Source of the DNA: an uncultured Faecalibacterium sp.
GTDB lineage: Bacteria > Bacillota > Clostridia > Oscillospirales > Acutalibacteraceae
NCBI GenBank assembly: GCA_964411915.1
Contig: CAYPMB010000007.1
Coordinates: 16,531-80,530 of the forward strand
Direction: 5' to 3'
Length of the DNA: 64,000 bases
Positions 1 to 64,000 of the stretch are shown here, one piece after another. How positions within the stretch are numbered: the stretch's first letter is position 1; each line of letters starts with the position of its first letter. Both the position numbers and the translations under genes were made by a program. The notes beneath the pieces are model-generated. The model did not search any database and had not been told where the DNA came from. It saw only the letters and a program-made list of their open reading frames with translations.

Positions 1-118
1 ACGATGTGACAGAGGGTAAAAGTGTAATTTATTTGATTTTTATGTTTTTGACTGTTTTTATTTTAGATATATGTTTAATTCCCGGTTGCTTATCAAGGCT
101 GAAAGGGAAGGATATAAA

Positions 119-901
119 ATGAAAAAAGCAATATTCAATAAACTTAAAATCATATTTCCGTTGTGTGCTTTATTGACATTGAGTAACTGTATTGGATTAG
201 TAGGTGGGTACGATATACCGGAGATGATACGAATAAGATCCTTCTATTGGAACAGTATAAATGAGTTTTATATTTGTATAACGATAAGTATGCAAATTTT
301 TCTTTTGCTTGTACCCATGGTGAATTTCTATAAGAAAGATTTTCCCACAGTTGTAACCTATTGTATAACAAGAAATTCAAACAGAAAAAAGTGGTATTAT
401 CAAAAAGTCAGTGGCTTAGTGACATTGTCGGCTTTAACAACTGTTATATATAGTGGCGTGAGTCTGATAATTCTTTTCTTGACCGGTGCAATTTCGGTTT
501 CCGATTGGTTGCAAATGCTTTATTTGGAGTTTAGTATTGATATTTTAATGTTCCTGTATCTTGCTTTTTCTTCTATACTTTTAAACACAATATCGTTACT
601 TATAAAGCAGAGTTGGGTTTTACCCATAGGCATTGTTTCGACTTTTGTCGTTGCTGTGGATTTATATAATATACAACAAAAAGAAAATTTAAAAGTGATT
701 TTAAATCCTATGGCAAACATGTTCTTCCCATTACATGGGGATTGCTATGATTTAATAAGTGATTATGATGTTTTAAAACTGTCCGATAATTTTACACTTA
801 TATATTCAATAATATACTTTGTAATAATTACCTTGGCAGTCGTAGCAGTGGGACAAAAAATATACACATCAATGGATTTGGGTTTAATAAAAGATGAATG
901 A
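119..901 (+). CDS. multi-pass membrane protein, possible permease partner of the downstream ABC ATPase
   Basis: Within track ORF 71-901. The ATG at 119 follows a GGAAGG RBS and overlaps (ATGA) the stop of a partial upstream ORF. The protein has several hydrophobic segments and is followed directly by an ABC ATPase. Confidence 0.55.
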   Translation: MKKAIFNKLKIIFPLCALLTLSNCIGLVGGYDIPEMIRIRSFYWNSINEFYICITISMQIFLLLVPMVNFYKKDFPTVVTYCITRNSNRKKWYYQKVSGLVTLSALTTVIYSGVSLIILFLTGAISVSDWLQMLYLEFSIDILMFLYLAFSSILLNTISLLIKQSWVLPIGIVSTFVVAVDLYNIQQKENLKVILNPMANMFFPLHGDCYDLISDYDVLKLSDNFTLIYSIIYFVIITLAVVAVGQKIYTSMDLGLIKDE

Positions 902-919
902 TTAGGAGGAGATTTGAAA

Positions 920-1561
920 ATGGCATTTATAGAAATTGAAAATTGCTCCAAAAGAATTAAGGATAAAGTAATTTTAGATAATATAAATCTTAACTTAGAG
1001 GAAAACAAGGTTTACGGTTTTATCGGCAAAAACGGTTCAGGTAAAACCATGCTGTTTAAAGCGATCTTAGGTTTGATGCAACTTAGTGACGGTGAGATAA
1101 AGATCAATTCTCAAAAGATCAAAACAGGCGAGATATATCCTGTAAGTGTAGGTGTAATGATAGAAAACAATAATCTTTGGTCATATTTAGACGCTTTTGA
1201 TAACTTGAAAATTTTAGCTTCAATTCAAAACAAAATCAGTGACGAGGAAATACTGAAGGTTATTGAGAGAGTTGAACTTGACCCTAAAAGTAAGAAAACC
1301 TTTGCAAAATTTTCTTTAGGCATGAAGCAAAGACTTATACTGGCTCAGGCGATAATGGAAAAGCCACAGCTTTTGATTTTGGATGAACCAACAAATGCGC
1401 TTGATAAGGATGGGGTTGAGTTATTTAAGAAAATAATTTCCGAAGAAAAGGCACGAGGTGCAACTATCTTGATTTCAAGCCATTCCATTGAGGACTTCGA
1501 TAAGATATGTGATCAGATGTTTAAAATGGAAGACGGCAGAATTGTATCAACGGAGGCGTAA
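920..1561 (+). CDS. ABC transporter ATP-binding protein
   Basis: Walker A GKNGSGKT, signature FSLGMKQR and Walker B LLILDEP are present. The ATG at 920 has AGGAGG at 904-909; the track start at 914 is TTG. Confidence 0.85.
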   Translation: MAFIEIENCSKRIKDKVILDNINLNLEENKVYGFIGKNGSGKTMLFKAILGLMQLSDGEIKINSQKIKTGEIYPVSVGVMIENNNLWSYLDAFDNLKILASIQNKISDEEILKVIERVELDPKSKKTFAKFSLGMKQRLILAQAIMEKPQLLILDEPTNALDKDGVELFKKIISEEKARGATILISSHSIEDFDKICDQMFKMEDGRIVSTEA

Positions 1562-1563
1562 AA

Positions 1564-2211
1564 ATGAATAAGGCTTTTAAAATAATTGTTGCCGTTTTAT
1601 TGTTAGTATCTGTTGTGTGTGGAGTGTTTACCCGCTTAAGCTATTCCGATGATATTTCAAATCCGGAAATTCAGGCTAAAGCCCGTGTCAGTCAGATATC
1701 TCATTATGATCCGGTTAAATATGAAACTATAATGGAAGAATTGTCCGAAGCCAGCATTATTATTAAAGCAACCGCACTTGATGAATATTCTTTTGAAAAT
1801 AAAGCTACCAAGGGTAAATTAAAAGTAACCGAAGTTTACAAAGGTGATATTTCCGAAGGTGAAGTTATCAATTACTATATGTCGGGATTCTTTAATGAGA
1901 ATGATAACAAAGTGAATTATAGAGCATATAGTTACTTTAATCACATGATACCGGGAAAAGAATATTATGTTTTTGGTTATCATGGTAATTTCGGTGATTT
2001 GTATGAAGAAAAATACGGAAAAACTTACACATACATTTCCATTGAAATGTCATGGTTTTTAACCGAATTTACTTCACCTGAAATTTTAGATGAAAATAAG
2101 GAATATACATACGAAGAAATTAAAGATAATGAGTTTAATTGTTTCAGCATAGAACAGAGGGATCAGTTAAACGAATTAAAAGAAGAAATAATAAATAAAT
2201 TTATCAAATAA
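1564..2211 (+). CDS. hypothetical membrane-anchored or secreted protein
   Basis: It has an N-terminal hydrophobic anchor (IIVAVLLLVSVVCGVF) and is tightly coupled to the ABC ATPase stop. No recognisable family. Confidence 0.55.
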   Translation: MNKAFKIIVAVLLLVSVVCGVFTRLSYSDDISNPEIQAKARVSQISHYDPVKYETIMEELSEASIIIKATALDEYSFENKATKGKLKVTEVYKGDISEGEVINYYMSGFFNENDNKVNYRAYSYFNHMIPGKEYYVFGYHGNFGDLYEEKYGKTYTYISIEMSWFLTEFTSPEILDENKEYTYEEIKDNEFNCFSIEQRDQLNELKEEIINKFIK

Positions 2212-2217
2212 TAATTT

Positions 2218-2249
2218 AAGCCCCCAAAAAGCAAAGCTTTTGGGGGCTT
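2218..2249. terminator. hairpin between convergent genes (bidirectional terminator-like)
   Basis: AAGCCCCCAAAA ... TTTTGGGGGCTT forms a 12-bp stem between the 2211 (+) and 2267 (-) gene ends. Confidence 0.5.
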
Positions 2250-2266
2250 GATAGTTGTGGTTTTGT

Positions 2267-3589
2267 TCACACATCATACTGTGTCAAATCTTCTATTGTT
2301 TCCCGCCTTACCGCAATATAGGAAGTTCCCTTGTTCAGCATTACAATGGGGGGGCGGGGAATTTTATTATAGTTTGATGCCATTGAGTAGTTATAAGCAC
2401 CGGTAGTAAGACAGGCTAAAATGTCACCTCTGCCAATGCTTTCGGGTAAAGAAATATTTTCTTGAATAATATCTCCGCTTTCACAGCAACGACCGACAAC
2501 ACTACATTTCATTTCCGTTTTTTCATTAAGTTTACCGGCAGCAAAAAGGGTGTATGGAGCTTTATACATTGCAAAGCGCACATTGTCTGTCATACCGCCG
2601 TCAACCGAAACATAGTTGATAAATTCGGGAATTTTCTTCACAGTGCCAACTGTGTAAAGGGTCATACCTGCATCGGCAACAATACTTCTTCCCGGTTCAA
2701 GTGAAATTTCCGGCATAGTTATGCCTGTTGACTTCACCTTCGCCTTAATAAATTCACCGACCTGCTCAATGTTCTTTCCTATATCAATGTGTGGGTCTTG
2801 TTCTTTGTATCTGACACCGTATCCACCGCCTAAATCAAGCTGTTTTGCAGTGTATCCGTGTTTGTCTTTCATCTCCTTGATGAAATCAATCATAACATCT
2901 GCTCCACGAAGAAAAACATCGGAGTCAAAAACCTGAGAACCTATGTGACAGTGGAAACCCGTAAGCTCAATATTCTTAAGTGAAAGAGCAGTTTTAACCA
3001 TGTCCTCGGCTTGACCTGTTTCAATGGCTGAACCGAATTTTGAGTCAACCTTGCCTGTGGAAACAGCGGCAAAAGTGTGAGGATCAATTCCCGGAGTGAT
3101 GCGGAGCATAACTTTTTGAATTGTGTTTTGACGGGAGGCCTCTTCGTCAATGGCGAAAAGTTCCTCTTTGTTGTCAACTACAAAGTGACCGATTTTGTTC
3201 TTTATGGCATAAGCAATATCTTGATCTGTCTTATTGTTTGAATGAAAGTATGCCTTTTCAAGGGGAAAACCTGCTTTTAAAGCAGTGCAGATCTCTCCGG
3301 AAGAAACCACATCAATACCCATACCTTCTTCTTTCATTATTTCATAAATGCGCTTGAAAGATGCGGCTTTTGAAGCGTATAAAGCATGACCTTTATCACC
3401 AAAAACCTTTTTTAAGGCAAGTGTATATGTTCGGCAACGCTCTCTTATTCTTTCTTCGTCCATAAGATAAAGAGGTGTGCCGTATTCCTCGGCAAGTTTC
3501 ACAGTATCCTGTCCTGCAAAAAGAAGATGACCGTCTTCACTTGCAGAAACATTACCGCACAAAAAATCCGTATTTGTAGTGTGACTCAT
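2267..3589 (-). CDS. lysA: diaminopimelate decarboxylase
   Basis: 440 aa with the look of a PLP-dependent Orn/DAP decarboxylase fold (YASKA, GGGYG, CESGD motifs). It lies downstream of dapA. Confidence 0.9.
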   Translation of the reverse strand: MSHTTNTDFLCGNVSASEDGHLLFAGQDTVKLAEEYGTPLYLMDEERIRERCRTYTLALKKVFGDKGHALYASKAASFKRIYEIMKEEGMGIDVVSSGEICTALKAGFPLEKAYFHSNNKTDQDIAYAIKNKIGHFVVDNKEELFAIDEEASRQNTIQKVMLRITPGIDPHTFAAVSTGKVDSKFGSAIETGQAEDMVKTALSLKNIELTGFHCHIGSQVFDSDVFLRGADVMIDFIKEMKDKHGYTAKQLDLGGGYGVRYKEQDPHIDIGKNIEQVGEFIKAKVKSTGITMPEISLEPGRSIVADAGMTLYTVGTVKKIPEFINYVSVDGGMTDNVRFAMYKAPYTLFAAGKLNEKTEMKCSVVGRCCESGDIIQENISLPESIGRGDILACLTTGAYNYSMASNYNKIPRPPIVMLNKGTSYIAVRRETIEDLTQYDV

Positions 3590-3621
3590 GTGTTTTTGCT
3601 CCTTAATATATATGCCGTAAA

Positions 3622-4509
3622 TTAAAACTCAATGCCGTTTTGACGCATAAGGGAAACCAATTTTTCTTCGTTTGCGCTTTCCATCTTTGTCAAAGGTAAG
3701 CGTAAACTGTTATCGCAGAATCCCATTGCAGCAAGACCGGCTTTAACGGGAATTGGGTTAACTTCGCAGAATAATGCGTCAACCAATGAGAGAAGTTTAA
3801 GCTGAAGGTGAGTGGCTTCACTTGTCTTGCCGTTGAAATAGTTGTTGCACATTGCAACAGTCTCTTTGGGCATCACGTTTGAAAGAACTGAGATAACACC
3901 CTTACCGCCTAAAGAAAGAATGGGAACGATCTGGTCGTCATTACCTGAATAAATATCAATCTTGTCACCGCAAAGAGCAGCAATCTGAGCGATCTGAGAA
4001 ATGTTGCCGCTTGCTTCTTTTATTGCAACAATGTTTTCATGCTCTGCAAGTTTTGCAACAGTTGCCGGCTGAATATTGCAGCCTGTACGGCTCGGAACAT
4101 TGTAAAGTATGCATGGCTTTGTTGAAGCATCTGCAATAGCTGTAAATGATGCGATCAAACCGTTTTGAGTGGCTTTATTATAATAAGGTGTGACAAGAAG
4201 CATTGCATCTGCACCAACCTCACAAGCATATTTTGTCAGTTCAATAGCGTATGAGGTGTTGTTTGAACCTGTGCCGGCAATAACGGGAATTCTGCCGTTA
4301 ACCTGATCAACGCAGAACTTAATAACTGCCTTATGTTCCTCGTCTGTAAGAGTTGAGCCTTCGCCTGTTGTTCCGGCAGCAACAATAGCATTTACGCCTT
4401 CCTGAATTTGCCATTCGATCAACTTTGCAAAGTTCTCATAATCAACTTCACCGTTCTTAAAGGGAGTAATAATGGCAGTAGCCACGCCCTTGAAAATTGT
4501 GTTTTTCAT
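3622..4509 (-). CDS. dapA: 4-hydroxy-tetrahydrodipicolinate synthase
   Basis: 295 aa with typical DapA N-terminus (GVATAIITPF, GTTGEGSTLT) and the active-site region AIKEASG. Confidence 0.9.
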   Translation of the reverse strand: MKNTIFKGVATAIITPFKNGEVDYENFAKLIEWQIQEGVNAIVAAGTTGEGSTLTDEEHKAVIKFCVDQVNGRIPVIAGTGSNNTSYAIELTKYACEVGADAMLLVTPYYNKATQNGLIASFTAIADASTKPCILYNVPSRTGCNIQPATVAKLAEHENIVAIKEASGNISQIAQIAALCGDKIDIYSGNDDQIVPILSLGGKGVISVLSNVMPKETVAMCNNYFNGKTSEATHLQLKLLSLVDALFCEVNPIPVKAGLAAMGFCDNSLRLPLTKMESANEEKLVSLMRQNGIEF

Positions 4510-4544
4510 GTTTGTTGTCTCCTTGAGTTTTTTGAAATAAAATA

Positions 4545-4783
4545 AAAAACGACAGTCACCGGAAGGGGACTATCATCCAAAATTACAGCATCACGCACTT
4601 ACTGATACATAAAAAATTTTGTCAGATAGCTCTCCGCATTTCTGCGACAGCAACCGAAATCTTAGTTTAACGGCAGCCGGACTAAGATTTTGCCATATCT
4701 TATCCTCGGCAACCCATCCCTTTCACTCTTACGCTTTGGCAAGCTGTTTGCAAGAGTTACTGATGATGTGATGCACCTCTATC
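4545..4783 (-). promoter_or_regulatory. lysine riboswitch (L-box) with terminator, leader of dapA-lysA
   Basis: The minus strand reads GATAGAGGTGC...AGTGAAAGGGATGGGTTGCCGAGG...CTGTCGCAGAAATGCGGAGAGCTATC, with P1 GATAG/CTATC. A hairpin plus T-run follows at 4545-4574. The promoter is TTGACA (4818-4823) and TGTTACAAT (4795-4803) on the minus strand. Confidence 0.8.
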
Positions 4784-4856
4784 AGTTTTCTATGATTGTA
4801 ACACAGGTTTAAGTGGCTGTCAAGAGTTTTACAAAATTTGTCATAATGTGAAATAA

Positions 4857-4869
4857 AAACAAATGTTCG
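4857..4869. promoter_or_regulatory. LexA (Cheo) box upstream of uvrB
   Basis: The opposite strand reads CGAACATTTGTTT, one mismatch from GAAC-N4-GTTC. It lies just upstream of a TTTACT/TATAAT promoter at 4878-4906. Confidence 0.55.
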
Positions 4870-4935
4870 CCAAAGTATTTACTTTTAAAAAAAATTCGTG
4901 TATAATCAATTGTCAAGATTAAAAACAAGGGAGGA

Positions 4936-6897
4936 ATGTTTGTGGATAAATTTAAGCTGGTGTCACCCTTTAAGCCTACCGGAGATCAGCCTCAGGCAAT
5001 TGAGAATTTAGTTAACGGAATAAAATCGGGCTGTGAAGAACAGATCCTTTTGGGAGTTACCGGTTCGGGTAAGACTTTCACCATGGCGAATGTTATAGCA
5101 AAGTTGAACCGTCCCACCCTTGTGCTGGCTCACAATAAAACCCTTGCCGCACAGTTGTGCAGTGAGTTTAAGGAGTTTTTTCCGGAAAACGCTGTTGAAT
5201 ACTTCGTCAGTTATTATGATTATTATCAGCCGGAAGCCTATATCCCAAATACGGATACTTATATTGAAAAAGACTCTGCCATAAATGATGAGATTGATAA
5301 ACTTCGTCACTCTGCAACCTCTGCACTTTCGGAGAGACGAGATGTTATAATCGTGGCAAGCGTCTCTTGCATATATTCCTTAGGCGATCCCATTGACTAC
5401 CGAAGCATGGTTATATCCTTAAGGCAGGGAATGGAGAAATCCCGTGAGGAACTTATTGAAAAACTTGTGGAAATCCAATATGAGAGAAACGATGTCAACT
5501 TTACCCGTAACAAGTTCAGAGTCAGAGGCGATACAGTGGAAATATTCCCCGTGTATTCAAATGATAATGCAATAAGAGTTGAGTTCTTCGGTGATGAAAT
5601 TGATCGCATCTGTGAAATAAATGCCTTAACGGGAGAAGTGAAAGGAACAATCTCTCATGTGGCAATTTATCCTGCATCTCATTATGTTGTTTCTCCGGAC
5701 AAACTTGAAAGATCCATTGAACTTATAAAAGAGGAGATGGATGAACGGTATAAGGAATTTGTTTCTCAAGGCAAACTTCTTGAGGCGGAGAGAATTAAGC
5801 AAAGAACCGAATATGACATGGAAATGCTCAGAGAAACAGGCTTTTGCAAAGGCATTGAAAACTATTCACGAATTATGTCGGGAAGAAAACCGGGAGAAGC
5901 ACCCTTTACTCTTATTGACTATTTTCCCGATGATTTTATATTGTTTGTCGATGAGTCCCATGTAACTCTTTCTCAGGTCAGAGCAATGTATGCAGGGGAC
6001 AGAGCGAGAAAAGAAAATCTTATCCAATACGGTTTCAGATTGCCCTCAGCTTATGACAACAGACCCTTGCAGTTTGATGAGTTTTATTCAAAGGTTCATC
6101 AAAAAATATTCGTCAGCGCCACACCCGGACCTTTTGAAAAGGAAAAAAGTGCCAATGTGGTGGAACAGGTCATCAGACCGACAGGACTTCTTGACCCTGA
6201 AATTATAGTTAGACCCACTCAGGGGCAGATTGATGATCTTGTCTCCGAAATAAATGAGAGAAGCGAAGCGGGAGAAAGAGTCCTTGTCACAACACTGACC
6301 AAGAAAATGGCTGAAGATCTTACGGCATACATGGAAAATCTTAATATAAAAGTCAGATATATGCACTATGATATTGACACCATGGAAAGAATGGAGATAA
6401 TTCGTGATTTACGACTTGGAAAATTTGATGTTCTTGTGGGAATAAATCTTCTGAGAGAAGGACTTGATATTCCGGAAGTATCTCTTGTTGCAATTTTAGA
6501 TGCAGACAAGGAAGGTTTTTTGCGTTCGGAAACCTCACTTGTTCAGACCATAGGCAGAGCTGCCCGAAATGCAGAGGGCAAGGTTATTATGTATGCAGAC
6601 GAAGTTACACCGTCTATGGAAAGGGCGATTAACGAAACTTACCGCCGTAGGCAAATACAGACGGAATATAACGAAAAACACGGCATAGTTCCTAAGACAA
6701 TAAAGAAAGATGTTCGTGATATAATAGAAATATCAACCCATGATGAAACAGAGGAAAAAGACGAGAAGTATCTTACAAAGAAAGAGAAAGAAGAACTTAT
6801 TGTCAAGCTGTCCAAGGAGATGCGTGCTGCCGCCAAACTTCTTGAATTTGAGTATGCAGCATACTTGAGAGACAGAATAGAAAAATTGAAAAGGTGA
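4936..6897 (+). CDS. uvrB: excinuclease ABC subunit B
   Basis: 653 aa with helicase motifs ([12 protein letters not shown]) and a C-terminal UVR domain. The true start may be GTG 4942, 7 nt after GGGAGG. Confidence 0.95.
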
Positions 6898-6904
6898 GAA
6901 AAAT

Positions 6905-9733
6905 ATGTCACACAATGAAATCATAATAAGAGGGGCAAGGGAGAACAACTTGAAAAATGTTGATCTTACAGTGCCGAGAGATAAGTTTGTGGTTTTCACA
7001 GGACTTTCGGGCTCAGGCAAATCGTCTCTTGCTTTCGATACCATATATGCTGAAGGTCAGCGCCGTTATGTGGAGTCATTATCATCTTATGCCCGTCAGT
7101 TTTTGGGTCAGATGGAGAAACCCGACCTTGACAGCATCGAAGGCATTTCTCCCGCTATATCCATTGATCAGAAAACCACCTCTAAAAATCCCCGTTCAAC
7201 CGTAGGAACAATAACGGAGATATATGACTATTTCAGACTTTTGTTTGCAAGAGTCGGTATTCCTCACTGTCCTGTTTGCGGAAGAGAGATCAAGCGTCAG
7301 ACTGTTGATGATATTGTTAATCAAGTGATGAAACTTGAAGCAGGAACTAAAATACAGGTTTTATCTCCCATTGTCAGAGGCAGAAAAGGGGAATATGCCA
7401 AAGAGATTGCAGATGTTAAAAAGTCGGGATTTGTCAGAATCAGAGTTGACGGCAGTATATATGATTTAAGTGAAACCATTAAACTTAATAAGAACAAGAA
7501 GCACAATATTGAAGTTATAGTTGACAGACTTGTGATGAAAGATGAAATTCGTTCACGAGTTGCGGATTCCGTGGAAACTGCTCTTAAACTTGCAGAGGGC
7601 TTGGTTATCATCGATGTTATCGGAGGAGAGGAACAGCTTTATTCTCAGAACTATTCCTGCCCTGATCACGGTGTAAGTATCGGGGAGATTTCACCGAGAC
7701 TCTTTTCTTTCAACAATCCTTTCGGTGCTTGCCCTCAATGTTCCGGTTTAGGTGTATATATGGAGTTTAGCCCACAGCTTATTATACCGGACTGGCGTCT
7801 TTCCATAAACCAAGGGGCGATTAAGGCTTACGGTTGGCAAAAAGCCGATGGCGGAAGCATAGCCAATATGTATTATCAAGGCTTAGCGGATAAATACGGC
7901 TTTACCCTTGACACACCGATGATGGAAATGTCAGACGAAGCCATTGATGCTATTCTTTACGGCACTAAAGGTGAAAAGATGAAGATGAAGAGATTGACTT
8001 CTTTTGGGGGAGGCGTTTACGAAACCTCCTTTGAAGGAATTATAAATAATCTTAACAGACGGTATAAAGAAACCACAAGCGAAGTGTCAAAAACCGAACT
8101 TGAGTCTTTAATGACCGTCAATGATTGCCCTGAGTGTCACGGAGCGAGACTTAACAAAGAGGCTTTACACATAACGGTAGGAAACAAGAATATTGATGAA
8201 ATATGCCGAATGTCTATTCAAGAAGAATATGAGTTTGTTTCATCTCTTGAAGAATGTTTCAGTCCAACTGAAATGATGATAGCAAAGCCTATTCTTAAAG
8301 AGATCAAGGAGAGACTCAATTTCCTTATAAGTGTGGGATTGAATTATTTATCTCTTTCCCGTTCTTCCGGTACTCTTTCCGGAGGGGAAAGCCAGAGAAT
8401 TCGTCTTGCCACTCAGATAGGTTCATCTCTCATGGGAGTTTTATATATTTTAGACGAACCGAGCATAGGTTTGCACCAAAAAGATAACGCAAAGCTCATT
8501 GAAACCCTCAAGCATCTTCGAGATATCGGAAACACGCTGATAGTGGTGGAACACGATGAAGAAACCATGTATGCGGCAGACTATATCGTTGATATCGGCC
8601 CGGGAGCCGGCATACACGGAGGCGAGGTTGTTTGCGCCGGAAGTGTGGAGGATATCAAAAAATGTGAAAACTCCGTTACGGGACAATATTTAAGCGGAAG
8701 AAAAAAGATACCCGTACCTGAAATCAGAAGAGAGGGCAACGGAAAATTCCTTGAAATCCAAGGAGCAAAGCAGAATAATCTTAAGAATATAGATGTCAAA
8801 ATTCCTTTAGGTAAACTTGTTTGTGTAACCGGTGTTTCCGGTTCTGGCAAGTCATCACTTGTCAATGAAATTCTCTTTAAAGAACTTTCAAACAAGCTGA
8901 ACCGTTCAAGAAAGGTATCGGGTAACTTTGAGAAAATGGTGGGCATTGAAAACCTTGATAAAGTCATAAGCATTGACCAGTCACCCATTGGAAGAACGCC
9001 CCGTTCCAACCCTGCCACATACACGGGAGTATTTGATGATATCAGAAATCTTTTCGCCTCGACTCAAGATGCGAAGATGAAAGGATATACAGCCGGCCGT
9101 TTCTCTTTCAATGTTAAAGGCGGTCGTTGTGAAGCCTGTCAAGGAGACGGCATATTAAAGATAAAGATGCATTTTCTTGCAGATATTTTTGTTCCCTGTG
9201 AAGTTTGCGGAGGAACAAGATATAACAGTGAAACCCTCAGCGTGAAATATAAAGGGAAGTCTATTGCCGATATATTGGATATGAGCATTGAAGAAGGCAT
9301 GAACTTTTTCAGTGCAATACCGAAGATTTCAAACAAGCTGAAAACACTTTGTGAAGTTGGCTTAGGATATGTTAAAATCGGTCAGCCGGCAACCACTCTT
9401 TCAGGCGGTGAGGCACAGCGAGTTAAATTGTCAACAGAACTTTCCAAAAGGGCAACGGGAAAGACCATATATGTCCTTGACGAACCCACAACCGGACTTC
9501 ACACAGCAGATGTTCACAGGCTTATAAATGTTTTGCAAAGACTTGTTGATGCAGGCAACAGCATAGTTGTAATTGAGCATAATCTTGATGTTATCAAGAC
9601 AGCGGATTATGTTATTGACTTAGGGCCTGACGGAGGAGACAAGGGTGGATATATTGTGGCTCAGGGAACACCGGAAGAGGTTGCACAATCTGAAAAATCA
9701 TATACAGGTCAATATCTTAAGCAAATGCTTTAA
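6905..9733 (+). CDS. uvrA: excinuclease ABC subunit A
   Basis: 942 aa with two ABC ATPase modules ([20 protein letters not shown]) and zinc-finger CxxC pairs. Confidence 0.95.
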
Positions 9734-9741
9734 CAGTGAGA

Positions 9742-9773
9742 GAATCGCAGCGATACAGTTGCGGTTCTTTTTC
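9742..9773 (+). terminator. intrinsic terminator of uvrBA
   Basis: GAATCGCA ... TGCGGTTC forms an 8-bp stem followed by TTTTT. Confidence 0.6.
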
Positions 9774-9792
9774 TTGAAGGCGAGTTTTGCGT

Positions 9793-9893
9793 GGAGCCCC
9801 CCGGGGCGAAGCCCCAATGCCGAAGGCATTGGGGGCCACGGCGCAGCCGTGGCGTTTGTGCCTGCGGCACAAACCTTCGCCCCGGGGGGCTCC
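9793..9893. repeat. GC-rich four-way-junction palindrome
   Basis: A perfect 19-bp outer inverted repeat encloses three abutting perfect triloop hairpins (see finding). Confidence 0.85.
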
Positions 9894-10024
9894 CTCCTGC
9901 ACCAAAACCGATTTTATTACACAAATGTTTATAATTTTTAATTTGGTTTTGTTTTTTGCTATTGATATTTTCGATTTTTGTATGTATAATATCGTGGAAA
10001 GAAATGAAAGGGGAGTTTTATAGT

Positions 10025-11287
10025 ATGAAAGCTTCGGAAAGTATCGAAAGATACCCTCAAAAAGTGCGTGAGTATGCAAACTATGTATACAAAAGCATTA
10101 AAATTTTATGTAAGAAAACAGGTCCTCGTCCTGCCGGCGGTGAGAACGAAAAAGCTGCTCAGGAGTTGATGCTCAATGACTTAAAGAATTATTGCGACAC
10201 AGCAGTAAGAGAAGAATTTAAGTGCAGTGACAAAGCGTTTATGGCATGGGTTCCCATCAGTGCAATCCTTCTTGTTGTGGCTATCGCAACACTTACAATG
10301 GGACTTGCAGCAGTTTCAGTTGGCATTTGCGCTGTTGTGCTTTGCCTTATTCTCGGAGAGTTTATTTTTTATAAGCCTATTCTTGATGTTTTCTTCCCGA
10401 AAAAGACCTCAGGTAATGTTATCGGCGTCAGAAAAGCAAAGGGTGAAACAAAGAAGAGAATTATTCTCTCAGGTCATACCGACTCAGCATTTGAATGGAC
10501 ATTTACATATCACGGTGGAAGACCGGCGGTTCTTGGTGTTATCGTAACAGCTGTTGTTGATGTTCTTCTTGTTATCGTCACAAGCATTATTATCATGGTT
10601 AAGTATGGCGGAGCATCAGGTGAAATGCTCTGGTCAGCAGAAATGCCGATAGGCTTTAAGATCGTTGCTGTAATTTCATATATTACAGTTCCGATTCTTA
10701 TCATTGCAACAATGTTTTCTAACTATAAGAGACCTGTTATGGGCGCAAACGATGACCTTACAGGCGTTTATATTTCAATGGCAGTTGCAAAGTTCCTTTC
10801 AGACAATGATATCCGTTTTGAAAACACAGAAGTTGTTGTTATGTGTGCAGGCGGTGAAGAATGTGGCTTAAGAGGTTCAAAGGCTTACGCAAAGGCTCAC
10901 GGTGAGGAACTTAAGGAAGACGGTGTTGAGACAGTTTTCGTTACATTTGACACTATCAGAGAACTTGAGTTTATCAAGATTTACGAAAAAGATATGACAG
11001 GCGTTGTTAAGAACGACAGAAAGACAGCTGAACTTGTTCAGAACGCTGCCAAGAGAATGGATCTTGAAGTACCTATCGGTGCAATCGAGTTAGGTTCAAC
11101 AGATGCAGCAGCTCTTTCACAGGCAGGCATCAGAGCAACAGCAGTAACAGCAATGGATCCGACACCTGCCCGTTATTATCACACAAGACTTGACACAGAA
11201 GACAACCTTAGTCTTGCAGCCATTGAAACAGGCGTAAAACTTGCTCTTGAAACAACATTCCTTTTTGACGAAAAAGGAGTCGAATAA
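10025..11287 (+). CDS. M28-family metallopeptidase with internal membrane-spanning block
   Basis: SGHTDS and GGEECGLRGS motifs are present, with several hydrophobic helices in the middle. The ATG at 10025 follows GAAAGGGGAG; the track start at 9956 lies in the promoter region. Confidence 0.7.
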   Translation: MKASESIERYPQKVREYANYVYKSIKILCKKTGPRPAGGENEKAAQELMLNDLKNYCDTAVREEFKCSDKAFMAWVPISAILLVVAIATLTMGLAAVSVGICAVVLCLILGEFIFYKPILDVFFPKKTSGNVIGVRKAKGETKKRIILSGHTDSAFEWTFTYHGGRPAVLGVIVTAVVDVLLVIVTSIIIMVKYGGASGEMLWSAEMPIGFKIVAVISYITVPILIIATMFSNYKRPVMGANDDLTGVYISMAVAKFLSDNDIRFENTEVVVMCAGGEECGLRGSKAYAKAHGEELKEDGVETVFVTFDTIRELEFIKIYEKDMTGVVKNDRKTAELVQNAAKRMDLEVPIGAIELGSTDAAALSQAGIRATAVTAMDPTPARYYHTRLDTEDNLSLAAIETGVKLALETTFLFDEKGVE

Positions 11288-11301
11288 GAGGGTTGGCTGT
11301 C

Positions 11302-11342
11302 GTCAGCCTCCGGCTGACCCGCCCCACTATACCGCGGGGCGG
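11302..11342. repeat. GC-rich hairpin mosaic (modules Y + X, inverted orientation)
   Basis: GTCAGCC-TCC-GGCTGAC is followed by GCCCC-ACTATACCGC-GGGGC. Confidence 0.75.
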
Positions 11343-11353
11343 CCTTCCCCAAA

Positions 11354-11398
11354 ATATCCTGATTGAAAAAACAACTTTCAGTCAGGATATTTTTCTTT
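11354..11398 (+). terminator. intrinsic terminator
   Basis: ATATCCTGA...TCAGGATAT stem followed by a T-run. Confidence 0.7.
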
Positions 11399-11467
11399 AT
11401 TTTGTTGTATATTTTGAAAAAGTGTGTTAAAATATAGTTGAAATTTTGAGGTAACGAGGTGTAGATT

Positions 11468-11929
11468 ATGAAATGTCCGTTTTGCGGTTATGTAGAGAGC
11501 AAAGTTATCGATTCCCGTCCTACTGACGAGAGCGAGCGTATCAGAAGACGAAGAGAGTGTATAAGTTGCGGAAAGCGATTCACAACTTATGAAATTATCG
11601 AAAGCGTGCCGATAATCGTTGTGAAAAAGGATAAGTCACGAGAATCTTTCGACCGCGAAAAACTCTTTAACGGTATGCTCAGAGCCTGTGAAAAGCGCCC
11701 GGTTTCCATTGAAACAATAGAAAGAGCCGTTACGGAAATAGAAACAGAACTTCAGAATTCCCTTGACAGAGAGGTTACTTCTGTCCATATCGGCGAACTT
11801 ACAATGGAAAAACTTAAAGATATTGACGAAGTTGCTTATGTTCGTTTCGCTTCTGTTTATAGACAGTTTAAAGATATCAACACATTTATGGATGAGCTTG
11901 CAAAGCTCCTTGGCGAAAAAAATATATAA
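11468..11929 (+). CDS. nrdR: transcriptional repressor NrdR
   Basis: MKCPFCG zinc ribbon plus a second CxxC, an ATP-cone C-terminus, 153 aa. Confidence 0.9.
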
Positions 11930-11935
11930 TACATA

Positions 11936-11966
11936 GCAGAGTACGATTTTTGGTACTCTGCTTTTG
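11936..11966 (+). terminator. intrinsic terminator of nrdR
   Basis: GCAGAGTAC ... GTACTCTGC followed by TTTT. Confidence 0.7.
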
Positions 11967-12021
11967 CTATTATATAGACACAAAAGGAAGACATATTTCA
12001 CACGAATGAAAATATGGCTGT

Positions 12022-12118
12022 CGAACAAATTTTCGAAAAAAGTCAATTTTTATCGAACATTTGTATTGACAAACTGAAAAACTGTGTTATAATATGAATT
12101 GTAAAGAACAAATGTTCA
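12022..12118 (+). promoter_or_regulatory. promoter flanked by LexA (Cheo) boxes
   Basis: Three box candidates: CGAACAAATTTTCG (12022-12035), a weak CGAACATTTGTAT (12054-12066), and AGAACAAATGTTCA (12105-12118, perfect GAAC-N4-GTTC core). The promoter is -35 TTGACA at 12066-12071 and extended -10 TGTTATAAT at 12085-12093. Confidence 0.6.
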
Positions 12119-12140
12119 TAAATTAAAGGAGGAAAAAATC

Positions 12141-12371
12141 ATGCCGTTCGTATTGTTTTTAATTTTCACTTTTACCATTGCTCCACTTATTATTTGGGGT
12201 ATCACCCATGAGGATATGCTCATAAAAATTGAAGATAAAATTATTGAAGATATCCGTTCTCAAATGGCGGAAAACAGAAGAAACAAAAAGATCAGAGTTA
12301 TTAAGAACGAGAAAAGAACTCCTTCCAAAATTTGCGAAGAGGGAAACACTCCTAAAGAGTGTGTGGCTTAA
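12141..12371 (+). CDS. small membrane protein (one N-terminal TM helix, basic tail)
   Basis: 76 aa with a GGAGG RBS at 12128-12132. The N-terminus FVLFLIFTFTIAPLIIWGI is hydrophobic. It sits behind the SOS-box promoter. Confidence 0.55.
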   Translation: MPFVLFLIFTFTIAPLIIWGITHEDMLIKIEDKIIEDIRSQMAENRRNKKIRVIKNEKRTPSKICEEGNTPKECVA

Positions 12372-12514
12372 ATTTCCGGAAATCTGCAACGGTCGGATAA
12401 GATGGAGATTTAAATGCAGTTTCGTATAAATATAAACCTTTCCTGTAATTTCTCTTAGTTAGTTTGCCTATTGTTTTAAAAAGCATTTTAGCTTTTTTAA
12501 CCTCTTTTCTTTTA

Positions 12515-12562
12515 AACAACCCCTTGATGAACTTTTTTTCGTCAAGAGGTTGTTCTTTTTTT
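12515..12562 (+). terminator. intrinsic terminator
   Basis: AACAACCCCTTGA ... TCAAGAGGTTGTT followed by CTTTTTTT. Confidence 0.6.
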
Positions 12563-12651
12563 AAGGCCAATCTTTCCCCGAAACTATTGACAATACAGGA
12601 TTTTTTGATAAAATTATAATGATATAGTAGGTTTGAAAGGAGACAGTATCC

Positions 12652-14751
12652 GTGGAAAAGAAAATGCAGTTGTGTATGCAGTGTATGATGGAATTGGATG
12701 AGGACGCATTGTCCTGTCCTTACTGCGGTTTTAATTCAAATTCAAAACAGCAGAGTCCCTATATTCTTATGGGAACTGTTCTTCATGAAAAGTATATCTG
12801 CGGAAAGATGATAAGAAAAAATATAGACAGTGCGGTTTATATCGGTTATGATTTGTCTGCCGGTAAGACCGTTGAACTGCGTGAGTTCTTTCCGGATAAA
12901 ATTGCCTTCAGAGGCAGTGACGGCTTGACCATGGACTGCGTGGAGGAGCATAGTGATATTTACGGAGAGTATCTCCAAAGTTATTCACAGCTCTGGAAAA
13001 ACCTGATGCGTTTCAAAGGACTTCCCGCTTTATTTAATGTCAATGAAATTTTTAATGCCAATAACACTGTTTATGCCGTTACCGACCATAACGACAGCAC
13101 CACATTCAGAAAAATTCTCAAGAATGCTGATATAGAAAATAATCCAATGACTCTTAAAAAGGTGAAGAGTCTCATAGTTCCCATGCTTTCAACCATTGAA
13201 TCATTGCATACTGCAAATGTGGTTCACAGAGGCATTTCTCCGGACACTTTGGTTTTAAGCTCTGACGGAACATTGAAACTGACCGGATTTGAGATCCCTC
13301 AAGTGAGAACAACCAAAAATCAGCTTATATGCTCTGTGTGTGACGGATATGCCGCCATTGAGCAATACGGTTTCAGTTGGCAGCAAGGTGCATGGACTGA
13401 TATTTACAGCATAGGCGCTCTCATATATGAACTGCTGACAGGCAGAATTATCAAAAGCGCTCCGGAAAGACTTAATGATGACACCGTGCTGTTTACGGAT
13501 AAGGAAAAACAGCGCATACCCGAAAGTGTTATAAATCTTGTGAAAGATTGTCTTGCCGTAATGCCCCAGGACAGAATTAAGTCCATTGCCCAAATAAGAG
13601 ATGTTTTTGTTCCCTTTGATGCTCCTGTTTCCAATGTGACGAGATCCGTATCCCATGTAAGAGATCTTAACAGCAATGTTAGGGTGAGAACAAACGAAAC
13701 AAGAATTCCCGTTGATGGCGATGAAGATGTGAAGATTTACACAAAGCCAAAGCAGGCTGTTCCTCAAACAAAGACAAGTCAGCCGAAGGTTATTGTGATT
13801 TCTGAAGATAAGAAGATCAAAGAACGGTTTGACAGGGAAAAGGAAAAGCGAGAGGCTGAAGAAAAAGCCAAAGAAAAAGCAAGAATAGAAAGAGAGCAAC
13901 TTGCTTTAAAGCTCCGTGAGATCGAAAAGCAAAAACAGGAAGAAAAAAGACAGCGTGAAGAAAAAATCAAAAACACACCCATAATTGCCGCAAGTTATAA
14001 GGCGAGCAAGGTTGTTAACCGAAACCCTGTAATTTTAGGCACGGTTGTGGCGGTTGTGGTGGCTATATTGTGTATGATCTTGACCTTGACTTTATACGGA
14101 ACTGTTCTTTATAAAGTCTTTGACGCTCCGGTGCTTGATAACTGTCTTGCATCATTTTCATTCCTGCCGGTTAATAAGAATAAGAAAGAGGAACTTAAGT
14201 TTTATGAAGTTCCGGATTTCTCCGGACTTACTAAGGAAGCCATAGAAAACGAATCAGCTTTTTCAAGAAAGTTTAACTTTGTTTTTGAATATGATTATTG
14301 CGACACAGTTGCATCGGGATATGTTTTTTCTCAAAGCATAAATCCGGGAGAGCAGGCTCAAAAAGGCTCAACCGTAACGGTGTATATAAGCAAAGGCATC
14401 GAAATGATAACAGTTCCGGAAGTTATGGAACTTACAGGCACTGAGGCTCAGGAAAAGTTAACTCAGTTGGGCTTTAATGTAACTGTGGAAAAACAATATA
14501 ACAACGGTTTCCATAGGGAAGACAAAATAATTTCTCTCTCAGTGACAGAGGGAGACTCATATCCGAAGGGATCTGATGTTGTGATTAAGGTTTGGGGTCA
14601 GCCTGTTTGGTCAAAAGATCCCGATTCCGAAACAACAACCACATCTCCAAATCAAAACGATACGCCGAATGACGATAACAGCAATAACAGTGACAGACCT
14701 TTTGGTTTGCCGTCAATTTTCGATTGGCTTTTCGGTGACATATTAGGATAA
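12652..14751 (+). CDS. zinc-ribbon / Hanks-kinase-like pseudokinase / TM / 2x PASTA protein
   Basis: N-terminal CxxC...CxxC, a kinase-like fold with degenerate catalytic motifs, a KE-rich coiled segment, a TM helix (VILGTVVAVVVAILCMILTLTLY) and two PASTA-like repeats. GTG start with a GAAAGGAG RBS. Confidence 0.8.
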   Translation: MEKKMQLCMQCMMELDEDALSCPYCGFNSNSKQQSPYILMGTVLHEKYICGKMIRKNIDSAVYIGYDLSAGKTVELREFFPDKIAFRGSDGLTMDCVEEHSDIYGEYLQSYSQLWKNLMRFKGLPALFNVNEIFNANNTVYAVTDHNDSTTFRKILKNADIENNPMTLKKVKSLIVPMLSTIESLHTANVVHRGISPDTLVLSSDGTLKLTGFEIPQVRTTKNQLICSVCDGYAAIEQYGFSWQQGAWTDIYSIGALIYELLTGRIIKSAPERLNDDTVLFTDKEKQRIPESVINLVKDCLAVMPQDRIKSIAQIRDVFVPFDAPVSNVTRSVSHVRDLNSNVRVRTNETRIPVDGDEDVKIYTKPKQAVPQTKTSQPKVIVISEDKKIKERFDREKEKREAEEKAKEKARIEREQLALKLREIEKQKQEEKRQREEKIKNTPIIAASYKASKVVNRNPVILGTVVAVVVAILCMILTLTLYGTVLYKVFDAPVLDNCLASFSFLPVNKNKKEELKFYEVPDFSGLTKEAIENESAFSRKFNFVFEYDYCDTVASGYVFSQSINPGEQAQKGSTVTVYISKGIEMITVPEVMELTGTEAQEKLTQLGFNVTVEKQYNNGFHREDKIISLSVTEGDSYPKGSDVVIKVWGQPVWSKDPDSETTTTSPNQNDTPNDDNSNNSDRPFGLPSIFDWLFGDILG

Positions 14752-14769
14752 GGAAAGGTAAAATAAATT

Positions 14770-15663
14770 ATGATAGAAACTAAAACAGCGTTTATAGCCA
14801 TAGTGGGCTGTCCCAATGTGGGCAAATCCTCACTTTTGAATGTTATGTTGGGACAAAAGGTGGCAATCGTGTCGGACAAGCCGCAGACAACTCGAACAAA
14901 AATCATGGGAGTTCTCACTAAGGGAGAAACTCAGCTTGTGTTCACGGATACTCCCGGATATCACAGACCGAGAACCAAGTTAGGTGAAAAGATGATAAAA
15001 GCTGTGGGCGACAGCTTGTCAGGTGTTGATGTATGCCTGTTTGTGGTTGAGCCTGAGGGAGAACTTCGCCCCACAGAACTTGAACTTATTGAGAAGTTCA
15101 AAAAGGAAAAAATGCCGGTTATTCTTGCCATAAACAAAATTGATACAGTTAAAGACAAGAGCCTCATCATGGAAAGAATACTTGAAATGACAAAGCATTA
15201 TGACTATGAGGCGGTAGTGCCTGTTTCCGCAGTTAAAAATGACGGAATAGACTCACTTATGGAAGAACTTGAAAAACTCTCATTCCCATCACCTCACTTT
15301 TTCCCCGATGATACTTTGACAGATCAGCCGGAAAGAGTGCTTGCCGGAGAAATCATCAGAGAGAAGATGCTTCGTCTCCTTGATAAGGAAATACCCCATG
15401 GTATAGCAGTAAGCATTGAAAAAATGCGTGAAAGAGAAGACAGCGATATTCTTGATGTTGATGCAGTTATTTATTGTGAAAAAGACAGTCACAAGGGCAT
15501 AATCATCGGAAAGAAAGGCGCAATGCTTAAGAAAATATCAACTTACGCAAGAGAGGATATGGAGAAATTCTTCGATTGCCATATCAACTTGCAGTGCTGG
15601 GTGAAAGTCAAGGAAGGCTGGAGAAACAGAGAAGGTCTTATCCATAATTTCGGACTTGATTGA
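14770..15663 (+). CDS. era: GTPase Era
   Basis: G1 GCPNVGKSS, G3 DTPG, G4 NKID and a C-terminal KH domain. Confidence 0.9.
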   Translation: MIETKTAFIAIVGCPNVGKSSLLNVMLGQKVAIVSDKPQTTRTKIMGVLTKGETQLVFTDTPGYHRPRTKLGEKMIKAVGDSLSGVDVCLFVVEPEGELRPTELELIEKFKKEKMPVILAINKIDTVKDKSLIMERILEMTKHYDYEAVVPVSAVKNDGIDSLMEELEKLSFPSPHFFPDDTLTDQPERVLAGEIIREKMLRLLDKEIPHGIAVSIEKMREREDSDILDVDAVIYCEKDSHKGIIIGKKGAMLKKISTYAREDMEKFFDCHINLQCWVKVKEGWRNREGLIHNFGLD

Positions 15664-15744
15664 TTTTTTTAAGAAAATTCTGCCACTTATAAGTTTATAT
15701 ATCTCCTGAAAGAATATAATTAAATAGTCTTTGAGGTGATATTG

Positions 15745-15915
15745 ATGGATGAACTTGATTTATATTGGAAAAAATTTCTGGAAAGCGGAAGACCGGAGGA
15801 TTATATAACCTTTTTCTCTATGCGAGAAGCCGGTGAAGATAATCCGTCAAAAGAGGACTTGGAAAATGCATATAAAAACAACGGGGATAGTCATTCGAGA
15901 ACAGACAATATCTGA
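15745..15915 (+). CDS. YqzL-like small protein (below the ORF-track length cut-off)
   Basis: My own translation gives MDELDLYWKKFLESGRPEDYITFFSMREAGEDNPSKEDLENAYKNNGDSHSRTDNI. It has a GAGGTG RBS and sits in the era-recO position occupied by yqzL in Bacillus. Its tail overlaps the recO start. Confidence 0.4.
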   Translation: MDELDLYWKKFLESGRPEDYITFFSMREAGEDNPSKEDLENAYKNNGDSHSRTDNI

Positions 15916-16603
15916 AAATGATAAACTTGTGACCCTGCTTACACGAGACAGAGGTGTAATCAGGGCATTTGCCCGTGGAGCAAAAAGTCCGAAGAGCCGA
16001 AAAAACGCAGGAACACAGCAGTTTTGTTACTGTGATTTTGACATTTATTCGGGAAATAATATTTTTTCCGTTGAAGAAGCAAGACCGAAAGAAACCTTTT
16101 TCGACTTGAGAGGGGATATACAAAATCTTGCTTTAGCCCAGTATTTTTGCGAACTTGTTTACGAGTTGTCTCCCAGAGAAGAAGACAGCGAGGAATATTT
16201 AAAGTTAATTCTTAACACAAACTATCTTTTAATGCGAGGAAAAAAAGAGCCGGCACTTCTTAAAGCCGTATTTGAATTGAGAATATTGAGTATGTCCGGT
16301 TATATGCCGTCACTGGTAGGGTGCAACTGTTGCGGGGAATTTGAAAGCGACATTATGTTTTTTGACATAGCAAAAGGTGAAATCTATTGTGATAAATGCA
16401 ATAACAATAAATACCACCTTCCTCTTTCCATAAGTGTTATTACTGCTATGCGTCATGTTGTTTTTTCCGAAAGTGACAGGATTTTTTCTTTTAGCCTTAA
16501 AGAGGAGGCTTTAAGAGAATTTGAAGAAAGCGTTGAAAGATATCTTCTTCATGTGACCATGAGGAAATATAAAACATTGGATTTTTATAAAATGATTAAA
16601 TGA
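15866..16603 (+). CDS. recO: DNA repair protein RecO
   Basis: MHIKTTGIVIRE N-terminal OB-fold pattern and a CxxC...CxxC zinc motif. The ATG at 15866 follows AGAGGA. Confidence 0.85.
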   Translation: MHIKTTGIVIREQTISENDKLVTLLTRDRGVIRAFARGAKSPKSRKNAGTQQFCYCDFDIYSGNNIFSVEEARPKETFFDLRGDIQNLALAQYFCELVYELSPREEDSEEYLKLILNTNYLLMRGKKEPALLKAVFELRILSMSGYMPSLVGCNCCGEFESDIMFFDIAKGEIYCDKCNNNKYHLPLSISVITAMRHVVFSESDRIFSFSLKEEALREFEESVERYLLHVTMRKYKTLDFYKMIK

Positions 16604-16617
16604 AAGGAGAGGGTAAA

Positions 16618-19005
16618 ATGAATAAACATTGGGTTGCTCTTGAACTTCCGAAAGTTCTTGATATGCTTGCTTTACAGACCACTTGTGAAGATGCAAAGGA
16701 AAAAGCGTTGAGCTTAGAGCCTGTGACAAATCTTAATGCAGTTCAGACTTTGCTTGATCAGACAAAGGACGCTCATATGCTTATGGCTCGTTTCGGTGCG
16801 CCGAACTTCGGCTCTCTCACTAATGTGAATAACGCTCTGAGCAGAGCAGATGCCGGTGGCGTACTTAATATGACGGAACTTTTACATATTGCAGAGGATT
16901 TGCGTGTTATTCGTTCTCTTTCAAACTGGCACGGAAACAGTGCAGTGAAAACTAAGATTGACGGACTTTTTGAAAGCCTTATGCCAAACAAGTTCCTTGA
17001 AGAAAGAATAACATCTTCCATTATCAGCGAAGAAGAAATGTCTGACTCTGCATCTCCCGAACTTTATAACATCAGAAGAAAAATCAGAGCCGCATCGGCA
17101 AGGGTCAGAGAGAAACTTGATAAAATGACCCATTCCGATTCCGTTTCAAGATATCTTCGTGAGCCTATTGTTACCATGCGTAACGGCAGATATGTTGTTC
17201 CGGTGAAATTGGAACATAGAGGGGAGATATCAGGCCTTGTCCATGATACTTCTTCAAGCGGTGCAACTGTTTTCGTTGAGCCGACTGCTGTCGTTGAGGC
17301 CAACAATGAGATTAAAGTTCTTCAGGGAAAAGAAAAAGATGAGATAGACAGAATACTTGCAGAACTTTCAGCAATGGCAGGAAGTTTTGCCCAAAGCATT
17401 AAGTCAAGTTATGAAAATGCGGTTTATCTCAATTTGGTTTTTGCAAAAGCCAAACTGGCTTATGATATGAAAGCCTCAGTTCCTCAGCTTAATGATGAGG
17501 GCATAATCAATTTGAGAAATGCAAGACACCCTTTAATAAATAAGGATAAAGTAGTTCCCGTTGATGTGAGTTTAGGCGAAAGTTTTGACACTCTTGTTAT
17601 AACCGGCCCGAATACCGGCGGCAAAACAGTTTCAATTAAAACTATCGGTTTGCTGACACTTATGACTATGTGCGGACTTATGATACCTGTGGGTGACAGA
17701 AGTGTTATTTCCGTTTTTGATAATATTCTTGCGGATATCGGTGACGAACAGAGCATTGAGCAGTCACTTTCCACTTTCTCCGCCCACATGACCAATATTA
17801 AAAGTATAATGGAACGTGCCGATGATAAAAGTCTTGTTCTCATTGATGAACTTGGGGCAGGTACAGATCCGGTTGAGGGTGCGGCTCTTGCTATGGCAAT
17901 ACTTGAAAGACTTAACATTCAGGGTGCTAAAATTGCTGCCACAACTCATTATGCGGAACTGAAAGCCTATGCTTTACAGACTCCGAGAATTGAAAACGGT
18001 TGCTGTGAGTTTGATGTTAAAACCCTTAAACCCACTTATCGCTTGCTTATCGGTGTTCCGGGAAGATCCAATGCTTTTGCCATATCCGCTAAACTTGGAA
18101 TTGACAGCGGAGTTATTGACAGAGCCAAAGACTTGGTTTCAACAGAGAATGCCAGATTTGAAGATGTGGTTGAAAGTCTTGAAAAGAGCCGACAGGATTA
18201 TGAAGTTAAAATTGATGAAGCCGAGACTCTCAAACAGCAAGCGCAACAGGACAGAGAGACGGCAAAAGAATATAAGGAAAGCATTGATAAACTTCGAGAA
18301 CAGGAAATCGAGAAGGCAAGGGGAGAGGCATTGCGCATTGTGGAGCAGGCGAAAAGAGCATCACACGCCTTACTTTTTGAACTTGATGAGTTTAAGAAAG
18401 AAAAGGCAAAGTCTGCCGATGCCAACGATTTGGCAAGACGAGCCCGTCAGCAGATCAAAAAGAGCCTTGGGGAACTTGACGAAATAACCAATCCGGTGGT
18501 GAAAAGGTTTGATGACGGTGAAGAATATGTACTTCCCCGTGAACTTAAAATCGGTGACAGAGTTCTTATTGCGGATTTAGGCAATGAAGCTGAGGTTACG
18601 GCTTTACCTGACAAAAAAGGAATGGTTATGGTACAAAGCGGTTTGTTCAAAACTAAGGTTAAGCTGGAAAACTTAAGGCTTGTGGGTGAAAAGAAATCGA
18701 ATAAGCCGAAAAAGACCCGTTCCGTAAATCCGAGAACAAGTGAAAGCCGTTTTGATACTCCCGCAAAAACAGAATGTGACCTTCGAGGAATGAATATTGA
18801 GGAAGGCATACTTGAAGTTGACAGGTTCATCGATCAGGCAATGAGGCTTGGTATCGGTGAAGTGTCTATCATTCACGGAAAAGGTACAGGTGTACTTCGC
18901 AAAGGAATACAGGAGTATCTGAGAAAGCATCCGGCTGTTAAAAAGTTCAGATTAGGCACTTTCGGTGAAGGCGAATCCGGTGTAACTATCGTTACAATAA
19001 AATAA
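16618..19005 (+). CDS. mutS2: endonuclease MutS2
   Basis: MutS ATPase domain (GPNTGGKT, DELGAGTD), a coiled coil and a C-terminal Smr domain (IIHGKGTGVLR). Confidence 0.9.
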   Translation: MNKHWVALELPKVLDMLALQTTCEDAKEKALSLEPVTNLNAVQTLLDQTKDAHMLMARFGAPNFGSLTNVNNALSRADAGGVLNMTELLHIAEDLRVIRSLSNWHGNSAVKTKIDGLFESLMPNKFLEERITSSIISEEEMSDSASPELYNIRRKIRAASARVREKLDKMTHSDSVSRYLREPIVTMRNGRYVVPVKLEHRGEISGLVHDTSSSGATVFVEPTAVVEANNEIKVLQGKEKDEIDRILAELSAMAGSFAQSIKSSYENAVYLNLVFAKAKLAYDMKASVPQLNDEGIINLRNARHPLINKDKVVPVDVSLGESFDTLVITGPNTGGKTVSIKTIGLLTLMTMCGLMIPVGDRSVISVFDNILADIGDEQSIEQSLSTFSAHMTNIKSIMERADDKSLVLIDELGAGTDPVEGAALAMAILERLNIQGAKIAATTHYAELKAYALQTPRIENGCCEFDVKTLKPTYRLLIGVPGRSNAFAISAKLGIDSGVIDRAKDLVSTENARFEDVVESLEKSRQDYEVKIDEAETLKQQAQQDRETAKEYKESIDKLREQEIEKARGEALRIVEQAKRASHALLFELDEFKKEKAKSADANDLARRARQQIKKSLGELDEITNPVVKRFDDGEEYVLPRELKIGDRVLIADLGNEAEVTALPDKKGMVMVQSGLFKTKVKLENLRLVGEKKSNKPKKTRSVNPRTSESRFDTPAKTECDLRGMNIEEGILEVDRFIDQAMRLGIGEVSIIHGKGTGVLRKGIQEYLRKHPAVKKFRLGTFGEGESGVTIVTIK

Positions 19006-19319
19006 CATTCACAATCATACATTAACAATATTCATAATTATGACAAATATTGTATATATATGAAAAAAGCTTAAATTTGACTAAAGAGGTTTGACATTAG
19101 CATATATAGTGTGCTATCATTATAATAGTTTGTGTTAAACTCACCGATTTTGGGCTTATTAGAGAAAACCCCCATAAGCCGGAAAGAACAGTATTATGTT
19201 CTTATTGAAAAGCGTATCGGTGTTTTGAAATTGCGGTTCGTGTATCCGTTATAAAAATGTAAAAACCCCCGTGGAAAAGGGGTTGGGGATAAATTTACCT
19301 TAAGAAAGAAGGAAAAACT

Positions 19320-20723
19320 ATGGCAAAGAATGTTCAGATTGACAAGCCACTTTACGACCTTATACCGTCTCAGCAGACAATGTATATAATGGTAAAGTAT
19401 AGCATTCACAAGGAAGTAATTCAAATTCCGGCATCAATAGCCGTAGGGGAGAAAATCGATTTCGATTTGCTTAAAAAGGCATTTAATATTGAAATTGAGA
19501 GAAATGATGCTCTTCGCCTCCGCTTTACAAAGGTTGACGGTAAGATCAAGCAGTATTTCATCGATCCATACAAAGTTGATAATATACCGGTTATGGAATT
19601 TAAGTCAAAGGAAGAGCAGGATAAGTTCCTTTCAAAGGACGCAAAGACACCTGTTAAGTTCCTTAAGGGTGAGACTTTCAGAGTTATTTTTTACAAAACA
19701 GCCGATGGTAAATCGGGCATTTACTTTAATGTAAGCCATATTGTGACAGACGCTTTAGGCGCTGCCGTATTTTATAAGGATTTACTTGCTGTTTATAATG
19801 CACTTAAAAACGGAACAGAACTTCCCGCACCCTTGTATAATTATGAAGATCATATAAAGAGAGAGTTTGCTTATCTTACCAACGAGAAGCTTCATGGAAA
19901 AGATGCGGAATTTTACAAGAAGTATTGGGCAGATAATCAGGAGCCTTTCTATGCCGGTGTTCACGGTCCGGATCTTCTCGAAAAAGCAAGGAAAAAGGAT
20001 CCGAGCATAAGAGTTCCAAAGGCTTTCGATCCTTTCCATGATAAAGTTTCAATTACACGCAGATATATGTCAGAGGCTGAAACAAATGCAGTTTACGATT
20101 ATTGTAAAGAGCATCTTGTTACTCCCGAATGTGTATTCCTTTACGCTTTGAGAGCCCATGCATCAAAGGTTAATTACAGAGCAGATGATGTTCTTAATAT
20201 GCTTATGTGTGGCAGAAGAGCAAAGAAACAGGACAAGATGATGGGCGGTTGTGTTACACAGCCGATACAGATAAGAGTTATAACAAAGGAAACAGACACC
20301 TTTAACGAGGCTGTCGGCAAGGTTTCCTCTTGCAGAACTTCTCTTCTTCGTCACATGGACTTCCCATATCTTGAGGCAAGAGTTATGCAGCAGAAGATTT
20401 TCGGATATGCTACCTCTCAGGGCCCGTCATGCCTTATGTTCTCATGGCTTCCTATCGGACATGCAATGAAGGATTCAAGTCTTGATATTGATTTTACAGC
20501 CTATGAAACAGGCAGATTTTCAATGCCTCTTTACATATTTGCAGTTCCCGATGTTAAAAACGGAGGAACAGAGTTTATCTATATGCACAGACCTCATCTT
20601 ATTTCTGTGGAGACAATAGATTTACTTCATAATAATGCAATGAAGGCTCTGAAAATGGGTCTTAATAATCCTGATATCACGGTTGGAGAAATTCTTGACA
20701 ATCTGGATGATTTTAGGAAATAA
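19320..20723 (+). CDS. stand-alone NRPS-type condensation-domain protein
   Basis: 467 aa with C1-like LIPSQQTMY, RLRF, and an HxxxD active-site motif (NVSHIVTDALG). Confidence 0.8.
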   Translation: MAKNVQIDKPLYDLIPSQQTMYIMVKYSIHKEVIQIPASIAVGEKIDFDLLKKAFNIEIERNDALRLRFTKVDGKIKQYFIDPYKVDNIPVMEFKSKEEQDKFLSKDAKTPVKFLKGETFRVIFYKTADGKSGIYFNVSHIVTDALGAAVFYKDLLAVYNALKNGTELPAPLYNYEDHIKREFAYLTNEKLHGKDAEFYKKYWADNQEPFYAGVHGPDLLEKARKKDPSIRVPKAFDPFHDKVSITRRYMSEAETNAVYDYCKEHLVTPECVFLYALRAHASKVNYRADDVLNMLMCGRRAKKQDKMMGGCVTQPIQIRVITKETDTFNEAVGKVSSCRTSLLRHMDFPYLEARVMQQKIFGYATSQGPSCLMFSWLPIGHAMKDSSLDIDFTAYETGRFSMPLYIFAVPDVKNGGTEFIYMHRPHLISVETIDLLHNNAMKALKMGLNNPDITVGEILDNLDDFRK

Positions 20724-20750
20724 ATATTTTTAATATCTTCGGAGGTTGAG

Positions 20751-22529
20751 ATGCGCAAAGATAACGAAAGAAAAGTTGATGTCGTGCTTGGAAAGCTCAG
20801 ACATAAAATGATTGAAGCAGGAGAAATTCAAGACCTTAAAGAAATGATTGACAGAATGACCCCTGTTTACGGTGACAGATTGGCTATTGTTGAAATTGAT
20901 GAGAAGAACAAAGAAAATCTCATTAAGTATTCAGTAAGACAGTTTTGTGATGACGTTTATGCTCTGGGTACTGCTCTTAACAGCTTGGGTTTTAAGGATA
21001 AGCATATAGCGATCGTTGGCGAAGGCTCATATAATTGGATCGTTTCATTTTTTGCTGTGGCTTGCGGTGTCGGTGTTGCAGTTCCCCTTGATAAGGATCT
21101 TACCGATTATGAATTAAGCAAGTTGATTTCAAAGGCTGACTGCGAGGCTATACTTTGCAGTAAGACTTATTACAAGATGGCAAAAAATCACATGGAGAAT
21201 GACGATAGAGTTAAGCATTGCTTTATGTTTAACGGTAAGGAAAGAAACACAGACGGTTTCATGATGATCAAAGATCTCATCGAAATGGGCAGAAAGCTCA
21301 TTGCAGATGGTGACAGAAGTTATATCGATTCAAAGATTACAGATAAAGATCAGATGGCTGCTATTCTTTTCACATCGGGAACAACAGGTGCAAACAAAGG
21401 CGTAATGCTTTCTCATTATAATTTTGCATCAAATGTTGAGGGTATTTGTGCAACCATCGCACAGGAAAACTCTTCATTTTCCGTTCTTCCCATGAACCAC
21501 GCTTATGAATTAAGCTGTTCTGTTATGACTTCACTTTATATGAATGCTGTTCTTTACATAAATGACAGCCTTCGTAATATCTTACCTAATCTTCAGCGTT
21601 TCAAGCCGGACGCATTTGTTTCAGTGCCTCTGGTACTTGAAGGTATTTATACAGGCATTTGGTCAGCAGCGGAGAAATCCGGTAAAGCTCCAATGCTTAG
21701 AAAACTTGTTAAATTCAGTAACTTCCTTTTAAGTCACGGAATTGATATGAGACATCAACTCTTTGGTGTTATCAGAAAGAAGTTCGGTGATAACTTCCCA
21801 ACACTTGTAAGCGGTGGTGCTCCTGCAAGACTTGAGCATGTAACAGGTTTGTATGAACTTGGATTTACCGTTTACCAGGGATACGGTTTGACAGAATCTT
21901 CACCGACAGTAACACTTAACCTTGAAGCAGGTGTAAATCCGACTTCAGCCGGTTATGTTTTCCCAAAAGCGAAGTTTTTCATTCACGATCCGGATAAAAA
22001 CGGAGTTGGCGAAGTTTGGCTTAAAGGTGCAAATGTTACCAAGGGTTATTATAATGACGAAGAGGCAACAAAAGCTTCTTTTGAAGATGGTTGGTTCAAA
22101 ACAGGTGACTATGGCCGTACCAATGAGAAGGGCGAACTTTTCATTGTCGGAAGAAAGAAGAATTTGATTATTCTTGATAACGGCAAAAATGTGTTCCCGG
22201 AAGAAATCGAGAGCAATATCATGGAAGGCATCAAGTATGTCAAGGAAGTTGTTGCTTTTGAAGCGGTGAAAGAAGTTCGTGGCAAGAATATGAAGATGAT
22301 TGCTGTCGGTCTTTATGTTGAACCCACAGATTTCCCGGACAAGTCCAAGGAAGAAATTGAAAAGATGGTCAATGACGATGTATCAAGAGTTAACAGACTT
22401 GTTTCATCATCAAAGAAAGTTCAAGATGTTATGGTGTCTTTCGAGCCATTCCCGAAAACATCAACAAGAAAAGTTGTCAGACAAGCGGTTATAGACGCTT
22501 ATAATGAAAAAATTTCAGTAAAAATATAA
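20751..22529 (+). CDS. AMP-dependent synthetase/ligase (long-chain acyl-AMP/CoA ligase-like)
   Basis: FTSGTTGANKGV, GYGLTESS, WFKTGDYG, GRKKNLI and PKTSTRKV adenylation core motifs; 592 aa. Confidence 0.85.
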   Translation: MRKDNERKVDVVLGKLRHKMIEAGEIQDLKEMIDRMTPVYGDRLAIVEIDEKNKENLIKYSVRQFCDDVYALGTALNSLGFKDKHIAIVGEGSYNWIVSFFAVACGVGVAVPLDKDLTDYELSKLISKADCEAILCSKTYYKMAKNHMENDDRVKHCFMFNGKERNTDGFMMIKDLIEMGRKLIADGDRSYIDSKITDKDQMAAILFTSGTTGANKGVMLSHYNFASNVEGICATIAQENSSFSVLPMNHAYELSCSVMTSLYMNAVLYINDSLRNILPNLQRFKPDAFVSVPLVLEGIYTGIWSAAEKSGKAPMLRKLVKFSNFLLSHGIDMRHQLFGVIRKKFGDNFPTLVSGGAPARLEHVTGLYELGFTVYQGYGLTESSPTVTLNLEAGVNPTSAGYVFPKAKFFIHDPDKNGVGEVWLKGANVTKGYYNDEEATKASFEDGWFKTGDYGRTNEKGELFIVGRKKNLIILDNGKNVFPEEIESNIMEGIKYVKEVVAFEAVKEVRGKNMKMIAVGLYVEPTDFPDKSKEEIEKMVNDDVSRVNRLVSSSKKVQDVMVSFEPFPKTSTRKVVRQAVIDAYNEKISVKI

Positions 22530-22548
22530 TTAAAGAGGGTATTTTAGT

Positions 22549-22782
22549 ATGTTGGAAAAATTAAGAGAAATCATTTGTGATTACGCTGATGTTGAACCGG
22601 AGCAGATTACAGAAGAAACTAACATCAGAAGAGATCTTGCTCTTGATTCACTTTCATTGGTTAACCTTGCTGTTGCCATTGAAAATGAGTTTGAACTTGA
22701 AATTCCCGACCGCGCGGTTGCAGGAATAGAAACAGTTGCTGACGTTATCGAACTCATCGAAGAATATAAAGACGAAGACTGA
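22549..22782 (+). CDS. acyl/peptidyl carrier protein
   Basis: 77 aa, acidic, with the phosphopantetheine-attachment motif LALDSLSLV. Confidence 0.8.
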   Translation: MLEKLREIICDYADVEPEQITEETNIRRDLALDSLSLVNLAVAIENEFELEIPDRAVAGIETVADVIELIEEYKDED

Positions 22783-22796
22783 TTTTAAATGAATAA

Positions 22797-22829
22797 ATCT
22801 CCCCTGCGGTGGTAGGGGAGATTTGTTTT
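22797..22829 (+). terminator. intrinsic terminator
   Basis: ATCTCCCCT ... AGGGGAGAT followed by TTGTTTT. Confidence 0.65.
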
Positions 22830-22834
22830 ATGGA

Positions 22835-22922
22835 GCGCCCGCGGTCGTGGGCGCGGAATTTTAAGCGGTTGGGACAACCGCGAAGCCCCGCGGTATAGTG
22901 GGGCGGTCAGCCGAAGGCTGAC
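22835..22922. repeat. GC-rich hairpin mosaic (modules Z-W-X-Y)
   Basis: Four modules in order: GCGCCC-GCGGTCGT-GGGCGC, GCGGTTG-GGA-CAACCGC, GCCCC-GCGGTATAGT-GGGGC and GTCAGCC-GAA-GGCTGAC. Confidence 0.8.
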
Positions 22923-22947
22923 GAAGGAGACTTCCTGTTTCAAAAAA

Positions 22948-23532
22948 CTATTCCGCCACAGCGATCACATATTCGCCGTTCCGCCAATGAGGAATATATG
23001 AAACATCAGTCTCGCTCATTTTATAACCGATTCCGAAACCTTCCTTTTTGCCGAAGGCTTCTTTTTTTACCCAAATTTCAAAAAAACGGGAGAGAATTTC
23101 CGGATCTTCATCTGAAAAATCAATATCATTCATTTCCTTATTAAAAATATATGTCAGTTCAGCTTTTGTGCAGACTTTCTTTGCAACAGCTAAATTGATT
23201 TTTCTTATTTTTTCAATATCAACACCAATAGGTTTTGTGCTGACAGCGCAAACAACAAGTTCGTCACAGTGCCCTATGCTGAAAAAGGTGTTTTCAATGG
23301 AACAATATGGTTTTCCGCTTTCTTCTTCATATATTTCAATATCCTTCTCAGCTATACCGGAAATCTGACTCATGGCTTTCACCGCCAACATGTGAGCGCA
23401 GACACTCCTTATCCTGTCATCGCTTTTCTTGTATCCGTCAATTCGCTTTTGCTTATCTTTCCTCATAACAGAATACCAATATTTATATTCATCTGCTGTA
23501 AAATCGTTTATATTATATTGATAAAATTCCAC
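22948..23532 (-). CDS. 4'-phosphopantetheinyl transferase (Sfp type)
   Basis: 194 aa with FSIGHCDELVVCAV, GVDIE and WVKKEAFGK motifs. Confidence 0.8.
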   Translation of the reverse strand: MEFYQYNINDFTADEYKYWYSVMRKDKQKRIDGYKKSDDRIRSVCAHMLAVKAMSQISGIAEKDIEIYEEESGKPYCSIENTFFSIGHCDELVVCAVSTKPIGVDIEKIRKINLAVAKKVCTKAELTYIFNKEMNDIDFSDEDPEILSRFFEIWVKKEAFGKKEGFGIGYKMSETDVSYIPHWRNGEYVIAVAE

Positions 23533-23714
23533 GGAAAATCTCCTTTTGTTTTTTCAGTTTCAGTATAATTCAAAAGATAATTAAAATCAAGAATAAAAAA
23601 CAAAATATAAACAAAAGACAATAATAAACTAACTAAAATGCTAAAAAGTGTATTGACAATTTTGTAATAACATATTAAAATGAGCTTACTATATTGCAAA
23701 GGAGAAAATATAAT

Positions 23715-24818
23715 ATGCCAAAACTTGTTTCAATACTTACAGTGCTTTCCATGTTGGTGACTGGAATTCTTTCCTGCACACAACTTACACCTTACGATGT
23801 GGAGGGCAGAGATCAAGTCAAAAATGTGATTTTATTCATCGGTGACGGCATGGGCGAAAATCATCTTGAATGGACAAAAGACAAATTGGATATTTCTCTT
23901 ACCATGGAAACATTCCCGCTCAGAGGTCAATCAAAAACAAGATCTGCCAACTGGTTTGTTACCGATAGTGCGGCAGGCGGAACAGCTCTTTCATCGGGCA
24001 TACGCACCGGAAACAGCTATGTAGGTGTATATTTTGCTGATTTACTTCAGGTTTACAGCAGACCGACAAACATAACCGAAATTTGCAATGATCACGGCAT
24101 GAGAACCGGTGTTGTTACAACTGATAAGACAACCGGTGCAACTCCTGCATCATTCACAGCTCACACAAGTGATCGCGGAAACAATGATGATATCATTGAG
24201 CAGCAGATGAGTTCTGATTTTGATCTTATCTGGGGTAATACAGATGAATTGTTTGTTCCGGAAGTTGCTCAGGCAAACGGATTTACTGTCATTGAATCTG
24301 AAGAAGAAATGGATAGTTTGGAGAATGGTTCAAAGAGTTTCGGCTCTTTTGACGGCGCAACATGGAACAGTGACAGCGGAACAGATGATCCTACTCTTTC
24401 CGAAATGACAGAAAAGGCTATTGATATTCTCGATAATGATGAAGAAGGTTTCTTCCTTATGGTTGAGGGTGCACATATCGACAAACATTCACACGCAAAC
24501 GAAGAAGACAAGATGGTTCTTGCTCTTCAGGAGTTTGACAAGGCAATAGCTGAGGCTCTTGAATTTGCTCAAGAGGACGGCGAGACACTTATTGTTATCA
24601 CCGCAGACCACGAAACCGGTAAAATTGTGTATGAAGACGGTGAATACAAATATACAAGAGACTCACATTCAAGCACCAATGTTCCTGTTTTTGTTTACGG
24701 TTCAAGCAACTTTATCGAAAACGGTGAAGCAATCAATAATTACATGGTGCCAAGACTTATCGCATCTTCTTTAGGATTTGAGCAGTCTGAATTTAAAAAT
24801 GCGAAAGCAGCAAATTAA
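23715..24818 (+). CDS. alkaline phosphatase, probable lipoprotein
   Basis: DGMG, DSAAGGTALSSG and a HETG-type C-terminal motif. The signal has lipobox ILSC. The ATG at 23715 follows AAAGGAG, with a TTGACA/TAAAAT promoter at 23653-23681. Confidence 0.85.
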   Translation: MPKLVSILTVLSMLVTGILSCTQLTPYDVEGRDQVKNVILFIGDGMGENHLEWTKDKLDISLTMETFPLRGQSKTRSANWFVTDSAAGGTALSSGIRTGNSYVGVYFADLLQVYSRPTNITEICNDHGMRTGVVTTDKTTGATPASFTAHTSDRGNNDDIIEQQMSSDFDLIWGNTDELFVPEVAQANGFTVIESEEEMDSLENGSKSFGSFDGATWNSDSGTDDPTLSEMTEKAIDILDNDEEGFFLMVEGAHIDKHSHANEEDKMVLALQEFDKAIAEALEFAQEDGETLIVITADHETGKIVYEDGEYKYTRDSHSSTNVPVFVYGSSNFIENGEAINNYMVPRLIASSLGFEQSEFKNAKAAN

Positions 24819-24830
24819 CAAATTTGATCT

Positions 24831-24866
24831 TCAACAGTCGCCTTAGTAGGTGGCTGTTGATTTTTG
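24831..24866 (+). terminator. intrinsic terminator
   Basis: TCAACAGTCGCC ... GGTGGCTGTTGA followed by TTTTT. Confidence 0.6.
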
Positions 24867-24873
24867 CGTTGAG

Positions 24874-24961
24874 GTCAGCCTTCGGCTGACAGCCCGACTA
24901 TACCGCCGGGCTAAGTCTGCCTCCGGCAGACCAAGGATTACGCGCCCACGACCGCGGGCGC
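24874..24961. repeat. GC-rich hairpin mosaic (inverted order Y-X-Y2-Z)
   Basis: Four modules in order: GTCAGCC-TTC-GGCTGAC, GCCCG-ACTATACCGC-CGGGC, GTCTGCC-TCC-GGCAGAC and GCGCCC-ACGACCGC-GGGCGC. Confidence 0.8.
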
Positions 24962-25147
24962 TCACCAAACTTTACAATTTTACATCATTAAAATATTTTC
25001 ACGAATTAAATTGATAAAACAGTAAATTTTTTATTGACATTCTGCTTTTGTAATGCTATAATTTCAATTACATACCAAAAGGAAAATACATATAAGCCTT
25101 TGATATGGAGCTAAACGATATTAAAAAAGAAAGGTCTTGATTTAATC

Positions 25148-26308
25148 ATGAAAAAGGTATTAGCTCTTCTTTTAGTTGCTGTTCTTTGTCTCGGTTGTTT
25201 CGCTGCTTGTGGCGGTTCAGGTGACTCAGAAAACGGTGGCGACGCTGCAACAGGTACTAACTATGCTGCAAACAATACAGAATATGTAATCGGATGCACA
25301 GGTCCTCTTACAGGTGACGCTTCTTCTTACGGTATTTCCGTTCAGGAAGGTGCAGAACTTGCAGTTAAGCAGATCAACGCAAACGGTGGTCTTAATGGTG
25401 TTAACTTTAAGTTTGACATGAAAGACGATAAAGCTGCTGCTGCTGATGCACAGACAGGTTACGATGCTCTTTACGAAGCAGGTATGCAGGCTTCAATCGG
25501 TAGTGTTACTTCCGGTTCAGCTGCTGCTTTCGGTGCAAAGTCAAATGAAGATAACGTATTCTTCATGACTCCGTCAGCATCTGCCGCAAATGTTATTGAA
25601 AGCGGTGACAACTGCTTCCGTGTATGCTTTGGCGATCCTGACCAGGGTTACCTTGCAGCAGAAAAAATCACTGATGCATACACAAATATCGGTGCTATCT
25701 ATGATAATAGCGACCCATATTCAACAGGTGTTTATGAAGCATTCCAGACAAAGATGAATGAACTCGGCGTTGAATATAAGGTTCAGTATTTCGACAGCGA
25801 AAACAAAAAGGACTTCTCAACTCAGATCGAAGCTCTCAAGGATTGCGATGCTATTTTCCTTCCAATCTATTACACAGAAGCAGGTCTTATTGCTAAGGCT
25901 GCTGCTGCAAAGGGCTGCGATGCAGTTCTCTATGGTTGTGACGGTCTTGACGGTGTTGCAGATCAGATTGATGAGACTGTAACAAACGAAATCAAGTATA
26001 TCACTCCGTTCGATGTTAACAACGAATCAGACAAGGTTGTTGATTTCGTTAAAGCTTATAAGGAAGAATACAACGGCAAGGCTCCTGACCAGTTCGCTGC
26101 TGATGCTTATGATGCAGTTATGGTTATTTATGAAGCTATGAAGGCAGCAGGTGTTAACGATGTAACAATCGATCCAAGCACACTTTGCGATACTATCAAA
26201 GATACAATCACATCTGACAGCTTTAAGTATGCAGGTGTAACAGGTGAAATGACTTGGGACGCTTCAGGTGCTTGCACAAAGGCTCCTCAGATCGTTGAGC
26301 TTAACTAA
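25148..26308 (+). CDS. branched-chain amino-acid ABC transporter substrate-binding lipoprotein
   Basis: Lipobox FAAC and a LivJ/K-like periplasmic binding fold. It heads a livHMGF-type operon. Confidence 0.85.
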   Translation: MKKVLALLLVAVLCLGCFAACGGSGDSENGGDAATGTNYAANNTEYVIGCTGPLTGDASSYGISVQEGAELAVKQINANGGLNGVNFKFDMKDDKAAAADAQTGYDALYEAGMQASIGSVTSGSAAAFGAKSNEDNVFFMTPSASAANVIESGDNCFRVCFGDPDQGYLAAEKITDAYTNIGAIYDNSDPYSTGVYEAFQTKMNELGVEYKVQYFDSENKKDFSTQIEALKDCDAIFLPIYYTEAGLIAKAAAAKGCDAVLYGCDGLDGVADQIDETVTNEIKYITPFDVNNESDKVVDFVKAYKEEYNGKAPDQFAADAYDAVMVIYEAMKAAGVNDVTIDPSTLCDTIKDTITSDSFKYAGVTGEMTWDASGACTKAPQIVELN

Positions 26309-26495
26309 TCATATCTATTGATTGGCAACAAATATAATCGGGTGTCATTTTATATGACACCCGATTGTGTGGCTTATAGATATGTAGGTAACCCCTGATT
26401 AAAATGCATTATTCGGGTGTGTTTTAATCAGTGGTTACTGATGCTTAAATAAAATGGACAGAACTTTGTTGCTGTCGGAATTTAAAGAGGTATTT

Positions 26496-27359
26496 ATGAC
26501 AACATTAATTGACGGACTTAGTTTGGGTAGTATTTATGCCCTTATCGCCCTGGGTTATACCATGGTTTACGGTATTGCCAAGATGCTTAACTTTGCCCAC
26601 GGTGATATCATTATGGTCGGTGCTTATACCATCTTCCAGACTCTTGCCTTAGGCGGTCACCCCATATTGGCAATAATATTTTCCATTATCGTTTGTACCG
26701 TAATGGGTATTGTGATTGAAAAAGTGGCTTATAAGCCTTTAAGAGGTGCTTCACCTCTTGCAGTTCTTATTACCGCTATCGGTGTCAGTTATCTTCTTCA
26801 AAGTCTTGCACAGATTATTTTCGACTCCAAATCTCAGCCGGTAACTATTGGCAACTTCGGTATGGTTAAGTTGGGCTCTTTTGAGATCAACTCATCAACA
26901 GTTATCACACTTGTTGTGGGAACAATACTTATGATTGCCATACAGGTCTTTGTTAAATATACAAGAACAGGCCGTGCCATGATTGCTGTTTCAGAAGACA
27001 GGGGAGCAGCACAGCTTATGGGTGTTAATGTTAACAGAATTATTATGATAACTTTCGCCATCGGTTCATGTCTTGCTGCTTTTGCAAGTGTGTTCTATCT
27101 TATGCAGATCCCAAGCGTTAACCCAACATTGGGTTCAATGCCGGGTATTAAGGCGTTCACAGCTGCTGTTATTGGCGGTATCGGTTCTATCCCCGGTGCA
27201 ATGCTTGGTGGCATACTTTTGGGTGTTATCGAAAAGTTGGCATTAAGTATTCCTGTTCTCGCTCCTTACACAACAGCTATTGAGTTCAGTTTACTTATCA
27301 TAATCCTCCTTGTTAAGCCAATCGGTTTACTTGGTAAAAAGAGAAGAGAGAAGGTGTAA
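26496..27359 (+). CDS. livH: branched-chain amino-acid ABC permease (LivH-like)
   Basis: Polytopic membrane protein with the typical N-terminus LIDGLSLGSIYALIALGYTMVYG. The ATG at 26496 follows AAGAGG. Confidence 0.85.
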   Translation: MTTLIDGLSLGSIYALIALGYTMVYGIAKMLNFAHGDIIMVGAYTIFQTLALGGHPILAIIFSIIVCTVMGIVIEKVAYKPLRGASPLAVLITAIGVSYLLQSLAQIIFDSKSQPVTIGNFGMVKLGSFEINSSTVITLVVGTILMIAIQVFVKYTRTGRAMIAVSEDRGAAQLMGVNVNRIIMITFAIGSCLAAFASVFYLMQIPSVNPTLGSMPGIKAFTAAVIGGIGSIPGAMLGGILLGVIEKLALSIPVLAPYTTAIEFSLLIIILLVKPIGLLGKKRREKV

Positions 27360-27362
27360 TGC

Positions 27363-28502
27363 ATGAATTATTTTAAGAATATAAAAAATACATTTAAACT
27401 CAAGCATTGCACTAACTATCTTATCGTAATACTTATGTTTGCGGTGTCAATGATCCTTAATGTAACAGGAAATTTGCCTCGTTCAAGTGCAGGTTTGCTC
27501 ACTCAGATAATTTACAGTATTATTCTTGCTGTTTCACTTAATCTTGTTGTCGGCTTTCTCGGTGAACTTAGCTTAGGTCACGCAGGCTTTATGTGTGTGG
27601 GCGCATACTTAGGCTGTTTTGTTTCCAATTATCTCACAACCATTATCCCATCAAAATTGGTGGTTTTGATTATATCAATGCTTGTGGGTGGTCTTATTGC
27701 CGCTGTATTCGGCTTTATAATCGGACTTCCCGCCCTCCGACTTAAAGGTGACTATCTTGCTATTGTTACCCTTGCTTTCGGTGAAATCGTAAGAAACATC
27801 TTTAAGAATGTTAAAACATTCGGTGGCGCAATGGGTATGAGTACCAATAAGTATGGCAATGACCTTTTCATTGTTGCATTTGTTGTGTTGTTCCTTATTC
27901 TTTTCCTCATTGAAAATCTTATCAGAAGTAAGCACGGCCGTGCTATTACAGCTATTCGAGACAATGAAATTGCCGCAAAAGCAATGGGCGTTAATGTAAC
28001 ATATTATAAACTTTTCGTGTTTGTTATTTCCGCATTCTTTGCAGGCATCGCCGGTGTTATTTACGGTTCTTACACAACACCGATCTTATATTCATTCTTC
28101 TCTTATAACTATTCTATCGAAATTCTCGTTATGGTCGTTCTTGGCGGTATGGGTAGTATTACCGGTTCAATCATTGCCGCAACAGGTATCACTTACCTTA
28201 ACTTCATTCTTCAAAGCCAGCTTTCAGGCGACCTTGCAGCATATAAATATCTTATTTATGCAATTATTCTTATTGTTGCCGTTATCTTCAATAACGCACC
28301 TGCTTTTAAGCCTGTCAGAGAGAAGCTCTCAATCAAGGACCTTATCAGCAAGAGAGAAAAGAAGAACCCGGCAAAAGTTAAAGCCGATCCTGCTAAGTGG
28401 GATGTAATACCTACTAAAATCAAAATGGACGAGGTTCTTTCAGTTGATGTGACAACTGAAGATCCCTACGCACCGGACAAAGAAGTGAAAGGAGACAGAT
28501 AA
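27363..28502 (+). CDS. livM: branched-chain amino-acid ABC permease (LivM-like)
   Basis: Polytopic, with the GELSLGHAGF motif. Confidence 0.85.
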   Translation: MNYFKNIKNTFKLKHCTNYLIVILMFAVSMILNVTGNLPRSSAGLLTQIIYSIILAVSLNLVVGFLGELSLGHAGFMCVGAYLGCFVSNYLTTIIPSKLVVLIISMLVGGLIAAVFGFIIGLPALRLKGDYLAIVTLAFGEIVRNIFKNVKTFGGAMGMSTNKYGNDLFIVAFVVLFLILFLIENLIRSKHGRAITAIRDNEIAAKAMGVNVTYYKLFVFVISAFFAGIAGVIYGSYTTPILYSFFSYNYSIEILVMVVLGGMGSITGSIIAATGITYLNFILQSQLSGDLAAYKYLIYAIILIVAVIFNNAPAFKPVREKLSIKDLISKREKKNPAKVKADPAKWDVIPTKIKMDEVLSVDVTTEDPYAPDKEVKGDR

Positions 28503-28503
28503 A

Positions 28504-29277
28504 ATGGAAGAAAAATATATTCTTGAAACCAAAAATCTTGGTATCTCCTTTGGTGGACTTAAAGCATGTGACGATGTTAACTTGAAGATCAAGAAAAATC
28601 AGCTTTACGGACTTATCGGCCCTAATGGTGCAGGTAAAACCACAGTTTTCAACCTTCTTACAGGTGTTTATAAGCCAACAACTGGCACATTCCTTCTTGA
28701 CGGTGAAGAGCTTAAGGGCAAGAGCCAAGAAGCAATTAACCATAAAGGTATCGCAAGAACTTTCCAGAACATTCGACTTTTCAACAACATGAGCGTTATT
28801 CGCAATGTTCTTGTTGGACTTCATAATCAGCCTGAGTTTAAATGCAATCCCTTTGTAAGTATGCTCAAGTTACCTAAGCATTATGAAACAGAAATAGCAA
28901 TGAGAGAAAGAGCAAAGGAGCTTCTTCGTATTTTCGGCCTTGAAGATGAAAGAAACAACCTGGCTTGCAACCTTCCTTACGGTAAACAGAGAAAACTTGA
29001 GATTGCAAGAGCACTTGCAACAAATCCGAAACTTCTTCTTCTCGATGAACCGGCAGCCGGTATGAACCCTCATGAAACAGATGAATTGATGGAAACCATC
29101 AGATTTATCCGTGATGAGTTTGATGTAACCGTATTACTTATTGAGCATGACTTGAAATTCGTTTCAGGACTTTGCGATGAAGTAACAGTTCTCAACTTCG
29201 GTACAACACTTTGTCAGGGCAAGGTTAGTGATGCACTTAATGCACCTGAAGTTATCAAGGCATATATCGGAGGTTAA
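28504..29277 (+). CDS. livG: ABC ATP-binding protein (LivG-like)
   Basis: GPNGAGKTT, LPYGKQRKLEIARAL and LLLLDEPAAG motifs. Confidence 0.9.
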   Translation: MEEKYILETKNLGISFGGLKACDDVNLKIKKNQLYGLIGPNGAGKTTVFNLLTGVYKPTTGTFLLDGEELKGKSQEAINHKGIARTFQNIRLFNNMSVIRNVLVGLHNQPEFKCNPFVSMLKLPKHYETEIAMRERAKELLRIFGLEDERNNLACNLPYGKQRKLEIARALATNPKLLLLDEPAAGMNPHETDELMETIRFIRDEFDVTVLLIEHDLKFVSGLCDEVTVLNFGTTLCQGKVSDALNAPEVIKAYIGG

Positions 29278-29282
29278 ATATC

Positions 29283-29993
29283 ATGGCAATGTTAGAAGTA
29301 AAAGATTTAGAAGTATATTACGGAGTTATACAGGCTATCAAGGGTATCAGCTTTGAAGTTAACGAGGGAGAGATCGTTACTCTTATCGGTGCAAACGGTG
29401 CAGGTAAGACAACAACAATGCAGAGCATAATGGGTCTTATTCCAATCAAACATGGAACTGTTACTTATGAAGGTAAGAATATAACAAAAACTCCTTGCCA
29501 CAAATTAGTTGGTTTAGGCATGGCACAGGTTCCGGAAGGCAGACGAGTTTTCCAGGAACTCACAGTATATCAAAATCTTCTTATGGGTGCATTTTCCAAA
29601 AAGGATAAGAAAGCCATTAAGGAAGATATAGAGAACATTTACGAAAAGTTCCCCAGACTTTGCGAAAGAAAGAACCAGATCGCAGGCACACTTTCAGGCG
29701 GTGAACAGCAGATGCTTGCAATGGGCAGAGCAATGATGAGCAGACCGAAACTTCTCATGCTTGACGAACCCTCAATGGGACTTTCACCCTTGCTTGTTGA
29801 TCAAATTTTTGATATGATTCAGCAATTCCATAAAGACGGCACAACAATTCTTCTTGTTGAGCAGAACGCAGGTAAGTCTTTAGCGATTTCCGACAGAGCT
29901 TATGTTCTTGAAAACGGCAAAATCGCTCTTTCCGGCACGGGTAAAGAACTTATGGAAAGCGAAGATATCAAGAAAGCGTATCTTGGCGGTTAA
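29283..29993 (+). CDS. livF: ABC ATP-binding protein (LivF-like)
   Basis: GANGAGKTT, LSGGEQQMLA and LLMLDEPS motifs. Confidence 0.9.
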   Translation: MAMLEVKDLEVYYGVIQAIKGISFEVNEGEIVTLIGANGAGKTTTMQSIMGLIPIKHGTVTYEGKNITKTPCHKLVGLGMAQVPEGRRVFQELTVYQNLLMGAFSKKDKKAIKEDIENIYEKFPRLCERKNQIAGTLSGGEQQMLAMGRAMMSRPKLLMLDEPSMGLSPLLVDQIFDMIQQFHKDGTTILLVEQNAGKSLAISDRAYVLENGKIALSGTGKELMESEDIKKAYLGG

Positions 29994-30008
29994 GCAGAGG
30001 GTGAGGGA

Positions 30009-30048
30009 GCGCCCGCGGTATAGTGGGCGCAGTCTGCCGAAGGCAGAC
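30009..30048. repeat. GC-rich hairpin mosaic (X-Y)
   Basis: GCGCCC-GCGGTATAGT-GGGCGC followed by GTCTGCC-GAA-GGCAGAC. Confidence 0.75.
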
Positions 30049-30080
30049 CGTGAAACTGACTGTCAGAATAAGGTGAATAT

Positions 30081-30126
30081 AAAACGGCAAGTTTCTTGTT
30101 TCAAAACAGGAAACTTGCCGTTTTTG
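30081..30126. terminator. bidirectional terminator between livF and the GH127 gene
   Basis: A long stem, CGGCAAGTTTC.TGTTT / AAACAGGAAACTTGCCG, flanked by AAAA and TTTTT. Confidence 0.75.
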
Positions 30127-30157
30127 ATTTTATATCTGCAAGAGGGGAGTTTTCTCC

Positions 30158-30196
30158 GGAAACTTCGTTTCCGCGCCCGACTATACCGCCGGGCGG
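30158..30196. repeat. GC-rich hairpin mosaic (Y-like + X, inverted)
   Basis: GGAAAC-TTC-GTTTCC followed by GCCCG-ACTATACCGC-CGGGC. Confidence 0.65.
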
Positions 30197-30218
30197 TACT
30201 TCCCCCACCTCACACCTG

Positions 30219-32126
30219 TCATTTCTCATCTATCCAAACCCGCATTTGATTTTCCTCACGGTTGCCCCAGGCGTAGTAGGGGATTGCCGTAGCAGTATAA
30301 TCGGTTTTTTCCGGTTTTGCATATGAATATAAACCATTGTCACAGTTTTTGGTTTTAAATGCTTCCATTTTAATGGGTACAATGCCATTGAGAAGTTGGG
30401 GGTTAAATTTCTCCGGTGAAACTTTCCCTTTTTCTTTGCTGTAAAGGCTTAAGATGTCACCTTCGTTGTCAACTCCCTCAAAACAGTAAACAAGTGGCCC
30501 ACGCTCAATGGCAATTTTTCCGGAAAGACTTGGGATTTTTGTGGAAGGATATACTTTTCTCGCTCTGTCATCAAGCTGGATTTCTATAATATCTCCGTCA
30601 GAAACCCTAAGGGTAATATATCCACGGACTTTCTCCGGATATATTACTTTCCCATTGGATTTGATATCGTATTTTTCACTCCAACCGGGTATTCTTATTG
30701 AAAGGTTTCCTGAGTTTTCTACCGTATATTTCACCGTGAAATTATATGGATAATCTGTTTCGCATCTTAGGGATATGCCGTTTTTAAATTTGACTTCCCC
30801 CGATGCAAACATATTGCAGAATGCCGTGTCATCTGCTTCTCCGTAAGCGTATTTACCAATGGAGGATATAAGTCTTGCCCCATTTGGCGGACAACAGGCG
30901 CAGGCATACCACTTCGGACGCATGGGCAGGGTATGCTTGTGGGTTTGAGCTTCTCCTGAAATTCCCGGGATAACTTCAAGTGGGTTCACATAGAAAAATC
31001 GTTTTCCGTCAAGCTGAATACTGCCGAGAACAGTATTATAAAAGGCTCGTTCCATTATGTCCGCATATTTGCCGTCTGTCTCGTTCTCGAGCATTCTCCG
31101 TGCAAAAAATATCAAAGCAATAGATGCACAGGTCTCCGAATACGCAGTGTCACCCGGGAGATCGTAATCCACGCTGAAAGCCTCACCGATAACCGTTGAA
31201 CCGATACCACCGGTGATATACATTTGCCTTTCGGTAATGCTTGCCCATAATTTTTTGCAAGCGTCAAACAGTTCCTTGTCCTCAGTTTCACTTGCAAGAT
31301 CTGCCATGGCGGTGTAAAGATAAGCGGCTCTGACGCTGTGACCAACCGCATTTTCCTGTTTCCTCACCGGGGCAAAACTCTGGTTGTACTTAGTGTCTGA
31401 CGGGTTCATTCCCCAAACTTTCCAACTTCGCTTTTCCGCCTCTTTTTTATAAAAGTCGGTGTCAACACCTCTCGTGTTTATGAAATGCTCTGCAAGTTCA
31501 AGCCATTTTCTGTTTCCCGTTGTGTGATAAAGCTTAAGAAGTGCAAGCTCGATTTCGGGGTGTCCGGGATAGCCGGGAGCATTGTTTTCGATAAAGTGGG
31601 TATAAATGTGTTGTGCATTTTTTTCGGCAATGGTGAGAAGTTTCCTTTTGCCGGTTGCCTCAAAATAAGCGCAAGCAGCCTCTATCATGTGACCCGAACA
31701 ATAAAGTTCGTGGCCTTCAAGAAGGTTTGTCCATCTTTTGTCCCTGTCTTTTATTGTGAAAAATGTGTTCAGATATCCGTCCTCATCTTGGGCTTGACCG
31801 ATTATGTTGATAAAATCATCAACTTCCTTTTCCAGTTCTTCGTCCGGCTGAACACCGAGAGAAAAAGCCGCTGCCTCGATCCATTTTGCAGCGTCACTGT
31901 CTTGAAAAACCATTCCGTAAAAACCGTCATCGTTGCCTTCCTTCCTTAATGCCTTCCCCGCATTTATGAAGTTTTTCATAACATGACTTTTTTCCGTATC
32001 CGGTGCTTCATCTCGTAAAACAGTGTATTGGTGGGGGATAACCGTGTCTTTAATCAGCTTCTGATATTTGCCGATAAATCCCTCCGCCTTATATGCTTGT
32101 ATTGGTATGCAGTTTTGAGTTTTCAT
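30219..32126 (-). CDS. glycoside hydrolase family 127 (beta-L-arabinofuranosidase-like, DUF1680)
   Basis: 635 aa with the Cys-rich CACCPPNGARL motif typical of GH127. Confidence 0.8.
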   Translation of the reverse strand: MKTQNCIPIQAYKAEGFIGKYQKLIKDTVIPHQYTVLRDEAPDTEKSHVMKNFINAGKALRKEGNDDGFYGMVFQDSDAAKWIEAAAFSLGVQPDEELEKEVDDFINIIGQAQDEDGYLNTFFTIKDRDKRWTNLLEGHELYCSGHMIEAACAYFEATGKRKLLTIAEKNAQHIYTHFIENNAPGYPGHPEIELALLKLYHTTGNRKWLELAEHFINTRGVDTDFYKKEAEKRSWKVWGMNPSDTKYNQSFAPVRKQENAVGHSVRAAYLYTAMADLASETEDKELFDACKKLWASITERQMYITGGIGSTVIGEAFSVDYDLPGDTAYSETCASIALIFFARRMLENETDGKYADIMERAFYNTVLGSIQLDGKRFFYVNPLEVIPGISGEAQTHKHTLPMRPKWYACACCPPNGARLISSIGKYAYGEADDTAFCNMFASGEVKFKNGISLRCETDYPYNFTVKYTVENSGNLSIRIPGWSEKYDIKSNGKVIYPEKVRGYITLRVSDGDIIEIQLDDRARKVYPSTKIPSLSGKIAIERGPLVYCFEGVDNEGDILSLYSKEKGKVSPEKFNPQLLNGIVPIKMEAFKTKNCDNGLYSYAKPEKTDYTATAIPYYAWGNREENQMRVWIDEK

Positions 32127-32163
32127 AAGATCACCTAATTTTGCAAAAGTTTATTTTAGTTAG

Positions 32164-32192
32164 ATTATATCAAAAAGCCAAAACTATTTCAA
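32164..32192 (-). promoter_or_regulatory. sigma-A-type promoter of the GH127 gene
   Basis: The minus strand reads TTGAAA, 17 nt, TATAAT. Confidence 0.5.
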
Positions 32193-32508
32193 CGGTTAAG
32201 CTGGTAGGAGTCGAACCCTATATGCCTAAAACACAACATTTCACGCACCCACGGACATTTTTGGCCTTGAAATGCTTTCGTATTGCGAGGATTTATGACG
32301 CAGTACCCAGGAAAATATGCCTAAAAAACTATATTGCGTTCGACTCTCGTCAACTTATATTTATTTTAATGGGTATGCGGTGCAGTGTTTCGATATTTTT
32401 AAGTCTGTGCATCAATTCTAATTTCGGGGAGCAGCCCTCGTAAACAGCGCAGATTTGTATATTATTGTCCGCAACACGATTTTGTAACCTGATTTCTTGT
32501 CACATGAT

Positions 32509-32740
32509 TATCAAATCACCAAACCGCTTTATCGTCTTATTATCCAAAACACCTCATGGCTCAATTGCGCATTATCAATTTTGTTATACCATATAACCCA
32601 ACATCTCAAGACTTTATTGCACACTATCAAATCCGTTTATAACATATAACCCCAACATCTCTATGGCTTTATCGTATATTTTCAAATTCCTTTATACTAT
32701 ATTGTTCTAACCTTCTCATCACTCAATTGTCTTATTTGTT
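32509..32740. repeat. four degenerate tandem repeats of about 55-63 bp
   Basis: The units start TTATCAAATC / TTATCAATTT / TATCAAATCC / TTTCAAATTC. Each contains a core like ATATAACCCCAACATCTC..ATGGCTTTATCG. Confidence 0.5.
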
Positions 32741-32814
32741 TTCTTATTATCTTATTATATAAAACCGGTGTTACAGACCTTCGGAAAAATATTTTAAAAA
32801 AGTTGCAAAAACCC

Positions 32815-32843
32815 TTGACATTTGCATATAATTATAATATAAT
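32815..32843 (+). promoter_or_regulatory. promoter of tRNA-fMet
   Basis: TTGACA (32815-32820), 17 nt, TATAAT (32838-32843). Confidence 0.5.
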
Positions 32844-32872
32844 ATCTAAGCACTCAAGAGAGAGCGATATAT

Positions 32873-32948
<76 letters not shown>

Positions 32949-32957
32949 GTTAAAAAT

Positions 32958-32989
32958 AAAGCACTTCTTCGGAAGTGCTTTATTTTTTT
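32958..32989 (+). terminator. intrinsic terminator after the tRNA
   Basis: AAAGCACTTC-TTCG-GAAGTGCTTT followed by a T-run. Confidence 0.75.
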
Positions 32990-33184
32990 ATCCAATTAGA
33001 AAATTGCCATGTAACTGTCATTTGGGTGCATATAGTCCGTTTGCAGATAAACACCATGTCATCATTTTTGCACCTTCGGATTGATTACATACCGACTTCG
33101 CCGGATTACATTCAACACTTCAGTTCACAGTAGTGGACGGAAATTTTCGCTTTTTTACTTTTTGACACTTTATTGAAAGTGACC

Positions 33185-33221
33185 GCCCGGCGGTATAGTC
33201 GGGCACTCAGCCGGAGGCTGA
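33185..33221. repeat. GC-rich hairpin mosaic (X-Y)
   Basis: GCCCG-GCGGTATAGT-CGGGC followed by TCAGCC-GGA-GGCTGA. Confidence 0.75.
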
Positions 33222-33333
33222 CAGTCCAAACTTTCGGTTTACACTGCCTTACAATGAATAAATATGACACAAATTTTCTTGTTTGAATTGAAATATGCGA
33301 ATAATTATGCTAAAATAGCAAAGAGGTGATTAT

Positions 33334-34755
33334 ATGTTTAAAATATTTATTAAGTTTATATCAATTATTCTTGTTTTACTTCAGACAGGTATCGGTTATG
33401 TCTTTGACTATAACGCTGTGCAGGTTCTTGATATAAACGAGTCTGTTCAGTATCAAACATTTGAAGGCTTCGGTGCAAGTACGTGTTGGTGGGCAGGAGT
33501 TATTGACAATCCGGAGCTTGCAAAAAACATCGCTAAGGCTTTATATAGTGACGAAGAAGGTTTGGGCTTAGACATTATCCGTTATAATATCGGTGGCGGC
33601 GAATGGGAAAATCCGGAGAGCCGACTTAATGACCCAATAAGAAAAACCGAGAGCTTTTATGTTTATGACGAAGAAAGCGGAGAATATGTTTATGATTTTA
33701 CCCGCGATGCAAACGCAAGACAAGTTCTTGACTATGCCATTGAGTATGGCGCAAAAGAGGTTGTGCTGTTTTGCAACAGTCCGCATTTTTCAATGACTGT
33801 AAATGGACACGCAAGCGGTAGTTATGAAGAATATGGTTCAAATTTACCAAGAGAAAATTATCAAGCTTTTGTTGATTACTTGTTGACAATAGCTGATTGG
33901 TTTGTCGAACAAGGCTATCCGGTTAAATATATTTCACCAATAAATGAACCTCAGTGGCAATGGGGCGGTGAAGAGGTAATACAGGAAGGTTGTCATTATT
34001 CTTCCGATGAAGCAACTGAGTTGCTTGCACTTTTTGCCGAAAATATGAAAGAGCGAAACTCACCTTATGGACTCAGTGGCCCTGAAAGCGGTCAACTTTC
34101 ATATAAATATATGGATTATCTGTTTAAGTTCTTTGGCAATGAGACTTTGAACGAGTATTGCGATTCTTTCAGCGGTCATTCATATTGGCTTGACGGCAGT
34201 AAAATTCAAAAGATTCTTTTCGGTCAAGTTTTCAGCAGTTTTTATCCGAATAAAACTTTTGAAATGAGCGAATGGTGCGAACTGCCCATGACAATAGATG
34301 TGAACTCAATTGACAGTGGTCTTCACATGGCTAATGTTTTGGTTGAAGATTTGGCTTTGCTTAATGCAACTTCATGGTCAAGCTGGACTGCATTGCAAAG
34401 CGATGGACTTATTTATGCTCAAGGAACTGATATATGTTATTACAACAGAGCCTATGCGTATAAGCAGTTTTCATCATTCATAAAGCCGGGAATGACAAGG
34501 GTTGAGGTTAACGATGTCTTAGGTTATCAAAAAGATATGGAAAAAGTGGCTTTTTCTGACGGTGAAAATGTAGTTTTGATCGTTGTCAATAATGCCGAAA
34601 CCGAGAAGACGATTAAATTGGCTGATAATTACACTCAAACTGAAATCTATGTTACTGATGGAAATCATAATTGTGAGAATATATCGTCCGAATTAACAAA
34701 TCAGCAGTATACTCTTTCTCCACGAAGCATAACAACATTTGTTTTCGCTAAATAA
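33334..34755 (+). CDS. secreted glycoside hydrolase family 30-like enzyme
   Basis: Signal peptide, FEGFGASTCWW, the catalytic-region pattern ISPINEPQW, and a second Glu in the MSEWCE context. Confidence 0.75.
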   Translation: MFKIFIKFISIILVLLQTGIGYVFDYNAVQVLDINESVQYQTFEGFGASTCWWAGVIDNPELAKNIAKALYSDEEGLGLDIIRYNIGGGEWENPESRLNDPIRKTESFYVYDEESGEYVYDFTRDANARQVLDYAIEYGAKEVVLFCNSPHFSMTVNGHASGSYEEYGSNLPRENYQAFVDYLLTIADWFVEQGYPVKYISPINEPQWQWGGEEVIQEGCHYSSDEATELLALFAENMKERNSPYGLSGPESGQLSYKYMDYLFKFFGNETLNEYCDSFSGHSYWLDGSKIQKILFGQVFSSFYPNKTFEMSEWCELPMTIDVNSIDSGLHMANVLVEDLALLNATSWSSWTALQSDGLIYAQGTDICYYNRAYAYKQFSSFIKPGMTRVEVNDVLGYQKDMEKVAFSDGENVVLIVVNNAETEKTIKLADNYTQTEIYVTDGNHNCENISSELTNQQYTLSPRSITTFVFAK

Positions 34756-34990
34756 TCAAATTTCAACCGCTATATCGTGTAAGATTAAGCAATGATATGA
34801 TTTTAATGATCGTTTTTTCGTATGCCTGAAAGAGGGCGGGGGGATACACCATAGATCTTTGTTTGCGAGTTTGATAAGTGCAAGTTGAAATCAGTATTTT
34901 AATCGTAAAGGAAAGGGCATTTTGCCTCTTTACTTGCATGATTTTTCATGATATAATTATACAAAATTCAACATTTAAGGAGACACGAAC

Positions 34991-35404
34991 ATGAAAGAAT
35001 TACTTTCTGTAAATGTACCTGCCAGTGTTGCCGTTATCGGTTTGGTGGGATACTTCTTCGCTATGGCGATTGTTTTCATTGTAAGCCCTATAAAGAATGC
35101 CGAGAGCTTTTCAGTTAAGCCTGTTGATAATGCAGGTAAGACAGAAATCAGAGTTTATTACGGCGGTATTTCCTTTGCATTGGGAGCATTTTTGCTTTAC
35201 CTCACAATAGCTTTAGGTACACCGTACTACTCAATGATAGGCGGTATGATCTTTGCAACAACAGTATTTACTACAAGAACAATTTTCCTGTTTGTTGACA
35301 AAGGCTGGAAATGCCCATATACAAAGTTGGCTATTCCCGCAGAAGGCCTCTTTGTTGTAGCACTCTGGACTTGCTTCTTCATCTCCAAGCACCTTTATGG
35401 TTGA
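34991..35404 (+). CDS. small four-helix membrane protein (DUF4345-like)
   Basis: 137 aa with four hydrophobic segments and a GGAGA RBS. Confidence 0.55.
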   Translation: MKELLSVNVPASVAVIGLVGYFFAMAIVFIVSPIKNAESFSVKPVDNAGKTEIRVYYGGISFALGAFLLYLTIALGTPYYSMIGGMIFATTVFTTRTIFLFVDKGWKCPYTKLAIPAEGLFVVALWTCFFISKHLYG

Positions 35405-35440
35405 TTTGGAGCTATACAAATTTACATATTAACAATTATG

Positions 35441-35471
35441 AACAGCAGCCTTATTGGTTGCTGTTTTTTTC
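35441..35471 (+). terminator. intrinsic terminator
   Basis: AACAGCAGCC ... GGTTGCTGTT followed by TTTTTT. Confidence 0.7.
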
Positions 35472-35482
35472 TGTTTGCATTA

Positions 35483-35571
35483 GCGCCCGGGGTCGTGGGC
35501 GCGTAATCCTCAGCGATTGGGACAATCGCCGCAGCCCGGCGGTATAGTCGGGCGGTCAGCCAAAGGCTGAT
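35483..35571. repeat. GC-rich hairpin mosaic (modules Z-W-X-Y)
   Basis: Four modules in order: GCGCCC-GGGGTCGT-GGGCGC, GCGATTG-GGA-CAATCGC, GCCCG-GCGGTATAGT-CGGGC and GTCAGCC-AAA-GGCTGA. Confidence 0.8.
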
Positions 35572-35671
35572 GTGGGAACAGACTTCCGGTTAATTAGCTA
35601 TTTATATTCTCACCCTTTTATGCTATAAGGCATATCTTATAAGGAAGACCGAAAGGTTGAATTTTTAAGGG

Positions 35672-35911
35672 GTGAAAAACTTGAATAATTATTGTAATCA
35701 AAACAATTCTCCCACAATGAATAACTGTCGGAGAGATGTGGGGATAAGCGGAGGGCAAAGCGTTCAGACAATTTCTGCGTTTCCCGAAAATTACGCTTTA
35801 GCTATGGCTTATGTACCGTTTCAAATCTGTAATGAAACTTATGATGCGGAAAAGGCATTGTGTCAAGGAACGGTTTTTCCGGCTCTTGACTTGCCGTTTG
35901 TGGGGTGTTGA
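35672..35911 (+). CDS. cotJA: spore coat-associated protein CotJA
   Basis: LAMAYVPFQ ... GTVFPALDLPF pattern. The start is uncertain (GTG 35672, TTG 35681 or ATG 35717). Confidence 0.7.
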   Translation: MKNLNNYCNQNNSPTMNNCRRDVGISGGQSVQTISAFPENYALAMAYVPFQICNETYDAEKALCQGTVFPALDLPFVGC

Positions 35912-36153
35912 ATATGAATAACGGTTTATTGAAAAGGCTTTCGGCTGTAAATTTCGCCATGTGGGATTTACACCTTTATCTTGATACTCATCCGGACGAT
36001 ACACAGATGTTAAGTTTATGGCAACAGTATGCGCAGAAATCTCACGCTCTGGCTAAGGAATATGAGAGTGAGAACGGCCCGTTGACTCCGAAGACGGGCT
36101 CAGGTGCTTGCTGGACAAAAGAGCCGTGGCCATGGCAGAAAGATTGTAGGTGA
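35905..36153 (+). CDS. cotJB: spore coat protein CotJB
   Basis: LLKRLSAVNFAMWDLHLYLDTHPDD pattern. It overlaps the cotJA stop. Confidence 0.8.
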   Translation: MLNMNNGLLKRLSAVNFAMWDLHLYLDTHPDDTQMLSLWQQYAQKSHALAKEYESENGPLTPKTGSGACWTKEPWPWQKDCR

Positions 36154-36157
36154 TAAT

Positions 36158-36271
36158 ATGTTCCAATATGAGAAAAAATTGCAGTTCCCGGTAAATATCA
36201 AAAATCCCAATCCACAGTACGCTAAGATTATCATCACCCAATACGGCGGTCCTTACTGCACAAAGATATAA
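36158..36271 (+). pseudogene. cotJC: 5' fragment of cotJC (Mn-catalase-like spore coat protein) truncated by prophage insertion
   Basis: MFQYEKKLQFPVNIKNPNPQYAKIIITQYGGP matches the conserved CotJC N-terminus. It then diverges (YCTKI) and stops; full-length CotJC is about 190 aa. Confidence 0.75.
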
Positions 36272-36274
36272 TTT

Positions 36275-37729
36275 TTATCTTAAGTGGAAAAAGATAAGGA
36301 ATTTATGGGTGCTTTTTTCAAAAACAATGTGCGAAACTATGTTTCTCAACATTTCATTTTTGGACTTGTCGCTGTGCTTGGGATCTCTTATATATTCTAA
36401 GACGGTTTCGATTTTTTTGGCAAATTCTTTTTTGTTAAATTGTAATTTGGGTTTCGTGTTTTCAAGTTCAGCTTGCAATTTCTGAATGTTAGCGTTGATT
36501 TCACTTTTGCGTTCTTTGTATTCTTCTAATGAATCAATTCCTAATTCATAAGCATCTCGAATTTTAATTAAACGCTTTTTCTCGTTGTCGATCATCTTCT
36601 TTATAACAGCGCTTTCATCGACTGTGTCACTTGTGGGCGATGCAACAACTTGAAAATCTAAGGTTACCGCTGCTGTTTCAAGTGCTTGCATAACCGTTTC
36701 GTTCGCTTTGCGAATTGATATGTTGTGAGATACATGACACTGACCCTTTGCGTAATTATGGCATTGCACAGAAGGTTCTTTTGTGCTTGCCATAACTAAT
36801 GTTGCACCGCAATTGCTACATCTAAGCAGTCCTCTTAACATCCACTCTCTTTTTGACTCCTGGCGTTGATAAGGCCGGTATCTTGCCTTTTGTTCATCTA
36901 ATCTTGTTTGAACTTTTTCAAAAAGCTCTGCCGGTATTATCGGTTCATGAGTGCCGTCAACAAGTATTACGCTTTCACAATGGGTCCGATATCTGACTTT
37001 GTTGGCTTCTTTGCCATCGGGATTCCAACGCATTTTACCCATATAAACAGGATTACGCAATATGTACTCCACGAAACGATTATCCGGAATGTTTCCTCTT
37101 TTGGTTTTTACCCCCATTTTGCCAAGATTGGTTGCAATGGTTCTAAACCCTTGTCCTCGATTGTATTCATTAAAAATATAACGGATGATCTCAGCCTGCT
37201 CCGGTTCAATGACATACCCCTTATCTTCGTTAATATATCCGAATGGGGCAGGGCAGAGCGGCTGGCCTTTTTCTGCTTTGAGTTTCATCGAACGCTTTAC
37301 TTCCGTTGAAAGATTGATTGAATAGTATTCGTCCATCGCTTCAAACATGGCTTCGAGTATAACAGATGTGCCTTTATCGTCACCAATGTTTTCTGAAATG
37401 GATATGACTTCAATGCCACATTGGTTTCTAAGTAAATTTTTATAGACAACCGCATCGGTTCTGTTACGCGCAAAACGGCTGAACTTCCAAAGCAATACTG
37501 CATCAAAAGGCTTGGGCTTTCTCTTCGCTTCAGTTATCATCTTGTTGAATCCGGGGCGCTTTGAAGCATTGCGTCCCGATATTCCTTCATCTTTATAAAT
37601 ATACTCATCGGGAATGTAAAAATCATGTTGCAAAGCGTATTTGCGTATTTCGGTAAGCTGGCTGTCCGGAGACAGATCTACTTGATCATCGGTTGAAACG
37701 CGTATATAACATGCTGCAATTTTTTTCAA
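36275..37729 (-). CDS. large serine recombinase (phage integrase)
   Basis: 484 aa with an N-terminal resolvase domain (AACYIRVSTDDQ), a recombinase domain, a zinc-ribbon CxxC and a C-terminal coiled coil. Confidence 0.9.
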   Translation of the reverse strand: MKKIAACYIRVSTDDQVDLSPDSQLTEIRKYALQHDFYIPDEYIYKDEGISGRNASKRPGFNKMITEAKRKPKPFDAVLLWKFSRFARNRTDAVVYKNLLRNQCGIEVISISENIGDDKGTSVILEAMFEAMDEYYSINLSTEVKRSMKLKAEKGQPLCPAPFGYINEDKGYVIEPEQAEIIRYIFNEYNRGQGFRTIATNLGKMGVKTKRGNIPDNRFVEYILRNPVYMGKMRWNPDGKEANKVRYRTHCESVILVDGTHEPIIPAELFEKVQTRLDEQKARYRPYQRQESKREWMLRGLLRCSNCGATLVMASTKEPSVQCHNYAKGQCHVSHNISIRKANETVMQALETAAVTLDFQVVASPTSDTVDESAVIKKMIDNEKKRLIKIRDAYELGIDSLEEYKERKSEINANIQKLQAELENTKPKLQFNKKEFAKKIETVLEYIRDPKHSDKSKNEMLRNIVSHIVFEKSTHKFLIFFHLR

Positions 37730-37907
37730 ATCGGCACCTCCTTAAATCCCAATTATAACGCATGGTACAAATATATTTAGCTGCTTTTTGTGAGCATTAT
37801 TCACATTAACGGCTTGTTTTTTTGAAATTCTCATTTTTAAGTCAAATTTTGCTCCCCTAAAAGGGGAGCTGTTTTTTATTTTATGTACAAGCGAACCGGT
37901 ACCAATC

Positions 37908-38321
37908 TCACCTTGACAGCTTGCCGGCAAGATCTTTGAAAAGGTAAAGGAAACATTCCTTGATTTTGCCGAAGATCTCATCTGCTGTCGCTTCGTCATA
38001 AATGTGAGAAGTCAGATTACGAGAATAGAGAAGATCAAGCCAGGCTTCTTCATTGTCAATGAGGTTGCTTGTGTATGCTTGGCGCATTACAGATTTAGGG
38101 CTGTTAAGGTCGATATATCCCTCATCAGTCAAATATTCACGGGCCGACTTCCACGCAAGTTCGGTGCAGAACTCAAACCTTTGTATTATTCCGTCCCGGC
38201 ACGATGAGAGGCCGCATTCTTCATATTGTAAAATTGCTTCTTCAAGGCGAGTGATAGCATTGTTAAATTTACTCAGCTTTTCATTCAGCTTGCTCATAGA
38301 GGATAACACCGTCTTTCTCAA
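37908..38321 (-). CDS. HEPN-domain protein (HI0074-type nucleotidyltransferase substrate-binding family)
   Basis: DGIIQRFEFCTELAWK and an Rx4H motif (SRNLTSH). It overlaps the MNT gene; the start may be 38297. Confidence 0.8.
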   Translation of the reverse strand: MRKTVLSSMSKLNEKLSKFNNAITRLEEAILQYEECGLSSCRDGIIQRFEFCTELAWKSAREYLTDEGYIDLNSPKSVMRQAYTSNLIDNEEAWLDLLYSRNLTSHIYDEATADEIFGKIKECFLYLFKDLAGKLSR

Positions 38322-38565
38322 TATTTTTTATAAGTACAGGTTCGGTTTTGCTGTCAACAAAAACAATATCGAACTTCAAAAGTGTATTAAGTTCATCAAC
38401 GCTATATGCAAAATTCACCCTTTTATTTTTATCTAAGCCATATATGGCAATGTCAATGTCGCTTCTTTCTCGGTTATCACCTCTGGCACGAGAGCCGAAA
38501 AGCACAATCTTTTCGATTGAATATTCTTCACCAAGACGAGCAAGTGAGTTATATATTTTTGTCAT
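38281..38565 (-). CDS. minimal nucleotidyltransferase (MNT) antitoxin-like protein
   Basis: 94 aa with LFGSRARGDNRERSDIDIAI (GS...DxD). Confidence 0.8.
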   Translation of the reverse strand: MTKIYNSLARLGEEYSIEKIVLFGSRARGDNRERSDIDIAIYGLDKNKRVNFAYSVDELNTLLKFDIVFVDSKTEPVLIKNIEKDGVILYEQAE

Positions 38566-40244
38566 AATATCAGATCCTTACTGTATTTCTGAGGATGGGA
38601 TTGCTTCTGTTTTTCGGAAGCTTGCATATCAAGTGTTTTTCGATATTCTTCGGCTTCGGCAATCATAGTAAATTTAACCGTCTTATTATGCTCCGATAAA
38701 ACAACATTTTTGATTTCATTTAAATCAATTTTGAAAAATTCCTTTTTATCATTAACCTTATTAACTTGAAAATCTTTGAATTTGTTATGTAACAAAGTTT
38801 CAAGTGCAGGTGCATCCTCCGAAAAAATCATTGCATGAACATCAAACGGAAACGGTACAGAGGCACTGCTTAGTTCTTTGATTCTATCCATCGGTATTAA
38901 TCTTCTTGTCATACCTATTTTATAAATATCCTCACCAAAAGAACCTATATTTGAAATTATATATACGAAACCGGCACGAGTGTTTTGTTCTCGCTGAAAA
39001 ACATTTTCTTTATCTTTTGTGAGTTTGGAAAGTTTTTCTTCCAATTCTTTGATTTTCGCAATATAGAGTTCTTTCTCTGTATCGTTTGTACTTTTACTCA
39101 TGTAAGACATAAGTTTATTTATTTCGTTTTTAAATTGTACTTCTTCTTTTTCAATTCTAAGTTTTTCATACTCTATTTCCCTACGAACTTTTTCTTCTTC
39201 AAGCATTTGTTGCCTGATTTCACGTTGTTCTTCGGCTTCTTGCTGTTTCTTTAATTCATAAGTATAACAAACATTCAATTCTTCAAGTTTGAGCTCAAGA
39301 AGTTCAGCCGGTAAAGAGATCTCATTACACTCATTTAACTTATTAAGACTTTTATGAACTTTAGCAAGTTTTTCGCGTTGTGCATCTATATTTTGAAAAG
39401 TGATATTTGAAATAATACTGCTACATTCTGCGTTGTAACAGCGTATAAGTTCTTTAAGATTATTTATTTTTTTGTGTCGCTCAAGTACCGGTATCCACTG
39501 ATCATCAGGAATACTCTTTGTCATATTACTGTATAATTCTTGCTCTTTTATTTTTATAATTGTAAGTCTGTTTTTACATTCTTCGGAAGTAATGCCTTTG
39601 TATTCGGAATAGTCATATTTATCCATTATCATTTCAGATAAAGCAACAGCAATTTCATCTTTAATCTTTTCAAGGATTTCTTTTTGTGCCGCTAATTCCT
39701 CTTCAAATTTTAATTCAAGTGTGTCTTTTTCACATCTTGCTTTTTGAATTTGATCTTCTAAAATTTGCAAATCGTTTTGTTTTTTTAATAATTCGTTATT
39801 TACATCAATGTCCAATTGAGAAAGTTTTTCGTTACGGAATTTAAGGTATTTTTCGTAATCATCTGCTTTTGATTTTTCGTAATCTTCATGTACTTGTTGC
39901 ATTTTAAGAATATCTTCCTGTTTGGCTTTTTCATAAGCTTCATGTTCATCTTTCATTTTTTGTAGATGCTCATCATATTCTTGCTTCATTTTTTCTTGTT
40001 GCTCTTTATATTCATTTTCTTGTTTTTTTATTGTTGTCAATAACTTTTCCTTAAGCTCATCGATTTCATCAGAAAAAAAGGGGAACTTAATAATATAGAT
40101 TAAAAGAAATATAGCGACAATTTCGCTGATAATGAATAAAACGCTATGTGGTAAAAAAACAAATCCATATATGATTGATATACCTAAAAGTATGCATGCA
40201 ATGATTGCTAAAGTTTTGTACTCCTTTTGTGTAAACTTCCTCAT
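38562..40244 (-). CDS. membrane-anchored coiled-coil DUF4041 / T5orf172 (GIY-YIG-like) domain protein
   Basis: Two N-terminal TM helices and about 300 aa of KE-rich coiled coil. The C-terminus GFVYIISNIGSFGEDIYKIGMTRRLIPMDRIKELSSASVPFPFDVHAMIFSEDAPALETLLH matches the T5orf172/MUG113 pattern. The stop overlaps the MNT start (ATGA). Confidence 0.75.
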   Translation of the reverse strand: MRKFTQKEYKTLAIIACILLGISIIYGFVFLPHSVLFIISEIVAIFLLIYIIKFPFFSDEIDELKEKLLTTIKKQENEYKEQQEKMKQEYDEHLQKMKDEHEAYEKAKQEDILKMQQVHEDYEKSKADDYEKYLKFRNEKLSQLDIDVNNELLKKQNDLQILEDQIQKARCEKDTLELKFEEELAAQKEILEKIKDEIAVALSEMIMDKYDYSEYKGITSEECKNRLTIIKIKEQELYSNMTKSIPDDQWIPVLERHKKINNLKELIRCYNAECSSIISNITFQNIDAQREKLAKVHKSLNKLNECNEISLPAELLELKLEELNVCYTYELKKQQEAEEQREIRQQMLEEEKVRREIEYEKLRIEKEEVQFKNEINKLMSYMSKSTNDTEKELYIAKIKELEEKLSKLTKDKENVFQREQNTRAGFVYIISNIGSFGEDIYKIGMTRRLIPMDRIKELSSASVPFPFDVHAMIFSEDAPALETLLHNKFKDFQVNKVNDKKEFFKIDLNEIKNVVLSEHNKTVKFTMIAEAEEYRKTLDMQASEKQKQSHPQKYSKDLIL

Positions 40245-40259
40245 ATTTTCTGCTCCTTT

Positions 40260-40931
40260 TTAAAACTTAGCCCTAAGTTCAACTACTTTCCCAATCACTT
40301 GCACCGGTAATGAATCGACTTCTTCCGGTGTGAAAAAGAAAGGATCGTATTTCGGATTGGTAGAAATAAGTTTAATACCGTTATCGGTTTTATAGAACTT
40401 TTTAACCGTAGCATCGTTACCGTTGATAAGAACCACCGCAAGTTCTCCGTCATCAACACTTGTCTGCTGTCGAACGATGACAATATCCCCCTCGCTGATT
40501 TTCGGTTCCATACTGTCACCTTTAATTGATAAAGCGAAAAATTCACCTTGACTCGCCATTGCAGAGGAAATTTCTTCCCAATCAAGTATGTTTTCAACAG
40601 CGCTTATAGGCACTCCGGCACGAACATAACCGAGAACTGGTATCTTGATACCTTTGGTGGGAGAATCGGGTTCGTATTTTGAAGAGGGAACATTATAACC
40701 CATAAGCCAAACTTCATTAACATTTAAAGCTAATCCTAATATTGATAATTTATCTTGTCCCGGTTTAACTTTTCCAGAAATATACTGGCTTAAATCATTT
40801 TTTGCTAATTTTACACCATATTTTTCGCAATATGGCTTACAGGCTTCCAAAATATCAATTTGCTTTAAGCCTCTTTCTTTCATTATCTGTTTGAGCCTTT
40901 GTGCAGTTGTCGCTTCTTTCAAAATGTCCAC
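40260..40931 (-). CDS. CI/LexA-like phage repressor (XRE HTH + S24 peptidase)
   Basis: An N-terminal HTH and a C-terminal S24 domain with GDSMEP and an ...K motif; 223 aa. Confidence 0.85.
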   Translation of the reverse strand: MDILKEATTAQRLKQIMKERGLKQIDILEACKPYCEKYGVKLAKNDLSQYISGKVKPGQDKLSILGLALNVNEVWLMGYNVPSSKYEPDSPTKGIKIPVLGYVRAGVPISAVENILDWEEISSAMASQGEFFALSIKGDSMEPKISEGDIVIVRQQTSVDDGELAVVLINGNDATVKKFYKTDNGIKLISTNPKYDPFFFTPEEVDSLPVQVIGKVVELRAKF

Positions 40932-40952
40932 TTCCTTATTTCAGTTTACTAT

Positions 40953-41073
40953 ATAATATACTAAATTGAAGAAAAGTTCAAGAGTATAGTGAATTTTTGT
41001 TCAATCTTTTTGAAATAACTGTTGACAAAGTTGAAAATTCACTGTAAAATAAAAATGTTCAAGAGAGTTGAAC
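40953..41073. promoter_or_regulatory. divergent lysogeny/lytic switch region with TTCAA/TTGAA operator palindromes
   Basis: Operator candidates: TTGAA-N6-TTCAA (40966-40981), TTCAA-N5-TTGAA (41000-41014) and GTTCAA-N5-TTGAAC (41057-41073). The rightward promoter is TTGACA 41022-41027 / TAAAAT 41045-41050. The leftward candidate is TTGAAC / TATTAT on the minus strand. Confidence 0.5.
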
Positions 41074-41100
41074 AACAAAACAAGAAAGAGAGGCAACAAT

Positions 41101-41319
41101 ATGTCTTATGATTACTCAAAATTGCAGGGGCGCATAGTTGAAAAATGCGGAACACAATCAGCATTTGCTAAAAGAATGGGGCTTTCTGAAAGGAGTATTT
41201 CTTTAAAGTTAAACAACAAGTTGTTTTGGAAACAACCTGAAATGCAGAGGGCTGCCAATGTGTTGGAATTTCCTGAATCAGAAATTCAATCATATTTTTT
41301 TGCAATAAAAGTTCAATAA
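41101..41319 (+). CDS. Cro-like XRE-family HTH protein
   Basis: 72 aa from ATG 41101 with SAFAKRMGLSERSISLKLN as the HTH. It is divergent from the repressor. Confidence 0.7.
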   Translation: MSYDYSKLQGRIVEKCGTQSAFAKRMGLSERSISLKLNNKLFWKQPEMQRAANVLEFPESEIQSYFFAIKVQ

Positions 41320-41437
41320 ACTTGAACTCAATACCCACCGCCTAATTCTGATAAATGAAACTTGATATAGAAAGGCTCCCCACATAACACAAACTAAAAA
41401 AAACAATAAACTATTAAACGCAAGAAAGGAGAACGCC

Positions 41438-41632
41438 ATGAAAGAACAACTCTCAAAAGTCAAAATCGTACATAATAACGGGATATGTCATCTTTATATT
41501 AACGGTGTTGACATTGCCTCGAAGACTTGCTCGTACGCAATAAAAGCAAGTGTAAATGAGCCGGTTACGCTTTCACTTGAATTATTGCCCGGTGAGTTGG
41601 ATATCGAGTGCGATGCTGCCGTAGAGACATGA
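41438..41632 (+). CDS. hypothetical phage early protein
   Basis: ORF with a GGAGAA RBS in a same-strand early gene array. Confidence 0.45.
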   Translation: MKEQLSKVKIVHNNGICHLYINGVDIASKTCSYAIKASVNEPVTLSLELLPGELDIECDAAVET

Positions 41633-41709
41633 TAACAAAGAATAGGACTTCGATAGTCCCATTCATAAGTCAAGCTGTAAAGCAAATAAAAATTAAATGA
41701 GGTGATTTT

Positions 41710-41919
41710 ATGAGAAAAAGTCAACCATTAGGCTTTGAATGCCGTGTGTTGCAAGAAGATGGAAGTAGCGTATTGCTTTCGGATTTAAGTCCGGAGGAAT
41801 TGAAGGAACTTGAAAAAAATCTTGTTCGCAGATTAGAAAGTTGGGCAGCTGTATATTTTTCCGCCCATCCGGAAGAGTTTGAATTGATTCCCGATCGCAA
41901 GACACACTTGAATAATTAA
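41710..41919 (+). CDS. hypothetical phage early protein
   Basis: ORF with a GAGGTG RBS. Confidence 0.45.
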   Translation: MRKSQPLGFECRVLQEDGSSVLLSDLSPEELKELEKNLVRRLESWAAVYFSAHPEEFELIPDRKTHLNN

Positions 41920-41938
41920 AAAGAAAGGAGGTGTTTAT

Positions 41939-42205
41939 ATGACGGACAAGCAGGAGTGGCTCGAAAATGAATTGATTGAAACTCGAATAAGTATTGATTT
42001 TTATATCCGTAAACTGGAACTTTATGAAACAAGAAATGTCGAGTTCAAATCCGAAAAGATACATACAGCTTCAAAAATTCTCAATGAGTGTTATGCATAC
42101 ATGAGAAAACTTGAAAATCAACTTTTGGAATTAAATGAAAAAAGGACCGCAGGTGCGGCAACACCAACGATCCGGGAACAAAAAAATTCCATACTCAGTA
42201 TATAA
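41939..42205 (+). CDS. hypothetical coiled-coil phage protein
   Basis: ORF with an AGGAGG RBS. Confidence 0.45.
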   Translation: MTDKQEWLENELIETRISIDFYIRKLELYETRNVEFKSEKIHTASKILNECYAYMRKLENQLLELNEKRTAGAATPTIREQKNSILSI

Positions 42206-42244
42206 CATTGAAAAGATAAAGTCAAGGAAAAGGAGATATTTGCA

Positions 42245-42571
42245 ATGAAAAAGAATATAACCAAAATCGGAATAGGCATAGCGTTTTTCGCAACGATTGT
42301 TTTGTATATCGGCTCTTTCGGATCCTATGAACAAGAGATAATTGACGGTAAGCAACTGTTTTGGCAGCTGGCCCTTGCCGTTACATTAACAATAGCTTTA
42401 ATAATGGTGGAGATGTATCGGGAACTTCACGAAGATTATATAGAATTATCTGATGAAGTGACTTGCATGACCGATTGCAATTGCCATTTTTTGGCAGATG
42501 ATGCAGAAGAGGCTTATATACCTTATGAAGAGTTCAGTTTCACTGAAATGCCGGAAGAGGAGGCGGTTTGA
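42245..42571 (+). CDS. hypothetical two-TM membrane protein
   Basis: ORF with an AGGAGA RBS and two hydrophobic helices. Confidence 0.5.
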   Translation: MKKNITKIGIGIAFFATIVLYIGSFGSYEQEIIDGKQLFWQLALAVTLTIALIMVEMYRELHEDYIELSDEVTCMTDCNCHFLADDAEEAYIPYEEFSFTEMPEEEAV

Positions 42572-42572
42572 T

Positions 42573-42884
42573 ATGTTTGAAATAGTGAGAAGAAGTTGTA
42601 AAGTCCTTCCCAAGGTGAAAATATCCGATGAGTTTAAACAGAGTAACCCCCTACCGCAAAAGCTCATCAAGAAAACGGCAAGTTTCATTGCCGGGGAGAA
42701 ACTTTCTCCAATTTATATCGACCGTGATTATAACTTAATTGACGGATATTGCACATATCTGATCGCAACCACTCTCGGAATAAACAAGGTGAAAATATTG
42801 CAAATTCGTGAAAAGAGAATTGCTGAAGAATTTTGCAGAGGGGAGTGTGACTTCGTTGACAGAACTCATGCAAAATGCCGTTAA
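42573..42884 (+). CDS. hypothetical protein, weak ParB-N/Srx-like resemblance
   Basis: The ATG at 42573 lies 1 nt after the previous stop and follows GAGGAGG. The LIDGYCTYLIA segment recalls the ParB DGxHR region but lacks HR. Confidence 0.45.
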   Translation: MFEIVRRSCKVLPKVKISDEFKQSNPLPQKLIKKTASFIAGEKLSPIYIDRDYNLIDGYCTYLIATTLGINKVKILQIREKRIAEEFCRGECDFVDRTHAKCR

Positions 42885-43191
42885 CCATATCGACAAACAA
42901 AGTGAAGGGCAAGACGAGGCTCTTAAGTTGATCGGTCAATACATAATCGAGGAACTCATCAAGAATGATATTGTGGCTGAGAAGATATTAAAAGCCGATT
43001 TGAAATTAGATAAGTGCTATGGAAAAATCAAAGAAAACGCACGAAAAAAGGCGGTAAACGGCTGTGCGTGTGTGAGTCATACCACGGTGTATGCTTGGGT
43101 TCGTGAATACTATGGAATAGAAAAAGAGGATCTTAATGAGATGAAGTCATCTTCAAATATCCTTGATTTTAATGTGTTTGCAGATTTGTGA
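42808..43191 (+). CDS. PcfK-like protein (start uncertain)
   Basis: The C-terminal KCYGKIKENARKKAVNGCACVSHTTVYAWVREYYG resembles the PcfK family as I remember it. It sits directly upstream of a PcfJ-like gene. Confidence 0.4.
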   Translation: MKRELLKNFAEGSVTSLTELMQNAVNHIDKQSEGQDEALKLIGQYIIEELIKNDIVAEKILKADLKLDKCYGKIKENARKKAVNGCACVSHTTVYAWVREYYGIEKEDLNEMKSSSNILDFNVFADL

Positions 43192-43199
43192 GGTGCAAT

Positions 43200-44906
43200 A
43201 TGGCAGCGAAAAATGCAAAAGCAACTGACGATCAAATAATGAATAAACTCTTTAAATCGCTTCCACCAATACCAAAAAAGTTTAAAAAGCAAATATGCCA
43301 AAGAGAACTTATAAACACTGCATATCTTTTTACTTTCCGTTCAAGTGGAGAGCGTAAAGGCTACTGCACCGAGTGCAAAAAGATTGTATCTCTTGAAAAG
43401 AAGAGAACGGAAACTATGGAAGATTTTGAAAATAGAAATCATCGGCATAATGAACGAGGGTATTGCCCGGAATGTAAATCTAAAGTGACATTCAAAGACT
43501 CCGGTAGGGGGAAAAATAAGCTTTGGGATTACGGCAAAGTGATAATAATGCAAAAGGCCGGCAACATGCTTGTTGCCAGATATTTTGATGTCACGAGAAG
43601 TTATCGGCATTTCAGCCTTGATCATATTGATGATAACCATGATGTTGGAGAACTTCAGTTCCATGAGGAACACAGAATTTTCCTTGATGCAAAAAATCGG
43701 AAAGTATATCAGTTTGATCAAAATTGGTATTTTTACGGAAATAGCAATACCGCTAAGTATTATGGCTATGAAGTAGGAGATGCGGAGTTATCGAGAATAT
43801 GGCATAAGAGAAAATCAGCATTCAAAACTGTTTATTCTGAATATGAAACATCGACGCTTTACGGATTAACGGATAAGCTGTTGAAGAATACCGGATTTGA
43901 ATATTGTCCGATCACAATTTATGACTCAAACAAACTTCACAAAAATTATGTTGCCTTCTTGATTAAATATGCCATGTATCCCCAAGCTGTTGAATATATG
44001 ATGAAGTGTGGGTTTCCCGAACTCTTCGCAAATTTATTAAGTCATAACCGAGTGAGTCTAATTAATGTAAGAGCAAAAACGCCTGAAAAACTCTTAAAAT
44101 TGTCAAAACAGGATATAACAATGCTGAGACAGGGAAAATATGGTGATAAAAGCAGTTCTGAAATACTTGGATATTTGCAAAAACTTTCAAAACATAACCT
44201 AAGTTGTGAGGAGAAAGAATACTTTATTCGGAATGTTGCTCAGTACCGATATGACCGAAGCTGGTCAAAAATTTTGAAATATACAACATTCCGCAAGGCA
44301 GAAAATTACACTAAAAAGCATGCTAAAGGTGCTTTGTTGCCTTTAGAGGAATATAGCGATTATATCGTGGCATGCGAAACACTTGGTTGGAATCTTTGCG
44401 AGCATAGAATTTTGTTTCCTCGTGATCTCTTTGAAGCTCACGACAGAGCAAATGCCATTCTTAAAGCTGAAGAAGGGAGACTTCGAGCCGAAGCCCGGGA
44501 AAATTCACGAAAAAAGCGCATATTAGAAGAAAAAAGTATTGATGAAAAAATCCAAAAAAGGTTTTCTTATCTTTCGGAAATGTGGGAGTTCCATTCAAGC
44601 GGATATTTTATAAGGCCTGCCAAAAACCTTGAAGAAATAATATTAGAGGGAGATTATCAAAACATTTGTGTTGGCAAGTCGTTTTATGGATATACTGAAC
44701 GCCACGCAAACGGCACAGCTTATATTTTCTTCGTCAGAAAGGAATCTGAACCCGATACTCCGTTTTACACAGTTGAGATAACAGCAAGCGGAACGGTTGT
44801 GCAGTGCAGAGGATATAGCAACAGACCGCCCACATCAGATGTGTCTGAATTTATGAATAAGTTTAAATCATATATAGAAAACAAGTCTCTTAAAATGACA
44901 GCCTAA
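43200..44906 (+). CDS. PcfJ-like protein with N-terminal zinc-ribbon pairs
   Basis: CTECKK...CPECKS near the N-terminus. The C-terminal FYTVEITASGTVVQCRGYSNRPP pattern resembles the PcfJ family from memory. The ATG at 43200 follows GAGGTG. Confidence 0.5.
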   Translation: MAAKNAKATDDQIMNKLFKSLPPIPKKFKKQICQRELINTAYLFTFRSSGERKGYCTECKKIVSLEKKRTETMEDFENRNHRHNERGYCPECKSKVTFKDSGRGKNKLWDYGKVIIMQKAGNMLVARYFDVTRSYRHFSLDHIDDNHDVGELQFHEEHRIFLDAKNRKVYQFDQNWYFYGNSNTAKYYGYEVGDAELSRIWHKRKSAFKTVYSEYETSTLYGLTDKLLKNTGFEYCPITIYDSNKLHKNYVAFLIKYAMYPQAVEYMMKCGFPELFANLLSHNRVSLINVRAKTPEKLLKLSKQDITMLRQGKYGDKSSSEILGYLQKLSKHNLSCEEKEYFIRNVAQYRYDRSWSKILKYTTFRKAENYTKKHAKGALLPLEEYSDYIVACETLGWNLCEHRILFPRDLFEAHDRANAILKAEEGRLRAEARENSRKKRILEEKSIDEKIQKRFSYLSEMWEFHSSGYFIRPAKNLEEIILEGDYQNICVGKSFYGYTERHANGTAYIFFVRKESEPDTPFYTVEITASGTVVQCRGYSNRPPTSDVSEFMNKFKSYIENKSLKMTA

Positions 44907-44918
44907 GGAGGATAAATA

Positions 44919-45926
44919 ATGAGTGATATTATTTCAGCGCCGGACTTGAAAATGACAAGAACAGATGAAGCAAAAGTTTTGCATTTTGAAATTCTCAAGA
45001 ATGGTGAAGATGCGGCAAAAGCAATGGTTAGTTTTGCCAAAAACTTGAAAACAATGCGTGATAAAAAACTTTATGCAGAACTTGGATATGAGAGCTTTGA
45101 GGGGTATACGGTTAAGGCTGTGGGATTGAAAAAAAGTCAAGCTTATGATTATATATCGGCTCTTGAGCGTTTGGGTGAAAATGAACTTGAGTCAACAGCT
45201 TCAATCGGTATCGGAATAACGAAAATAAAGCTGTTATCGGCATTTAATCCCATGGAAAGAGCAGAGTTTATTGAAAATAATGATGTGGTCGAAATGTCCG
45301 CGAGAGAACTTAAAGAAAAGATTTCCCAACTTACCAAACAAGGGGAACAACTTTCCTTTGATCTTGAAACCGAAAGAGACAAAGTTAACAGCAATGAGGC
45401 TGAAATTGAACGACTTGAGAAAGAAAAGTCTGAATTAAAGAAAAAACTCCATGAGCTTGAAAATCGACCTCATGACGTCGCTGTGCGTGAACTTACCGAT
45501 GAGGAAAAGGATGAAATTATAAAGTCAGCTGTTCAAAAAGAAAGTGAGCATCTCAACGAAAAGATTAAGAAACTTACCCTTGAAATGCAAAATGATAAAA
45601 GCCGCCACAAGGCTGAGAGCGACAGACTTAAAGCTGAAAATAAAAAGGCAGCAGAAAACGCAGTTGAGGAATATAAAAAGCAAAATGCTGAATTAGTGTC
45701 CGAAATCGAGGAGATAAAGAGGCGTTCACAGCAACTTGAAACCCAAATCAAGGCAAATTCATCACCGGAAATAACTCGTTTTAGTTTTTTATTTGAAGAA
45801 ATGAGAGAAACCACAGTCAAACTTTTGGAGGCTTTGGAGATGATTTCCGATGAAACAGTAAAAGCAAAACTGAAAGCAAACTTATTAACATACGCAGATG
45901 CAGTAAAAACTTCTGTCATTCAATAA
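44919..45926 (+). CDS. coiled-coil protein with N-terminal DNA-binding-like domain
   Basis: AAGGAGG RBS, 335 aa, with a long KE-rich coiled coil. Confidence 0.5.
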   Translation: MSDIISAPDLKMTRTDEAKVLHFEILKNGEDAAKAMVSFAKNLKTMRDKKLYAELGYESFEGYTVKAVGLKKSQAYDYISALERLGENELESTASIGIGITKIKLLSAFNPMERAEFIENNDVVEMSARELKEKISQLTKQGEQLSFDLETERDKVNSNEAEIERLEKEKSELKKKLHELENRPHDVAVRELTDEEKDEIIKSAVQKESEHLNEKIKKLTLEMQNDKSRHKAESDRLKAENKKAAENAVEEYKKQNAELVSEIEEIKRRSQQLETQIKANSSPEITRFSFLFEEMRETTVKLLEALEMISDETVKAKLKANLLTYADAVKTSVIQ

Positions 45927-46146
45927 AAAAATAGCCGGCAGGGTTCAACTGCCGGCTATGAAAAAAGGTGAAAACACCCTTTAAAACCACAAAAATATTA
46001 TACACTGTTTTTGCCTTTTTGTCAATTTAATAATTTGTTTATTCGCCTCGTTTTATGAGGCTTAAAGGCTGGATATAGGTATTAACTAAGTGAAAAACTA
46101 ACTGAGAAAAAGCCAATAAGCAAAACGGAAAAATGAAAAGAAAGGT

Positions 46147-46887
46147 GTGAAAGAAACGGTGCCTTATGTGAAGCAAACAATATATGCCGGAAAGACGGTG
46201 GAAGTGCATAAGTATTTTTCTTCAAGATATGGTGTAAGAACTTCTCCCAATAGGCAACCGCATCAGCAACCGACTCCGGAAGAAGTTGCAGAGGTAAACA
46301 AGCAACAGGCAATCAAGAAACTTCGAGGACTTCTCAATGCTAATTTTCAGGGCGGTGACATTCATGCTGTGTTTACATATAAGAGAGAAAACAGACCTGC
46401 AAGTGCTGAGGAAGCTAAGAAAATTCTTAAAAAGCTGATGCGTGAATTGAAGAAGCAATATAAACAAGCCGAAATAGAGTTCAAATATATATGCGTAACT
46501 GAGTATGAGAATGCAGCTATTCACCACCACATAGTTTTGAAAAAAATTGATGTGGACATGCTTAGGAAGTCTTGGGCAATGGGCAAAGTGATGATTACAG
46601 TTCTTGATGACACAGGACAATATGGCAAGCTTGCAGAATATCTGATCAAGGAAACCGATAAGACAGCCCAAAAAGGCGGACTTTATCGCAAACGCTGGAA
46701 TGCAAGTCAAAACTTAATAAAACCTGTAATTGTCAGAGAGGTAATCGAAGCTAAAAAGTGGAGGAATGAGCCAAAAATTCCGAAGGGTTACTATCTTTGG
46801 AAAGATGATAAGAAAGATATAAATTCAGTGGACAGCTATTCACAGCTTCCAAAACAAGATTATATTTTAGTGAGGTTGAATATATGA
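46147..46887 (+). CDS. HUH-superfamily rolling-circle replication initiator-like protein
   Basis: Motif I HAVFTYK, motif II AIHHHIVL, motif III AEYLIKE. GTG start. Confidence 0.6.
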   Translation: MKETVPYVKQTIYAGKTVEVHKYFSSRYGVRTSPNRQPHQQPTPEEVAEVNKQQAIKKLRGLLNANFQGGDIHAVFTYKRENRPASAEEAKKILKKLMRELKKQYKQAEIEFKYICVTEYENAAIHHHIVLKKIDVDMLRKSWAMGKVMITVLDDTGQYGKLAEYLIKETDKTAQKGGLYRKRWNASQNLIKPVIVREVIEAKKWRNEPKIPKGYYLWKDDKKDINSVDSYSQLPKQDYILVRLNI

Positions 46888-47564
46888 AAAAATACATTTT
46901 TGAAAACAATGACATTACTTTTTGGTATGCAGAGGACGGTTTATACCATGTGACAACTCAAGACAGTGACGAAGTTTTCCACCATTTTTCACAAGCTGTT
47001 GCTGAATATTATACCCTTGTGATGAACTCCGTTTTAGCTGTGGGGTACAAAGACAGTTTCTTCTTGGAGGAAAGCCATAACATTAAAGCCGATCTTCTTC
47101 ATATGCCTACTTTGGAGATGAAAAAATATGAAAAAGATTTTTCTGAAATCAAAAAGCAAGCATACAAAAAAGGGGAATTGCCTCCAATGTTTAATAAGTA
47201 TTATGAAATCAATGCATTTAACTCAATGCAACTTGAATATAAACTTTATGCAGAGGGCTTGCATACCAAAGAAGATGCAGAGAAAAACACAAAGATTTTT
47301 TTCAATGCTTATGTGAACGACAGAAAAATGGCGGAGAGCGTTAAAAACGAATATTTACTTCAGCAAGAGAGAATAAAAGCTGCAGAGGAAAAACTTACGC
47401 AAATAGTTAAAACATCTAATGAATTGACTTCTCAGCTGACGAAAGAGGACTTTTACGGCCTTTTGGACACTCTTCTTGATGTGGTGTCAGCCTTGACAGG
47501 GGAAAAAGTAACGGCAAATATAATAAAGATGAACATATTTAAAGCAGAGGGAAAAGGAGCGTAA
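46884..47564 (+). CDS. hypothetical phage protein
   Basis: Translationally coupled (ATGA overlap) to the Rep-like gene. Confidence 0.5.
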   Translation: MKKYIFENNDITFWYAEDGLYHVTTQDSDEVFHHFSQAVAEYYTLVMNSVLAVGYKDSFFLEESHNIKADLLHMPTLEMKKYEKDFSEIKKQAYKKGELPPMFNKYYEINAFNSMQLEYKLYAEGLHTKEDAEKNTKIFFNAYVNDRKMAESVKNEYLLQQERIKAAEEKLTQIVKTSNELTSQLTKEDFYGLLDTLLDVVSALTGEKVTANIIKMNIFKAEGKGA

Positions 47565-47568
47565 AAAG

Positions 47569-47823
47569 ATGAAGTTTCCAAGACCGAGATTAGATCCGGA
47601 AGAATTTGTGTTTAAGATCAGAGAAATGAATGTGCATAAGTATCAGATAACGAGAATTGAAATATACCCCGAAGAGACAATTTATACAGCCGTGGACATT
47701 CTTGAACCGTGCACTATCCGTTTTTATGAAAATGAAATAGGAGAATATGTTTTTCTTACTCAGAGAGAAGCTGAAAAACTAAATGAAAAGATGAAAGAGT
47801 GGGATAAATATGCTGAAAAATAA
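47569..47823 (+). CDS. hypothetical phage protein
   Basis: ORF with a GGAGCG RBS in a tightly packed array. Confidence 0.45.
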   Translation: MKFPRPRLDPEEFVFKIREMNVHKYQITRIEIYPEETIYTAVDILEPCTIRFYENEIGEYVFLTQREAEKLNEKMKEWDKYAEK

Positions 47824-48187
47824 ACTTACAGAGAGCGAAGAACAGAAACTCTTAATTGAGTGGGCAGAATATCAAAAATGCAAGTATCCGGGTTTGGAAT
47901 TGCTGTTTCATATACCTAACGAGGGGAAGAGAAGTTATGCCACCGGTGGAAAAATGAAGTCGGAAGGCTTGAAAAAAGGTGTGCCGGATCTGTTTCTTCC
48001 CGTTGCCAAAAATGGTTACCACGGTATGTTTATTGAAATGAAGAGAGAAAAGGGCGGAAAAACTTCAACGGAACAATTGTATTGGCTAAAACAGTTGAAT
48101 ATGCAAGGATATTATGCTGTTGTTTGCAGAGGATTTGAAGAGGCAAAAGCAGAAATTACGGCATACATAACAGGAGGAAAGAAATGA
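47810..48187 (+). CDS. VRR-NUC domain nuclease
   Basis: GVPDLFL ... FIEMKREKGGKTSTEQLYWL pattern (PD-(D/E)xK core). Confidence 0.75.
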   Translation: MLKNKLTESEEQKLLIEWAEYQKCKYPGLELLFHIPNEGKRSYATGGKMKSEGLKKGVPDLFLPVAKNGYHGMFIEMKREKGGKTSTEQLYWLKQLNMQGYYAVVCRGFEEAKAEITAYITGGKK

Positions 48188-48621
48188 TAAATTGTATAAC
48201 GCTGATGGGAAGGCTAACAGCTGATCCGATATTAAAGGTCACAACAGCCGGAAGAAATGTTACTTCTTTTACTATTGCTGTGGAAAGATCTTTTGCAAAG
48301 CAAGGCGAAGAAAGAGTAACAGATTTCATTAACATTGTTGCTTGGCAGCAAAAAGCGGATTTTATTTGCAGATATTTCAAAAAAGGTTCGATGATAGCTT
48401 TAACAGGTTCTCTCCAAAGCCGTTCTTACGAAGATAAAACCGGAACAAAGAGGACTGCATTTGAAGTGGTTGCCAATGAAATCAGCTTTTGTGTTGGGAA
48501 AAACACTCAAAATGTTGCAGAGGAAAGTGACAGATATCCAACCACAGGGTATTACAAATCCCCCGATATGAGTGATGATTATTTCGACGAGGTTTCTCAA
48601 GATGAGGATTTGCCATTTTAA
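48184..48621 (+). CDS. ssb: single-stranded DNA-binding protein
   Basis: OB-fold N-terminus (NCITLMGRLTADP) and an acidic C-terminal tip DEDLPF. Confidence 0.85.
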   Translation: MINCITLMGRLTADPILKVTTAGRNVTSFTIAVERSFAKQGEERVTDFINIVAWQQKADFICRYFKKGSMIALTGSLQSRSYEDKTGTKRTAFEVVANEISFCVGKNTQNVAEESDRYPTTGYYKSPDMSDDYFDEVSQDEDLPF

Positions 48622-48750
48622 AAAAGCACTTGAAGGAAGTAAAGGACAAGCCCACATCAAAGTTGGTGTTACCGTGAAAAATTAGCTAATGGATAAATAA
48701 CATTCCGGGCAAACGGATAAAATAATTTGAAAAGTAATAAAGGTGAGAAT

Positions 48751-49158
48751 ATGACAACAAAAGAATACTTAAATCAGGCATTTAGACTTAATGAGTTTAT
48801 TAAGAGTCATCTGAAAGAACTTGAACAGCTTAATTGTATTGCGACTTCGGTCACTTTTGATCTTGACGAATATATTTCATCAGGCAGCGTCAAAGACAAG
48901 GTCGGTGAAACGGTTACAAAGATAGTGGCGTTGCAGGATAAAATAAATGAAGAAATAGATAGATTGATTGATCTGAAAAATGAAATACATACCGTTATTG
49001 AGCAGGTTGAAGACGAAGATGAAAGATTGCTCCTCAGAATGAGGTATATTGAATATATGCGTTGGGAGGATATAGCATCACAAATGCATTTTTCACTCAG
49101 AAATGCAACAAGGCTGCATGCTGCGGCACTTGAACATGTGAAAATCCCACAAGTTTAA
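48751..49158 (+). CDS. sigma-70 region-4-like late transcription regulator (DUF1492/ArpU-like)
   Basis: C-terminal LLLRMRYIEYMRWEDIASQMHFSLRNATRLHAAAL is HTH-like. It is the last gene before terS. The ATG at 48751 follows AAGGTGAG. Confidence 0.5.
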   Translation: MTTKEYLNQAFRLNEFIKSHLKELEQLNCIATSVTFDLDEYISSGSVKDKVGETVTKIVALQDKINEEIDRLIDLKNEIHTVIEQVEDEDERLLLRMRYIEYMRWEDIASQMHFSLRNATRLHAAALEHVKIPQV

Positions 49159-49163
49159 AAAGT

Positions 49164-49190
49164 TGTCCTTAAATGTCCTTGAATGTCCTA
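49164..49190 (+). repeat. three tandem 10-bp repeats TGTCCTTRAA
   Basis: TGTCCTTAAA, TGTCCTTGAA, TGTCCTA, directly after the stop of the regulator gene. Confidence 0.6.
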
Positions 49191-49381
49191 TTACTTATTT
49201 GATATCATTAAACTGTCAAAAATACAAAAACAGATATCCGTTGTTGATTTTTTTTATAAGAAATACCTCCTAAACAAAACACCGCCTTGTTAAATTTCAG
49301 GGTGGTGTTTTGGGCATATAGGGTTCGACTCCCGACAGCTTAGAAAATATGCAGAGGGATACAGGACAGAGAGGTGGTGAA

Positions 49382-49852
49382 ATGCCGAAAGAAACCCAAA
49401 ATAAGAAATCGAAGAAACTTAACGAACGGCAAGAAAGGTTTTGCCGAGAATATATAATCGATTATAACGCAACTCAGGCAGCGATACGCTCCGGGTATAG
49501 TAAGAGGTCTGCAAAATCTGTTGGAAGTGAAAACCTAACAAAACCCGACATTCTCACGCGCGTGCGTGAGTTACAGGCAGAACAGAGAGAAAGACTGTGC
49601 ATAACCGCTGATTGGGTTGTAATGAGTTTAGTAGATGTTTATGAAAAGTGTATGCAGTTAAAACCGGTTATGGTTTGGAATCCGGAAACAAAGCAAAAAG
49701 AAGAAAGCGGAGAATATGTATTTGATTCAAAAGGAGCGTTGAACGCTTTGGAAATGATCGGTAAGCATCTGGCAGTATTCGATCCTAAAAACACTTCACA
49801 AAACGAAAAGAAGAATATATCGGAACTTCTTTCTGCATTAAAAGAGAAATAA
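49382..49852 (+). CDS. terminase small subunit
   Basis: ERQERFCREYIIDYNATQAAIRSGYS is the typical Terminase_2 N-terminus. Confidence 0.8.
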   Translation: MPKETQNKKSKKLNERQERFCREYIIDYNATQAAIRSGYSKRSAKSVGSENLTKPDILTRVRELQAEQRERLCITADWVVMSLVDVYEKCMQLKPVMVWNPETKQKEESGEYVFDSKGALNALEMIGKHLAVFDPKNTSQNEKKNISELLSALKEK

Positions 49853-49869
49853 ATTAAGAGAAGAGAAAA

Positions 49870-51111
49870 ATGACATTTTCAAAACTATCAGAAAAACAAA
49901 AGTTGCTTTTGAAATGGTGTCATCAAGACACTGAATATAATTCAATAATTTGTGACGGCGCAGTCAGAAGCGGAAAGACATCTGCAATGACTGTGTCGTT
50001 TATTCTGTGGGCCATGCTTTGTTTTAATAATTCCGATTTTGCCATTTGCGGTAAAACAGTTCGATCCTGTGAAAGAAATATTGTTATTCCTTTGCAATCA
50101 AGTGATGACTTGAAGGCTTATTATGACTTATCTTACACACGCTCATCAAATGTTTTAACGGTTGCAGGTCAAGGCAAAATTAACCGCTTTTATATTTTCG
50201 GTGGCAGAGATGAAAGCTCCTATACCCTTATTCAAGGCATAACATTGTCCGGAGTTCTTTGTGATGAAGTGGCGCTCATGCCACGCTCATTTGTGGAGCA
50301 GGCAATAGCAAGAACTTTGTCTGTCAGCGGAAGTAAACTGTGGTTCAACTGCAATCCGGAAGGGCCTCAGCATTGGTTTTATAAAGAGTGGATAAAGCAA
50401 GCCGAAAAGAAAAAGGCTCTGCATTTACACTTCTTGATGAAAGACAATCCCACCATGGACGAAGAAAAAATAAAAAATGCGGAAAGTCAGTTTCAAGGAG
50501 TGTTTTATGATCGCTATGTAAAGGGATTGTGGGTGCAAGCCGAAGGACTTATTTATCCGGAGCAAGCCCACGGAAGTAATATTGTGACGACTTGCGAAAG
50601 AAAATATGACACTTACTATGTATCATGTGACTATGGCACTATGAACCCATTTTCAATGGGACTCTGGGGTCATTGTGACGGAGTTTGGTATCGGGTAAAA
50701 GAATACTACTATTCCGGAAGGAACGGATTTCCAAAGACCGACAGCGAATATATTGACGACTATGCGAAATTTACAGAGGGATTAAGAATTAAAGCAATTG
50801 TTGTTGACCCCTCCGCTGCTTCTTTTATAGCGCTGTTGCGAAGGAACGGTAAGAATGTTATTCCGGCTTCCAACAGCGTTGTTGACGGAATAAGAGTGAC
50901 AGCCAAGCTGCTGAAAGATAAAAAATTAATGATAAACGATTGCTGCACTTCCATAATTGAAGAATTTGGAGAATACCGATGGGACGACAAAAGTGCAGAG
51001 GATAGACCGATAAAAGAACATGATCATGCTATGGACGATATGCGTTATTTCGCAAATACAGTCCTTGCAAGACCTACCGCAAAAATAGCCAAAAAGCCGA
51101 AAGGCTTGTAA
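49870..51111 (+). CDS. terminase large subunit
   Basis: Walker A GAVRSGKT, Walker B VLCDE and a C-terminal nuclease domain with DHAMD. Confidence 0.85.
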   Translation: MTFSKLSEKQKLLLKWCHQDTEYNSIICDGAVRSGKTSAMTVSFILWAMLCFNNSDFAICGKTVRSCERNIVIPLQSSDDLKAYYDLSYTRSSNVLTVAGQGKINRFYIFGGRDESSYTLIQGITLSGVLCDEVALMPRSFVEQAIARTLSVSGSKLWFNCNPEGPQHWFYKEWIKQAEKKKALHLHFLMKDNPTMDEEKIKNAESQFQGVFYDRYVKGLWVQAEGLIYPEQAHGSNIVTTCERKYDTYYVSCDYGTMNPFSMGLWGHCDGVWYRVKEYYYSGRNGFPKTDSEYIDDYAKFTEGLRIKAIVVDPSAASFIALLRRNGKNVIPASNSVVDGIRVTAKLLKDKKLMINDCCTSIIEEFGEYRWDDKSAEDRPIKEHDHAMDDMRYFANTVLARPTAKIAKKPKGL

Positions 51112-51166
51112 ATATACAGGACACTGTGGGTGAAATAAATGCAGTGGACGGAAAGGAAACTAAAAC

Positions 51167-51727
51167 ATGGAAGAGAATGAACAGTTAGAACAGCAGGAGA
51201 ACTCTGTGGGTGAAAATAATGCAGAGGGCAATTCTGTGAAAACAGATGCACAGCGATTAGATGAAATTCTTAATGCAGACGGGAAGTTGCAAGGGGAATT
51301 TGACCGTAGGGTGCAAAAGGCTCTTGAGACAGCAAGAGGAAAATGGCAATCAAGTTTAGAAGAAGAGCAGGATGAGGCAAAAAAGCTGGAAAAAATGACT
51401 CAAAATCAGCGTGACAAGTATTTACTTGAGAAAGAAAAAAATGAGTTTGAGGCTGAAAAGAAAGCATTTAAAGCCCAACAGATGAAACTTGCTACCGGCA
51501 GTGAACTTGCCAAAAGAGGCTTCGATCCTGATTTTGCCGACTTCTTAACAGCCGACACAGCCGAAAAGACAAATGTAAACATTGAAAATTTTGAAAAGGC
51601 TTTTAATATTGCTGTGCAAAAGTACACAAACGAAAAGATGAGAGGCGATAGGCCTCCGAAAGAAAATGAAAATTCTGACAAAAACAGTAATGATGCCTTT
51701 TTAAAGGGCTTCACAGCTAAAATTTAA
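51167..51727 (+). CDS. head scaffolding protein (DUF4355-like)
   Basis: Acidic coiled-coil 186 aa directly upstream of the capsid gene. Confidence 0.6.
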   Translation: MEENEQLEQQENSVGENNAEGNSVKTDAQRLDEILNADGKLQGEFDRRVQKALETARGKWQSSLEEEQDEAKKLEKMTQNQRDKYLLEKEKNEFEAEKKAFKAQQMKLATGSELAKRGFDPDFADFLTADTAEKTNVNIENFEKAFNIAVQKYTNEKMRGDRPPKENENSDKNSNDAFLKGFTAKI

Positions 51728-51748
51728 AAGGAAGGAAATTTATTATTT

Positions 51749-52570
51749 ATGGCAATCAATTATGCAGCAAAATATTCGTCTAAAGTGGACGAAAGAATAG
51801 TTTTAGGTGCATTAACAAATGACATCGTAAACAACGAATATGAATTTATAGGAAATGAAACGGTTAAGGTCTTTTCAATCCCCACAGTGCCGTTAAATGA
51901 TTATGTTCTTACCGGTGCAAGTCGTTACGGCACTCCGAAGGAACTCGAAAATCAAGTTCAGGAATTAACAATGAGAATGGATCGTTCTTTCACTTTCACA
52001 ATTGACAGAAAGAGCCGTGATGATACTGAAATGGCAATGGAAGCCGGCAAAGCACTTCAGCGTGAAATCGATGAAGTAATAATTCCGGAACTTGACGCAT
52101 ATCGCTTGACTCAGATCGGTGAGAATAGCGGTATTGAACTTAATCAGACAGTAACAAAAGAAAATGCTTATGAAACTTTCTTGTCTGTTCAGGAGTTATT
52201 GGACGATGCAGAAGCACCCACAGAGGGTAGAGTTGTAATGTGTTCAAACAGCTTCTTTAAAAAGATTAAACTTGATGAAGCATTCACCAAAATGGGCGAT
52301 ATAGCAACACAGATCTCACTTAAGGGTCAGGTCGGTGAAATTGACGGTGTGCCGGTAATCAAAGTCCCAAAGACACGACTTCCGGAAAACACAGAGTTTA
52401 TTATCACCAATAAGCGTGCTTGCACATCTCCGATTAAACTTGTGGATTATAACATTCATGAGGACCCACCGGGAATCAGCGGTTGGCTTGTTGAAGGCAG
52501 AGTTCGTTATGATGCGTTTGTTCTTAACAGTAAGAAAAAACTTATCGGTATTTGTAAAGCGGCAACATAA
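51749..52570 (+). CDS. major capsid protein
   Basis: 273 aa, assigned by position after the scaffold gene. Highly expressed-type AAGGAAGG RBS. Confidence 0.65.
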   Translation: MAINYAAKYSSKVDERIVLGALTNDIVNNEYEFIGNETVKVFSIPTVPLNDYVLTGASRYGTPKELENQVQELTMRMDRSFTFTIDRKSRDDTEMAMEAGKALQREIDEVIIPELDAYRLTQIGENSGIELNQTVTKENAYETFLSVQELLDDAEAPTEGRVVMCSNSFFKKIKLDEAFTKMGDIATQISLKGQVGEIDGVPVIKVPKTRLPENTEFIITNKRACTSPIKLVDYNIHEDPPGISGWLVEGRVRYDAFVLNSKKKLIGICKAAT

Positions 52571-52581
52571 GGAGACAACAA

Positions 52582-52740
52582 ATGAAAAATAGAACTATAA
52601 TGTTGAACGGTGAAGGCAAAGAGATTTATGTGGATTCCGCTTGCGTGGAAATCTTTGAAAAGGCCGGATACAAAATAAAAAAAGCACAAAGTAAGTCGAA
52701 AAAGTTAGCCGAAGAAAATAAGGAAATCGGCAATGTATAA
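52582..52740 (+). CDS. small lysine-rich head-module protein (below the track cut-off)
   Basis: My own translation gives 52 aa, MKNRTIMLNGEGKEIYVDSACVEIFEKAGYKIKKAQSKSKKLAEENKEIGNV. AAGGAGA RBS; the stop overlaps the next start. Confidence 0.4.
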   Translation: MKNRTIMLNGEGKEIYVDSACVEIFEKAGYKIKKAQSKSKKLAEENKEIGNV

Positions 52741-53089
52741 CAAAGACGAACTTGCTTTGGAAATTTTAAACGAAATGAAAAGCACCGAAAAAATCGGTGC
52801 TTTATCTTTTGAATCAGTGTTGTCATGCCTTGTTTGTGCTGAGGCGGATATAAGTCTTTATTTACACCGGCCACTTCCCTTGGAAGAGAAGTTTCTTCCG
52901 AAACTTAAAGAACTGACAAAACTTAAAATCATTTCTTTTTCAGGTTCTCATGAACTGAAATCTCGATCATATCAGGAAGGGGAGGTTTCCGAAAGCGAAA
53001 CTTATGTTACTTCCGAGGATTTGATGCAGAGGGAAAAAGCAGTTTTTGACTCTCTTAAAACTTATAGGAGGTGTCGAATTGTTAAATGA
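52733..53089 (+). CDS. head-tail connector protein
   Basis: Assigned by position and size (118 aa) after the capsid gene. Confidence 0.45.
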   Translation: MYNKDELALEILNEMKSTEKIGALSFESVLSCLVCAEADISLYLHRPLPLEEKFLPKLKELTKLKIISFSGSHELKSRSYQEGEVSESETYVTSEDLMQREKAVFDSLKTYRRCRIVK

Positions 53090-53429
53090 TAATAATTTCA
53101 GAGGCCTAAGAAAACCGGCAGTTGTTTATAAAACAGCTGTTGAAAAGGGTAAGTATGGCAACGAAAGATTGAAAGTCAGTGACTCCGGAACGCAGATAAA
53201 CCTTTTGCTTTTACCTGTAAACGATAAAGCGCTGCTTGAAGAATACGGTGTTAAATATGATGTTTGTTTTCAAACTTCGGTTTTTGACGAAGAATTTGAA
53301 CTCAGGCATTTTTATCTCGTGAAAACAGGAAAAGAATATTATAAGATTATCGGCATCAAAAAGTATCCTAAGCATAGGCATGTAATTATGGAGAAAATAA
53401 AAAATGGCAAAGAATTCTTTCAAAATTGA
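53079..53429 (+). CDS. head-tail adaptor / head closure protein
   Basis: Assigned by position. The TTG at 53079 follows AGGAGGTG. Confidence 0.4.
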   Translation: MLNDNNFRGLRKPAVVYKTAVEKGKYGNERLKVSDSGTQINLLLLPVNDKALLEEYGVKYDVCFQTSVFDEEFELRHFYLVKTGKEYYKIIGIKKYPKHRHVIMEKIKNGKEFFQN

Positions 53430-53907
53430 AAATATGGCTGACGACTTAGTGAGAGGTTTGAAACATAAAGTTAAAAGCCAAAGTGTTATTCTTGCAGGTT
53501 ATTCAAGGGCAAAAGCTCCAACAGACACAAGCGGACTTAAATCGAGTATTGAGGATTTCCAAGAAGAAAAAGAAAACGAAATAATCGGTGGCGCTGTCAC
53601 AACTAATGAGTATGCAGCTTATGTTGAGTTCGGAACCGGACCAACCGGTACTAATGCCGGGCATCCCTTAGACAGTGATTTGGGCATAGTCAGAAAAACA
53701 GATCCTTGGCTTGGTAAAATTCCCATAACAGCTGAAAATGAAAGTAAATTTCACTCACTCAGCGAGAAGGAAAAAGAGCAAGGATTTGCTTATCGTTATG
53801 TCCACGGTCAAGAACCTATTCCGTTTATGTATGAAGCAATGGAGGAGGCAAAAGAAGATATATTAAAAGAGTTTTCATCGGTGTTGAAGGAGGTGCTGCA
53901 TGGTTGA
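53404..53907 (+). CDS. HK97 gp10-family neck protein
   Basis: 167 aa with the YAAYVEFGTG motif typical of the gp10 family. Confidence 0.6.
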   Translation: MAKNSFKIENMADDLVRGLKHKVKSQSVILAGYSRAKAPTDTSGLKSSIEDFQEEKENEIIGGAVTTNEYAAYVEFGTGPTGTNAGHPLDSDLGIVRKTDPWLGKIPITAENESKFHSLSEKEKEQGFAYRYVHGQEPIPFMYEAMEEAKEDILKEFSSVLKEVLHG

Positions 53908-54268
53908 AATAAGAGAACAAATCAAAAATATGCTTATGGAGATTGAGACGAATATTGAATATGAAGTGAAAATGCAATTTCCTCAATCCTTTGCAGAGGG
54001 AAACCTTATAACCTTTTTTGAGCTTACTAATGAAAGTACAAATATACCTTGTGTGGATAAAATAGCATTTCAAATTGATATTTGGACTTACGATATTGAA
54101 ACCATGGTGGAACTGTCTTTAAAAGCTGATGAAGTGATAACACGAGTCGGTTTTCTCAGAAAATATGTCTCACCGGATATAATGCCAACAGCTCCGGGAG
54201 AATATTGCAGAAAGACTTTGCGTTACGGCAGAAAAGTTGACACACGAACAAATAGACTGATAGATTAA
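53900..54268 (+). CDS. tail completion / terminator protein
   Basis: Assigned by position before the major tail gene. Confidence 0.4.
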   Translation: MVEIREQIKNMLMEIETNIEYEVKMQFPQSFAEGNLITFFELTNESTNIPCVDKIAFQIDIWTYDIETMVELSLKADEVITRVGFLRKYVSPDIMPTAPGEYCRKTLRYGRKVDTRTNRLID

Positions 54269-54280
54269 GGAGAAGTAATT

Positions 54281-54691
54281 ATGACAAAAGGACTTGCCTC
54301 AATTGGCATAAAAATCAAAATAAACGATGTGGAATTAGGAAATGCAACAGGAATGGGTGAAATTGGCGGTGATCCTGACGAATTGGACACCACGACATTT
54401 AAAGATGAGGTATCAACCTCGATTCCGGGGGTGCAAAAGCAGAATGCATGGACAGTTGATTACTTATATCAAAATGATGATGAGGAAAGCGATTACAGAA
54501 AGTTAAAGGCTTTTGAAAAAGAAAAAGAGGCAGTGGCGATTGAAGTCGAATTTCCGGATAAAACAACCTTCACCAACAGCGGATATATCACAACAAAAAT
54601 AAACGCTGTAAAAGTAAATGAATTGATATCGGCAACTGCAACTGTTTCATTGCAGAAGAAGTGGACTGTCACAAACCCAAGTGGAACATAA
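54281..54691 (+). CDS. major tail protein
   Basis: Assigned by position upstream of the chaperone pair and tape measure. Strong AAGGAGAAG RBS. Confidence 0.5.
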   Translation: MTKGLASIGIKIKINDVELGNATGMGEIGGDPDELDTTTFKDEVSTSIPGVQKQNAWTVDYLYQNDDEESDYRKLKAFEKEKEAVAIEVEFPDKTTFTNSGYITTKINAVKVNELISATATVSLQKKWTVTNPSGT

Positions 54692-54704
54692 GGAGGAACG
54701 CTGA

Positions 54705-55184
54705 ATGAATACATTATCTTTATCGCTTAAGCATGAAGGACAGTTGAAGGACTTTAATTTGCGATTGAATGTTTTATCTCAGTTAAAGTTAAAAAGAGAA
54801 ACAGGAACCGAAGGAATGGATCTGATATTTAAGGCAATGGACGATCTTGCAACAATGCTTAAGGTGTTTTCAGAGAGTCTTGGTTTCCCGGAAAATGAAA
54901 ATCCGATTACAACCGGAGCGGATTTTTATGAACTTCTTGTTGATAATGGTTATAACGGCAGAGAGGATTTTGCAACACTTCTTTTTAATATTGCCTCACA
55001 TTCAGGCATGGTTAAGGAAGAACAAGCCGAAAAGTTAATACACACCATAACCAAAATGTATAACGATGTTTATTTATCTATCGGAAATATTCAGGACAGC
55101 GAAAAGGAGGCAACCACATCTGAAGATGCGCCTTCCTTTCGATATTCCGAAGAAGAAAACCCTGACAATAGAAGCGTTAATTGA
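54705..55184 (+). CDS. tail assembly chaperone (gpG-like)
   Basis: Acidic 159 aa immediately upstream of the tape measure. Confidence 0.5.
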   Translation: MNTLSLSLKHEGQLKDFNLRLNVLSQLKLKRETGTEGMDLIFKAMDDLATMLKVFSESLGFPENENPITTGADFYELLVDNGYNGREDFATLLFNIASHSGMVKEEQAEKLIHTITKMYNDVYLSIGNIQDSEKEATTSEDAPSFRYSEEENPDNRSVN

Positions 55185-55458
55185 AGAGGCTCTTATTTCA
55201 GGTATGCGCTTAAATGAAATATATTTAAGCACATGGGGTGAGATAATAGCAGTTGTAGATGCTTATACGGAGCGAAAACGAAGAGAATATCAAAACTTGT
55301 CTATAATCGCTGACAAGCAAGCATATTTAACAGCAGTTTATTTGTCCGGTGGAGGGGAGAAGGTTTCAATGTTTGAGATGTTCCCTTATTGGAATGAGGA
55401 AGAAACAGCTGAATTGACAATTGCAAAATATAAGAAAATGCTTATGGAAATGGGGTGA
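55066..55458 (+). CDS. overlapping ORF upstream of the tape measure (gpT-like frameshift extension or separate small gene from ATG 55204)
   Basis: It overlaps the end of 54705-55184 by 119 nt in the +1 frame. Confidence 0.35.
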   Translation: MFIYLSEIFRTAKRRQPHLKMRLPFDIPKKKTLTIEALIEEALISGMRLNEIYLSTWGEIIAVVDAYTERKRREYQNLSIIADKQAYLTAVYLSGGGEKVSMFEMFPYWNEEETAELTIAKYKKMLMEMG

Positions 55459-55462
55459 ACAG

Positions 55463-58231
55463 TTGAATGTTGAAGAACTGAGAGTGCAATTCACTGCAAA
55501 CATAAAGGACTTCAAGGAAAAAACAGCCCAAGTGAATAAAGACCTTAAGTCAGTTTCTGAAATTAGTGATAAATGCAAAAGCGAACTTTCTAAGGCTATG
55601 AAAAAGCCCACGGAAGAAACAGTGAAACTTTCAAACGAATTGGATAAGTTAAGACTGAATTTCACTAAAGAGAAAAATGCAATTGCACAAGCTCAGGAAA
55701 AAATTGAATTATATGACAGCCAAATGCAACAGCTTGCAAAAACTCATAAAGAACAGCTTGCAGAGGCTGACAAAGCAAGACAGAAGGTGGGAGAATTAAC
55801 TTCTGCTTATAGTCATGTTAAATCGTTGCTTAGCTCTTTCGGCACGAATATTCCTTTGACTGCACAGTTGAAAACAGCTGAAGAAGAAACGAACGCACTC
55901 AGAGAAAAAATAGATAGCTTGAAAGAAGAGATGAATAAACCGGCTTCCAAAAATACGGGAGTTATGTATGGCAAAGTAGTTCTCAGCAAAGATGAAGCTC
56001 AAAAGGAACTTGATTCTTTAACAGCCAAGCTGAAAGAGTCTGTGGCAAACGAAAAAGACCTTAAATATACAATTAAGGTGGCAGGCGACAAACCGGAACA
56101 AACTTTAAAACAGCTTCAAAAGGAAATAGACGGTGCAAGTGCCGAATATGAAAAACTGAAAGGCAAAGCCTCTAATACCTATGATGAAATGAGTTCCTTA
56201 GCTGCTAAGACTGCAGCTGAGACAAGAAAAATTGATTTGTCGCAGATAAAACTTGAAGCATTAGGCCCAAAAGCTAAAATTCTTCTAAAAACAGTTAAAA
56301 CAACAATTGGTGTCTTTTCAGAATTGAAAAGTGTAGGCAAAACAGTCGGTAACGGCTTGAAAACAGCTTTTACTTCCGTGGCTGAAAAAATAAAGTCCAC
56401 ACATTCACATACTTCATCTTTATCCTCAAGCTTTAAGAAGTTTATAACTGTAGCCGGTGGATTATCACTTGTTAAAGGCATTTTCGGAACGCTGAAAAAC
56501 ACTGTGAGTGAATATATCAACAGTAATGAACAGTTGCAAAACCGAGTAAGCAATTTGAAAAACGCATTCGGTCAAGCACTAGCTCCGGCAATCAATGTAG
56601 TCGTTTCTGTTTTTGATAAGTTGATGCCGTATATTTTAGCGGTGACTAATTATATAGGCGAACTTCTGAATAAACTTTCTGCATTGGCAGGGTTAAAAAC
56701 AACCGCAACAGCATTGTCCTCTGTGGCATCAGCCACAAATGAAGTGGCAGATGCTCAAAATCAGCTTTACGGTTTTGACAAAATAACAAAGGAAAGTGAT
56801 AATTCCTCCTCATCTTCTTCCTCTTCATCTTCTTCCGGTGGAGTTAATTATGAAGTCGCATCTGTGCCATGGTTAGATAAAATAAAGCAATCCATTGAAG
56901 CGGGTGATTGGGCAGGTGTAGGAAACACTCTTTCCGAAAAGCTCAATTCAGCCGTAAGCAATCTTGACACCGGAAAAATTGGCGAAAAGCTAAGTAATTT
57001 CTTTATCGGTGCTTTGGACACAGGGGTATCATTCCTTGAAAATACTGATTGGCAACAGATAGGCAACAAGATTGCTGATTTTTTCGGAGCAATCGATTAC
57101 TCCGGCATAACGTCAAAACTTTTAGAAGGAATCGGTGCCGCACTTGGCGGTTCAGCTGCCTTAATTTGGGGGCTGATTGAAGGTGCTTGGGGTGATGTGG
57201 TTTCTTGGTGGAACGAAGTAGCGTATGAAGACGGACAATTCACCATATCCGGTTTGCTTTCCGGTATTTGGGAGAAGATTAAAGATATAGGTTCGTGGAT
57301 CAAAGAAAATATTTTCGATCCATTTATAGAAGGCTTTAAATCCGCTTTCGGTATTCACTCGCCTTCAACAGTTATGAAGGAAATGGGTGGGTATCTTATC
57401 GAAGGCCTCAGAGAGGGTCTTGGTGGTATTTGGGAAAAAGTAAAAGAGAAGTTCTCAGAATTATGGGAAGGCATATCAAACTGGTTCTCAGATAAAAAGG
57501 AAAAAATAACAGAGAAATGGAACACAGCGACCTCCGGAATTAAAGACAAGACAGCCAATATTAAAGCTAAGTTTTCGGACACTGTAAACGATGTCAAAGA
57601 AAAGTGGCAAAAGCGAACGAAGAAAATTACCGACAAAAGCGGAAAAATCAAGGCTAAGTTTTCTAACACCGTAAAAGATGTCAAAGATAAGTGGCAAAAT
57701 CGAACAAAGAAGATTACCGACAAAAGCGGAAAAATCAAGGCATCTTTTGCAGACAAAATAGAAGATGTGAAAAGCAAGTGGAAAGATCGAATGTCCAAGA
57801 TTACAGACAAAACGGCAACCATTTCAATGACAATTTCCGACGGTGTTACAAATCTTATAAAGAAAATAGTCAACGGCATTGTTGATATTTTAAATAAGGC
57901 AATAACTGCAGTGAACAAGGTGTTGCCGTCAAGTATGCAAATCAACAAGATTGATCCGCCAAAACTTGCAACAGGTACAGTCGTTCCGAAGAACTTCGGT
58001 GAAACACCGGTTATTGTTGGTGATAACAAGCGTGAAATCGAAGTTGTTTCACCCTTGTCAACGATTAAAAAAGCGGTCTATGAAGTTATAAGTGCAGCAC
58101 CAAGCAGCAACCAAGGACCGCAACGGATTATATTTCCAATCTATATTGGAAACAAGAAAATAACGGAAACTGTAATTGATGACATAAATAATATTACAAC
58201 TTCCACCGGAAACTGTCCCATAAAAATATAA
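55463..58231 (+). CDS. tail tape measure protein
   Basis: More than 900 aa, with coiled coils, Gly/Ala-rich hydrophobic central segments and internal repeats. The start is probably TTG 55463. Confidence 0.85.
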   Translation: MNVEELRVQFTANIKDFKEKTAQVNKDLKSVSEISDKCKSELSKAMKKPTEETVKLSNELDKLRLNFTKEKNAIAQAQEKIELYDSQMQQLAKTHKEQLAEADKARQKVGELTSAYSHVKSLLSSFGTNIPLTAQLKTAEEETNALREKIDSLKEEMNKPASKNTGVMYGKVVLSKDEAQKELDSLTAKLKESVANEKDLKYTIKVAGDKPEQTLKQLQKEIDGASAEYEKLKGKASNTYDEMSSLAAKTAAETRKIDLSQIKLEALGPKAKILLKTVKTTIGVFSELKSVGKTVGNGLKTAFTSVAEKIKSTHSHTSSLSSSFKKFITVAGGLSLVKGIFGTLKNTVSEYINSNEQLQNRVSNLKNAFGQALAPAINVVVSVFDKLMPYILAVTNYIGELLNKLSALAGLKTTATALSSVASATNEVADAQNQLYGFDKITKESDNSSSSSSSSSSSGGVNYEVASVPWLDKIKQSIEAGDWAGVGNTLSEKLNSAVSNLDTGKIGEKLSNFFIGALDTGVSFLENTDWQQIGNKIADFFGAIDYSGITSKLLEGIGAALGGSAALIWGLIEGAWGDVVSWWNEVAYEDGQFTISGLLSGIWEKIKDIGSWIKENIFDPFIEGFKSAFGIHSPSTVMKEMGGYLIEGLREGLGGIWEKVKEKFSELWEGISNWFSDKKEKITEKWNTATSGIKDKTANIKAKFSDTVNDVKEKWQKRTKKITDKSGKIKAKFSNTVKDVKDKWQNRTKKITDKSGKIKASFADKIEDVKSKWKDRMSKITDKTATISMTISDGVTNLIKKIVNGIVDILNKAITAVNKVLPSSMQINKIDPPKLATGTVVPKNFGETPVIVGDNKREIEVVSPLSTIKKAVYEVISAAPSSNQGPQRIIFPIYIGNKKITETVIDDINNITTSTGNCPIKI
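57539..57832 (+). repeat. 87-nt (29-aa) tandem repeats inside the tape measure gene, about 3.3 copies
   Basis: ATTACCGACAAAAGCGGAAAAATCAAGGC recurs at 57626 and 57713. The peptide unit is ITDKSGKIKAKFSNTVKDVKDKWQNRTKK. Confidence 0.75.
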
Positions 58232-58254
58232 TGCCACCGATTTCTCGGTGGCAT
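58231..58254. terminator. hairpin after the tape measure gene
   Basis: ATGCCACCGA-TTTC-TCGGTGGCAT, with a T-rich tract on the minus-strand side. Confidence 0.5.
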
Positions 58255-58258
58255 TGCT

Positions 58259-58378
58259 TCAGGTGTCATAAGCATCTCGTCAATGGCCAACTGCCAAAAC
58301 AATGATAACAATTTTATCATCATCAATTTTAGCAAGTAGACGGTAATCACCCACACGATAACGCCATTTATCACTATC
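58259..58378 (-). pseudogene. 3' remnant of a RelE/ParE-family toxin gene
   Basis: The minus strand translates DSDKWRYRVGDYRLLAKIDDDKIVIIVLAVGH*RDAYDT*. No N-terminal half or antitoxin is present. Confidence 0.6.
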
Positions 58379-58451
58379 ATTGCCGGACAAGGATATATAA
58401 TCAGCGTAACAATAAAGTAAAATTTAATTTCGGAAGGAGCAAAAATGTCAG
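58376..58451 (+). repeat. direct repeat copy A (matches 63870-63947)
   Basis: ATCATTGCCGGACAAGGATATATAATCAGCGTAACAATAAAGTAAAATTTAATTTC.GAAGGAG....ATGTCAG. Confidence 0.85.
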
Positions 58452-58813
58452 GTTATGTAGAACTTAATGGTGAAAAATTTTATCCCAAAATAGAGGGGGT
58501 AACATTTTCAAGTGAAAAGATATGGTCGAAAAAGACAGGAAGAACCACATCAAACAAAATGGTGGGTTCAATAAAAGCTATAAAGAAAAGTATTGATATA
58601 GAGTTTCCGCCATTTAAAAGCGAGGAAATTAAAGCAATCGAAGGGATTGTAAGCAATAAAAACTTGCCGTTTTTTAAATGTGTAATACATGACGGTGAAA
58701 AAGTTATTTTTTCAGGAATGGTGTATAGTGATACCCCTTCATATAAATTATACTCTACATTAAATAATTTTCGGGTTTATACAGGCTACAAGGTACAACT
58801 GATAGAACAGTAA
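58445..58813 (+). CDS. tail protein (distal-tail position)
   Basis: It is the first gene after the tape measure. GGAAGGAG RBS. Confidence 0.45.
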   Translation: MSGYVELNGEKFYPKIEGVTFSSEKIWSKKTGRTTSNKMVGSIKAIKKSIDIEFPPFKSEEIKAIEGIVSNKNLPFFKCVIHDGEKVIFSGMVYSDTPSYKLYSTLNNFRVYTGYKVQLIEQ

Positions 58814-58825
58814 GGAGCAAAAAAC

Positions 58826-60919
58826 ATGCAGTTAAAATTAAGATTCGGGGAAAACACCATAACCGATGACAATATAATGAGCTTTAAACTTTATGAAACA
58901 TTGTGTGATGAGAATTTTGCCTTTGGAAAAGTCAATATAAATTATGTGGAAGCAGAAATATATGATTTGCCAAACAGTATTTCAGGGTGCGTTTTAGAGC
59001 CGATTGTTATAACCGATGCAGAGGAAGAAATACCTTTAGGCAAATTTAAAGCAGAAAAGCCGAAAACAGAAGACAATATGACTTCCTTTACAGCGTATAG
59101 TCTTCTTAAATATAACACAAGTGATGTTTATACATCTCTTCTTCCCACAGATCAACAAGGCTGCGCACCTTTGGAAGATGTATGGGCCGAAGTCTGCACA
59201 CAGTGCAAGGTTGAATATGAAGTCTTGGGAGTGTCGGATAGTGTGAAAGTAGGTCTTTTAGAGGGCTTGACTTTAAAGGAAGTCTTAGGTCAGATAGCTG
59301 GTTTTTTAGGCGGTAATTGCACCATGAACCGAAACGGAAAGTGTTGTGTAAAACTCTTTAAAGAAACAACTAAAGAAATGACCGAAGATATGTGTGATGA
59401 GCCTGTTATCGGTGAGGAGAAATTCACATTAAACAGTTTAACTTGTATAACAAACAGCGAAACTTTAACGGTCGGTGAGGGTCCGGGAATAAGTTTTTCC
59501 AATGTTTTGATGACAAGCGAGCGCCTTAAAGAGATTTTAGAAGAAAACAAAAGCATAAGCTATAATGATATGGAAGTTAACCTTTTGACAGGAGACAGTG
59601 AAATAACCCCCGGTGATATAGTTGTTCTGCGGTATGCATCTAAAGATTACTCTGTGCCGGTAATGAGTAACACTATTGACTATGACGGTGCAATAATGAA
59701 TTTCCTTAGGGCAAATTATACCAATGAAGAAACACAAACTGATACGGTTAGTATTTCCGAAAAATACAAGACCATAACAAAAACTCAATCCGACTTTAAA
59801 AAGGCACAAAGTGAATTTTCCAAGTGCATAAATTCAGCTTTAGGATTACACACCACAACAAAAACTTTTGCTGACGGCTCAGTTAAATATTATTACCATA
59901 ATGCCACCACTCTTGAAAGCTCAACTTACATTTATACCACCACTTCAGAAGGCTTTGCATATACAAATAAGTGGAACGGAGATGATACAGCGTGGCAAGG
60001 CGGTATAGATAGTTCCGGGAACGCAATTTTAAACACTCTTTCCGTTCTTGGCATAAATGCTGATTGGATAACCTCAGGTTCCTTGGTGACTGCTTCGTCT
60101 GATGATGATTATAACTATAAAGGAATAATTGCTGATGGAAAAATCGGCCTTGAAACAACAGATAAGGAAACCGATGAAAATAAAAATACTACCACCATAG
60201 GACGAAACGGTATGCAATCCGTTACAAAGGCTGAGGTGTTTAAGTTTGTTCAGCCCGATAATTGGGAAAGCATGACGACCATAGAAAGAATTGCAGAACA
60301 CACAAGGCAAATAGGTGAATATCTAAAGAAAATAAATTTTGGCGTCAGTGGTGTGATCAACTTCGATGACGGCACAAGTGAAGCTTATCAACTTTATGAA
60401 AAAGGTTTAACCTTTACTTCTGCCGATGCAGAGGGAAACACCGACAGTGTTACATATTCAAAAGAAGGTGTGGATAATCTAAAATTTAAATATGGTGATG
60501 ATTATGTGAGCATAGAAAAAATGGTGGAAGTTGTTGAGAAACATGAAGAAAACTTGAGAGTCGTTGATTTCAAGGATGAAGTTATATATGACGGCTGTGT
60601 GGAGGATAAGTCCGGTAACGCAAGATTTACTTATCATAACGGACTTGTAACCATAGCATACAGAGGTAAAAGTTCGGCTGTTCATGAAGCCGATGAAGTT
60701 CTTTTTCAAATTCCCAAAGAATATGCACCTTCTTCTCTTGCAATTTATGCACCGGCTGTTTTCACAACAAGCAATTCAAGCGGAAATGAAAGTCTTGTGG
60801 GAATAGTGGCTATACGCTCAAAGGGGAATGAAATTCCCGGTTGTGTCACAACATTTCAGATTAAACCGAAAACTTACGCAACAACGCTAAATTTTCAAGT
60901 GTCATATTATGTAGATTAA
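58826..60919 (+). CDS. tail-tip / baseplate structural protein
   Basis: 697 aa, assigned by position after the distal-tail gene. Confidence 0.55.
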   Translation: MQLKLRFGENTITDDNIMSFKLYETLCDENFAFGKVNINYVEAEIYDLPNSISGCVLEPIVITDAEEEIPLGKFKAEKPKTEDNMTSFTAYSLLKYNTSDVYTSLLPTDQQGCAPLEDVWAEVCTQCKVEYEVLGVSDSVKVGLLEGLTLKEVLGQIAGFLGGNCTMNRNGKCCVKLFKETTKEMTEDMCDEPVIGEEKFTLNSLTCITNSETLTVGEGPGISFSNVLMTSERLKEILEENKSISYNDMEVNLLTGDSEITPGDIVVLRYASKDYSVPVMSNTIDYDGAIMNFLRANYTNEETQTDTVSISEKYKTITKTQSDFKKAQSEFSKCINSALGLHTTTKTFADGSVKYYYHNATTLESSTYIYTTTSEGFAYTNKWNGDDTAWQGGIDSSGNAILNTLSVLGINADWITSGSLVTASSDDDYNYKGIIADGKIGLETTDKETDENKNTTTIGRNGMQSVTKAEVFKFVQPDNWESMTTIERIAEHTRQIGEYLKKINFGVSGVINFDDGTSEAYQLYEKGLTFTSADAEGNTDSVTYSKEGVDNLKFKYGDDYVSIEKMVEVVEKHEENLRVVDFKDEVIYDGCVEDKSGNARFTYHNGLVTIAYRGKSSAVHEADEVLFQIPKEYAPSSLAIYAPAVFTTSNSSGNESLVGIVAIRSKGNEIPGCVTTFQIKPKTYATTLNFQVSYYVD

Positions 60920-60938
60920 ATATAAGGAGTAAACTTAA

Positions 60939-61862
60939 ATGGCAACAGTTAAAGTACAAATAAACGGGTCAAGTTATGACTTGACTTATAACGCATCAAC
61001 AGGAAAATATGAGGCGACATTAACGGCTCCGAGCGCTTCATCTTATAACAATAATTCGGGTCATTATTTTCCGGCAACTGTTACTGTAACAGATGAAGCC
61101 GGCAATGTTACAACAGCAAATGACAGTCATTCAACCTTAGGCGATAAATTAAAGTTATATGTAAAAGAAAAAATTAAACCGACAATTACAAGTGTTTCTC
61201 CTGCAAGCGGTGCAATGCTCATCACGGCTAATCCAACCATTAGCTTTAAGATTTTGGATAATGCTTCACAGACATCAGGCTTTTCGGGTATTGATTTAAC
61301 TTCTTTGAAACTTAAAATAAACGGCAGCGATATTGCATATTCTAAAATAACCGCACAGGCTGTAACAGGTGGTTATCAGTGCTCATACACACCTGATGCA
61401 GCACTTCCGGAAGGTAACAACACTGTCACTATTGCAGTTTCGGACAATGACGGAAACACTTCCGATACTGTCACATGCACATTCAAAATCGACACAGTTC
61501 CGCCAACTCTTAATATTACTTCACCGACAAACGGAGATTATACAAATAAGTCAACAGTTAACATTGTGGGTAAAACAAGTGATACCACATCTTCACCTGT
61601 GAAAGTTGCTATAAAGGTCGGTTCAGTAGATCAAGGAGCAGTTACGGTTGGTTCTGACGGTTCCTTCAGCAAGTCCGTCACCTTATCTTCAGGAGCTAAT
61701 ACTATAACCGTTACCGCAACAGATTCAGCAGGTAAGGTGTCAACGGTAACTTTGACAGTTCACCTTAAAACCGATGCACCGGAAATTTTAGGTGTAACGA
61801 TTAGTCCTAATCCTGTGGATGCCGGTAAGACATACACAATCAGTGTTCAGATTTCGGAGTAA
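60939..61862 (+). CDS. Ig-like-domain tail protein
   Basis: Repeated beta-rich Thr/Ser/Val segments (VTIAVSDNDGNTSDTVTCTFKIDTVPP, ITVTATDSAGKVSTVTLTV). Confidence 0.55.
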   Translation: MATVKVQINGSSYDLTYNASTGKYEATLTAPSASSYNNNSGHYFPATVTVTDEAGNVTTANDSHSTLGDKLKLYVKEKIKPTITSVSPASGAMLITANPTISFKILDNASQTSGFSGIDLTSLKLKINGSDIAYSKITAQAVTGGYQCSYTPDAALPEGNNTVTIAVSDNDGNTSDTVTCTFKIDTVPPTLNITSPTNGDYTNKSTVNIVGKTSDTTSSPVKVAIKVGSVDQGAVTVGSDGSFSKSVTLSSGANTITVTATDSAGKVSTVTLTVHLKTDAPEILGVTISPNPVDAGKTYTISVQISE

Positions 61863-61865
61863 GTT

Positions 61866-62183
61866 ATGATAACACGAGTTTGGGGCAAGGCAGATAGCTT
61901 TGCCCTTGAATTTTCACCGGACGAACATGGAGTTTGGTGTGCAAAAGTTCCCGGTGATTTTGAAGATGGACAGTATGCAGTTGAGATCCATGCTATAAAC
62001 CATATAGGTTACACAGCATATTGGACCGGAACTTTATTTATTTCCGATGGCAAAGTTTGCTGTCACATTCAGCCACCGGAATATATTATTTGGGTTAAAG
62101 CTGAAAATGAATTTAACATTGAGATATGTAACGATTGGAATATAAGTGTTGCTTGGGGGTGCGAGAAGAATGGACGGCATTAA
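61866..62183 (+). CDS. hypothetical tail-module protein
   Basis: ORF tightly packed in the tail module. Confidence 0.45.
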   Translation: MITRVWGKADSFALEFSPDEHGVWCAKVPGDFEDGQYAVEIHAINHIGYTAYWTGTLFISDGKVCCHIQPPEYIIWVKAENEFNIEICNDWNISVAWGCEKNGRH

Positions 62184-62436
62184 GCTGAATTTAGGCGAAG
62201 AACGATTTATTAAATTAAAAGTTGGACACAGGGAAAATCAGAATTTTGTTATTGCAAGCGCAAAATATGAATTGATAAACGGTCAAGAAGTGTGTTCATC
62301 AGGTGATATGTTCATTGAAGGAAATGTTTTGACAGCTTTGATTAAAGCTGAGAAAAAGGGCGTTTATGATTTTTCCGTTACATTAGTCGTTCCTCCCGAA
62401 ACATTAAAACATAAAGTTTATATACAGGTGGTGTGA
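62170..62436 (+). CDS. hypothetical tail-module protein
   Basis: The ATG at 62170 follows GGGGGTG. The track start at 62146 is an alternative. Confidence 0.4.
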   Translation: MDGIKLNLGEERFIKLKVGHRENQNFVIASAKYELINGQEVCSSGDMFIEGNVLTALIKAEKKGVYDFSVTLVVPPETLKHKVYIQVV

Positions 62437-62438
62437 TT

Positions 62439-63914
62439 ATGGCATATTATGCATATTTTTCACCGACAACACACACAGCAAGTGACTTCAATAGTACAAG
62501 TAATTTACAAAAAAGCTATGACCTTGATGGCGGTTCTTATGCAAACATAAAAACAAAAGGAAATGGTACAAGTACGCTTTCTTTCAAGGGGCTGACGCAA
62601 TTTGCACAATCAGAGTATACTTCTGGCAACTGGGCACCTTTAAAAACACTATCCTCAGGTTCATATCAGTATATGCCGGAAAATGCTGTTATAATCGGAA
62701 TAACAGCTTGGTGTTTCCCGTATTCGTGGGCATTGAGTGCACCGACTTTTACGGTAAACATAATAGAAAACGGTAACATTGTTAGCTCTGCTTCAAAGAA
62801 TGAAACCGCCGGTGTGTCAGTAAGCACTTCTATATCATATGATACAGCACTAAAACACGATATAAATTGGTTAAAAAACGGCATAGGCTTTTCACTTATT
62901 CAAAAAGGAAATTATTCATTGTCCACATCTACTGTAAATACCGATTTACAGGAGTGCTATGTTATAGTGGAATATATTTTATTTCATACTATCACAGTTA
63001 ATGCAACCGCAGGTGGAACAGTAACAGGTGGTGGATCTTACGAAAGCGGAAAAACTGTTACTCTTACGGCAACGCCAAACACAGGCTATCGTTTTGTCAA
63101 ATGGTCTGACGGCAATACAAGTGCCACACGAACTGTAACAGTTACAGCAGATACAACTTACACAGCCGAGTTCACTAAAAATGTTTATGTCACATACGAT
63201 AGTATTTTCAGCTTTGCAAAATGGAAAGACACCGGTATTAAAGCCGGTAACGGAATGGTTTCCGATATTACAAACATTGGTTTTACATTGACTTCAAATG
63301 CGGGAGTGGGCGAGGCCACATGTTCATCACACTATTTTCCCGTTGAATACGGAAAGTCATATAAGATTGACATTGATATTGTGGGAAATAACTGGGATGT
63401 TTATATTTTCTTTTGTGATAAAGACGGGAATTGGGTTGATTTTGCCGATAGCACCAATAGGTTTTCTTCTAACGGAAGTGGTGTCTCAAGCCGTGTGTTT
63501 ACAGCGCCGAACAAATCTTCCGTTGTCAAGGCTCAAATTCGTGTTGATGCTAACGGTGCAAGCAATAAAGTCTTATTTTCCAACTTTCGCATTTATCCTG
63601 CTGAATATGAGTATTTCAGTAACACAGTGTCAGCAGAGGAACGAGACGATGTTAACGCTTGGAGTCAGCCTATTCCAACTCGACAAGGGTGGAAGTTCTT
63701 TGCGTGGTGTTCAACTCCTACCGGTGGTAACGATTATACCACGGGACACGGCAATTTTGCTTTTCCGACAGAAGATATGACTTTGTATTCCTATTGGGAA
63801 AGCACAAAACCGGAAATCTTATCAGTTCAGATTTTATATAACGGCTCACAAGTTTCCTTGTCTAATAAGATCATTGCCGGACAAGGATATATAATCAGCG
63901 TAACAATAAAGTAA
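62439..63914 (+). CDS. receptor-binding / tail fibre protein with Listeria-Bacteroides-type repeats
   Basis: GYRFVKWSDGNTSATRTVTVTADTTYTAEF and a second degenerate repeat (GWKFFAWCSTPTGG...TLYSYW). Confidence 0.55.
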   Translation: MAYYAYFSPTTHTASDFNSTSNLQKSYDLDGGSYANIKTKGNGTSTLSFKGLTQFAQSEYTSGNWAPLKTLSSGSYQYMPENAVIIGITAWCFPYSWALSAPTFTVNIIENGNIVSSASKNETAGVSVSTSISYDTALKHDINWLKNGIGFSLIQKGNYSLSTSTVNTDLQECYVIVEYILFHTITVNATAGGTVTGGGSYESGKTVTLTATPNTGYRFVKWSDGNTSATRTVTVTADTTYTAEFTKNVYVTYDSIFSFAKWKDTGIKAGNGMVSDITNIGFTLTSNAGVGEATCSSHYFPVEYGKSYKIDIDIVGNNWDVYIFFCDKDGNWVDFADSTNRFSSNGSGVSSRVFTAPNKSSVVKAQIRVDANGASNKVLFSNFRIYPAEYEYFSNTVSAEERDDVNAWSQPIPTRQGWKFFAWCSTPTGGNDYTTGHGNFAFPTEDMTLYSYWESTKPEILSVQILYNGSQVSLSNKIIAGQGYIISVTIK

Positions 63915-63947
63915 AATTTAATTTCTGAAGGAGAAAAAATATGTCAG
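63870..63947 (+). repeat. direct repeat copy B (matches 58376-58451)
   Basis: It covers the last 14 codons of the fibre gene, the intergenic spacer, the RBS and the first codons of the next gene. Confidence 0.85.
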
Positions 63948-64000
63948 TTAAAACTTATAGTTTAAAAACAGATGGAGACAAAAAACTCTCTGAACATTTT
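63941..64000 (+). CDS. partial phage gene (5' end only)
   Basis: ATG after GAAGGAG; reads MSVKTYSLKTDGDKKLSEH and runs off the window. Confidence 0.4.
   Translation, partial: MSVKTYSLKTDGDKKLSEHF

Follow-up and report, generated by a model that had tools for sequence, protein, structure and literature searches.

A prophage with a large serine recombinase inside the cotJC gene of an uncultured gut Clostridia bacterium, and its predicted exact excision

The cotJC gene, third in the cotJABC operon, is interrupted at codon 31 in the DNA analysed here, and we consider it likely (a probability of roughly 80%) that a temperate siphovirus-like prophage was integrated into it by a large serine recombinase (LSR) and that exact excision would rebuild the gene. 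Integration leaves a 32-residue CotJC stub and separates it from the other 177 codons, which come to lie at the opposite end of the element and outside the window, by which we mean the whole 64,000-nt stretch of DNA analysed. The case comes from uncultured gut Clostridia, with a host that is probably Oscillospiraceae- or Acutalibacteraceae-like, and offers defined attP, attB, attL, and attR sites, an intact integrase, and a concrete candidate for the recombination directionality factor (RDF). To our knowledge, nearly all work on the programmed excision of prophages from genes of the mother cell concerns Bacillus or a small number of pathogenic clostridia.

The interrupted cotJ operon and the prophage

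An original prediction, made from the letters of the window alone, described intact cotJA and cotJB genes, a third ORF that carries the N-terminus of CotJC for about 32 codons, a convergent LSR gene, and phage DNA up to the window end, and each of these elements was borne out (Table 1). The first 32 residues of the cotJC stub, encoded at 36158-36253, match positions 1 to 32 of the 284-position Mn_catalase profile (PF05067, E 2e-7) and are identical in the intact alleles P0332 and P0327. When an intact CotJC was compared with the whole window by tblastn, residues 1 to 32 were the only part to match (31/32 identical), so that neither the 3' part of cotJC nor an intact paralogue, which had been named as a sign of a dead remnant, was found within the 64 kb. 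The stop codon of the stub (36271) is separated from the end of the recombinase ORF (36275) by 3 nt, and the DNA from 36254 to 64000 is phage-like throughout, encoding an S24 repressor, Rep, SSB, TerS, TerL, scaffold, major capsid, tape measure, and tail proteins. Comparison with an uninterrupted cotJABC locus of a related species (L019) gave 87.7% identity over 1361 nt, with the homology ending sharply at 36256; this is no chance resemblance. Among GTDB species representatives the nearest cotJB is 70% identical.

Table 1. Positions of the features in the window
Feature	Position	Strand	Basis or content
cotJ operon promoter-like site, mother-cell type	35612..35639	+	AC-N17-CATATCTTA; sigma-K consensus match only
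cotJA, intact	35672-35911	+	Pfam CotJA PF11007, E 3e-17
cotJB, intact	35905-36153	+	Pfam CotJB PF12652, E 5e-25
Truncated cotJC, 37-aa ORF	36158-36271	+	MFQYEKKLQFPVNIKNPNPQYAKIIITQYGGPYCTKI and stop; native codons 1-32, then 5 phage-encoded codons and the stop
attL	36226..36270	.	Host half-site, 9-bp core GGCGGTCCT (36245-36253), phage P arm CCTTACTGCACAAAGATATA (36251-36270)
LSR (integrase), 484 aa	36275..37729	-	Pfam Resolvase PF00239, Recombinase PF07508, Zn_ribbon_recom PF13408; PHROG 95 integrase, E 9e-108
Terminator-like hairpin and T-run	37851..37879	+	Sole + strand terminator-like site between 36271 and 39429
Two overlapping genes: nucleotidyltransferase (38281-38565) and nucleotidyltransferase substrate-binding protein (37908-38321)	37908..38565	-	Pfam NTase_sub_bind E 3e-35; Polbeta, NTP_transf_2
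DUF4041 / T5orf172 (GIY-YIG-like) nuclease cargo	38562..40244	-	Pfam
LexA/CI-type repressor	40260..40931	-	Peptidase_S24 E 7e-30; weak HTH_19, under curated cut-off
Early lytic promoter-like site	41022..41050	+	TTGACA-17-TAAAAT, 11/12 consensus positions
DUF739 protein (PF05339), read as Cro-like	41068-41319		After the early lytic promoter-like site
Candidate RDF, 69 aa	41710..41919	+	Small-protein family profile, E 4e-11
Replication/early module	42498..49158	+	PcfK/PcfJ-like, ParB-like (Plasmid_parti_N), rolling-circle Rep, VRR-NUC, SSB, DUF1492 regulator
Packaging/head module without portal	49349..52570	+	TerS, TerL (49870-51111), scaffold (51167-51727), major capsid (51749-52570)
Neck/tail module, continuing past the window end	53404..64000	+	Neck, major tail, 936-aa tape measure, tail proteins

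The promoter-like site of the operon has counterparts in other loci, as a CATA -10 element stands at the equivalent place upstream of cotJA in L019, L004, and L025. That cotJ is expressed in the mother cell is our assumption from what is known of B. subtilis and C. difficile. Transcription of the operon is predicted to cross the LSR gene antisense, up to the terminator-like site at 37851. For cotJA, the Logan gene callers choose a later start that gives a shorter, 57-aa version. The sole Rfam match between 30000 and 42000 is a tRNA-Met.

All three Pfam domains of the LSR score over their cut-offs, its catalytic motif YIRVSTDDQ is present, and its TTG start codon is preceded by the ribosome-binding site AAGGAGG. 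Its structural relatives include the A118 integrase (PDB 4kis, E 1e-7) and the SPbeta integrase SprA (PDB 9dxh, E 5e-11), the latter being only distantly related. The nucleotidyltransferase gene pair presumably represents a toxin-antitoxin system of the HEPN/MNT type or defence cargo. The lysogeny switch is an ordinary SOS-type switch with an S24 repressor, and the candidate RDF gene lies opposite this LexA-like repressor in the early lytic operon. An RDF had been proposed as something to look for, and ORF 41710-41919 is the best candidate, suggested by co-occurrence with the LSR clade alone: members of its family accompany LSRs of the window's clade in IMG/VR phages, in a phage from woodrat faeces, and in a 4.5-kb mini-element described below. 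The candidate belongs to no Pfam family, and in a Foldseek search nothing in the PDB matched it at an E value below 1. With tblastx, the LSR region of the woodrat phage had nothing in common with the window except the LSR.

Attachment sites and in-silico excision

The reconstruction of the att sites envisaged in the original prediction yielded all four of them, attL from the window and attP, attB, and attR from other public assemblies. We defined attL and the crossover by a three-way comparison of the window with attP (L001 and L012) and attB (L019). The attP sequences came from contigs that join both phage ends, which means that the element also exists in excised form in public data. The LSR of L001 is 100% identical to that of the window, and the core is the very point at which this contig departs from the window; the LSR of L012 is 96% identical, and the contig has the same attP site. 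The attP is a 20-4-20 palindrome, TATATCTTTCAGCAGTAAGG-CGGT-CCTTACTGCACAAAGATATA, whose 20-nt arms pair at 18/20 positions and form a perfect palindrome in L012. The attB, with which attP has the 9-bp core GGCGGTCCT in common, lies within the stretch that codes for Y29-G30-G31-P32 in the conserved CotJC motif QYGGPDGEL; its source, L019, carries in this order a 137-aa ORF, cotJA, cotJB, an intact 209-aa cotJC, and an amidase gene, and thus supplies the comparison with an uninterrupted cotJC that had also been suggested.

The 3' part of cotJC, which was predicted to lie at the other end of the element, was found there in other assemblies. Contig L042 contains a DUF4406 gene, the phage arm, CGGT, the cotJC 3' part, and an amidase gene, and in L039 an LSR gene adjoins a cotJC 3' part identical to that of L042. 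The attR sequence expected at the right prophage end reads ...TATATCTTT[CA/GT]GCAGTAAGG-CGGT-CCTGATGGTGAATTAGG..., and its contigs, which were linked to the window via identical protein sequences in other samples, probably belong to the same host species. Both attL and attR are exact hybrids of attP and attB. Short attP and attB sites of about 40-50 bp, with imperfect inverted-repeat arms, a central dinucleotide, and little identity outside the core, are typical of LSRs, and the sites found here agree with this. The various forms are held in the sequencing runs SRR19576304, SRR17221324, SRR22923222, SRR14160743, SRR14160758, SRR14160766, and SRR36265357. Because attP is symmetric and LSRs are known to cleave at a central 2-nt position, we infer that crossover takes place at the central dinucleotide GG, 36248-36249.

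When the 5' part from the window and the 3' part from attR were joined in silico at the central GG, they gave a scarless 209-aa ORF whose product is identical to the natural intact allele P0332. A further allele, P0327, which like P0332 probably stems from the same host species, combines the window's own 18-residue upstream extension with an intact CotJC. Contigs retrieved with the tail genes stopped at the end of the window's last ORF and did not reach the right prophage end. Exact-pattern scans with the phage arm gave no match in IMG/VR and, in the JGI metagenomes, three matches that we judged by eye to be due to chance.

LSR relatives, a mini-element, and hot spots in cotJC

A direct LSR scan of IMG/VR gave no close relatives of the window's LSR, and more distant ones surfaced only through a CotJC scan: 42 IMG/VR LSRs that adjoin cotJC 3' fragments are 37-48% identical to it. 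In 61 of 80 IMG/VR loci, the cotJC 3' fragments are cut at the window's site, and the reading frames stay uninterrupted. Prophages of the window's family sit in cotJC in both orientations. The same codon is also occupied, in the same orientation as in the window, by a mini-element of 4,487 bp (contig L027) that lies between two intact cotJC halves on one contig. It keeps an LSR (59% identical to that of the window), a candidate RDF, and a sigma/anti-sigma-like pair, and carries no phage genes. We retrieved split cotJC loci by exact protein identity; the 3' cotJC fragment of the mini-element is encoded exactly in 19 contigs, and the element is present at 8 of the 10 places listed. Only the LSR and the candidate RDF are common to the mini-element and the prophage; a tblastx comparison of the mini-element with the window gave no common gene, the common small protein being seen only by profile. 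The relatives at this one codon extend from complete phages down to a remnant of 4.5 kb, a series that makes the proposed domestication of prophages into developmental switches directly testable.

Three insertion hot spots were apparent in cotJC, QYGG|PDGEL, GTEE|LGHLEM, and EDMAA|EQKAR, each a highly conserved motif, and some cotJC genes are split twice. We believe that the three motifs carry the metal ligands of the Mn catalase. At least three unrelated LSR lineages make use of the hot spots, and among the inserted elements are phages in either orientation, one ICE-like element, and the domesticated 4.5-kb element. What is new here is a large LSR clade dedicated to the window's cotJC site in gut phages, the mini-element at that site, and the two further hot spots. 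We tentatively propose, with less than even confidence, that cotJC is a major landing pad in gut spore-formers, that programmed mother-cell rearrangement of the gene is common and sometimes involves two excisions, and that the palindromic attP permits a switch of polarity by inversion of the 4-bp spacer. An LSR clade with a conserved, defined target and natural variants of both polarities may also interest developers of integrase tools.

Control of excision and comparison with known elements

Excision would require the LSR and a directionality factor, and the S24 repressor would hold the early lytic operon with the candidate RDF off. Since the candidate is placed in an operon under this repressor, excision is expected, at a minimum, upon SOS or prophage induction. 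By analogy with SPbeta in spsM or phi3T in kamA, excision may take place in the terminally differentiated mother cell as well, where cotJC would be rebuilt when it is needed and the spore would retain the prophage; we give this proposal close to an even chance. In its favor are the mother-cell-type promoter consensus upstream of cotJA, the mini-element, and the 61 IMG/VR loci cut at the same site, and there is published precedent for elements in sporulation genes (skin, SPbeta, phi3T, vfbin, vrin, gin, and yin). The original prediction that the skin/SPbeta strategy is applied to a cotJ gene stands in part: an LSR prophage lies inside cotJC and its excision restores the ORF in silico, but the sigma-E/K-type promoters expected in the element were not seen in the visible prophage. 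Consensus scans showed no sigma-E/K promoter upstream of either the LSR gene or the candidate RDF gene, in intergenic prophage DNA within the window, or in the mini-element, and their one match lies inside a tail gene, against 3.6 expected by chance. The sigma-K consensus used, AC-N16-17-CATAnnnTA, recognizes the cotJ promoters of these hosts, and a divergent promoter could escape it. The candidate RDF gene of the mini-element is preceded by a sigma-A-like TTGACA-17-AATTAT, read by eye. As prophages occupy cotJC in both orientations, control via read-through from cotJ is unlikely.

The same observations can be read as ordinary lysogeny, in which the conserved stretch coding for QYGGPDGEL serves as a growth-neutral landing site, excision takes place only at induction, and the spores of lysogens lack CotJC. 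We regard this as a strong contender, falling a little short of evens. With a standard S24 repressor, SOS-only excision would suffice for the phage, and the position of the candidate RDF in the early lytic operon, the absence of a sporulation-type promoter consensus from the element, and the occurrence of both orientations are all in line with it. According to the literature, LSR phages often target conserved coding sequences regardless of function, and both B. subtilis and C. difficile are reported to form spores without needing CotJC-type catalases. Against it, the papers considered here report excision in sporulation for each LSR element in a mother-cell gene that they describe, including the active phages SPbeta and phi3T; the phage-gene-free mini-element retains its LSR, its candidate RDF, and two intact cotJC halves; and the three hot spots, the doubly split genes, and the absence of decay in the fragments suggest that the coding sequence is still under selection.

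Two further readings concern the state of the element itself. It is unlikely, in our estimate, that the prophage is a defective, domesticated skin-like element that forms no virions any more and is retained chiefly for its role in switching cotJC during development. The lack of a portal gene noted in the original prediction was confirmed for the window, as tblastn with the genes of phage phi4J1 (TerL 50% identical), the nearest characterized relative, found no homologue of the portal and MuF genes that this phage carries between terL and the scaffold gene. The portal-less order recurs in a Logan contig from another sample (L037), and a much reduced relative exists in the mini-element. However, a portal gene could sit in the right end beyond the window, and apart from this the modules for head, tail, terminase, replication, and lysogeny are complete and undamaged. 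In one sample the LSR contig passes through attP and not attL, which is what a replicating or free element would give, and near-identical copies across several samples suggest recent spread. That the cotJC stub is a partnerless dead remnant or an assembly artefact, with the junction arising from a rearrangement or chimera, would agree with the location of the 3' part outside the window, but the junction recurs in two independent Logan assemblies (L002 and L003) and attP, attB, and attR agree with it to the base, so that this reading is close to refuted.

For the prophage in cotJC as we interpret it, the closest parallels are SPbeta in spsM (with the integrase SprA and the RDF SprB) and phi3T in kamA, which are likewise full-size prophages with an LSR in a mother-cell-expressed spore-envelope gene. 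Their exact excision rebuilds the ORF, as predicted here, their RDF is separate from the integrase, as with the present candidate, and these phages can also respond to stress. They differ in having hosts among the Bacilli rather than the Clostridia, in their target genes, in the portal gene, of which the window has none, and in the sigma-E/K promoter of sprB, a counterpart of which was not found at the candidate RDF. Similar LSR-bearing elements in mother-cell sporulation genes are skin in sigK (SpoIVCA/Skr in B. subtilis; CD1231/CD1234 in C. difficile), gin in gerE, and yin in yabG. The mini-element resembles gin and skinCd in its size and in keeping little beyond the recombinase and a small candidate RDF, whereas the element in the window is a large, nearly complete prophage and no remnant. 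As cotJC is a structural and enzymatic coat gene and not a regulator, failed excision would not block sporulation. The system bears on whether lysogeny alters the composition of the spore coat and hence oxidative-stress resistance and transmission in gut spore-formers.

A passage of bioRxiv 10.1101/2021.11.22.469490 that cites Abe 2013 lists cotJC as an insertion target, and part of bioRxiv 10.1101/2022.02.25.481979 describes the cotJC of Laceyella sacchari as interrupted by a skin-like element. Because cotJC had already been listed as a target, the window's case is a further instance of a known phenomenon. In the parts of these reports that concern it, interrupted cotJC appears at the level of lists and in other lineages, and att sites, recombinase family, RDF, and excision data are not given.

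The Listeria phages A118 and phi10403S in comK exhibit active lysogeny, in which reversible excision by an LSR restores gene function. As in the window, an LSR prophage lies inside a conserved ORF, and a structural relationship between the A118 integrase and the window's LSR can be detected; the trigger in Listeria, however, is intracellular growth and not sporulation, and excision there involves no split between germline and soma.

The interrupted cotJC gene and its attachment sites

Our analysis confirmed that cotJC is split by a prophage next to a convergent large serine recombinase (LSR) gene, and the ORF listing and Pfam bore out the originally predicted coordinates of cotJA, cotJB, the cotJC stub, and the LSR gene. 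Integration is of the LSR type, targets codon 31 of cotJC, and removes all but 32 residues of CotJC; the stub stops 3 nt before the end of the LSR ORF. Phage-like genes were identified from the right of the LSR to the window end, as had been noted, while no further CotJC-like sequence, and thus no intact paralogue, was found anywhere in the 64 kb of the window.

Features of the cotJ locus and of the prophage (window coordinates)
Feature	Position	Strand	Remarks
cotJA	35672-35911		ORF listing and Pfam
cotJB	35905-36153		ORF listing and Pfam
Truncated cotJC ORF, 37 aa	36158-36271		Residues 1-32 align with the first positions of the Mn_catalase/CotJC profile
Core common to attB, attL, and attP, GGCGGTCCT	36245-36253		Alignment
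LSR, 484 aa	36275-37729	-	Convergent to the cotJC stub; Resolvase, Recombinase, and zinc-ribbon domains
Strong terminator-like hairpin	37851-37879	+	Just past the LSR start; predicted stop for cotJ-promoter transcripts
Nucleotidyltransferase pair	within 37908-40244		Right of the LSR; read as HEPN/MNT-like
DUF4041/T5orf172 nuclease, 560 aa	within 37908-40244		Right of the LSR
S24 repressor			Right of the LSR, before the early operon
DUF739 protein			Right of the LSR; read as Cro-like
Strong sigma-70-like promoter	41022-41050		Of the early operon
Candidate directionality factor, 69 aa	41710-41919	+	Family profile, E 4e-11
Replication module	42498-46887		PcfK/PcfJ, ParB-like (Plasmid_parti_N), and rolling-circle Rep in this span; module also has VRR-NUC and SSB
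Structural and packaging genes			TerS, TerL, scaffold, major capsid, neck, major tail, tape measure, tail proteins

An exact-protein look-up of the LSR among Logan contigs returned L001, L002, and L003. The cotJB-LSR junction of L002 and L003 is the same as that of the window, and L001 equals the window up to ...GTAAGGACCGCC with different DNA beyond. This divergent DNA is the opposite phage end; a DUF4406 protein is encoded there, as is a holin in the related contig L012. The joint is palindromic, TATATCTTTCAGCAGTAAGG-CGGT-CCTTACTGCACAAAGATATA in the cotJC sense, which is the form expected for an LSR attP, showing that the excised form of the prophage is present in public data. The uninterrupted locus (attB) is found in L019, from a related species, where a 137-aa ORF, cotJA, cotJB, a 209-aa cotJC, and an amidase gene follow one another; its identity to the window is 87.7% from 34907, and homology stops at 36256. 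The symmetry centre lies at the GG of 36248-36249, where codon G31 of the QYGGPDGEL motif begins, and strand exchange would occur at this central GG.

The missing half of the gene was found through the 90%-identity cluster of an intact CotJC (P0002), in which four members are relevant. P0327 is a full-length CotJC with the same 18-residue upstream extension as window ORF 36104-36271, P0332 (209 aa) is identical to the window's stub over residues 1-32, and P0329 (161 aa) and P0334 (174 aa) are CotJC 3' fragments. P0329 is encoded on contigs of two kinds (see also the starts of L040 and L041). L042 (490-530) runs from the DUF4406 gene through the phage arm, CGGT, and the cotJC 3' part to the amidase gene, and the junction is an attR with the window's polarity. 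In L039 (4495-4530), whose phage portion is 99.6% identical to L012, the LSR gene is immediately upstream of the 3' part, and the polarity is opposite. When window 36158-36249 was joined in silico to L042 after the core, the product was a 209-aa protein identical to P0332, showing on paper that excision rebuilds cotJC scar-free, with the attR half taken from other assemblies that we infer, from identical proteins, to belong to the same host species. The 3' fragment expected at the other end of the element is therefore present in those assemblies, and the original prediction of an interrupted but restorable cotJC is supported by this reconstitution and by the att sites (attP from L001/L012, attB from L019, attR from L042).

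Recurrent insertion into cotJC

With the flanking genes as reference, the 4-bp centre of attP is inverted between two phage variants (CGGT in L001, 11440-11500; ACCG in L012, 1940-2010), and the 20-nt arms in L012 form a perfect palindrome. Near-identical phages (99.6%) occur in both orientations within cotJC of one host species. From these sequences, integration polarity may be switched by spacer inversion in the perfect palindrome.

The codon targeted in the window is also the insertion point, in the same orientation, of a 4,487-bp element in another species (L027, 1365-5856). This non-phage mini-element has genes for a 479-aa LSR with 59% identity to that of the window, a small candidate recombination directionality factor (RDF), a sigma-70-family protein, and a DUF4367 protein, along with two further small ORFs. 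On single contigs (also L028, L029, and L036) it is flanked on each side by an intact half of cotJC; L030, L032, L033, and L035 hold partial copies. One NCBI assembly and runs from several different accession series contain the mini-element. The exact 3' fragment of its host is encoded by 19 contigs, and the mini-element is present in 8 of the 10 places shown. In other samples, this very 3' fragment (P0276) follows an unrelated 532-aa LSR, 26% identical to the window's (L031, 8317-10465; L034, 5727-7875). The element of this LSR is ICE-like, with a TraG-family protein, a tyrosine integrase, and a 1216-aa surface-like protein, and its junction is ~6 bp downstream of QYGG|PDGEL, the site used by the window prophage (site 1).

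Scanning IMG/VR with a CotJC alignment identified 111 viral contigs encoding CotJC pieces, and the best 80 of these were classified. Among these 80 loci, 61 have 3' fragments starting at site 1; in 42 of the 61, a co-directional LSR belonging to the same clade as the window's (37-48% identity) is directly upstream, and 16 lack any LSR within 6 kb, consistent with the polarity seen in the window. A TTATA...CA(A/G)TA-N-GG-N-GG motif that mimics host sequence is shared by the phage arms. A second hot spot is GTEE|LGHLEM, where one contig has a 12-bp repeat, GGCACAGAGGAA, and a ~20.5-kb element, and a third is EDMAA|EQKAR (examples of the two further hot spots are L121, 862-1056, with L119, 6001-6255, and L105, L111, and L113 at 6001-6330). 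All three lie within the most conserved CotJC motifs, and some cotJC genes are split simultaneously at two sites.

Insertion into cotJC has earlier mentions, one credited to Abe et al. 2013 in bioRxiv 10.1101/2021.11.22.469490 and one for Laceyella sacchari (bioRxiv 10.1101/2022.02.25.481979); for cotJC, the literature searched described neither att sites nor a recombinase family, an RDF, or excision. The window prophage is therefore a well-supported further case of a known type of sporulation-gene insertion; new relative to that literature are the dedicated LSR clade, the three hot spots, the mini-element, and the polarity variants for cotJC.

Control of excision

Excision would require a directionality factor. 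Clustering of the small ORFs upstream of LSRs of the window's clade gave one family of small proteins (59-81 aa), and its profile matched the candidate RDF of the window, the ORF adjoining the LSR in the mini-element, and a woodrat-faeces phage with an LSR at 43.6% identity to that of the window. Copies occur in 17 IMG/VR loci, and this family and the LSR are all that the mini-element and the window phage have in common. The candidate has no match in Pfam or by structure.

The woodrat-faeces phage, bajarodcaudo virus 3 (L038, PQ006094.1), is a complete circular phage of 32 kb. An attP-like palindrome, TATATCTTCTAGCAGTAAGT-ACCT-CC..AAAAGATATA, comes right after the LSR stop (4440-4530) and is adjoined by the candidate-RDF homologue; the target of this phage is probably also cotJC.

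By analogy, developmental excision of the prophage is plausible, and we put excision of this particular prophage in the mother cell at a probability of roughly 0.45. Its mode of action would be like that of SPbeta in spsM and phi3T in kamA, while the mini-element is built like gin and skinCd. The target is a coat gene, and in all published cases surveyed, LSR elements inserted in mother-cell genes are excised during sporulation. A sigma-K/E-type promoter consensus precedes the cotJ operon and is conserved among related hosts. The mini-element of another species adjoins two intact cotJC halves at the very codon used here, and dozens of lysogens keep the reading frame of cotJC fragments beside such elements uninterrupted. 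However, neither the regions upstream of the LSR and of the candidate RDF nor the intergenic DNA of the prophage had a match to the sigma-E/K consensus. The lysogeny switch is of standard type, and since the candidate RDF lies in the early operon opposite the S24 repressor, excision would be expected to accompany prophage induction. Moreover, prophages of both orientations occur in cotJC, cotJ read-through would be antisense to the whole LSR gene as far as the terminator at 37851, and model species can form spores without CotJC-type catalases.

Virion genes, cargo, and replication

The closest characterised phage is phi4J1, with a TerL at 50% identity; it has portal and MuF genes located between terL and the scaffold gene, whereas in the window (49870-52570) the scaffold gene starts 55 nt after TerL. 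The apparent lack of a portal gene was upheld by tblastn, which found no portal or MuF match within the window, and Logan contig L037, from another sample, has the identical portal-less gene order. The prophage may have a defect in virion assembly; alternatively, its portal gene may be located in the right end, beyond the window.

The cargo next to the LSR looks like defence genes and differs between variants; beside the nucleotidyltransferase pair and nuclease of the window, the L012/L039 variant (L012, 3695-7159) has Abi_2, a nucleotidyltransferase pair, a shorter T5orf172 protein, and an Mrr-type restriction enzyme. The replication module has a plasmid-like look (PcfK/PcfJ, the ParB-like protein, and rolling-circle Rep). 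Because one sample contains the element in attP form only and replication is plasmid-like, the excised element might persist as an episome.

Follow-up and report, generated by a model that had tools for sequence, protein, structure and literature searches.

A SNIPE homolog and a HEPN-MNT toxin-antitoxin pair as probable independent modules stacked in the repressor-integrase slot of a Firmicute prophage

In the 64,000-nt stretch of DNA analysed here (the window), the segment 37908-40244 is very probably composed of two independent, already known modules stacked in the variable repressor-integrase slot of a temperate phage whose host is a spore-forming Firmicute. The first is a homolog of SNIPE (PD-lambda-1), a membrane-anchored GIY-YIG nuclease family acting as a single-gene anti-phage defence, and the second is a HEPN-MNT pair. 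Family membership, conservation of motifs, independent assortment and modular DNA breakpoints carry this conclusion. A preliminary description of the locus had proposed an uncharacterised three-gene system; SNIPE, however, is already characterised as a single gene, and the proposal fails the co-occurrence test.

Four minus-strand genes follow one another in the order repressor, 560-aa membrane protein, MNT and HEPN, and a hairpin separates HEPN from a serine integrase. The repressor (40260..40931, minus strand; start codon uncertain, 204 aa by the gene caller on the identical contig L001) is a CI/LexA-like prophage protein with an HTH and a Peptidase_S24 domain (Pfam, E 6.9e-30). Its stop codon TAA (40260-40262) is separated from the ATG of the 560-aa ORF at 40244 by a 15-nt spacer, AAAGGAGCAGAAAAT, with an RBS. 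The TGA of this ORF overlaps the ATG of the MNT gene as ATGA (38562-38565), and the co-oriented MNT and HEPN genes overlap by 17 nt when the HEPN ATG at 38297 is taken as the start. The tight packing reported in the preliminary description, including the repressor end at 40260, the start at 40244 and both overlaps, matches the sequence, and the junctions are too short to hold a promoter. Upstream of the repressor, a sigma-70-like match, TTGAAC-17-TATTAT (40953..40981, minus strand; a consensus match only), is a candidate lysogeny promoter. It is faced by a divergent match, TTGACA-17-TAAAAT (41022-41050, plus strand), serving a Cro-like gene with a DUF739 domain (Pfam, E 2.8e-30).

Between cargo and integrase, where a hairpin had been placed at about 37850-37870, we located a GC-rich structure with an 8-bp stem and a 3-nt loop, GCTCCCCTAAAAGGGGAGC, at 37851..37869 (about -15.5 kcal/mol). 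Its T-run is on the plus strand, while the cassette strand has AAAAUUUGAC after the hairpin; the structure therefore does not qualify as a canonical terminator on the cassette strand, and its role as a clean terminator is unsupported. In sister prophages the hairpin is kept together with the integrase block. The integrase itself (36275..37729, minus strand), a large serine recombinase with Resolvase, Recombinase and Zn_ribbon_recom domains, lies at the prophage end and abuts a 5′ fragment of a cotJC-like gene.

The 560-aa protein (38562..40244, minus strand) matched the PADLOC model PD-Lambda-1 (PDLC03976) with an E of 1.9e-117, aa 47-550 aligning with model positions 13-482 of 491. Judged by its sequence, it is a full-length SNIPE/PD-lambda-1 homolog, of which nuclease activity and phage protection would be expected. 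The DUF4041 core (Pfam PF13250, now named SNIPE) covers aa 264-319 (39288..39455; E 2.3e-13, 50.2 bits vs. a gathering cutoff of 27), and a T5orf172/MUG113 nuclease domain of the GIY-YIG clan covers aa 425-515 (38700..38972), with Pfam scores of 69.4 bits for T5orf172 and 71.4 bits for MUG113, both above cutoff. Residue E482 (codon 38799-38801) is invariant in an alignment of 19 homologs and occupies the position of the catalytic E414 in E. coli SNIPE. At the N-terminus, a two-helix transmembrane hairpin is predicted for aa 6-52 (40089..40229), from Kyte-Doolittle values above 1.6 in windows beginning at residues 8-43 and from AF2 helices at 6-29 and 36-52. The AF2 model also contains long helices at 61-209 and 313-421 (~260 aa in total), and the predicted hairpin, long helices and C-terminal alpha/beta domain match the published SNIPE architecture. 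When the AF2 model of the whole protein was compared with the PDB by Foldseek, only insignificant coiled-coil matches came up (best E 0.08); this search was uninformative, as the small nuclease domain is outweighed by the rest of the elongated helical model. All domains named in the preliminary description (TM, coiled coil, DUF4041, T5orf172, MNT and HEPN) were confirmed by Pfam, Kyte-Doolittle or AF2 predictions.

Experiments have shown that SNIPE cuts phage DNA while it is being injected and that this one gene suffices for defence in E. coli (Vassallo et al. 2022, PMC9519451; Saxton et al. 2025, bioRxiv 10.1101/2025.11.03.685801), and a homolog of the Firmicute S. thermophilus also works as a single gene. 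One E. coli protein in our set (L282) carries all nine residues named by position in the SNIPE paper and is therefore the characterised SNIPE or a near-identical copy. The window protein shares with E. coli SNIPE an N-terminal membrane anchor, a helical stalk, DUF4041, a C-terminal GIY-YIG/T5orf172 domain with the catalytic Glu (E414/E482) and the occurrence as a single ORF on a mobile element. Identity between the two is ~41%, over the C-terminal 60% only. In contrast to the single TM helix of E. coli SNIPE, two are predicted here, a minority class making up 7% of homologs in the published SNIPE survey, and the stalk exceeds that of E. coli SNIPE by ~60 aa. ManYZ is the host partner in E. coli, while here the host is Gram-positive and forms spores; the gene comes right behind the repressor in a prophage lysogeny operon.

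The second module starts with a 94-aa minimal nucleotidyltransferase, MNT, a predicted antitoxin (38281..38565, minus strand). Its GS-X10-DXD motif at 38446-38502 (LFGSRARGDNRERSDIDIA / GSRARGDNRERSDID) is present, and the protein matches Polbeta/NTP_transf_2 in Pfam (Polbeta E 2.9e-19, 69.4 bits vs. a cutoff of 26.9). The downstream gene (37908..38297, minus strand) codes for a 129-aa predicted HEPN RNase toxin of the HI0074/NTase_sub_bind family (Pfam PF08780, E 3.1e-35; TIGR01987, 102 bits vs. a cutoff of 55.8; PDB 1wty, 4e-18). Its RX4HXY motif, RNLTSHIY, spans aa 93-100 (37998-38021), and R93, N94, H98 and Y100 are conserved in 14 homologs. The most likely HEPN start is the ATG at 38297, used by all close homologs, and the alternative TTG at 38321 is disfavoured on the same grounds. 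Adjacent, co-oriented genes with MNT upstream of HEPN are likewise found in the related loci L004, L010 and L016. From these sequence features the genes are assigned to the type VII HEPN-MNT toxin-antitoxin pairs of the HI0074/Legionella type, in which HEPN would act as an RNase. The two motifs reported earlier, RNLTSH and GSRARGD...DIDI, are both in the sequence. The label "HepT/MntA-type" given with them is approximate: a HEPN-MNT pair with its motifs is there, but the HEPN is of the HI0074/PF08780 type, with PF08780 and no DUF86 match at E ≤ 0.01 in Pfam, and the MNT falls short of the NCBIfam MntA_antitoxin equivalog (NF047752; 52.1 bits vs. a cutoff of 60). In PADLOC the MNT matched a candidate-system model only (PDC-S09), and the HEPN had no match.

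The closest characterised relative is the type VII HEPN-MNT toxin-antitoxin of Legionella pneumophila (PDB 8XDJ/8XEH; PMC11586414), while TTHA0048 (1WTY) and HI0073/HI0074 (1JOG) are structural-genomics relatives. Common to the Legionella pair and the one described here are an NTase_sub_bind/HI0074 HEPN with RX4HXY including the acceptor Tyr, a small MNT with GS-X10-DXD and an upstream MNT gene overlapping the HEPN gene. The similarity is nevertheless remote (HEPN vs. 8xdj, E 1.6e-15; MNT vs. 8xeh_E, E 1.7e-6), and the present pair is prophage-borne, lies directly before the integrase and comes from a clade mostly fused into one polypeptide. As described in PMC11586414, the Legionella MNT AMPylates the motif Tyr of HEPN and neutralises its toxicity. 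Yao et al. 2026 (PMC13000451) describe oligoAMPylation of HEPN by MNT for Shewanella HepT/MntA (SO_3166/SO_3165) and the fused FhepTA, and interconversion of fused and split forms, found mainly on prophages and mobile elements, via small changes at the domain junction. The pair studied here resembles these systems in the predicted MNT-on-HEPN logic, the fused/split interconversion and the prophage or mobile-element location. Its split form differs from the fused one by a single-nucleotide indel, whereas in the Shewanella split pair a 15-bp intergenic region with an RBS lies between the genes.

To what extent the two modules travel together was assessed in the best 80 matches per scan (genome and viral), with counts and statistics free of phylogenetic correction. 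MNT/HEPN was found at 1/80 genome and 1/80 viral SNIPE loci (2/160); ~99% of sampled SNIPE loci, the closest homologs included, were without it. Among 125 distinct ORFs lying immediately downstream of SNIPE in its orientation, 57 were integrases and 2 MNT/HEPN, and an integrase was the commonest direct downstream gene among the sampled homologs most similar to the 560-aa protein. The nearest of these, P0002 (58% identity) and P0003 (55%), lie between repressor and integrase without MNT or HEPN. Conversely, SNIPE was missing from 45/53 metagenome and 17/23 viral MNT-HEPN loci (62/76 together). Inside single MNT-HEPN clusters at 90% identity it was present in 10/31 and 3/9 loci, and near-identical MNT-HEPN alleles thus occur both with and without SNIPE. 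Relative to its base rate in the slot (6/67 repressor-anchored slots), SNIPE was not significantly enriched near MNT-HEPN (Fisher p = 0.07, 0.39, 0.15), the enrichment in viral contigs being borderline (p = 0.07). The order SNIPE directly followed by MNT/HEPN recurs in about five sequence combinations (the window together with L018, L010, L096, the L106 type and the L194 type); because of these recurrences and the borderline p value, there may be a weak preferential association or synergy. The whole cassette had no close relative in the phage collection by DNA search (coverage at most 15%).

Comparison of related loci revealed where the modules are joined. The DNA homologous to L010 and L004 extends from 3 nt upstream of the MNT ATG as far as the hairpin, and this block is flanked by unrelated upstream genes and different integrases. 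Between L010 and the window HEPN is 80% identical, but SNIPE 40%; L003 has a SNIPE with 55% identity and no HEPN. In L016, MNT/HEPN are kept beside a 5′-deleted SNIPE remnant that is 92% identical over aa 313-543, and in L187 a split SNIPE ORF lies next to an intact MNT-HEPN. The T5orf172 gene upstream of MNT/HEPN in L016 was considered as an independent association and rejected, being a deletion remnant of the same SNIPE gene. With breakpoints at the MNT start, incongruent identities and decay of SNIPE, the three genes do not appear to be co-inherited as one block. The gene overlap in the window is compatible with translational coupling of SNIPE and MNT. In the sister prophages L016 and L018 the SNIPE ORF ends in TAA, 44 nt before the MNT ATG; the ATGA overlap is lineage-specific, and conserved coupling was rejected because the overlap is missing from this closest sister lineage.

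The surroundings agree with the earlier suggestion of a prophage defence region in the integrase-repressor moron slot, since sister prophages bear other defence genes there. These include AbiD (E 7.7e-102) and an Mrr_cat nuclease, and the slot is therefore regarded as a prophage defence-cargo hotspot with stacked known modules. Much as in other prophage lysogeny-module hotspots, SNIPE, MNT-HEPN, AbiD and the Mrr-like nuclease swap between a conserved repressor and integrase, the cargo keeps the repressor's orientation, and no essential difference was seen; in this Firmicute hotspot the stacking of two to four modules is visible among sister prophages. Sister prophages also hold unannotated ORFs of 114, 134 and 90 aa in the slot.

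We regard as very unlikely a single integrated defence of all three genes, in which HEPN and its regulator MNT would be linked functionally with the membrane T5orf172 protein, e.g., in sensor and effector roles. The tight packing with the ATGA overlap and the recurrence of the SNIPE to MNT/HEPN order in several prophage lineages would fit such a system, as would the fact that T5orf172 together with HEPN and MNT was not found in the literature searched. Yet SNIPE works on its own in E. coli and S. thermophilus, ~99% of the sampled SNIPE loci lack MNT/HEPN, and the same MNT-HEPN alleles are found with and without it. Moreover, HEPN and SNIPE identities are incongruent (L010, L003), breakpoints fall exactly at the MNT start, SNIPE decays beside intact MNT/HEPN (L016, L187), and ATGA is not conserved in L016/L018. 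The co-occurrence test largely refutes this reading. Barely credible is the view of the 560-aa protein as a replication, lysogeny or lysis factor of the phage itself rather than cargo. Its gene sits in the lysogeny operon, and database labels on homologs read "chromosome segregation ATPase" or "putative regulatory protein", but the gene is dispensable in sister prophages that share the integrase (L016/L017 have a truncated copy, and in L004 it is replaced or absent), only 6/67 repressor-anchored slots contain it, its sequence family is a demonstrated defence system, and the "ATPase" labels are without domain support in Pfam.

A possible, though less probable, reading accepts independent modules and takes MNT-HEPN mainly as a prophage addiction or stabilisation device at the integrase end, killing cells that lose the prophage, with SNIPE as the sole defence gene. 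MNT-HEPN is indeed located directly upstream of a tyrosine or serine integrase in 38/53 metagenome and 19/23 viral loci mapped, no validated PADLOC system corresponds to it, and the available text of PMC11586414 and PMC13000451 describes relatives as toxin-antitoxins on prophages and mobile elements and reports no phage-defence phenotype for them. On the other hand, sister prophages have genuine defence genes in this slot (AbiD, an Mrr-like nuclease and SNIPE), and the MNT does match the PADLOC candidate model PDC-S09. HEPN RNases are also common abortive-infection effectors. Sequence does not separate an addiction from an anti-phage role of MNT-HEPN. It is also conceivable, if rather unlikely, that a separable SNIPE and an integrase-proximal MNT-HEPN are preferentially stacked as cooperating layers, where SNIPE would cut at entry and the HEPN RNase would serve as a second line against phages that evade or inhibit it, or that the toxin-antitoxin stabilises a costly nuclease gene; either would account for the ~five same-order juxtapositions and the borderline viral enrichment.

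For the favoured reading, two independent modules in one slot, we propose the following mode of action. The lysogeny promoter plausibly drives one transcript of the repressor, the SNIPE homolog and MNT/HEPN, and both modules would probably be expressed in the lysogen in this way. The two-helix hairpin and the coiled-coil stalk would tether DUF4041 and the GIY-YIG/T5orf172 nuclease to the cytoplasmic side of the membrane. There, by analogy with E. coli SNIPE, the protein may cut incoming, mostly siphovirus-type phage DNA at injection and alone provide the lysogen with superinfection protection. Following the model of its relatives, MNT would AMPylate the conserved Y100 in RX4HXY and hold the HEPN RNase inactive; once freed, the RNase may abort infection or penalise prophage loss.

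What looked like a novel multi-gene defence locus is thus better read, in all probability, as two stacked known modules, which calls for caution in naming "systems" from tight packing alone. At the same time, a Firmicute prophage repressor-integrase slot is documented, with SNIPE, HEPN-MNT, AbiD and an Mrr-like nuclease swapping in and out. Should the two modules cooperate in layers, they would offer a simple two-module model of how a nuclease at the entry stage and an RNase of abortive infection can work in synergy. Slots of this kind are useful places to search for new cargo genes, such as the 114-, 134- and 90-aa ORFs.

The cassette consists of four closely packed minus-strand genes, as the preliminary description stated and as both the ORF list and the sequence bear out. 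The gene for the CI/LexA-like repressor (40260-40931, minus strand; Peptidase_S24 E 6.9e-30) is followed, after a 15-nt spacer containing an AAGGAG ribosome-binding site, by a 560-aa ORF (38562-40244, minus strand). The TGA of this ORF overlaps the ATG of the 94-aa MNT gene within ATGA at 38562-38565, an overlap that is lineage-specific when the sister prophages are compared. The MNT gene in turn overlaps the HEPN ORF, which ends at 37908 and most likely starts at ATG 38297, judging from the same start in all close homologs. Pfam and NCBIfam matched all the domains named from the sequence alone (DUF4041, T5orf172/MUG113, Polbeta/NTP_transf_2, and NTase_sub_bind/HI0074), and the motifs GSRARGD...DIDI of the MNT and RNLTSH of the HEPN were found in the sequence.

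By sequence comparison, the 560-aa protein is a homolog of SNIPE, also known as PD-lambda-1 (discovered by Vassallo et al., PMC9519451). The PADLOC PD-Lambda-1 model matches it over aa 47-550 with E 1.9e-117, and PF13250 (DUF4041) has been renamed SNIPE in Pfam. SNIPE is a single inner-membrane-anchored protein whose GIY-YIG nuclease cuts phage DNA during injection; its homologs have one TM helix in 59% and two in 7% of cases, and SNIPE lacking the TM anchor is toxic to the host (Saxton et al., 2025, 10.1101/2025.11.03.685801). One gene also suffices in the Firmicute S. thermophilus, where a PD-Lambda-1 homolog is protective whether carried on a plasmid or on the chromosome. In the E. coli protein from phage PhiR26_1 all nine residues named in the paper match (E223, N250, L253, W257, E264, K305, I308, T319, and E414), which identifies it as the characterised SNIPE or as a nearly identical copy. 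The catalytic E414 of this protein lines up with E482 of the window protein, a residue invariant in 19 homologs. The AF2 model of the window protein (mean pLDDT 76) predicts two N-terminal helices (aa 6-29 and 36-52) coinciding with the hydrophobic segment, a 149-residue helix (aa 61-209), the DUF4041 helices, a second long helix (aa 313-421), and an alpha/beta domain (aa 425-527). Every testable defining feature of SNIPE was found in the protein.

The MNT and HEPN genes, again from sequence comparison, form a type VII HEPN-MNT toxin-antitoxin module. Pfam and NCBIfam place the HEPN in PF08780/TIGR01987 (HI0074). Among solved structures, the HEPN is best matched by TTHA0048, the Legionella pneumophila 'HEPN toxin' (8XDJ, E 1.6e-15), and HI0074, and the MNT by the Legionella MNT. 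The HEPN carries the motif R93-X4-H98-X-Y100 and the MNT carries GS-X10-DXD. In Legionella, the MNT is described as AMPylating the Tyr of RX4HXY, which blocks the RNase (PMC11586414). The window pair displays every testable defining feature of the HI0074-type type VII HEPN-MNT modules. Its initial assignment as a HepT/MntA-type pair holds as regards a HEPN-MNT toxin-antitoxin, but not as regards strict HepT/MntA membership, because the MNT scores 52.1 bits with the MntA equivalog model, whose cutoff is 60, and the Pfam scan yielded no DUF86 match in the HEPN.

Among relatives of the window HEPN the commonest form is a fused MNT-HEPN polypeptide of ~218 aa, found in 51 of the 53 metagenome relatives. 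Comparison of the window with the domain junctions of four relatives (L180, L106, L194, and L096) showed that a single additional T, after the Leu codon that closes the MNT domain and before the HEPN ATG (window 38281-38300), sets the split form apart, the junction reading ...GTT ATC CTC T ATG AGC... when split and ...GTG ATT TTA ATG AGT... when fused. The window shares the extra T with the sister prophages L004, L010, and L016. For Shewanella FhepTA, prophage-borne fused and split forms have already been described as interconverting (Yao et al., 2026, PMC13000451).

The membrane T5orf172 protein, MNT, and HEPN had been proposed to constitute one uncharacterised three-gene system, which neither co-occurrence nor co-inheritance supports. 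SNIPE was sampled as the best 80 matches from distinct species and the best 80 from viral contigs, without phylogenetic correction; MNT/HEPN of the window family lay within 5 kb of SNIPE at 1/80 loci in either sample. The two closest SNIPE homologs (58% and 55% identity) are likewise flanked by a repressor (or ImmR/ImmA) on one side and an integrase on the other, and the slots of both are devoid of MNT or HEPN. Of 125 distinct co-oriented ORFs that immediately follow SNIPE, a Pfam scan assigned 42 to tyrosine integrases, 15 to serine recombinases, and only 2 to MNT/HEPN. At 58 of the best 80 viral loci an integrase follows SNIPE within 3 kb, usually at <400 nt, a space too short for an MNT-HEPN pair. 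Conversely, SNIPE is absent at 17 of 23 viral and 45 of 53 metagenome MNT-HEPN loci. Clustering of the MNT-HEPN loci at 90% identity gave 20 clusters, two of which include SNIPE-adjacent loci; within these SNIPE is present at 10/31 and 3/9 loci, so one MNT-HEPN allele occurs both with and without SNIPE. Compared with slots sampled via the repressor, 6 of 67 of which hold SNIPE, its presence next to MNT-HEPN showed no significant excess (Fisher p = 0.07 and 0.39; combined 0.15). SNIPE followed by MNT-HEPN represents about five independent juxtapositions, and on this account we assign a small probability to cooperation: it is very unlikely that the stacking is favoured by it.

The sister prophages point the same way. 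The slot between repressor and integrase holds SNIPE and MNT-HEPN in the window; SNIPE (cut at the contig end), MNT-HEPN, and AbiD in L018; an Mrr_cat nuclease, a 5'-deleted SNIPE remnant, MNT-HEPN, and AbiD (PADLOC E 7.7e-102 in L016) in L016 and L017; a divergent SNIPE (40% identity) and MNT-HEPN (HEPN 80% identity) in L010; an ORF of 114 or 134 aa and MNT-HEPN (HEPN 88% identity) in L004 and L005; and SNIPE only in L003. The window shares its serine integrase (36275-37729, minus strand) with L016, L017, and L018 (94.8% nt identity). Nucleotide homology of the window to L010 or L004 runs from 3 nt before the MNT ATG to the hairpin or just past it. Upstream of the L016 remnant, which shares 92% identity with window aa 313-543, a window-type repressor has left a 35-bp relic of its 3' end. 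These slot contents, the breakpoints at the MNT start, and the decay of SNIPE beside intact MNT-HEPN indicate that MNT-HEPN and SNIPE are separate mobile blocks sharing one hotspot.

The remnant is itself an intact 235-aa ORF for the C-terminal nuclease half (L016:3972-4689; L017:1387-2104); in L016 it lies downstream of the inserted Mrr_cat gene. It is without stalk, DUF4041, and TM anchor, the element whose loss makes SNIPE toxic in E. coli. On a viral contig (L187:3282-4675) SNIPE is in two ORFs by frameshift or stop, and the adjacent fused MNT-HEPN is intact. The small slot ORFs (L004:2558-2902, 114 aa; L005:2093-2497, 134 aa; L002:6898-7170, 90 aa) had no Pfam or PADLOC match and are candidate cargo or defence genes of unknown kind. 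Across viral and metagenome loci (L180-L201, L283-L362) window-type MNT-HEPN nearly always occupies the final position ahead of the integrase, ~60-150 nt upstream, with tyrosine or serine recombinases and S24-type or ImmR/ImmA repressors alike. MNT-HEPN follows the repressor with or without further cargo.

The prophage appears to sit inside a cotJC-like gene (Mn-catalase family spore-coat; 35672-36275). CotJA/CotJB-like ORFs run up to its integrase end together with a 5' fragment of cotJC that ends in ...ITQYGGP, and the 3' fragment is absent from the 64-kb window. At L018:4480-5062 the same integrase arm abuts, co-directionally, the 3' part of cotJC (GGPDGELGASLRYLSQRF...), which implies integration in the opposite orientation. 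The junction holds a short inverted repeat. In L001, the identical contig, Pfam annotates a PcfJ-like and a ParB/'Plasmid_parti_N'-like protein in the early region of the prophage (43188-45926), a gene set seen more typically in conjugative or plasmid-like elements.

The hairpin noted downstream of the cassette is real, with an 8-bp GC-rich stem at 37851-37869, but the T-run is on the plus strand and the cassette strand reads AAAAUUUGAC after it, which does not support termination of the cassette transcript there. As the T-run shares its strand with the host cotJ operon, which reads into the prophage, the hairpin may rather shield the lysogeny operon against antisense transcription entering from the host. 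Among the sister prophages, L016 keeps stem and flanks, as does L010, though its loop differs; L004 lacks the hairpin.

No terminator was predicted at the repressor-SNIPE junction. Together with the 15-nt gap and the like arrangement in relatives, where 12-73 nt separate the repressor from the first cargo gene, this suggests that SNIPE and MNT-HEPN would, in the lysogen, be co-transcribed with the repressor. By analogy with its characterised counterpart, the SNIPE homolog would cut injected phage DNA at the membrane. MNT-dependent AMPylation is described as silencing the HEPN RNase in Legionella (PMC11586414) and Shewanella (PMC13000451), and the window MNT would by analogy silence its HEPN likewise. 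Through co-transcription the lysogen would acquire protection from superinfection, together with a function in abortive infection or addiction; the pair's role may be defence or prophage maintenance, and its near-constant adjacency to the integrase fits either. By its family matches, each component belongs to a described family. Specific to the window are a SNIPE variant with two TM helices and a long stalk, borne by the prophage of a spore-former, and a split form within a mostly fused MNT-HEPN clade, and the locus is a well-resolved case of cargo stacking.
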